Assembly: GCA_002716355.1 (NCBI GenBank)
Contig: PBAU01000005.1
Location: 50,425 to 82,424, forward strand
Direction: 5' to 3'
DNA: 32,000 bases
DNA from: a bacterium
GTDB lineage: Bacteria; UBP7; UBA6624
The notes below the pieces were generated by a model that had not been told where the DNA came from, did not search any database, and worked only from the letters and a program-made list of their open reading frames with translations. This document shows positions 1-32,000 of the stretch, piece by piece. Position numbers and translations under genes: made by a program. Every line of letters begins with the position of its first letter. The first letter of the stretch is position 1.

Positions 1-54
1 AAGATTGCTTCCTACAAACCCAGCTCCACCAGTAACAAGAACCTTTCTTGACAT
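1..54 (-). CDS. NAD-dependent sugar epimerase/dehydratase (extended SDR); only the N-terminal 18 codons are present and the gene continues beyond the window edge
   Basis: The reverse complement of 1-54 reads MSRKVLVTGGAGFVGSNL, a GxxGxxG Rossmann start typical of extended SDRs. The ATG (52-54) abuts the stop (55-57) of the upstream nucleotidyltransferase gene. Confidence 0.6.
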   Translation of the reverse strand, partial: MSRKVLVTGGAGFVGSNL

Positions 55-1113
55 TTAATCAGGAACCTCAAGAACAGACCTGTCTCCAAGAACTACATTT
101 AACCTTGTATCAATATTTCCCTTTACAGTACATCCTTCACCTATCAAACAATTTGACATAGGGTACGAAACTGCAGAAAGAATACAGTTATCCATAATTA
201 TTGAATTTCCAATATCAACTGTGTTTATACGACAATTTTTGCCAATGCTTGTCCCAGCACTAATATTGGAATTTTTAACTATTGAATTTTTTCCTATGTA
301 GACAGGTCCTTCAATATATGAATTTTCAATCTTAGCTCCCTTTTCGACAATAACTTTTCCAGTAATTCGACCACCAGAAACAACACCATCGACTTTTGTT
401 TGAACATCTTCCAATAACAATTTATTTGCCTCTATTAAATCTTCAGGCAATCCAGTGTCCTTCCACCAACCATCAACTCTCATATGGTGAACTTTTACAG
501 AATCATCAATAAGACCTTGGATAGCATCAGTTATCTCATACTCACCCCTGTTGGAAGGTTTTAAATTTTCGATTATTTTATGAATTTTATTATTGAAAAA
601 ATATATACCAACAAGTGCAAGGTCAGAAGGTGGATTTTTTGGTTTTTCAATCATGCCAACAAGTTTTTCACCTTCAAAAATAGCAACACCAAACTGCTGT
701 GGCTTGTCAACCTTTGAAAGAAGAACCATTGATTCCATGTTTTTAGAATGAAATTCATCTGCGTATTTCTTAATACCGCCCTTTAAAACATTATCCCCTA
801 AAAACAAAAGGAAAGGATCATCCCCAAGCAACGGCCTTGCTGTTGCAACAGCATGGGCAAGACCCAAAGGCTGATCTTGAACAACGTATTCTAGATTCAT
901 GGAACCCCAAGAAGATCCACAAGATTCTCTTACCAAATCACCTGTTTCTGGAGAGATAAGAATAACAGTTTCTCTTATGCCTGCAACCTCTAAAGAATCC
1001 AATATGTGATGAAGTATAGGGGCTCCCACGATAGGAAGCAATTGTTTAGCTCTAGTGTGGGTTAAAGGCCTTAGCCTGGTCCCACTACCTCCAGATAGAA
1101 TCAACCCTTTCAT
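55..1113 (-). CDS. Sugar-1-phosphate nucleotidyltransferase, long form (glucose-1-phosphate thymidylyltransferase-like) with a C-terminal left-handed beta-helix
   Basis: The N-terminus MKGLILSGGSGTRLRPLTHTRAKQLLP carries the GxGTRLxPLT nucleotidyltransferase signature. The C-terminal third has hexapeptide-like repeats (IGKNSIV, ISAGTSIGKNCRI, IGNSIIMDNCIL). At 352 aa it fits the long RmlA-like form. Confidence 0.8.
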   Translation of the reverse strand: MKGLILSGGSGTRLRPLTHTRAKQLLPIVGAPILHHILDSLEVAGIRETVILISPETGDLVRESCGSSWGSMNLEYVVQDQPLGLAHAVATARPLLGDDPFLLFLGDNVLKGGIKKYADEFHSKNMESMVLLSKVDKPQQFGVAIFEGEKLVGMIEKPKNPPSDLALVGIYFFNNKIHKIIENLKPSNRGEYEITDAIQGLIDDSVKVHHMRVDGWWKDTGLPEDLIEANKLLLEDVQTKVDGVVSGGRITGKVIVEKGAKIENSYIEGPVYIGKNSIVKNSNISAGTSIGKNCRINTVDIGNSIIMDNCILSAVSYPMSNCLIGEGCTVKGNIDTRLNVVLGDRSVLEVPD

Positions 1114-1140
1114 AACAGGTTTTAAGAAAAGATCGTATTG

Positions 1141-1998
1141 TTAAGGCTTTCCAAATGTTTCAAATAATTCAACAAGTTCATCTTCTTCTTCATAGTCAAA
1201 ATAGCTATTTATACCAACTGCAAACCCAAAAGTAAACATTGTTTCATCAGTTCTGAAAGCATCATTATCACAACCTGTCAAATTAACAGTACAGCCATAA
1301 CTTTCTAAAGTTGTTGCACCAAGGCTTATCCATAAAGGATTATCGGGGCTTGTTTGCCACCATAACGCAACACTTTGTCCAGGTTCCTTAGTAACAAATG
1401 CTGAAGATGCAAACTCATAATGCATTTTTAGCCTAGGGGAAAACCAAAGGCTGAAATTTCCAAAAACTGAAGCCTCTGTAGCATCAAACTCATCAGCACC
1501 AATACTGACACCTAAATTAAAATCACCTCTAGAGTAAGGGGATTGAGCAACAAGGAAACCACCCCATTCTTCAAAATTCCCATGAGAAGCTGTCCAACCC
1601 ATGGTTCCACCCATAGAGATTCTCCCAAAAAATGAATCTGGATTGTTACGTAATGATTTCTTGATCGTGAACTGATGCCAATCATATCCATGAACATTCG
1701 AAGTGCTCCAACCACCTTCAAGGCCTTCACCCATCCACCAAGAGATGCCTCCTAAATGTAAAACGTCTGAATTAGCATCAGACATATTCGATGTACCCCA
1801 TCTAGAAAGATAAAAAAAGTCTGCCTCCGGTTCAGAAACCTGAGAAAAACCAATCCTGATTTCATTTTTATTAGGCATTTCTGCTGTAGGCGTTAAAAAA
1901 TAACCTGAAGAACCATTGTTCCCAGCATAATGACTAGGTAAAGCAAATAAATTGCTACTAAAAATCAAACCACAAAGTATAAATAATATTTTTTTCAT
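1141..1998 (-). CDS. Secreted hypothetical protein, possibly an outer-membrane beta-barrel
   Basis: Signal peptide MKKILFILCGLIFSSNLFALP. The protein is rich in Gly, Trp, Ser and aromatic residues with alternating patterns (FTFGFAVGI, GNFSLWFSP). I recognised no named family. Confidence 0.45.
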   Translation of the reverse strand: MKKILFILCGLIFSSNLFALPSHYAGNNGSSGYFLTPTAEMPNKNEIRIGFSQVSEPEADFFYLSRWGTSNMSDANSDVLHLGGISWWMGEGLEGGWSTSNVHGYDWHQFTIKKSLRNNPDSFFGRISMGGTMGWTASHGNFEEWGGFLVAQSPYSRGDFNLGVSIGADEFDATEASVFGNFSLWFSPRLKMHYEFASSAFVTKEPGQSVALWWQTSPDNPLWISLGATTLESYGCTVNLTGCDNDAFRTDETMFTFGFAVGINSYFDYEEEDELVELFETFGKP

Positions 1999-2003
1999 AA
2001 TTA

Positions 2004-3116
2004 CTACCCTCCAACAACCCTTGAATTATAAAGGTTTAGATGGCTAGATAAAACACTTAACACCAATCCTACTAAACATCCGAGCGATATCCAACCTGAA
2101 CCACCTTGAGATAAAGGTATTAATGGAAAGCCGGTCGTTGGAATCAGCTCCAAAGCAACACCTATGTTAAAACAACAATGGAAAATCATATAACCTGCAA
2201 AGCCTATAAGCAGCTGTTTGGCTGCTCCAGCCGGAATTCTTTCCGAAAGATTCAAAGCCCCAAATGAAGCCCAGGAATATAAGCCAACAATTAAGGAAAC
2301 TAGAAAAAGTCCTCCAGTTCTAAAAAAAACAGCAAAAACAAGGTCATTTTGACGTTCTGGCAACCAATGTACCTCCTGTTTAACAGATTCAGAAAAACCA
2401 GAACCCCATAATCCACCTTTAGCCATTTGAATATGTGCTGCTTCAATCTGCCAACGATCATCCGATGAAGCTTCAGAACCAGCAAAAAAAGTCTCGATCC
2501 TTTTAACCTGGTGAGGTTTCACGAAGGGAATGCTTTCGTAAACAGGAATTAAACTTTTGCCACCTATAAAAAAAATCAGGATTGCAATAATGGGCAAGCC
2601 TGTACTGAAAAATTTATTAACCTTTGAGCAAAAAATTTGAATCCATGTGATTCCAGCCATAACTATCAAGGTTCCCATTTCTGGTTGTAATGCAATCAAA
2701 ATAAATACCAATGCATTCACCAAGATGCAAAAAACAAATCCATTTAATGGTCCTAACCCAACACCTTTTCTTCCTCCTAAAATAACTGAATTTACTACAA
2801 TCAATCCAACTTTAGCTAATTCGGAAGGCTGAAGCGTAAAAGGACCTATTTGGATCCATGAATTAATACCTCTTATCTCTGGTAAAAACAAAACTAAAAT
2901 CAAAAGAAAAAAACAAATAATTGTACTTATTATCGATATATTCCAGGCATTATTAACTTTCTGCCTAGAAAAAAAATAACCTGCAAGATATGCAACTGTC
3001 ATCAATGAAACAATTTTTATAGAATCACTAGATGAATTACTTAGATAAAGCTGAATGAAAACACCTAAAAAAGAAAGAATGAAAACTGGATAAATAAAAC
3101 TTGGAATTCTCAACAT
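2004..3116 (-). CDS. SEDS-family peptidoglycan glycosyltransferase (RodA/FtsW family)
   Basis: About 10 hydrophobic segments. The motifs NDLVFAVFFRTGG and PTTGFPLIPLSQGGSG match the SEDS consensus (SDFIFAvigEE.G ... P.TG.pLPf.SyGGSS). Its ATG overlaps the tpiA stop by 1 nt. Confidence 0.8.
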   Translation of the reverse strand: MLRIPSFIYPVFILSFLGVFIQLYLSNSSSDSIKIVSLMTVAYLAGYFFSRQKVNNAWNISIISTIICFFLLILVLFLPEIRGINSWIQIGPFTLQPSELAKVGLIVVNSVILGGRKGVGLGPLNGFVFCILVNALVFILIALQPEMGTLIVMAGITWIQIFCSKVNKFFSTGLPIIAILIFFIGGKSLIPVYESIPFVKPHQVKRIETFFAGSEASSDDRWQIEAAHIQMAKGGLWGSGFSESVKQEVHWLPERQNDLVFAVFFRTGGLFLVSLIVGLYSWASFGALNLSERIPAGAAKQLLIGFAGYMIFHCCFNIGVALELIPTTGFPLIPLSQGGSGWISLGCLVGLVLSVLSSHLNLYNSRVVGG

Positions 3117-3826
3117 TAGGCAACGGCATCAATTAAAGCTCTATAGCTATCGGCATTCAAACTTGCACCACCAATTAAAAATCCGCTAATTAAACCTGAA
3201 TTTAAGTAATTAGATACATTGTGACTATTGACAGAGCCTCCGTAAAGAACATCAATGTCCCTTTTACAAAAATCCTTACATAGCAATGATGCCTCATCAG
3301 CATCTTTGGAACCTGCGGGCATGCCACTGCCAATTGCCCATACTGGCTCATACGCTATTGTCAAATTCTCATCAGAAAGAAAATCTCCAAGATAAGAAAT
3401 TTGTTTTTTTAACACCTCGCCTGTTAAGCCTTTTTCTTTGTCTTCAATCGTTTCACCAACACAATAAACAGTTTTTATCCCTAGACTCAATGCAGTTTCA
3501 ACCTTTTTTTTCAAAAATTCTGAACCTTCTTTGAACACATGTCTTCTTTCACTATGACCAACTAAAAGCCAATTGACATTTATTTTTGGAAAATCAAAAA
3601 TAGAAACCTCACCGGTTAAGGCTCCTGACTTTTCAGGATTACCATTTTGTGCACCAATTTCAACCCCTAATAAATTATTTTGCGCTGAACTGAGGCAAAG
3701 AAAAGTTGGAAAAATAACAGTTTTTACATTATCTGGTATAGACCCATAGGATTTAAGTTTTTCAAAAAAAGCTAAAGATGAATCAGGATCATGGTTCATC
3801 TTCCAGTTACCTGCAATTATTGTCAT
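3116..3826 (-). CDS. tpiA: Triosephosphate isomerase
   Basis: Contains IAGNWKMN, LVGHSERR, AYEPVWAIGSG, LYGGSV and FLIGGASL. Confidence 0.92.
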   Translation of the reverse strand: MTIIAGNWKMNHDPDSSLAFFEKLKSYGSIPDNVKTVIFPTFLCLSSAQNNLLGVEIGAQNGNPEKSGALTGEVSIFDFPKINVNWLLVGHSERRHVFKEGSEFLKKKVETALSLGIKTVYCVGETIEDKEKGLTGEVLKKQISYLGDFLSDENLTIAYEPVWAIGSGMPAGSKDADEASLLCKDFCKRDIDVLYGGSVNSHNVSNYLNSGLISGFLIGGASLNADSYRALIDAVA

Positions 3827-4980
3827 AAATTTAAAACCTCCAAACCAGGTAATTTTTTACCTGAAAGATAATATAAAGTGGCTCCTCCAGCTAGAGATTC
3901 AAAATAAAAACTGCCTTCCATTCTTGCCATCTTGACAGATGCTAAAGTCTCACCACCGCCTATGTAAACCTTTGCTGAATGGTTTCCCAATATCATAGCT
4001 AAAGTTTCAGTGCCTTTGCTAGCGCCTTCCATTTCAAAAGCACCAAAAGCACCATTCCAAAAGAATGTATTAACAGAATCTAAATCTTTAAATGAGTCTG
4101 ATATTGAAGAAGGGCTCGCATCCAAAATATTATCTTCAGGAAGAACTTTTTTAAAATCCTTTTCTTTAAAAATATTTTGATTTTTGACAACAACTTTTTG
4201 CGGCAAGATTAACCTTGGAGAATTCTCACTTTGACACCATTCAAAAAAACTTTTTGCCCAGTCTAAATTATCAGGGTCATGCAAGCTAGAACCTATCTCA
4301 TAACCTAAAGCCTTATAAAAAGTGTTTGCAATACCTCCACCCAACACAAAACCTTGAACTTTATCCTTTAAGGAGGATATTAATGGTATTTTTGTTTTTA
4401 ATTTTGCACCTCCCATAACAACCCAAAAAGGATTTTTAGGGTTATGTGTCAAAGCATGAAGGTTTTGTGTTTCATGCAATATTGACGGTCCTGCAAAAGA
4501 AGGCAAATGTTGTGCAATACCAAAAACTGATCCATGTGCTCTATGGCAAACTGAAAAAGCATCATTCACAAAACAGTCTCCAATACTGGAAATTTTTTTA
4601 ATAAAATCTTCACTACAGTTCTGTTCTCCTGCATCAAACCTAACATTCTCTAAAAAAACAACAGAATGTTTCAATTGTTTTTTTATTGATTTTCTATCAA
4701 TATTTCCAAGATACAAAAAACAAGGAAGATTAGAATTTTGTGAAAAACTTTCAACAACTGGCTTAAGGCTTAAGCTTGAAACTTTTTTACCATTTGGTTT
4801 ACCTAAATGGCTAATAACAATAATTTTTGCACCAGCTTCATATAGATTTCTAACAGTTTCTACAGAGTTTAAAATCCTTGAATCATCAAGGATTTTAGAA
4901 CCAGATATAGGAACATTTAAGTCAAGTCTTAAGAGTACATTTTTGGACTTAAAATGTTTATACCATTTTTGATCAATCAC
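3823..4980 (-). CDS. pgk: Phosphoglycerate kinase
   Basis: Contains LLRLDLNVP, SHLGKP, FLENVRF, VNDAFSVCHRAH, VMGGAKLKTKI, WNGAFGAFE and GGGET. GTG start in a GTGA overlap with the gap stop. Confidence 0.92.
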   Translation of the reverse strand: MIDQKWYKHFKSKNVLLRLDLNVPISGSKILDDSRILNSVETVRNLYEAGAKIIVISHLGKPNGKKVSSLSLKPVVESFSQNSNLPCFLYLGNIDRKSIKKQLKHSVVFLENVRFDAGEQNCSEDFIKKISSIGDCFVNDAFSVCHRAHGSVFGIAQHLPSFAGPSILHETQNLHALTHNPKNPFWVVMGGAKLKTKIPLISSLKDKVQGFVLGGGIANTFYKALGYEIGSSLHDPDNLDWAKSFFEWCQSENSPRLILPQKVVVKNQNIFKEKDFKKVLPEDNILDASPSSISDSFKDLDSVNTFFWNGAFGAFEMEGASKGTETLAMILGNHSAKVYIGGGETLASVKMARMEGSFYFESLAGGATLYYLSGKKLPGLEVLNL

Positions 4981-5984
4981 TCATTTGCCGCCATATATTC
5001 TGCTAAATCAACAACCCTTGTTGCGTAACCAGTTTCATTGTCATACCATGAAAGAACCTTGATCAAAGAACCCATAACATAAGTTGAAGCAGCATCAAGT
5101 ATTGAAGATCTTTTATCACCTTCAAAATCCTTTGAAACTAATGGGATATCTTCATATCCTAAAATTCCGTTAAGCTCACCCTTGCTAGCTTTTTTAAATT
5201 TCTCATTTACAGACTCAACATTATCGGCAGGGTTTTTAACCTTGACAGTCAAGTCAACAAGCGAAACTGTTGGTGTGGGAACCCTGATAGCCATACCGTT
5301 CAGCTTGCCTTTTATTTCTGGTAAAACAACACCTATCGCTTTAGCTGCGCCAGTGCTTGTTGGAACAGTGTTCAAGGCAGCAGATCTAGCTCTTCTTAAA
5401 TCTTTGTTTGGGCCATCAATAAGATTTTGTCCAGCGGTATAGGCATGAATAGTTGTCATTAAACCTTCATCAATACCATAATTATCATTCAAAACTTTAG
5501 CAATAGGTGCTAAACAATTTGTAGTACACGAAGCATTGCTGACAATCACATCTTTTGAAGCGTTGAAATCTTTATGGTTTACACCCATCACAAAAGTACC
5601 ATCTATATCACCTTTTCCAGGTGCTGAAATAATTACCCTTCTTGCTCCTGCACGAATATGAGATAAACCAAGTTCTTTTGTTCTAAATATACCTGTTGAT
5701 TCAACAACATAATCAACCCCAATGTCACCCCAAGGTAAATCTTCAGGATTACGTGAATTAAAGATAGGGATTTCCTGATCGTCAACATAAAGACTAGAGC
5801 CTTTTGCCCTTACGTTACAAGGCAACTTTCCATAAACTGAATCATACTTTAAAAGATGCGCTAAAGATTCAACAGGCATTAAATCATTAATGCCCACTAC
5901 CTCAACATTCTTTCGTCCGAATGCGGACCTAAAAACAAGTCGCCCTATCCTACCGAACCCATTAATTGCAAGTTTAATTTTCAT
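4977..5984 (-). CDS. gap: Glyceraldehyde-3-phosphate dehydrogenase
   Basis: Contains INGFGRIGR, SNASCTTNCLAP and WYDNETGY. I place the start at the ATG at 5982-5984 (MKIKLAING). It is preceded by GGAGGA (reverse complement of 5992-5997) and forms an ATGA overlap with the yvcK-like stop. The five extra codons (MEEEK) in the ORF track are probably not translated. Confidence 0.93.
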   Translation of the reverse strand: MKIKLAINGFGRIGRLVFRSAFGRKNVEVVGINDLMPVESLAHLLKYDSVYGKLPCNVRAKGSSLYVDDQEIPIFNSRNPEDLPWGDIGVDYVVESTGIFRTKELGLSHIRAGARRVIISAPGKGDIDGTFVMGVNHKDFNASKDVIVSNASCTTNCLAPIAKVLNDNYGIDEGLMTTIHAYTAGQNLIDGPNKDLRRARSAALNTVPTSTGAAKAIGVVLPEIKGKLNGMAIRVPTPTVSLVDLTVKVKNPADNVESVNEKFKKASKGELNGILGYEDIPLVSKDFEGDKRSSILDAASTYVMGSLIKVLSWYDNETGYATRVVDLAEYMAANE

Positions 5985-7255
5985 TTTTTCTTCCTCCATT
6001 TTTTAGCAATCTCATATATACATTTTCCCAATTTATCAGAATCATGATGAGCAAATTTTTTCTCATTTGTAAATTTTTTTACTATTGGTTTAACACCAGA
6101 AGCAAGCAAATTTATTAAATCGTATTTTAAAGGCGCAACGCCTCTTTCAGCATATCTTTTCTTTTGCTTTTCAGACACCTCTTTATTTAAAATTATGTAA
6201 TCCAATTTACCAACTTTAGAAATTATCTCAAACATATGATCTTCAACAGACATATCATTTGTTTCTCCGTTTTGAGTCATCATATTTGAAATATAAATTT
6301 TGCATGCTTTGGATTTTTTAATCTCCTTTGAAAGATCCTCAATCAATAAATTTGCAATTACCGAAGTGAATAAACTTCCAGGACCAAAAATTATCAAATC
6401 AGATTCCCTGATAGCTTTTACTGCTTCCGGTGTGGGCTTTACATTTTTTTCTTTCAACCTCAAATTAAAAATTCTTCCTTCTGATTCAGGAAGATTGGCT
6501 TCTCCCTCAATAACCTTTCCGTTTTCTTTTTCTCCAATTAAAGTCAAAGGAATGTTAGCAGCAGGTATAACAGAACCCATCAGATTGAATGCTTTACCGA
6601 TATCACCTATACCTTTTGCTAAATCTTTTTCTTGTTCGGAAAGAGCAAAAAGGATTAAATTCCCCAATGAATGACCTTTAATTTTTCCTTTCTTAAACCT
6701 GTATTGAAAAAACCTCTCCATGAAAGATTCATTTTCAGCCAGTGCAACTAAACAATTTCTAATATCTCCTTGTGGTATGGATCCAAATTCGTCTCTAAGC
6801 ATACCGCTTGAGCCACCAGAGTCAGCTACAGTCACAATTGCGTTGATATTTGTTGTCCATTTTTTTAAACCTCTAAGAAGGGTTGAAAGCCCATGTCCTC
6901 CACCTATAACAGTGACCGACATCCTGTGGGAAAGAACCTGATCCACAAAAACTTTACCCGCTAACTGTCCCTTTTTTAAGTCTCTACTTACTGACTTGAT
7001 TAATATTTGATTAATTCTATAAATACCTAAAATAAAAATAAAAAAACCACTGATTAGGAAAAAATTAGTAAAGAAAGCTTCCTCAGTCAAAAAACTTATT
7101 ATGCTAAACGCAATACTTTCATCTATGCTTGAGACTAAAAAACCATGAAAACCAAGGCTGAATACAACAAGTCCAAATAATGCCAACCATGTCCACCTCT
7201 TGATATTCATACCTGGAAAAAACCAAGCCAAATACTTTTTCAAAAAATCCCTCAA
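5981..7255 (-). CDS. YvcK/CofD-family protein (gluconeogenesis factor / UDP-sugar-binding family) with an N-terminal membrane domain
   Basis: Contains VIGGGHGLSTLLRGLK, AIVTVADSGGSSGMLR, GDIRNCLVAL, HSLGNLIL and GPGSLFTS. The first ~100 aa hold 2-3 hydrophobic helices (WLALFGLVVFSLGF, FFLISGFFIFILGI). Confidence 0.8.
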   Translation of the reverse strand: MRDFLKKYLAWFFPGMNIKRWTWLALFGLVVFSLGFHGFLVSSIDESIAFSIISFLTEEAFFTNFFLISGFFIFILGIYRINQILIKSVSRDLKKGQLAGKVFVDQVLSHRMSVTVIGGGHGLSTLLRGLKKWTTNINAIVTVADSGGSSGMLRDEFGSIPQGDIRNCLVALAENESFMERFFQYRFKKGKIKGHSLGNLILFALSEQEKDLAKGIGDIGKAFNLMGSVIPAANIPLTLIGEKENGKVIEGEANLPESEGRIFNLRLKEKNVKPTPEAVKAIRESDLIIFGPGSLFTSVIANLLIEDLSKEIKKSKACKIYISNMMTQNGETNDMSVEDHMFEIISKVGKLDYIILNKEVSEKQKKRYAERGVAPLKYDLINLLASGVKPIVKKFTNEKKFAHHDSDKLGKCIYEIAKKWRKKK

Positions 7256-8454
7256 GATATCTTTACCCCATTTCTTTTAAGCTGTTCAATAAAATTATAA
7301 TAACCTCTCTTTAAATGCCCTTTGTCAAATATAGTGCATTTTTTCCCTTCTGATAATGCAGCGACAATCAAAGCTGCCGCACATCGCAAATCTGTCGAAT
7401 TCAATTCAGCGCTATTTAAATTTTCCACACCTTCGATAATGCACTCTTGATTTTTTATTATCACATTAGCTCCCATTTTTCGCAATTGCTTCAAATGCAA
7501 AAACCTTTTTTCAAAAACCGTTTCAACAATCCTGCTTACACCTGTAGCTTTGCATAAAACTGCGCTAACCAAAGGTTGCAAATCAGTAGGAAAAGCTGGA
7601 TGTGGTCCAGTTTGAAAATTAATTGCCTTTATTGACTTTGGTGATTTTATAAATATATCATTTTTATCTCTTGTTACCTTTGCTCCCATTGATTGAATAA
7701 GAGCTGTAAAGGACTCCAGATCGTCAAAAGGATAATTACGTATTTTTCCAGAACCTCTACTTGACAAAAGACAACATGCAAAAGTTCCAGCAACAATCCT
7801 GTCTGAAGGTATTTTTATCCTTGCGCCAGAAAGAGAATCATGTTCAACATACAAAGAAGAGCTTCCTATACCTTTAATCTTTGCTCCATATTTTTTTAAA
7901 GCCTTGCATAAAGAAATGATTTCAGGTTCTCTTGCAGCATTATGAATAGTTACATTATTATGAAAAAACATAGAAGCCATAAGTATGTTTTCTGTTGCTC
8001 CAACACTAACCCCTACCATATTTACTATTTTTTCATGCTGTTTATCTTTCCTTTTATCGTAAAAAACCTCGATTAAACCATCCTTATGATACTTGCACTG
8101 AAAGCCTAAAGATTCAAAACCAGCTAAATGAAAATCTATAGGTCTTTTTCCTATCTTGCATCCTCCAGGAAGATACACTTTCGCTTTACCAAACCTAGCT
8201 AAAAGTGCTCCTAAAAATAAAACACTTGCACGCATTTTTTTACTTGAATTAAAATCTATTGAATAGCTATTGATAGATCTTGTGTCAACATTGATGCCAC
8301 CATTCTCCCATGAACATTTAGCACCTAACTTTTCCAAAATGCCTACAGCAACATCAACATCGGATATCTTTACAACAGGATAAAGCCTGCATTTATCATT
8401 TGCAATTATTGTGGAAGCGAGAATAGGCAATACCGCATTCTTTGAAGGCTGCAC
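7252..8454 (-). CDS. murA: UDP-N-acetylglucosamine 1-carboxyvinyltransferase
   Basis: Contains KNAVLPIL, LPGGCKIGKRPIDFH (catalytic Cys loop), AAREPEI, PHPAFPTDLQ, ETVFEKRFLH and TDLRCAAAL. The track start is a GTG at 8452-8454. Conserved N-terminal residues continue in frame upstream to 8496 without a canonical start (see findings). Confidence 0.9.
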   Translation of the reverse strand: MQPSKNAVLPILASTIIANDKCRLYPVVKISDVDVAVGILEKLGAKCSWENGGINVDTRSINSYSIDFNSSKKMRASVLFLGALLARFGKAKVYLPGGCKIGKRPIDFHLAGFESLGFQCKYHKDGLIEVFYDKRKDKQHEKIVNMVGVSVGATENILMASMFFHNNVTIHNAAREPEIISLCKALKKYGAKIKGIGSSSLYVEHDSLSGARIKIPSDRIVAGTFACCLLSSRGSGKIRNYPFDDLESFTALIQSMGAKVTRDKNDIFIKSPKSIKAINFQTGPHPAFPTDLQPLVSAVLCKATGVSRIVETVFEKRFLHLKQLRKMGANVIIKNQECIIEGVENLNSAELNSTDLRCAAALIVAALSEGKKCTIFDKGHLKRGYYNFIEQLKRNGVKIS

Positions 8455-8497
8455 ATCAAAATCACCCTTTAAAGGTTTTCCGCCTTTGACTTCAATC

Positions 8498-11196
<2,699 letters not shown>

Positions 11197-11197
<1 letters not shown>

Positions 11198-12717
11198 TAC
11201 TCTCCTTTCTTAAACACCTTAGCGAATTTTTCACAAACAGATTTCAATCTTTTATCAATTTCATCAGTTAATTTTGCTTCTTTGTTAACTTCATTCATCA
11301 AATCAGGATCTTCATGATTAACAAAAGTTAATATTTCAGATTCGTATTGAGAAATGTCATCAACTTCAACTGCATCAAGATAGCCTTTTGTTCCTGCATA
11401 CAGCACCAAAGCCATTTCACCAATAGACATTGGGTTGTATTGGGGTTGTTTTAAAATCTCAACCATTCTTTGACCCCTGTCTAATCTTGCTTGTGTTCTT
11501 TCATCAAGATCACTACCGAATTTAGCAAATGCTTCAATTTCTCTATATTGTGCTAACTCTAATCTCAAACTACCACCTAGCTTTTTAATTATGTTTGTTT
11601 GTGCAGCACCACCAACACGACTTACAGAAAGACCAACATTGATAGAAGGTCTTACCCCTGCATTAAACAAATCAGGATAGAGGAAAATTTGACCATCTGT
11701 AATCGATATAACATTGGTCGGTATGTATGCCGTCTCGTTACCCTCAAGTGTTTCTATAACAGGAAGACATGTCATAGATCCACCTCCTAATTTATCACTT
11801 AATTTAGAAGCTCTTTCAAGAAGCCTACTATGTAAATAAAAAACATCACCAGGGTAAGCTTCTCGACCTGGAGGCCTTCTTAAAAGAAGTGAAATTTCTC
11901 TATAAGCATTCGCTTGTTTTGACAAATCATCAATCAACAATAAAGAATGCTTACCGTCAAACATGAAATGTTCCCCCATTGCAGCAGCTGCATATGGAGC
12001 CAAAAACTGTAAAGCTGCCGGTGAACTTGCTGGAGAGCTGACAACTGTTGTGTAATCCATAGCACCAGCTTGCTCCAAAGCTTCAACAACCTCCTTAACG
12101 GCAGATGCTTTTTGTCCAACCGCAACATAAACACAATAAACATCAGTATTTTTCTGATTAATTATCGCATCAACAAGAATTGCAGTTTTTCCTATCTGCC
12201 TATCACCAATAACCAACTCTCTTTGACCCCTTCCTATCGGCACCATCGCATCAACTGCCTTTAATCCTGTTTGCAAGGGTTCATGTACTGCTTTTCTTTC
12301 CAAAACCCTAGGGGCAATAATTTCCATAGGACGATTGGAGGCACCTATAATTTCGCCTTTTCCATCAATAGGTCTTCCCAAGGCATCCACTACTCTTCCC
12401 AATAAAGCTTCACCAGTTGGTATATCAAGCTGTCTTTGAGATCTTTTAACCGTATTGCCTTCTTTGATGCCTTTGTAATCATCAAGAATGATGACTCCAA
12501 CAGAACCTTCATTCAAGCTTAAAGCAAGACCTCTTTCTCCTCCTGGTTCAAATTCAACCATCTCTCCTGCTTGAACCTTGTCTAAACCATACACCTCAGC
12601 AATACCATCTCTTACCTGTATAACAGTTCCAACGCTTTCAAGCTTTAATGCATCTTTATGATTGTCTAAAGATTTTTTTAAAGCAGATGCAATTTCATCA
12701 GTTCTTAATTTACTCAT
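11197..12717 (-). CDS. atpA: F1 ATP synthase alpha subunit
   Basis: Contains the Walker A motif [35 protein letters not shown] and ITDGQIFL. Confidence 0.97.
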
Positions 12718-12725
12718 ATTTCCTC

Positions 12726-13277
12726 CTAATTACTTGCGAGTGATTGTTTAATTTTCTTCAATGCACTTTGAACACTCGCGTCAACCATGTATCTTCCCAT
12801 CCTCAACTTGAATCCCCCAATCAAACCCTTAACAGTTTTTTGTTTCAAAATAACTTTGCAGCCAAGTTTTTTTCCAAGATCTTTTTCAAAATTTGCTAAT
12901 AATTTATTTGAAATTTCTTGACCTAACTCCAAAACACCTCTTTTAATGCCTTGATGGTCATCAACCAATTCCTCATAATATTCAGCTATCTGACTGAAAT
13001 AATCAATTTTTCCATTTTTAACAATTATGTTTAAAAACAAATAAAAATCTTTGTCGGTCTTAAGATCCTTACAAATCGAATCTAAAATACCTTGCTTCTC
13101 CTTAGAAGAAACTGAAGGATGTTGAAAAACCTTCATCAGATCAGGTTCGTCTATTAACAAAGCTGAAAATGAATTAAACCACTCTTTTGATTCAGTTAAC
13201 CCTTTTTCAGAATCAGACCAAATTCTCCAAGCGCCTTTAGCATAAGCGGATCCGATAGACAGACCTTCAAGTCTCAA
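12726..13277 (-). CDS. atpH: F1 ATP synthase delta (OSCP) subunit
   Basis: Lies between atpF and atpA. The C-terminus [25 protein letters not shown] matches the OSCP consensus (liGG..v..gd...D.Sv...L). Confidence 0.75.
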
Positions 13278-13764
13278 GAGAGCTACTAACCTCCTCCATT
13301 AACTTTTCAATCAACTTCTCATCTTCTTTATCCAACTTTGAAGTTAAAAACCTTTCACTTACACCAACAATTAAATCAGCAGCGTCTTTCTTGATTTCCC
13401 TTCTAACTCTCTCTCTCATGTCATCAATTTCTTTCTGCATTTTCTTTTTCGTTTCCTCAGATGCAAGTTCAGCTTTTTCTGTCATTTCCGCAACAATAGC
13501 CTCACCTTTACTGATCGCTTCAGAAATCTTTTGACTAACCTCTATCTCAAGATTAGACATTTTTTTGTCATAATCTTCTTTCAAAGATTCCATGTCTGCA
13601 CGATTTTTCTCGGCTAAATCTACATCATGCTTGATCTTTGTTTTTCTTTCTTCAAGAATTTTAGAGATGGGCGAAGCTAAAAATTTAACAAACGCCCACC
13701 AAACTAGACCAAAAGCAGCAGCTTCTACAAGAAGCTGCCCTAATTTGGGCGTGATTAATTCCAT
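13267..13764 (-). CDS. atpF: Fo ATP synthase b subunit
   Basis: Lies between atpE and atpH. It has a single N-terminal TM helix (LLVEAAAFGLVWWAFVKFL) followed by a long charged coiled-coil. Confidence 0.75.
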   Translation of the reverse strand: MELITPKLGQLLVEAAAFGLVWWAFVKFLASPISKILEERKTKIKHDVDLAEKNRADMESLKEDYDKKMSNLEIEVSQKISEAISKGEAIVAEMTEKAELASEETKKKMQKEIDDMRERVRREIKKDAADLIVGVSERFLTSKLDKEDEKLIEKLMEEVSSSLET

Positions 13765-13768
13765 TGTC

Positions 13769-14011
13769 TTAAGACAATTTACCCATTAGCATTATGGCCA
13801 AAAGAAGACCAAAAATACCTAGAGCCTCAGGGAAAGCCAAAGCAATAATTAACTTTCCTCCAATTGAATCAGAAACCTCAGGCTGTCTAGCCATTCCGTC
13901 CCAAGCAGCTGAAATAGCCTTACCTTGACTTATCGCAGCAGCAGCTGCTGGTATAGCAAAAGCAAAAGCAATAGCCATAAAATCAATATTTACACTGTCA
14001 CCAAAAATCAT
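13769..14011 (-). CDS. atpE: Fo ATP synthase c subunit
   Basis: An 80-aa helical hairpin with an ARQPE loop and the ion-binding Glu in LAFPEALGIFGL. Confidence 0.87.
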   Translation of the reverse strand: MIFGDSVNIDFMAIAFAFAIPAAAAAISQGKAISAAWDGMARQPEVSDSIGGKLIIALAFPEALGIFGLLLAIMLMGKLS

Positions 14012-14026
14012 AATTAACCTCCTAAA

Positions 14027-15022
14027 TTAATGTTTATGATCATGTTCTTCATCATGATGATGAGAACAAAAGCCTGATATATAAACCGATATCAGGGCTG
14101 TAAAAACTATTGCCTGTATAACAGAAGCAAGAATATGCAACAAGAGAACAGGCAATTGTAAAGGTAGTGGGATCCAAATCTTTACAGCTATATCTGCAAG
14201 TAAAACAACAAAAACGGCAAGAACAACATCTCCACCATATATGTTTCCAAACAATCTCAGTGCAAGGGATATCATTCTTGCAAACTGAGCCACTATTTCC
14301 AATGGGAGCAACAAAATAGCACCTATAACCTTAGCTAAACTATCTCCAGGCTCAGGCTCTCCCATCCAATGATCAATAATATGTTTTAAACCAGATTCTT
14401 TAAGTCCAATTACCAAACTTGCAATTATGCCAACAACACCAAAAGCCAATGTTGTATTTATATTTGCTGTTGGGGAATGAAATCCTGGGATAATACCCCA
14501 TAAATTCAAAGAAAGTATAAAAGTGAAATATGCTCCAAGCAAGCCAAAATATTTTGTAGCAACATATTCACCACCAAAACTTGCAAAGAAATTCCTCAGA
14601 CCATCAACCCAGATTTCAGCAAAAGCCTGTGCCTTCCCTGGTAAAAACTCAATCTTTCTAGTTCCCTTTTTGAACAAAGCAATCAAAATACCACTGACAA
14701 TAAACGTATTAAAAGCCATGGTCATACTTATCTCACCCATTGGATCTGAACCAGGGCCAGAACATTTCCAAAAAGCTGGCATCCATGGCTGCTCTTCCAC
14801 ATAAGTGTGAACAGTTCCCCCTTTTGGGCCAATACCTTTCCAGTTAAAAATATTTAGCAATTCATATTCTGGATGAGCGCATGCGCTATGATGATGGTCG
14901 CCGTGGTGGTCGTCGCCGTGGTGGTCGTCACCGTGGTGGTCGTCGCCGTGGTGGTCGTCGCCGTGGTGGTCGTCGCCGTGGTGGTGATCTTGATCTTCGG
15001 GTTTAAATTCAAAAATAGTCAT
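14027..15022 (-). CDS. atpB: Fo ATP synthase a subunit with His-rich N- and C-terminal extensions
   Basis: Contains ISLALRLFGNIYGG (essential Arg helix), LLHILASVIQAIVFTALISVY and multiple TM helices. At 331 aa it is about 70-100 aa longer than typical subunit a proteins. Confidence 0.9.
   Translation of the reverse strand: MTIFEFKPEDQDHHHGDDHHGDDHHGDDHHGDDHHGDDHHGDHHHSACAHPEYELLNIFNWKGIGPKGGTVHTYVEEQPWMPAFWKCSGPGSDPMGEISMTMAFNTFIVSGILIALFKKGTRKIEFLPGKAQAFAEIWVDGLRNFFASFGGEYVATKYFGLLGAYFTFILSLNLWGIIPGFHSPTANINTTLAFGVVGIIASLVIGLKESGLKHIIDHWMGEPEPGDSLAKVIGAILLLPLEIVAQFARMISLALRLFGNIYGGDVVLAVFVVLLADIAVKIWIPLPLQLPVLLLHILASVIQAIVFTALISVYISGFCSHHHDEEHDHKH
14891..14990. repeat. 15-nt tandem repeat, with 5 full units at 14906-14980 plus degenerate flanks, inside the atpB 5' region
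   Basis: The unit gtggtcgtcgccgtg recurs head-to-tail, with one g->a variant at 14930. On the minus strand it encodes (HHGDD)n. It is a conspicuous GC-rich island in AT-rich DNA. Confidence 0.92.
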
Positions 15023-15095
15023 AAAAACAATCGGATTAAAAACTTATATATCTAAGTTGAAAATCATAAATCGATATATTAAAAAATTAACTAAA

Positions 15096-15413
15096 TTAAT
15101 TCGTTTTTTTAGACTTTTTTACCATTTTCACCAATCCAAAAATAGAACCAATGATAAAAAAAAGAAAAGAGTCCTTTTGAATAATTAAATTTTTATAAAA
15201 AATCATCAAAAAAGATGCAAGAAGAAAATGCAAAAATAATATTGTTCTTAAAAGCTTTTGATTGATATTTTTGATATTATTTTTAACAAAAAAACTTATA
15301 GGCACCCATGAATAAAAAATCAAAAAACCCAATAAGCCAGAAAATATTTTTGGCCTGTAGAAGTCGAATAATGAATCTTCATTGAGGATTCCAAACAAAA
15401 AAAGACTTTCCAT
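15096..15413 (-). CDS. Small polytopic membrane protein, AtpI-like by position
   Basis: A 105-aa protein with 3-4 hydrophobic segments, located immediately upstream of atpB where atpI usually lies. I recognised no diagnostic motif. Confidence 0.45.
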   Translation of the reverse strand: MESLFLFGILNEDSLFDFYRPKIFSGLLGFLIFYSWVPISFFVKNNIKNINQKLLRTILFLHFLLASFLMIFYKNLIIQKDSFLFFIIGSIFGLVKMVKKSKKTN

Positions 15414-15416
15414 GAA

Positions 15417-15644
15417 TCAAGAATTCAATCTTTTATGTACTTTTAAAACTAACCTGCATGCTGCTCCTAATCCAATCAAAAAACCAATCAAAGTTCCCAA
15501 AGGCTCAGAATCATTATTCTTATCGTACATTTGACCAAAATACAATCCAATTCCAACAGCAACTGCGATTGACCAACCAAGGCTTGAATCTTCAATTACT
15601 TGTGAATACTTACCAGATTTTCTAATTACTGATCTCTCCACCAA
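15417..15644 (-). CDS. AtpZ/ATPase_gene1-like small membrane protein
   Basis: A 75-aa protein with two TM helices. The pattern SSLGWSIAVAVGIGLYFGQMYDK...PLGTLIGFLIGLGAACRLV resembles the putative F0F1-ATPase subunit family found upstream of atp operons. Confidence 0.55.
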   Translation of the reverse strand: MVERSVIRKSGKYSQVIEDSSLGWSIAVAVGIGLYFGQMYDKNNDSEPLGTLIGFLIGLGAACRLVLKVHKRLNS

Positions 15645-16570
15645 TTAAGCAAATCCTCTAGAGTTTGATCTAAAGATATTTTTGGTTCCCAAGATGTTTG
15701 ATTTTTAAATTTACTACAATCTCCAAGCAACAAAGGCACATCACTTGGCCTATCTAAATCCGGGTCTTTTATCACCTCAGGTTTAATGGAGGACAAATCA
15801 ATCAACTTTTCCAACAATGTAGAAATAGAAATTGCAGTTCCAGTACATATGTTGTAAACTTCGCCTGGCTTACCTTTTTCAACAGATACTTTATATGCGG
15901 AAACCACATCTCTTACATCTGTAAAATCTCTTTCAGCATCAAGGTTCCCAACCTTTATAACAGCTGGAGCTCCTCTTTCGATATTTACGATTTGTCGTGC
16001 AAATGCACTGGCAACAAATTCCTCACCTCGTCTCGGTCCAGTATGGTTAAAAGCTCTTGTTCTGATAATTTTCATACCATAAGATTGATAATACTGATAA
16101 CCTAGAAAATCTTGAGCAACCTTACTTACAGCATAAGGAGAAAGTGGTCTTAAAGGGTTATCTTCTTTTATGGGAGTTTCATTTGGGTGAACAAGGCCAT
16201 ACTCTTCTGAAGAACATGCAATCTGTATAGTTGGAGAAAGTGATAAGTCACGAACAGCTTCGAAAAGATTAACCTGTCCGGTAATATTGGTGTTAATAGT
16301 GTCTGCAGGTGCTCTCCAAGAGGTTGGAACAAATGATTGAGCAGCAAGATGAAAGATCCAGTCTGGCTTAGCTTCCCTTAAGATTGTTCTCAAGCTTGTT
16401 GAATCTTGCAAATCTCCTTCAACAAGATTGATTGAATCCTGAATTGAATTTAAATGATGCAAGGGAGACCTTCGTCTTATGAGTCCAAAAACTTCAACTT
16501 GCTCATTTAGCAAAAACTCTGCTAGATGACTCCCTGCAAAACCACTAATACCTGTTATTAAAGCCTTCAT
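15626..16570 (-). CDS. Extended SDR of the GDP-mannose 4,6-dehydratase / GDP-4-keto-6-deoxymannose reductase (Rmd-like) family
   Basis: Contains ITGISGFAGSHL (Rossmann), YAVSKVAQD (YxxxK), AFNHTGPRRGEEFV and GNLDAERDFTDVRDVV, which are typical of the GMD/Rmd clade. Confidence 0.7.
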   Translation of the reverse strand: MKALITGISGFAGSHLAEFLLNEQVEVFGLIRRRSPLHHLNSIQDSINLVEGDLQDSTSLRTILREAKPDWIFHLAAQSFVPTSWRAPADTINTNITGQVNLFEAVRDLSLSPTIQIACSSEEYGLVHPNETPIKEDNPLRPLSPYAVSKVAQDFLGYQYYQSYGMKIIRTRAFNHTGPRRGEEFVASAFARQIVNIERGAPAVIKVGNLDAERDFTDVRDVVSAYKVSVEKGKPGEVYNICTGTAISISTLLEKLIDLSSIKPEVIKDPDLDRPSDVPLLLGDCSKFKNQTSWEPKISLDQTLEDLLNWWRDQ

Positions 16571-17844
16571 TATCTAAATCTTACTCCTATATTCTTAAAT
16601 TTCAAATCCTTATGATCTGAAGCAATAGCAATTAGTCTATTGTATTTTGATGTTCTTTCCCCTCTTGCAGGTGCACCTGTTTTAATGAATCGAGAACCTG
16701 TTCCAACTGCAAGATCTGCAATAAAATCATCTTCAGTTTCACCAGACCTATGGCTTACTGACCAGTCCCAACCTGCCAATCTAACTTTTTTTATCGCATC
16801 AATAGTTTCAGTAACTGTACCAACTTGATTCAATTTAACCAACAAAGTGTTGCATAGATTATTCTCTATAGCATGGTTGATTTTTTTTACCTGTGTTACA
16901 AGTAAATCATCTCCAACAATATTAATTTTTTTTCCTAATATCTCATTCAACAGCAACCATGCTTCATCGTGTGATTCATCCATTCCATCCTCTATTGAAA
17001 CTATAGGATACCTGGAAGTCCAATCAGCATAAATATCGACCAAATCCTGAAAAGCAACTGATGAACCCTCCCATTCATAATATTTGTCTTTAAACAATTC
17101 TGAACTTGCAACATCTAAAGCCAAGAATACATTCTCACCAAGACTATATCTTGAATTAGAAATTGATTCATCGAGCAAATCCAATGCTGCTAAATTGCTT
17201 TTTAAATCAGGAGCAAAACCACCTTCATCACCTAGTGACGTTGACATTTGCTTATTATTTATTGTAGATTTTAATTCATGGTATATTTCAACACCTGCTC
17301 TAAGGGAATTCAAGAAATCTCCAGCTAGCCAAGGAACAATCATAAATTCCTGAACATCTAAATTATTATTTGCATGAGCTCCACCATTCAAAACATTCAT
17401 AGTCGGTATAGGTAAAGATGATTTGGATTCACTTAAACAGGATATCCACTGAAAGAGCTCTTGGTTTTCAATTACAGCGCCAGCTCTACAGATTGCCATA
17501 GACAATGGTAATAAACAATTAGCGCCAAGTTTTGATTTTTGAGCTGTACCATCCAATTGAAGAAGAATTTCGTCTACTCTGCCCTGCTCTCTGGGATCAA
17601 TATTTAAGATTTCAGGAATAATATTGTTGTTAAGATCATTTAAAACATCATCTACACCTTTTCCGCACCAAAAAGAACCTCCGTCCCTACGCTCTAAGGC
17701 TTCATGCGCTCCTGTAGATGCTCCAGAAGGAGCATTAGACCCAACAACAATCCCATTATTCAATTTCAGATCCACCCGCACAGAAGGAAAGCCCCTGCTG
17801 TCTAAAATCAATCTTGCTTTATAGTTTATTACTTTGTTGACCAT
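16570..17844 (-). CDS. eno: Enolase
   Basis: Contains ILDSRGFPSV, SGASTGAHEA, NVLNGGAHA, GDEGGFAP, IVGDDL, LVKLNQVGT and SHRSGETED. Confidence 0.95.
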   Translation of the reverse strand: MVNKVINYKARLILDSRGFPSVRVDLKLNNGIVVGSNAPSGASTGAHEALERRDGGSFWCGKGVDDVLNDLNNNIIPEILNIDPREQGRVDEILLQLDGTAQKSKLGANCLLPLSMAICRAGAVIENQELFQWISCLSESKSSLPIPTMNVLNGGAHANNNLDVQEFMIVPWLAGDFLNSLRAGVEIYHELKSTINNKQMSTSLGDEGGFAPDLKSNLAALDLLDESISNSRYSLGENVFLALDVASSELFKDKYYEWEGSSVAFQDLVDIYADWTSRYPIVSIEDGMDESHDEAWLLLNEILGKKINIVGDDLLVTQVKKINHAIENNLCNTLLVKLNQVGTVTETIDAIKKVRLAGWDWSVSHRSGETEDDFIADLAVGTGSRFIKTGAPARGERTSKYNRLIAIASDHKDLKFKNIGVRFR

Positions 17845-18473
17845 TTTATTTTTACACCTCTTGAGATTGCCTCAATTGCTTTTTCTTTGTATATAGGATT
17901 TGATGATTTATGTTGTATTAAGGCACTTCGACAATATTGATATGCATAAGTTTCTGGAATCTTTTCAGGAGAAGAAACTTTGGTTCCTTTTGCCCATTCA
18001 CCCCACATAAAATCAAGAACTTCTTTATTGTTGTCGCACCATCTTTCAATATCAAAATCAGTTACACCAAGGTAAAGATCCATAATATCTTCGTAAGTGA
18101 TTTTTCTCTGAAAGTGAATCACAATATCTGGCCAAGATAAATTATTTCTATTTAAAAAAGAAACCAACTCACCATTATCTTCAAAATTCAATCCGGCCCA
18201 ATTAATAGCTGCTGATTCGGAAGCGCTGTAATTGGTTTGAATGTTTCTAAAAAAAGCTTCCCTGAGAGCAAGGTTTTCTAAAAGAAAATATTCAACAAGA
18301 CTTTGAAATTCCTGATCACTAGCATTATTTTCTTTTAAAAGGATAAAATCTGGCCGCCTGGAAAGTTCTGATTGAGTAAAAGATTGATCATTAATGCTGA
18401 ATAAATAATCACTTTCCTTGTATGCACAATTAGAAAACAATAGACAAAATGCTATCAGTTTGTAAATCTTCAA
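17829..18473 (-). CDS. Lipoprotein of unknown function, with a weak SurA-N/PpiD-like chaperone flavour
   Basis: TTG start. The signal peptide has a lipobox-like LLFSNC. FSINDQSFTQSELSRR and LLENLALREA loosely resemble the N-terminal domain of SurA-type chaperones. No PPIase motif was seen. Confidence 0.45.
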   Translation of the reverse strand: MKIYKLIAFCLLFSNCAYKESDYLFSINDQSFTQSELSRRPDFILLKENNASDQEFQSLVEYFLLENLALREAFFRNIQTNYSASESAAINWAGLNFEDNGELVSFLNRNNLSWPDIVIHFQRKITYEDIMDLYLGVTDFDIERWCDNNKEVLDFMWGEWAKGTKVSSPEKIPETYAYQYCRSALIQHKSSNPIYKEKAIEAISRGVKIKWSTK

Positions 18474-18488
18474 AATAAGATTTCTTGT

Positions 18489-19652
18489 TTAAACTGTACC
18501 TGGCAACGCTTCAACTGGCCTATCTTCAGGACTCATTAAAAATTCCTCAACCTCTCCAGACCTCAACACCACAAAGCCTAAAGTGTCTTGAGGGTGGCTG
18601 TCACGAATCAAACCAGCTAACTCTAAAGGAGTTGACACAATCTCTTCACTTGTATTTTCCTCACCATTGTAAAGTCGCCTTACTCTTGTCATTCCAAGTA
18701 TTATGTCACCTCTTGATAGACCTTGTCTTGAAGCAGGGGAGTTAGGGTCAACATCCTGGACCATGACTCCTGATTTTCCTAAATACTCTTCAGGGATATT
18801 TGCATAAATTGCTAATGTATCATCCAAAGGCCTCAAACCAAGTCCAACCCAAGGATGAAAAACCTCTTCACCCTGCATCATTTTGTATACAGATTCCCAA
18901 ACAATATTCGATGGTGTTGCAAAATTCAAATCCAAAACACTTGTTGATAGGTATTGAGGTGTACCTTGATTCTCTTGAACCGAAAAAGACATCAAGCCTA
19001 TTATTTTTCCTGTTAAGTCTATTAAAGGTCCACCTCTATTGAAAGTAAAATTATGAGCATCAGTCTGAATCATATTGGGCATCAGGTAACCGTTAGGTAA
19101 AAAATAATCTCTCAAAGCTGAGACAATGCCTCTTGTTGCTGCTTGCTGATTTGGCAAGGGCCTTCCAACGGCTATAACAGTTTGACCTTGTGTCAATTTA
19201 TCTGAATCAGCAAAAGAGGCAGCTTCAAATAAGGTATCTGGATTGTCAATCTTCAACAAAGCAACATCATTAAACTTATCAGAACCAACCAAAGATGCAG
19301 TGTATCTTTTATTTGCAACAATCACATTAATCCTTAATGCATCTTCCATGTTTTTAGCTGTAGTAACAACAAATCCATCTGGAGAAATAACAACACCAGG
19401 AAAACCATTGATCCCCACAGTCCTAGTAAAAGTTCCAGACATACTGATTCCATACCTGTTTTCAACAACCTCTATTGAAGCTAATGATGGATCAATAACC
19501 TCAAGAGCTTTAACGGTTGGTAATTGCGAAGTGTCTAAATCAAAAGTGGGAACCTCTTTTGCAAAAAGAGAACCTGCAAAAGAAAAAAACAGAACAAAAA
19601 GAACTAAGAGAATTGTAGTTTTATCATTTTTAGAGAAATTTATTTTTTTCAT
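18489..19652 (-). CDS. HtrA/DegP-family paralogue with a degenerate catalytic triad (Lys-Asp-Arg) and a C-terminal PDZ-like domain; predicted pseudoprotease
   Basis: Has a signal peptide. It aligns to the DegP core: GFVVTTAK100NM (versus TNxHV), ND129VALLKI and FNR206GGPLIDLTGKIIG (versus GNSGGPL). PDZ-like region: GVMVQDVDPNSPASRQGLSRGDIIL. Confidence 0.85.
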   Translation of the reverse strand: MKKINFSKNDKTTILLVLFVLFFSFAGSLFAKEVPTFDLDTSQLPTVKALEVIDPSLASIEVVENRYGISMSGTFTRTVGINGFPGVVISPDGFVVTTAKNMEDALRINVIVANKRYTASLVGSDKFNDVALLKIDNPDTLFEAASFADSDKLTQGQTVIAVGRPLPNQQAATRGIVSALRDYFLPNGYLMPNMIQTDAHNFTFNRGGPLIDLTGKIIGLMSFSVQENQGTPQYLSTSVLDLNFATPSNIVWESVYKMMQGEEVFHPWVGLGLRPLDDTLAIYANIPEEYLGKSGVMVQDVDPNSPASRQGLSRGDIILGMTRVRRLYNGEENTSEEIVSTPLELAGLIRDSHPQDTLGFVVLRSGEVEEFLMSPEDRPVEALPGTV

Positions 19653-20914
19653 AAAGTTCCCCCTGCAAATTGGCCTTCACCTGGCTGTTCACCTAAAACA
19701 ACAGGAACATTGAAAACCTGTCCATTTCTTTCAACTGAAAGAATCACTTTAATATTCTTATCTAAACTGCGAATCCAAAACCTTGCCTCAAAAGCATCCT
19801 TTGGCATTTTCATTTCGCTTTTTGTGATTTTGCCATCATCATTCATGTCCCAGGCAATTTCAAGAATTTTGTCTCCCTGACGGAGCCCTGCTTTGTAAGA
19901 AGGACTTTCTGGATAAACATCAAAAACCTCAAAAGGTGTCTTAACTTGGTTTCTAGCTTGTCTAGCAAATGTGTCTGAAGCCCTGTCCCAAGCTTCTCTT
20001 CCTCCAAATGCACCCATGCCACCGCCTAAAGGGTTCCTTCCCTGTATGCCAATTTCATCAGACCACTCAAGAGTCATCCTGTCTATAAACACATAAAGAC
20101 CTAACCATGGGTATACAACCCGACCATGATCAATCGTGTCAAGCAAGGTTTTTTTTGCATCATTGGAGACTATAGCCATATTTTGACCTTCAAGCATAGA
20201 AGATCCTGCAAAATTAACACCTACCTGAAAACCATTCTCATCAAATAAAGGCCCCCCTGAGTTACCACCATTGATAGTTGCATCAGTATCAAAAGTATGT
20301 GAAAGCTCTGTACCGTAATCCCAAACAGTTGATGTACCACCTATTGCTCCATTTCCACCCAACATACGATTAACCAATTGTGGAGAAAGAACTCTATCTC
20401 TAACCGAACCAGCTGTTACTGTGTTTTTAAGCAAAAAATCTTTGTACATTGTGAAATTAGAACTATCTCCAGGGTTTCCTATTGCATAAACCTGCTCCCC
20501 TGCAACCACTTCATCAGAATCCCCAAATTTCACATAAGGAAAGACCTTACCCTCTTCTCCTGGCTCAGGAACAATCTGAAGAATAGCTATATCAATCTTG
20601 CAATTGTTAAACAAAAGTTTTGCATCCTCTACAGAGCCATCATTCAACCTTATAAAAGCCCATCTTTGTTTACCCCAGCCCATAACGTGACAATTTGTAA
20701 CAATATGACCTTCAGGAGTAACAATTGAACCTGAACCTCCGCCTAAGACGAAACCGGATTTATCTCCAGCGTAATCGCCGCCACCAGCTGTAACAGTTAC
20801 AGTTGACTGAACACTTGTGTTGACATTTTCAACCCACTTGGGATCGTCCTCGCCAAAAACAAATGCAAAAAATGCAACTGCGAACAAAACAAACAAACTA
20901 TTCTTAAAATTCAT
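19649..20914 (-). CDS. HtrA/DegP-family serine protease with an intact His-Asp-Ser triad and a PDZ domain carrying an EF-hand-like loop
   Basis: Has a signal peptide. Contains GHIVTNCH76V, ID108IAILQI, INGGNS219GGPLFDENG and the PDZ-like region YPESPSYKAGLRQGDKILEI. GAGG lies 9 nt upstream of the ATG. Confidence 0.87.
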   Translation of the reverse strand: MNFKNSLFVLFAVAFFAFVFGEDDPKWVENVNTSVQSTVTVTAGGGDYAGDKSGFVLGGGSGSIVTPEGHIVTNCHVMGWGKQRWAFIRLNDGSVEDAKLLFNNCKIDIAILQIVPEPGEEGKVFPYVKFGDSDEVVAGEQVYAIGNPGDSSNFTMYKDFLLKNTVTAGSVRDRVLSPQLVNRMLGGNGAIGGTSTVWDYGTELSHTFDTDATINGGNSGGPLFDENGFQVGVNFAGSSMLEGQNMAIVSNDAKKTLLDTIDHGRVVYPWLGLYVFIDRMTLEWSDEIGIQGRNPLGGGMGAFGGREAWDRASDTFARQARNQVKTPFEVFDVYPESPSYKAGLRQGDKILEIAWDMNDDGKITKSEMKMPKDAFEARFWIRSLDKNIKVILSVERNGQVFNVPVVLGEQPGEGQFAGGTL

Positions 20915-20926
20915 AACATAACCTCT

Positions 20927-21970
20927 TTAAAAAAATTTCTTTTCGTCAAAATCTATAATTCGTCTGACGACCTTAAAATCAAAATCTAAGAAAGTGCCGT
21001 TTCTGTAGATAGTAACAGTATGCCCTTTCATAGAAAAATTATCTTTATCTATCCAAGATCCAAAAATTGACCAAAAATCATCATGCACAGCTAAAGATTT
21101 ACCATCTAATGCCGTAATAATATCACCTGTCCTCAATCCAGTTCTCCAACCAGAACCAGTTTCAGCAAGCCCTGGTATATAAAGACCTTCGCCAAGATAA
21201 CCTGTTTTTAATCTAATTTCTTCAGGTATAGCCACAGGATCCAAACCCCAATCGACATGTAAATATCTTCCGCTTTCTATAAGTTCAGGCAGTACGATGT
21301 TGATGATATCTACAGGAAGAGCAAAGTTCAAAAATAAATTTTCACTATTTCTTTGCTTCAATGTGGGCATTCCAATCACCTCACCCCTTAAAGAAAGCAA
21401 GGCTCCCCCTTGTTGTCCCCCATTCAAAGCTGCATCAAATTGAAAAAATGTAGATAATCCACCACCCAGCTTGTTACCGGATAAAGTCGTAGCAGAAACA
21501 ATTCCTTTTGAAGTATTGCAACAAATACCTTCAGGGTTTGGAGACATAACCATTAAAGATTCACCAACAGAATAAGAATTTTGAGATAATTTCAAAGATG
21601 GAATATGAGGTCTCTTGATCTTAAGTTCCAAAACTGCCAAATCTGTAGGCACATCGTAACCAATTACTTTAGCCTCTACTGACCTCCCATCATTAAAAAG
21701 AATTCCAACATGTTTAGCGTCTCTTACATTTGAAGCTGTTGTCAATATGAGACCTTCTTCAGAGTCATAAACAAAACCGCTACCTATTTCAGTTTGGCTG
21801 ACATCACCATAAACCGAAGTAGACATTTTTGATTTAACAACTTTTATCCCTACGATACTATTTCTTGAATTTCTATAAATTTCCTCAAATCTACCTCTTT
21901 CAAAATCACCTAAATCAACATCTGAAAAAGATATAACGAATAAACAAAATAATATTTTTAAAATTTTCAT
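20927..21970 (-). CDS. HtrA/DegP-family paralogue with a degenerate catalytic triad (Ser-Asp-Gln) and a C-terminal PDZ-like domain; predicted pseudoprotease
   Basis: Has a signal peptide. Contains GSGFVYDSEEGLILTTAS80NV (His position), TD110LAVLEL and LNGGQQ187GGALLSLRGEVIG (Ser position). PDZ-like region: GWRTGLRTGDIITALDG. Its ATG forms an ATGA overlap with the BON gene stop. Confidence 0.82.
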   Translation of the reverse strand: MKILKILFCLFVISFSDVDLGDFERGRFEEIYRNSRNSIVGIKVVKSKMSTSVYGDVSQTEIGSGFVYDSEEGLILTTASNVRDAKHVGILFNDGRSVEAKVIGYDVPTDLAVLELKIKRPHIPSLKLSQNSYSVGESLMVMSPNPEGICCNTSKGIVSATTLSGNKLGGGLSTFFQFDAALNGGQQGGALLSLRGEVIGMPTLKQRNSENLFLNFALPVDIINIVLPELIESGRYLHVDWGLDPVAIPEEIRLKTGYLGEGLYIPGLAETGSGWRTGLRTGDIITALDGKSLAVHDDFWSIFGSWIDKDNFSMKGHTVTIYRNGTFLDFDFKVVRRIIDFDEKKFF

Positions 21971-22503
21971 AAAATTCTCCCTGGACCTCCTGGTGGAATT
22001 ATTGGTGGGATACCAGGATGGCCACCACCCGGCAAACCTGGATCAATAGGATCTCTTGAATCATCTTCCTCTTCAGCATGATCGTCTTCATCATCATCTA
22101 AGCCAAAACCAACAAACTCACATACCTCAGTAGCATCTCTTGGGCCAATAATTTCAAGCCTATTTACAACATCTCTAATTTCAGGGACTAAACTTGCCAA
22201 TCTTTCCGCTTCTCTCTTTTGTCCGATAGTTTCTATAGTTCCTTCAAGTATCGCAACTCTATTTTCAACTCGTGGTTTTATCACTCCATGATTACCGTTA
22301 TCCTTATCGTTAAGTTGTAATTGCAAGCAAACATCAGATGAAAGCTGTACCAACAAAGCGGCTTCAAGAGTTTTATCAATAGCTTCTTTTGTTTTTTCTA
22401 ATGGAGCAATTTTTGTTTGTTCTGCAACAGTTTTACCAACCCCCAAGTTCAACAAACAAGCTTGAAGAGAAAGCAAAGAAAAAATCAATATAAAAAACTT
22501 CAT
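21967..22503 (-). CDS. BON-domain lipoprotein with an acidic and Pro/Gly-rich C-terminal tail
   Basis: The likely start is the ATG at 22501-22503 (MKFFILIFSLLSLQAC, lipobox LQAC); the ORF track begins 3 codons earlier at a TTG (22512). BON-like core: VIKPRVENRVAILEGTIETIGQKREAERLASLVPEIRDVVNRLEI. The tail is DDDEDDHAEEEDDSRDPIDPGLPGGGHPGIPPIIPPGGPGRIL. Confidence 0.7.
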   Translation of the reverse strand: MKFFILIFSLLSLQACLLNLGVGKTVAEQTKIAPLEKTKEAIDKTLEAALLVQLSSDVCLQLQLNDKDNGNHGVIKPRVENRVAILEGTIETIGQKREAERLASLVPEIRDVVNRLEIIGPRDATEVCEFVGFGLDDDEDDHAEEEDDSRDPIDPGLPGGGHPGIPPIIPPGGPGRIL

Positions 22504-22563
22504 ATCCCGCAACCTAAAGATTATAAATTAATTCTTATATAAAATTCTATGAATTTTAGGATA

Positions 22564-23973
22564 TTAGCTAACCAATGAGTAATCTAAAACAATAGCTTGC
22601 TCATATGCAGGCATAATCATTTCTGTTGAAAAGCCATAAATAATACCTCCAACGAACAAAACCCACATAAATCTAGAAAAGATAATAGCGGTATATGCTT
22701 GAGAATTAGACAATCTGTAAAGTTGACCAAAACCTAAAACAGCAACTCTAAAAAGCATAAATGCAGCAAAACCAATCAGTGTGATCCCAATATACAAAGA
22801 AAAGCCTTGAGTGAAGAAAGCCAATAAGCAGCCTAAACCAAGAATACAGCTATAAGGGGTTAACAAGCTGGAAGCAAAAAATGTTGTACCAAACTTTAAA
22901 TCACTCTTAACAATTAATGAACCAAGATAGTTTGCTAACGCATTTACAAACCACAAACCAATAACTATAGCAGGAAACCATTGTATAAACATGTCTATAT
23001 GCTGTCTAAAGAAATTAATTAAATTTTGGGCCAAACCAGCTAATACGATGTAACCTTTTTCAGGATCATTTTCAACATTAGAAAAAACTGAAAACTTCAT
23101 TACCTCCAAGTATGCATAAACAACATTCCCATTAATCCAAGATAAAAGCATTCCTTTCAAGGATGAGGTGAATCCAACAAAAAGAAAAGAGGAGCATAAA
23201 ACCAGTGCAAAAGGATAAAAGAATGTTTCCCCTTTACCAAAATCTGCAAACAATTCTCCTGGCTCGTCAAAAGACCTCATAAAATCATCTACACCTTTTT
23301 TGCCTAAAGTTAAAAGCAAAACAATACCTATAAAAAAGAAAGTTAATGCTGTTGCAGATCTTTCTGTTAAGACAATAGGCCCTAAATTAAAAATTACAGG
23401 ATAAACAGAAACAAAAAACAGATTTTCAAATTCTTCAATCTGCTTTCCGTTCAATAAAGAAACATCTGTCATCCATAATCTATGCAAAGTGGAAGACTCT
23501 TGGCTATAGACAATCCACCAAGCTCCAGATTTTTGGTTTTGATCTGTGTAGTCAAGCCTGACTATATAGTGACTATCAGAATAAACTGTTTTTGAATCAA
23601 CCTCAAAGCCAAGGTTCTCCTGCAGGTGTCTCTCTAACAGTCTCGCTTTAAGAACTGTAGTGGAAACCTGCCCTGATGAAACACCTAGAGGTGTGGATCT
23701 TACATCTAAAACTTTTTGTGAACCAGAATTACAAATAAACCGATCACCAACTTCTTCAATCTTAAGCCAGCCATTTTTAAATTTTTTACCTGAAGAATAC
23801 TCTGTATCAGGAACAACAACTTCCCAAGAATCCTCCTGAGTGGAATTACACGTCCAAGATGAAGGTAAATTAAGTCTTATACCGGTTGACTCATCAACAG
23901 TTTTTGCATCCAATAAAAATGAAAAACTGGAAGAAGCAACAAGGCAAAAAAATATTATTATTTTTTTAAGCAT
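22564..23973 (-). CDS. Polytopic inner-membrane protein of unknown function, with an N-terminal ~190-aa exported domain and ~7-8 TM segments
   Basis: Has a signal/anchor MLKKIIIFFCLVASSSFSFLL, a soluble beta-rich region, and then hydrophobic helices from about residue 195 to the C-terminus. It is the first gene after the groEL terminator hairpin. Confidence 0.6.
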   Translation of the reverse strand: MLKKIIIFFCLVASSSFSFLLDAKTVDESTGIRLNLPSSWTCNSTQEDSWEVVVPDTEYSSGKKFKNGWLKIEEVGDRFICNSGSQKVLDVRSTPLGVSSGQVSTTVLKARLLERHLQENLGFEVDSKTVYSDSHYIVRLDYTDQNQKSGAWWIVYSQESSTLHRLWMTDVSLLNGKQIEEFENLFFVSVYPVIFNLGPIVLTERSATALTFFFIGIVLLLTLGKKGVDDFMRSFDEPGELFADFGKGETFFYPFALVLCSSFLFVGFTSSLKGMLLSWINGNVVYAYLEVMKFSVFSNVENDPEKGYIVLAGLAQNLINFFRQHIDMFIQWFPAIVIGLWFVNALANYLGSLIVKSDLKFGTTFFASSLLTPYSCILGLGCLLAFFTQGFSLYIGITLIGFAAFMLFRVAVLGFGQLYRLSNSQAYTAIIFSRFMWVLFVGGIIYGFSTEMIMPAYEQAIVLDYSLVS

Positions 23974-23998
23974 AGTTAGATTTTATTTTAAATAAGGC

Positions 23999-24020
23999 GG
24001 GGGTGAACAATTTCACCCCC
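23999..24020 (-). terminator. Probable intrinsic terminator downstream of groEL
   Basis: A perfect 9-bp GC-rich stem, gggggtgaa / ttcaccccc, with a 4-nt loop lies 12 nt after the groEL stop. On the transcribed strand it is followed by GCCTTATTTAAAATAAAA. It is the only strong GC hairpin I saw in an intergenic gap. Confidence 0.55.
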
Positions 24021-24031
24021 ATTTCCTTAAA

Positions 24032-25687
24032 TTAAAATCCGCCCATTCCAGGCATTCCTCCACCAGGAGGAGGTCCACCCATTGGTTGCTCTTTCTCTTC
24101 CGGAAGATCTGTAACCATAACTTCAGTAGTTAAAACCATTGATGCAATACTAGCAGCATTTCTCAAAGCGCTTCTTGTAACAACAAGAGGATCTATAACT
24201 CCAACTTTAAGCAAATCACAGTATTCTCCAGTTAATGCATTAAATCCATGTGAACCTTTTTGTTCTTGAACTTTTTCAACAACTACAGAACCTTCATAAC
24301 CAGCATTTTCAGCAACTCTTCTCATTGGTTCTGTTAAAGCATTCCTAACAACATTTATACCCCAGTTTATAGAAACATCCTCATCATTCAATTTTTTAAT
24401 TTTATCAACACATCTAAGCAAAGTGACACCACCACCAGGAACAACACCTTCTTCAACAGCGGCTCTTGTAGCTGATAAAGCATCTTCAAATCTATGTTTC
24501 TTTTCTTTCATTTCTACTTCTGTTGGGGCACCTACTTTTATTTCAGCAACACCACCAGCTAACTTTGCTAATCTTTCTTGAAGCTTTTCTCTTTCCCAGT
24601 CACTATCAGTGCCATCAATTTCAGATCTTATTTGCTCTATCCTCCCCAAAACTGCAGGAGAACCTGAGTTTGAGCTAACTATTGTTGTATTATTTTTATC
24701 AATTATGACCTTCTGGGCAACCCCCATTTGATCTACATCAACATTTTCAAGTTTCATTCCAAGATCTTTACTAATAAATTCACCACCGGTCAAAATAGCT
24801 ATGTCTTGCATCATTGCTTTTCTTCTGTCACCATAACCAGGAGCTTTAACCGCGCATACGTTTAAAGTGCCACGAAGCTTGTTTAAAACAAGTGTTGACA
24901 AAACATCATTTTCAACCTCTTCAGAAATAATCAAAAAAGGTCTACCGTCTTGAGCAACTTTTTCAAGTATTGGTAAAAATTCTTGTGCGTTGCTAATTTT
25001 TGATTCATATATAAGAATCAAAACACCCCTGTCATCACCACCTATCTCACATTTTTGCATTTCTTTATCGTTTGCAAAATAAGGACTCTGGAAACCTCTA
25101 TCAAACTGCATTCCTTCAACAAAATCAGGACCAGTAGTTAAACCTGTCTTAGATTCCTCAATCGTAATCACTCCATCATTTCCAACTTTTTCTATTGCTT
25201 CAGCTATCAATCTACCAATCTCTGAATCATTGTTTCCGGATATTGTTGCAACACGCTCAATATCCTGTCTACCTTTAATTGGTTTTGCTGTTTTTTGCAA
25301 ATTTTCAACAACAGCATCAACAGCAGATTGAATGCCTCTTTTTAAAAGCATTGGATTAGCTCCAGCAGCTACAGCTTTTAAGCCCTCTTGAACCATTTTT
25401 TCAGTCAGAATAATAGCAGTGGTTGTTCCATCTCCAGCAGCATCATTCGTTTTACTTGCTGCTTCTTTTGCAACCTGTGCTCCCATATTCTCAAAAGGAT
25501 CTGGAAGTTCTATTTCCTTTGCAATAGTTATTCCATCATTTGTAACAACAGGAGAGCCAAATTTTTTATCAAGAATAACATTTCTGCCTCTTGGACCAAG
25601 CGTTTCACCAACTGCCTTAGCAACTTTTTCAACGCCTCCTAAAAACTTTTCCCTTGCTTCAGTATTAAAAATCAATTGTTTTGCCAT
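24032..25687 (-). CDS. groEL: Chaperonin GroEL (Cpn60)
   Basis: Contains AKAVGETLGPRGRNV, AGDGTTTA, VAAVKAPGFGDRRK-like (CAVKAPGYGDRRK), GGVAEIKVGA and a C-terminal Gly/Met/Pro tail GGPPPGGGMPGMGGF. Confidence 0.97.
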   Translation of the reverse strand: MAKQLIFNTEAREKFLGGVEKVAKAVGETLGPRGRNVILDKKFGSPVVTNDGITIAKEIELPDPFENMGAQVAKEAASKTNDAAGDGTTTAIILTEKMVQEGLKAVAAGANPMLLKRGIQSAVDAVVENLQKTAKPIKGRQDIERVATISGNNDSEIGRLIAEAIEKVGNDGVITIEESKTGLTTGPDFVEGMQFDRGFQSPYFANDKEMQKCEIGGDDRGVLILIYESKISNAQEFLPILEKVAQDGRPFLIISEEVENDVLSTLVLNKLRGTLNVCAVKAPGYGDRRKAMMQDIAILTGGEFISKDLGMKLENVDVDQMGVAQKVIIDKNNTTIVSSNSGSPAVLGRIEQIRSEIDGTDSDWEREKLQERLAKLAGGVAEIKVGAPTEVEMKEKKHRFEDALSATRAAVEEGVVPGGGVTLLRCVDKIKKLNDEDVSINWGINVVRNALTEPMRRVAENAGYEGSVVVEKVQEQKGSHGFNALTGEYCDLLKVGVIDPLVVTRSALRNAASIASMVLTTEVMVTDLPEEKEQPMGGPPPGGGMPGMGGF

Positions 25688-25711
25688 AATATTAAACCTC
25701 TTTATTTATAT

Positions 25712-26011
25712 TTATTTTATTTGTGCAAGAATATCATCTTCTCTAAGAATTAAATATTCTTCTCCCTCATGCGACAGCTCGTTTCCTCCATATTTTGAAA
25801 AAACAACAGTATCACCAACTTTTAAATTCATTGGTTGAACAAGCATTTGTCCATTAAGGTTTGCTTCCTTTTTCCCAGGGCCAACAGCTACAACTGTACC
25901 CTTCTGTGGTCTTTCTTTTGCTGAATCAGCAATAACAATACCACTTGGACTAGAAGACTCAGCATCTAGCCTCTTTACTATTACACGATCGCCCAATGGC
26001 GCCAACTTCAT
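25712..26011 (-). CDS. groES: Co-chaperonin GroES (Cpn10)
   Basis: Contains [35 protein letters not shown] and [17 protein letters not shown] (reverse complement of 26021-26026) lies 9 nt upstream of the ATG. Confidence 0.95.
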
Positions 26012-26063
26012 TACTTAAAACCTCCTAAATAAATAAAATCAAACTGCTATTATAAATTAAAAA

Positions 26064-27608
26064 CTAATCCAAAGGACATGGCCTGATTGTTTCAATTGAT
26101 TCAAAAACATCAGAAGAAACATCATTTTTTGGCATGCCTTCTATCTCAAAACCACATTTTGTCAATTTTCCAGTGACCCATACAGGATCAAAATCACCAA
26201 CTCTATTCGTTGTCAATTTTTTTGTATAGCCAGTTTTTAAATGAGTTACGTATATTTCATGTCTCAAATATCTATCTTGAGCAGAATACACAACCCATTC
26301 TCCATCTGGAGACCAGTCGCCGCTATGGTCAACACCCACAGAATTCGACAATCTAACTGGAGCTATGGAACCTGTTGGCAGGTCATAAACAACAAGGGCT
26401 TCAGCTACAACTGATATCAATAATCCTCCATCCATCTTTCCAGATAGTCTGCTTTTACCTTTTGCAGATTCCAAAAACATACTGGGAACGGTGTAAACAT
26501 TGGCTTCAATCAAGATTTGACTTGAATCTGGTGACCATTTAAATGTATTTGCACCAAGCCACATGTAAGGATTTTCAGAATAAAAAACTTTTGAATCAGT
26601 CATGTCACCCCAAAAATCTCTTTCAACATCAAGCATGACAGTAATCATATCTCTTTCACCTTCTTCATTTAAAGCAACACTCATAAGATAAAGATAATTT
26701 CTGATACCAGGTCTATTTGCCATGTATGCAATCCATTTTCCATCAGGAGAAACAGCAGGTTTAATATTACTGTCTACCTCATCGGTAATTCTTTCTTCGC
26801 ATAAAGCTTCAGGGCTTAATGTGTTTCTCTGATCGTAAGGCTCCAAACTTTCCCAATTCTCAATATCTGAACCTTCAATATCCATAATGCAATCTAGATC
26901 GACTATAAATAAATCTCTATAAGCTTCTTGTGACCAAGTTTCCAAAACAGTATTTTCCTCATAAAGATTATGTTTTGGGAAATAATGACCAATTGGTGGA
27001 TAAACATCTTGCTCAAGTCTGTAAGACTCGTAAATCATATATTTTCCATCAGGCGTGAAAGAAGGAGAGTAATCACCCCAGTAATTTCTAGTCACGGCTG
27101 TTCTTTTTGAGCCATCAGGTTTTGTAAGAATGATTTCAGATTCCTGACCCATGTCAGTAACATACGTGATCCATTCACCATCAGGGCTCCATAGAGCTTG
27201 ACCATTAATGCTTGAATCTTTTGTTAAAACATTAGTGTCACCATTAACCAAATCTATAATGACAACATCCTCAGAAGTGCCATCACAGATACCTGGCGCA
27301 AAGATACCTTTATGTTTAGGGTTTTTTAAAGTTTCAGCACAGGTTTCATTAGTGGAAGCGCCCCAAGCATAATACATAAGATACCTTCCATTTGGTGAAA
27401 TCTGCGGAGAAGCATCCCTGATTCCGTTAAAGGTTAAACGATGTGGGGTTTCACCTTTCGTATCCATGATGTAAAGCTCATCACCACCATCTCTATTTGT
27501 TCTAAAGATAATCGATCCCTCTGGTATATCAAGAGCTTCAGATGAAGCAAAAACAGTATAAGGGCTAAAAAATAGTTGCAAGAAAAAAATTAAATTAAAA
27601 ATCATCAC
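26064..27608 (-). CDS. Secreted TolB-like PD40 (WD40-like) beta-propeller repeat protein
   Basis: Has a signal peptide. It carries repeated PD40 signatures: SPNGRYLMY, SPDGEWITY, TPDGKYMIY, SPDGKWIAY, SPDSSQILI and SPDGEWVVY. Confidence 0.8.
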   Translation of the reverse strand: MMIFNLIFFLQLFFSPYTVFASSEALDIPEGSIIFRTNRDGGDELYIMDTKGETPHRLTFNGIRDASPQISPNGRYLMYYAWGASTNETCAETLKNPKHKGIFAPGICDGTSEDVVIIDLVNGDTNVLTKDSSINGQALWSPDGEWITYVTDMGQESEIILTKPDGSKRTAVTRNYWGDYSPSFTPDGKYMIYESYRLEQDVYPPIGHYFPKHNLYEENTVLETWSQEAYRDLFIVDLDCIMDIEGSDIENWESLEPYDQRNTLSPEALCEERITDEVDSNIKPAVSPDGKWIAYMANRPGIRNYLYLMSVALNEEGERDMITVMLDVERDFWGDMTDSKVFYSENPYMWLGANTFKWSPDSSQILIEANVYTVPSMFLESAKGKSRLSGKMDGGLLISVVAEALVVYDLPTGSIAPVRLSNSVGVDHSGDWSPDGEWVVYSAQDRYLRHEIYVTHLKTGYTKKLTTNRVGDFDPVWVTGKLTKCGFEIEGMPKNDVSSDVFESIETIRPCPLD

Positions 27609-27609
27609 T

Positions 27610-27828
27610 TTACTCCACCGTCAAGGTAACCTGATTACCTTGTAAAGAAGGTTGCTCCACTCCATTTTTCGTAGGAGTTATCAATGGTTGAAAATCATAA
27701 GTAGAAGAGGTTGAACCCCCTCCACCACCACCTGCAGGTCCACCTGAAGGAGAATCAGAATCACCACCTCCACAGGAAACAAAAACCATACATAAAACAA
27801 AAATAAATAATTTAAAAAATTTTCTCAT
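27610..27828 (-). CDS. Small Gly/Ser-rich lipoprotein of unknown function
   Basis: The signal peptide ends in VFVSC, followed by GGGDSDSPSGGPAGGGGGGSTSS. It is tightly packed between the metzincin gene (3-nt gap) and the PD40 gene (1-nt gap). Confidence 0.5.
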   Translation of the reverse strand: MRKFFKLFIFVLCMVFVSCGGGDSDSPSGGPAGGGGGGSTSSTYDFQPLITPTKNGVEQPSLQGNQVTLTVE

Positions 27829-27831
27829 AAT

Positions 27832-30750
27832 TTAACTCCCAAAAACATAAGTTACGACATAATAATCATCAGCAGACAACGGACCATCTAAACTAATGGT
27901 AAATGAAGTTGACTCAACAAATGGATCAACGACTTCCTGCTCTAAGCTTAACAAGTCACCAGCTTGGTTTGACTTGTAAATCCTTACAGCATCAACTTTT
28001 TGCAGGTCATTCAAGCCAGCCCAAAGATCCCTGATTTCAAACGACAATGAATCACTAAGCAACACATCTTCCTTGATTTGGAAATGAACAATTGTGTAAT
28101 TGCTTGTGCCAGGAACAGCCTGCACGGTTTGTAATTCATTCTGCTTAATGATGAAAGGATCGATTGCAACCTGCAAACCATCAGACTCTACAACATTACC
28201 ATCTTGAATAAAATCAAAAGCAACTGCATAAACGCCAGGACTTGTATAACAGTGAGAAACACCTGCTGCAGGCAGTCTATAAACAGTGCCTTCCACAACA
28301 TCAACAGGGATACTGTCACATGTAAAAGAAAAACCTGCTTGCGAAACGACTTGACATGTAGATACACCATTATCGGTAAAGAAAGTCACTGTTTGTCCTG
28401 TAAGACCTGGATCAAAACCACCATTTGAAGGATTATGGTCACTATCAATAACCTCATTACCTATCGGGTTACTGTCAACAACACCTTCTTGCCCAATTGA
28501 GTTTCTCCAGAATAAATCACCAGAAAGAATTTCAATATTTTGCTCTAATGTTATATTGGTAAAACCAACTACACTATCACCGTCTCCAAAATCCCATTCA
28601 TAATTAAATCCAGCCATTCCGGAACCTGGTTTATCAGAGCTAATACTAAAAATTTTCTTAGTTCCAGCACATGAAGAACCATCAGTTGAATTAATGCTGT
28701 TAACAAAAGAAGAGAGAGCATCCTCCTGCTCATGGACAACAACAAAAGTATGCAAATTGTTTTCAAGATCAAAATCACTCTTGTTTGAATTGTTATCTCT
28801 AACGTTTAATGAGGATCTGAATGTTATTTGTCCTGGTATATCAACACCAGCATTAAACAACCTGTCATAATCAACCATTGTCCAATCATCATCACATAAA
28901 TCACCATTTGAATCTTGGAAATTTTCTGGATCATCATCAGAATCTTCGTTCTTACATGGTGGATCTGATATTATCAAATCACCTACCCCACCAGGGCCTG
29001 AATGACCGTCCCATGTAGTTAAAGCTATTTCAGTATCACAGCTTGAATTCAATGAACATGGCCTTGTGTAATTAAATTGCTTTGTCCAAACAGCCAAAAA
29101 TCCCTCAGAATCATCAGGGTCAGAGAAGTTCCATATAAAACTTCTTATCGAACCATCAGTGTCAACAGATTCAGAACCATCGAACCTTACCCATCTTGTA
29201 GATGCATCTGAATCAGATACACTACAATCTGCATCCTCATTGTCAATCTCCCAACTATCATCACTTGAAACAAACCTACTTCTGTAAGGAGCGTCACATG
29301 CTTGATCGGAAGGGAAGTCTAGTAGAACAGGAAGTGGATAGGATGGAACTAATACAAAAGGAGGAGTTGGCATAACTCCGTCATCTCCCTCATTATCAAC
29401 AACTGTCAAAAGTATTGGGAAAGAACCACCTTGAGTGTATTCATGATCAACAACACTGTCATTAACTAATGGACTGCCATCACTGAAGTTCCAAGTCCAA
29501 TCCACAACAATTCCATCAGGATCCAAAGACCCTGAACCATCAAAATTAAAAGTTACCCCATCGTCAATTGACTTAAAGAAATTTAATTCGTTTGGTTCAT
29601 TTAGTATGTTTCCATTTTTATCAGTTTTACAGTTGTCAATACATGTAATATTTATCAAAGGAACAGGATCTTCATTCGCAAAAGGATTCTTGACTTTAAT
29701 CGTTACAGTATCGGTATCAAGACTTGGTGGAACCAAGTCATCACCAACAGTTAACGTTACATCATAGTAACAGTTCCCCTTTTCATCCTGTTGAAGCTCT
29801 GTACAGTTTAAATTGTAAGTATGTGCTATCACAGTTGCACACAATCCATCCAAACATGGAATCAAATCAGTTGTACCATCACCCCAATTCCATTCGTAAA
29901 CAGCTATATAAGTACCTAGTTCACTTGGAGTTGAACTTCCACCATCAAAATTAAATGTTGATTCTGGACCCTCTCCAACAATTTTGTCGCTAACGATAAT
30001 TGCTTCTGAACCACTTGTGTCTCCGCCGCCACCTGGATCATCTGGATCATCCGGATCATCAACTGGCAAACATCCCTCTGGATTGCCACATGGGTATTTA
30101 CCTGAAGCATCAGTGGCATCATGGTGTCCTCGTGGATCATAATGAACACCTGATCCGAAATTATTAAGACCTGGAGGGTCGGGTGGAGTGCTGTAATTCA
30201 TAACAGATTGAAAATCCTCCAAACCTTCAGGTGGACCAAAACCATCAAAAGGATGTGCAAAACCAGCACAGTGACCAAATTCATGAGCAGAAATTGATCT
30301 TACTCTTTCCTGGCTCCAGTTATTGGCTCTATTTTCATGCATTTCAATATCACATTCAACCATTTGCCCTTGTCCATTCCATGTAAACACTGCCCAACCA
30401 GCAGCACCGCCTAAATCATCACAAACTGACCAGTCCCACTGGTTGTTTCCAAAATCTGGACATCTCGGAGCGTCATCAGCAACATAAACACCATCAAGGT
30501 CAGCAGTTTCAATCCACTGCCACCAAGTCATTCCCTCTTGAGATAAAACTTTCCATTCCTCTTGAGTGAAGCTGCTTCCAGAATAATTGGGATTGAAATG
30601 AAACTCTAAAGGACTTGTTGCCTTTACCCCACCACTGCTGTTGTATTCATGAGTGGTTACACTCTGAGGGAACGCGATTGCTATAGCAACAACAATCGGA
30701 AAAATACAAAGAAAGAGAAAATAATTAAACTTAAAATTCTTTTTAGCCAT
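27832..30750 (-). CDS. Secreted metzincin zinc metalloprotease (matrixin/M10-like minimal catalytic domain) followed by about four PKD-like domains and a C-terminal beta-rich domain
   Basis: Has a signal peptide. Contains HEFGHCAGFAH (HExxHxxGxxH, 30253-30285) with a downstream Met-turn candidate SVMNY. PKD signatures: YEWNWGDGT, WTWNFSDGS, FIWNFSD and YEWDFGDGD, with FNFDGSGS-type starts. A PVDDPDDPDDPGGGG linker follows the catalytic domain. Confidence 0.8.
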   Translation of the reverse strand: MAKKNFKFNYFLFLCIFPIVVAIAIAFPQSVTTHEYNSSGGVKATSPLEFHFNPNYSGSSFTQEEWKVLSQEGMTWWQWIETADLDGVYVADDAPRCPDFGNNQWDWSVCDDLGGAAGWAVFTWNGQGQMVECDIEMHENRANNWSQERVRSISAHEFGHCAGFAHPFDGFGPPEGLEDFQSVMNYSTPPDPPGLNNFGSGVHYDPRGHHDATDASGKYPCGNPEGCLPVDDPDDPDDPGGGGDTSGSEAIIVSDKIVGEGPESTFNFDGGSSTPSELGTYIAVYEWNWGDGTTDLIPCLDGLCATVIAHTYNLNCTELQQDEKGNCYYDVTLTVGDDLVPPSLDTDTVTIKVKNPFANEDPVPLINITCIDNCKTDKNGNILNEPNELNFFKSIDDGVTFNFDGSGSLDPDGIVVDWTWNFSDGSPLVNDSVVDHEYTQGGSFPILLTVVDNEGDDGVMPTPPFVLVPSYPLPVLLDFPSDQACDAPYRSRFVSSDDSWEIDNEDADCSVSDSDASTRWVRFDGSESVDTDGSIRSFIWNFSDPDDSEGFLAVWTKQFNYTRPCSLNSSCDTEIALTTWDGHSGPGGVGDLIISDPPCKNEDSDDDPENFQDSNGDLCDDDWTMVDYDRLFNAGVDIPGQITFRSSLNVRDNNSNKSDFDLENNLHTFVVVHEQEDALSSFVNSINSTDGSSCAGTKKIFSISSDKPGSGMAGFNYEWDFGDGDSVVGFTNITLEQNIEILSGDLFWRNSIGQEGVVDSNPIGNEVIDSDHNPSNGGFDPGLTGQTVTFFTDNGVSTCQVVSQAGFSFTCDSIPVDVVEGTVYRLPAAGVSHCYTSPGVYAVAFDFIQDGNVVESDGLQVAIDPFIIKQNELQTVQAVPGTSNYTIVHFQIKEDVLLSDSLSFEIRDLWAGLNDLQKVDAVRIYKSNQAGDLLSLEQEVVDPFVESTSFTISLDGPLSADDYYVVTYVFGS

Positions 30751-31433
30751 TACTCTTCGCCCTCCTCAAAATCGATTCCCCGCAACAGTGAAAGCATATT
30801 TTTTTCCTGGACTAAAAAAGCATCCAAGGTTATAGGAGATCCATCTTGAGCAGTTTCTCCAAAATCAGCGTCAACTGCCATTGTGCCTATCTCCATAATT
30901 TCCAAAGGGCTATCAGTAACCTCTCTAGAAATAAAACCCTTGACAGGGTAAACGCCCTCAAAACCATAAACTCTTGCTACGCCATTATTGTCTGGAATGA
31001 CCCTATAAGCACCATTGCTAAAACCAACAACAGGAACAGCTATGTTTCTAGCATCTCTATTCCATAAATGCAATACATAAACTTCACCTGGGAAAAATTG
31101 AGGGTGACCAGATATCCTGGTTGTTAAACCATCAAAAACACCACCTGGATGATCAATCTCAATGTAAACATTATCCCCAACCTGCTGATATGTAGCAAAA
31201 TTTTCTATATTCTTCATCAAATCCTCTTGAACCTTGATTGTTACATATGTTCTTTTCCAGAATCTTTCAGAAGGATCTATGCGATATTCATAAGAAACAA
31301 CCTCACCTAAAACTGCAAAATCAGTCGCTCTAACTTGCTCTTCCAGGGAAAGATTGCTGAATGTATGAGTGTCTAACCTCAAAACACTTACCAAGAAAAC
31401 TAAACAAAAGATAAAATATTTTTTCATAACCAA
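30750..31433 (-). CDS. Secreted hypothetical protein, first gene of the metzincin cluster
   Basis: Has the signal peptide MVMKKYFIFCLVFLVSVL. Its stop overlaps the metzincin ATG by 1 nt. I recognised no named family (see findings for a speculative OB/TIMP-like pattern). Confidence 0.55.
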   Translation of the reverse strand: MVMKKYFIFCLVFLVSVLRLDTHTFSNLSLEEQVRATDFAVLGEVVSYEYRIDPSERFWKRTYVTIKVQEDLMKNIENFATYQQVGDNVYIEIDHPGGVFDGLTTRISGHPQFFPGEVYVLHLWNRDARNIAVPVVGFSNGAYRVIPDNNGVARVYGFEGVYPVKGFISREVTDSPLEIMEIGTMAVDADFGETAQDGSPITLDAFLVQEKNMLSLLRGIDFEEGEE

Positions 31434-31531
31434 TACTCCTTATTGTTGCTTAAACCTAGAAATTATAAACACAAATTGAAGATATTTGAAGCAATGAAGC
31501 CTCGAAGTATGATTACGCATAATCATAGATT

Positions 31532-32000
31532 ATGAATGAACTCAATTCCTTTTCGATTTTAACCTGGAACCTAACAGCAGCTTGGATGGTTTTCCAAGCT
31601 TACAGAATGGGCTTCAAGCTCATTGAGTATATTGCTGCAATCGGGGTGCTTTCAGTCATACTTGTTGGTTGGGGCCTAAGCACAAATGCCGAAAGGCCTG
31701 AAATTATGCTTTTTGGAGTCCTGGTGAGCACATTGCTTGGAACAGTTGCCCTATTGCTGATTATGAATTATGGGGAATCCAAGAATAGCGGTTTTGGGGC
31801 AATCCACATGACAAGCATAAGGTCTTCAAAATCAGTCAATGCGACATATAGGAAAAACCTGTATGTGAAAAAATCTTTTCAAGTATGGGTAAAAAACAAA
31901 CCCAACCCATTTACAGGCATGCCTGAACATGGTCGTGATCACGAATTTGAAAAATTATGGACAGAAGGTGATGTGGAGGGATGTCGCTTCAGGCTAAACG
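31532..32000 (+). CDS. Hypothetical membrane protein, partial (open at the 3' window edge)
   Basis: The ATG at 31532 opens a frame with no stop through 32000 (156 codons). It starts MNELNSFSILTWNLTAAWMVFQAY, with two more hydrophobic helices (IAAIGVLSVILVGWGL, IMLFGVLVSTLLGTVALLLIM). It is absent from the ORF track, presumably because it is unterminated. It is the only plus-strand gene. Confidence 0.5.
   Translation, partial: MNELNSFSILTWNLTAAWMVFQAYRMGFKLIEYIAAIGVLSVILVGWGLSTNAERPEIMLFGVLVSTLLGTVALLLIMNYGESKNSGFGAIHMTSIRSSKSVNATYRKNLYVKKSFQVWVKNKPNPFTGMPEHGRDHEFEKLWTEGDVEGCRFRLN

Follow-up and report, generated by a model that had tools for sequence, protein, structure and literature searches.

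Three adjacent HtrA-family genes on the minus strand of a 32,000-nucleotide stretch of DNA (the window) from an uncultured marine bacterial lineage encoded a protease with a full catalytic triad (B) and, on either side of it, a paralogue lacking the catalytic His and Ser (A and C). Both residues disappeared from A and C in the distant past, and the two genes are nevertheless under strong purifying selection. These results suggest a protease machine with built-in non-catalytic partners, of a kind for which no bacterial example has been described. We put at about even the chance that A, B and C are the different kinds of subunit in a single dedicated HtrA machine of the periplasm, whose ancient operon also encodes a membrane protein, a BON lipoprotein and a small lipoprotein.

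As given in the initial annotation, A (20927–21970), B (19649–20914) and C (18489–19652) were three minus-strand ORFs. They lay in a cassette with the order membrane protein (TM, 22564–23973, minus strand like all features described here), BON-domain lipoprotein (21967–22512), A, B, C, lipoprotein (LP, 17829–18473) and enolase. The described ATGA overlap between the B stop and the C start was read directly from the sequence, as was a like overlap between the BON stop and the A start. Directly after the groEL stop was a terminator-like hairpin (24021–23998; of the 10 bp in its stem, 6 were GC), overlapping with sigma-70-like −35 and −10 hexamers (24007–23980) just upstream of the TM start. Judged by consensus matches only, this region (23980–24021) was the probable start of the cassette transcription unit, and the cassette genes are predicted to be one operon from their spacing and these promoter and terminator matches only. 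The cassette was surrounded by housekeeping genes (groESL, eno and ATP synthase); no magnetosome genes were found in its neighbourhood, and no flagellar genes in any of the examined cassette loci.

All three proteins matched Pfam Trypsin_2 (E values of 1.5e-20 for A, 4e-24 for B and 4.9e-22 for C) and, weakly, Pfam PDZ models. Searches of the PDB with phmmer matched them to DegP, DegQ and DegS with E values down to about 1e-29, and the HMMER alignments to solved HtrAs extended through PDZ1. The features of an HtrA/S1C protein include a chymotrypsin-fold Trypsin_2/S1C protease domain, at least one C-terminal PDZ domain and a His-Asp-Ser triad. The protease domain and one PDZ were found in each of A, B and C, with insertions in both domains of B, and the triad was found in B but not in A or C, which are therefore family homologues, not peptidases. 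All three also matched NCBIfam HtrA models, but far below their cut-offs: the scores were 162, 125 and 138 bits against 416 for the DegP/DegQ “Do” subfamily (TIGR02037, whose two-PDZ architecture was also lacking), 71–114 bits against about 423 for the DegS equivalog (TIGR02038/NF008147), and 24–96 bits against 800 for the MamO and MamE models (24–60 for MamO NF040961 alone). Foldseek with a confident AF2 monomer model of C (pLDDT 86.9) returned HtrAs only, the best whole-chain matches being AlgW, MucD and DegS (target TM-score 0.79–0.85); the nearest structures were single-PDZ HtrAs. Thr386 of C lay in a beta-bridge in this model. N-terminal hydrophobic segments resembling signal peptides, as had been noted for A and C of the window, were seen by inspection in all three proteins of every lineage. 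Pairwise identity among A, B and C was only 21–28%, too low for a common trimer interface to be taken for granted; their mutual distance was about that separating them from generic HtrAs.

The triad columns were located by HMMER alignments to solved HtrAs and by a MAFFT alignment that included five canonical references of the DegQ type, which agreed with each other and confirmed the substitutions read by eye in the initial annotation. A had Ser80 (TCA, 21731–21733) in the His column and Gln187 (CAA, 21410–21412) in the Ser column, and C had Lys100 (AAA, 19353–19355) and Arg206 (AGA, 19035–19037), all four codons being as cited; the Asp was retained in both (Asp110 in A and Asp129 in C). B contained His76, Asp108 and Ser219, and its HDS triad was intact in all lineages. 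Plainly, the trio is not a set of redundant proteases. The PDZ segment GL(S/R)xGDII was also present in A and C, as reported.

Across lineages the triad positions read [S/A/Q]-D-Q in A, and in C [K/S/T/R]-D/N-R in the window superclade and D/E-N-I/L in the outgroup (L014 and L017), the Asp of C being replaced by Asn in several lineages. The expected conservation of the substitutions thus held for the Gln of A, invariant in all cassette lineages, and partly for the Arg of C, fixed in one superclade and in P0396 but replaced by Ile or Leu in L014 and L017. It did not hold for the former His position, which drifted (S/A/Q in A and K/S/T/R/D/E in C). Since Arg at the nucleophile site of C was not universal, it can have no single chemical role family-wide. 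The best-conserved part of both A and C was the L1/oxyanion-loop scaffold: within ten residues on either side of the former Ser, 8/21 positions in A and 11/21 in C were invariant (overall 14% and 17%, respectively), and in the His loop only 2/21 in each.

The cassette, with its dead/live/dead order, was found in at least six deep lineages of 36–70% GC, namely the window clade (six GTDB species), L001, L011, L012, L014/L015 and L017/L018. Synteny of the triplet was thus borne out, with both order and tight spacing (junctions of −4 to +28 nt through BON-A-B-C) being kept across very deep divergence. An additional dead/live/dead triplet was present in L019 in a different neighbourhood; family HMMs identified its three genes, taken in sequence, as A, B and C, with bootstraps of 90–94% for A, about 70% for C and a weak 31–48% for B. 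Among 1.84 billion representatives, only three clusters scored above 270 bits with the C-family profile. Of 78 metagenomic HtrA loci collected with the B-family profile, tandem HtrAs and non-HDS triads occurred only in the one true family member, and no tandem or dead copies were seen in the other 77, generic, loci (0/77), which indicates that the arrangement is not fortuitous. A and C were full length in every lineage examined. Their dN/dS values (0.02–0.10 for A, 0.03–0.07 for C) equalled those of B (0.02–0.07) and were below those of TM (0.08–0.15) and LP (0.11–0.26), in agreement with the earlier view that neither is a decaying gene.

The loss of the catalytic His and Ser would by itself fit decaying pseudogenes or assembly artefacts. 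The alignments, the dN/dS values of 0.02–0.10 and the cross-lineage conservation refuted this explanation, to which we give practically no weight: upwards of 12 independent assemblies, produced by different studies, contained intact full-length ORFs of A and C, and their family-specific motifs were conserved down to 27–40% identity. It is scarcely more credible that A and C are still enzymes using non-canonical catalytic residues. Variant triads do occur in some serine-protease relatives, and the nucleophile position of the magnetosome protein MamO is a Thr (PMC4794232). A candidate residue in C was the His of a “TDAH” motif, six residues before the Arg, which was invariant in the window superclade but was Thr in L014 and L017. 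Across the deep alignments of A or C, no invariant His, Ser, Thr or Cys candidate was found in the protease domain, the former His position drifted freely, and the residues seen at the nucleophile position (Gln, Arg, Ile, Leu or Phe) cannot be nucleophiles.

The partner genes were conserved along with the trio. The BON lipoprotein (lipobox LQAC; Pfam BON, E 3.7e-6) was encoded directly upstream of A in each of the six lineages carrying the cassette and was 55–70% identical across the window superclade. TM, the first cassette gene, was recognised as an ORF in a conserved position in the window clade, L001, L011, L012, L014 and L017, with about 20–31% identity. Its product had an N-terminal domain of ~190 aa, presumed to be periplasmic, followed by a polytopic membrane domain at the C-terminus. 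The window copy matched no Pfam family, the L014 orthologue matched Yip1 weakly (E 1.3e-4), and the L001, L011 and L012 orthologues carried a lipobox. LP (lipobox FSNC), the last cassette gene before enolase, kept its position in all cassette lineages. It is possibly SurA/PrsA-like: its L014 orthologue scored 26.2 bits with SurA_N_3 (cut-off 27.2), and the best PDB match of the family profile was PrsA, at a non-significant E of 0.12.

B ended in AGGTL-COOH (19652–19666) and C in LPGTV-COOH (18492–18506). The B terminus was AGGT[LI] in 11/11 cassette loci tabulated, and GT[LIV] termini occurred in only 7 of 442 generic HtrAs, all seven being B-family members. C ended in PGT[VI] in nearly all cassette lineages, with the variants LGTI (L011 and P0402) and PLTI (P0396); the tails of the L019 triplet deviated (…SPITY and …GKVSI). 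The B and C tails, conserved up to the terminal residue and lacking in generic HtrAs, could be PDZ ligands. The C-terminus of A was not conserved, so a tail-docking scheme cannot be symmetrical. The PDZ domains of B, C and outgroup A kept the PW-x-G loop region, of which only W-G was left in window-superclade A; within the window clade, A, B and C all kept the GL-x-x-GD region. The PDZ insertion of B carried an EF-hand-type Ca2+-binding loop (DMNDDGKITKSEM, B residues 356–368, 19811–19849) matching PROSITE PS00018. Among the cassette proteins this pattern matched B alone, in 9/9 window-superclade genomes, and the insertion bearing it was absent in L014 and L017.

That A, B and C join in a hetero-oligomer, perhaps with the fixed stoichiometry suggested in the initial annotation, is the likeliest reading of the operon structure and the tails. 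The conserved GT[LIV] tails of B and C, the retained PDZ binding loops and the conserved oxyanion-loop scaffolds lend it new but indirect support, short of proof. In such an assembly B would provide the only active sites. A and C are long-standing non-catalytic paralogues in which the HtrA fold, a PDZ and the substrate-cleft scaffold (L1/oxyanion loop) are all preserved. As they retain these parts, A and C probably still bind unfolded polypeptides or C-termini, and they may serve B as substrate-capture (holdase) or allosteric sensor subunits. The hetero-oligomer would presumably follow the usual trimer principle of HtrAs; since the sensor loop and PDZ of a neighbouring protomer control the active one, a live subunit could be gated by a dead neighbour. 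The PDZ grooves of partner subunits might receive the free tails of B (…AGGTL) and C (…PGTV), and the EF-hand loop of the B PDZ may add Ca2+ control in the window superclade. If so, at most a third of all protomers would have a working active site, biasing the machine towards holding or single-site processing and away from processive degradation.

A bolder version, which we consider unlikely, is an obligate asymmetric HtrA heteromer (e.g. an A:B:C trimer or stacked trimers) with one type of active site, assembled or gated by its own GT[LIV] tails in partner PDZs, Ca2+-switched via the EF-hand in one superclade, and tethered to the envelope by the BON lipoprotein and the Yip1-like membrane protein. 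If true, it would be a new regulatory logic for HtrAs, with dedicated dead sensor or holdase subunits instead of homo-oligomeric allostery, and an entire uncultured lineage would have kept it fixed over a very long time.

The three proteins may instead be co-expressed but physically separate, B being a homo-oligomeric envelope protease and A and C homo-oligomers that act as independent protease-dead chaperones, holdases or PflC-like scaffolds and whose sole ties to B would be a common regulon and pathway. Inactive HtrA variants are in wide use as substrate traps or as forms with chaperone function only, separate proteins and a heteromer fit the data on conservation and selection equally well, and a divergence among A, B and C like that from generic HtrAs would suit self-specific interfaces. 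PflC also shows that an HtrA-derived protein can turn into a pure scaffold (PMC12222027), but A and C, unlike PflC, keep the cleft and the oxyanion-loop scaffold. The strict gene order, the tight or overlapping junctions and the co-retention in every lineage sampled exceed what is usual for a shared regulon, and free hydrophobic C-termini on B and C with a PDZ in every subunit suggest docking between subunits; we regard separate proteins as a serious though somewhat improbable alternative. A good deal less probable is that A and C are built-in negative regulators, poisoning or capping B by co-assembly or by tails placed in its PDZ or cleft, so that B would be latent until stress led to their displacement or degradation. 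Such an explanation draws on the same tails, PDZ domains and tight coupling as the heteromer, and PDZ and loop interactions normally restrain HtrA activity, as in DegS and DegP. It explains neither the need for two different dead paralogues nor why the substrate-cleft scaffolds should be the most conserved parts of A and C.

Our preferred reading, the hetero-oligomer, has precedents in principle. The initial annotation could name no bacterial system of this type that had been characterised; none with this operon architecture of one live and two dead HtrAs was found in the literature, but MamO/MamE, PflC, DEG7 and Deg5/Deg8 come closest as precedents for the principle, and the trio fits into none of these systems. 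In magnetotactic bacteria, HtrA pseudoproteases (MamO, and LimO, paired with LimE) arose repeatedly after duplication and were then retained, and MamE-dependent proteolysis is promoted by the non-catalytic MamO, whose active site is degenerate (PMC4794232). The likeness, an active HtrA paired with a degenerate one, is in principle only: two distinct dead paralogues flank the live one here, in a housekeeping context with BON and lipoprotein partners. MamO works via a TauE transporter domain fused at its C-terminus and a di-His metal site on its surface, and it is located in the magnetosome island (PMC4794232), whereas Pfam detected no TauE domain here and the protease domains of A and C had no conserved His pair. 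Plant DEG7 and yeast Nma111 likewise keep an inactive HtrA protease domain beside an active one, and in DEG7 the degenerate domain mediates trimerisation (PMC3194040). DEG7, however, is a eukaryotic protein that carries its live and dead domains in a single chain; the DEG7/Nma111 arrangement differs from the three separate ORFs described here, each with its own start, stop, signal-like segment and PDZ, in translationally coupled genes for predicted secreted proteins. PflC of the Campylobacter jejuni flagellar motor is a periplasmic HtrA-derived protein without a triad, repurposed to build a structural lattice in the motor, with an atrophied active-site region and the His loop lost (PMC12222027). 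It is not operon-paired with an active HtrA, and A and C adjoin an active paralogue.

HtrA paralogues reportedly form hetero-oligomers in Arabidopsis (Deg5-Deg8) and Synechocystis (HhoA/HhoB/HtrA). To our knowledge these partners all retain catalytic triads, and none is a fixed set of one live and two dead proteins in one operon. DegS and AlgW resemble the trio in having a protease domain and one PDZ, and over the whole chain they ranked among the structures most similar to the C model. Both form homotrimers in which every subunit is active, are anchored through a TM helix at the N-terminus and sense OMP C-termini; binding of hydrophobic C-termini to the PDZ allosterically activates the protease across the trimer. 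In the cassette, by contrast, only one of the three proposed subunit types is live, and tails of the subunits themselves are the candidate ligands for the PDZ domains.

Three tandem genes of the HtrA family lay on the minus strand: A (20927–21970, 347 aa), B (19649–20914, 421 aa) and C (18489–19652, 387 aa). Pfam Trypsin_2 matched all three (E 1e-20 to 4e-24), PDZ matches were weak in each, and scores against the NCBIfam HtrA models (DegP/Q/S, HhoA, MamE/O) fell well under every curated cut-off, indicating that A, B and C were divergent HtrA-family proteins outside the named equivalogs. When aligned to solved structures with HMMER, B had its TNCHV and GGNSGGPL motifs intact; C carried Lys100 in the His column and Arg206 in the Ser column (H. 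pylori HtrA structure), and A carried Ser80 and Gln187 in the same columns (a “peptidase Do” structure). The catalytic columns were identical in a MAFFT alignment with five canonical DegQ-type proteins. Both kinds of alignment confirmed the claim of the initial annotation that A and C (“dead”) lacked the catalytic His and Ser and that B (“live”) was intact, and on re-reading the codons assigned to the substituted positions in A and C were all correct. The ATGA overlap reported between B and C was also real, and an overlap of the same kind was found upstream, between A and the gene for a BON-domain lipoprotein (BON).

On the contigs fetched, the three genes belonged to a cassette in the order TM (a membrane protein), BON, A, B, C, LP (a small lipoprotein), enolase and usually pyruvate kinase. 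Gene C was found in six GTDB species representatives of the window clade, and five related loci (L004–L008) contained the complete cassette. The same cassette occurred in three deeper lineages (L001, L011 and L012, which with the window clade make up the window superclade) and in an outgroup (L014/L015 and L017/L018) at an identity of only 36–40%, and the loci spanned 36% to 70% GC. Homology searches with C gave close relatives (89–100%) in marine MAGs, a second tier at 50–54% and then generic DegQ at ~32%; A and B behaved in the same way, as narrow families. Only three clusters scored above 270 bits when a C-family profile was run against 1.84 billion representative proteins, and these were followed by generic HtrA. 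The system was restricted to an uncultured lineage that is poorly sampled.

Among these loci, B always kept His, Asp and Ser. The corresponding positions of A were Ser/Ala/Gln, Asp and an invariant Gln, and those of C were Lys/Ser/Thr/Arg, Asp (Asn once) and Arg in the window superclade, and Asp/Glu, Asn and Ile/Leu in the outgroup (L014 and L017). Conservation of the Lys/Arg pair of C and the Ser/Gln pair of A, raised in the initial annotation, therefore held for the Gln of A and, within the superclade, for the Arg of C, but not for the variable His-site residues or for outgroup C. Pairwise Nei-Gojobori dN/dS within the window clade was 0.02–0.10 for A, 0.02–0.07 for B and 0.03–0.07 for C, and was 0.08–0.15 for TM and 0.11–0.26 for LP. 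In the deep comparison A (41–42%) and C (50–54%) were likewise better conserved than TM or LP (~30%). These values, together with the shared deep triad pattern, indicated that catalysis was lost anciently in A and C and that both genes are under strong purifying selection; the dN/dS and the conservation of the cassette as far as the outgroup bore out the earlier view that neither was a decaying pseudogene. Pairwise identity among A, B and C was only 21–28%, no closer than that of each to generic HtrAs, indicating that they were ancient paralogues.

Three tandem HtrA genes were also found in a different neighbourhood, at locus L019, which holds the distant C-like protein P0406; no BON or TM gene was present there. 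Their triads were S/S/E, H/D/S and Q/Q/F, again dead/live/dead, and the family HMMs assigned them to A, B and C, in that order. In bootstrapped NJ trees, the A family including L019 was supported at 90–94% and the C family including L019 and P0402 at ~70%, the placement of the L019 B protein at only 31–48%, and the core B and core C families at 98–100%; the two dead families tended to be sisters (60–79%). A metagenome scan with the B-family profile gave one genuine member (L020) and 79 generic HtrA loci, which served as a negative control. Only L020 among the 78 metagenomic loci scanned had tandem HtrA genes or non-HDS triads (generic loci, 0/77), so a dead/live/dead tandem is not what HtrA loci show in general. 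The dead C-like HtrAs also included P0402 (JGI 3300042731, a 3.9-kb contig; triad D/Q/L, tail LGTI) and P0396 (locus L016; triad D/N/R, tail PLTI), both on contigs too short to show A-like or B-like partners.

In both dead proteins the segment around the former nucleophile (L1/oxyanion loop) was the most conserved: in C (“QTDA…FN-x-GGPL”) 11 of 21 columns were invariant versus 17% overall, and in A (“…G-x-QGG-x-x-L”) 8 of 21 versus 14% overall. Conservation was lost in the former His loop, with 2/21 invariant columns in each. By this pattern the dead subunits have kept the scaffold of the cleft but not its chemistry. The “GL-x-x-GD” motif of the PDZ domain was kept in A, B and C within the window clade, and the “PW-x-G” loop region was kept in B, C and outgroup A and reduced to W-G in window-superclade A.

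In every cassette lineage the tails of B and C were conserved right up to the final residue, B ending in …AGGT(L/I) and C mostly in …PGT(V/I); the C-termini of A, TM, BON and LP were not conserved. Any hydrophobic last residue was found in only 30 of 442 generic HtrAs and a GT(L/I/V) ending in only seven of the 442, all seven being B-family members. HtrA PDZ domains bind free C-termini with a hydrophobic last residue, as established for DegS and DegP, and the tails of B and C, a newly recognised feature, are therefore candidate PDZ ligands within a complex. The AF2 model of C was confident (pLDDT 86.9, pTM 0.79) and placed the tail residue Thr386 in a beta-bridge; its best whole-chain structural matches were the single-PDZ HtrAs AlgW, MucD and DegS.

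Two features were specific to B. An exact PROSITE EF-hand loop, DMNDDGKITKSEM, lay inside a PDZ insertion at residues 356–368 (19811–19849, minus strand). It was present in B of 9/9 window-superclade genomes and in no other cassette protein, the insertion being absent from the outgroup (L014, L017), and it may be a Ca2+ switch in one clade. Cys75 (20690–20692, minus strand) adjoined the catalytic His (TNCHV) and Cys105 (20600–20602, minus strand) lay two residues before the catalytic Asp (NCKID). Both were invariant in the window superclade, with Phe and Asp instead in the outgroup, and might make up an active-site disulfide or redox switch.

The best-supported reading was that A, B and C constitute a dedicated HtrA machine. 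B would be its sole catalytic subunit type, and A and C would be non-catalytic subunits that still bind polypeptide via the cleft and the PDZ domain and serve for substrate capture or as allosteric sensors. A physical hetero-oligomer would be the most economical explanation of the strict co-retention of the three, their fixed order, their translational coupling and the conserved tails, and we put its chance at about even. The main rival, clearly less probable, was that A, B and C are co-expressed but form separate homo-oligomers, i.e. one protease and two dead chaperones or scaffolds. A heteromer in which A and C are negative regulators of B was quite improbable. The alignments, the dN/dS and the deep comparison of triads and motifs led us to reject two other readings: catalysis by A and C with alternative residues was effectively excluded as very hard to credit, and their being pseudogenes was effectively excluded with still less hesitation. 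The initial annotation had proposed a dedicated hetero-oligomer, or a protease with two pseudoprotease subunits, rather than three redundant proteases; this was partly supported, the proteins being judged functional, non-redundant, ancient and co-operonic, and their assembly stands at the probability just stated.

HtrA proteases are textbook homo-oligomeric, allosterically switched protease-chaperones, in which the need for catalysis and inter-protomer signalling have been studied mostly with engineered dead subunits. HtrA hetero-complexes (Deg5/Deg8 and HhoA/HhoB/HtrA) reportedly exist, with partners said to be catalytically active. The closest characterised bacterial case is MamE/MamO, in which the HtrA pseudoprotease MamO promotes proteolysis by the active HtrA MamE (PMC4794232); however, the hallmarks of MamO (TauE domain, di-His site and magnetosome context) were absent from the A/B/C system. 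In DEG7 a degenerate HtrA protease domain serves oligomerisation (PMC3194040) but, unlike A and C, is fused within one eukaryotic polypeptide, and in PflC, an HtrA turned scaffold, the cleft has atrophied (PMC12222027). In a literature search of incomplete coverage, no bacterial operon with a live HtrA between two distinct, anciently dead paralogues was found, in agreement with the initial annotation, which was aware of no characterised bacterial system of this type. HtrA pseudoprotease partners were already known in principle; an operon of two dead and one live HtrA is probably new. It is a natural counterpart of the engineered dead-subunit experiment, ancient and strongly selected, with one live and two different dead proteins. 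If the three co-assemble, they would show how pseudoenzyme subunits can assume the sensing and holding duties of a protease complex, offer a well-defined heteromer, accessible by recombinant expression, in which allostery between protomers can be dissected, and clearly extend the known bacterial pseudoproteases past MamO and PflC. Three hypotheses can be tested: docking of the tails into PDZ domains, a Ca2+ switch, and holding by the cleft. For an uncultured marine group, the cassette also marks an envelope quality-control module that defines the lineage.

N-terminal signal-like segments in A, B and C, and lipoboxes in BON, LP and the TM of several lineages, mark the cassette as a predicted envelope system. 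The BON-A-B-C gene junctions were −4 to +28 nt in six lineages. A strong hairpin (23998–24021, minus strand; 10-bp stem, six GC pairs, weak T-tail) lay right after the groEL stop, suggesting that the cassette transcript was separate from groESL, and a promoter-like −35/−10 upstream of TM overlapped it. A CIRCE element that would tie the cassette to groESL gave no match at ≤3 mismatches; this and the hairpin argued against heat-shock co-regulation with groESL, which was rejected.

For LP, the only Pfam match was a sub-threshold SurA_N_3, in the outgroup alone; its family profile had PrsA as best PDB match (E 0.12, not significant), and a single-sequence AF2 model was unusable (pLDDT 38). The window copy of TM had no Pfam match, TM of L014 had a weak Yip1 Pfam match, and a PDB search for TM gave no match. 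The outgroup carried an extra gene between C and LP, overlapping both (L014:11350–13896 and L017:10134–12665), whose product (~845 aa; 848 aa in one copy) matched no recognisable family. A long ORF directly followed C in L016, and in the high-GC lineages an AI-2E transporter gene lay between C and LP (L011:5869–6963 and L012:6720–7811), overlapping the end of C by 23 nt. BON ended in a Pro/Gly-rich low-complexity tail, …PGLPGGGHPGIPPIIPPGGPGRIL (21967–22050, minus strand); such C-termini were also found in L001, L011 and L012 and not in the outgroup.

No Rfam matches or rRNA were found in the window. On either side of the cassette (1–17844 and 24032–31433) lay core housekeeping genes, every one of them minus-strand. 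The flanking genes included those for a sugar nucleotidyltransferase, ftsW/rodA, tpiA, pgk, gap, cofD-like and murA-like genes and ATP synthase genes, and also an NAD-dependent epimerase/dehydratase, eno, groEL, a PD40/TolB-like beta-propeller protein and a 972-aa PKD-domain protein. GC skew was negative throughout the window.
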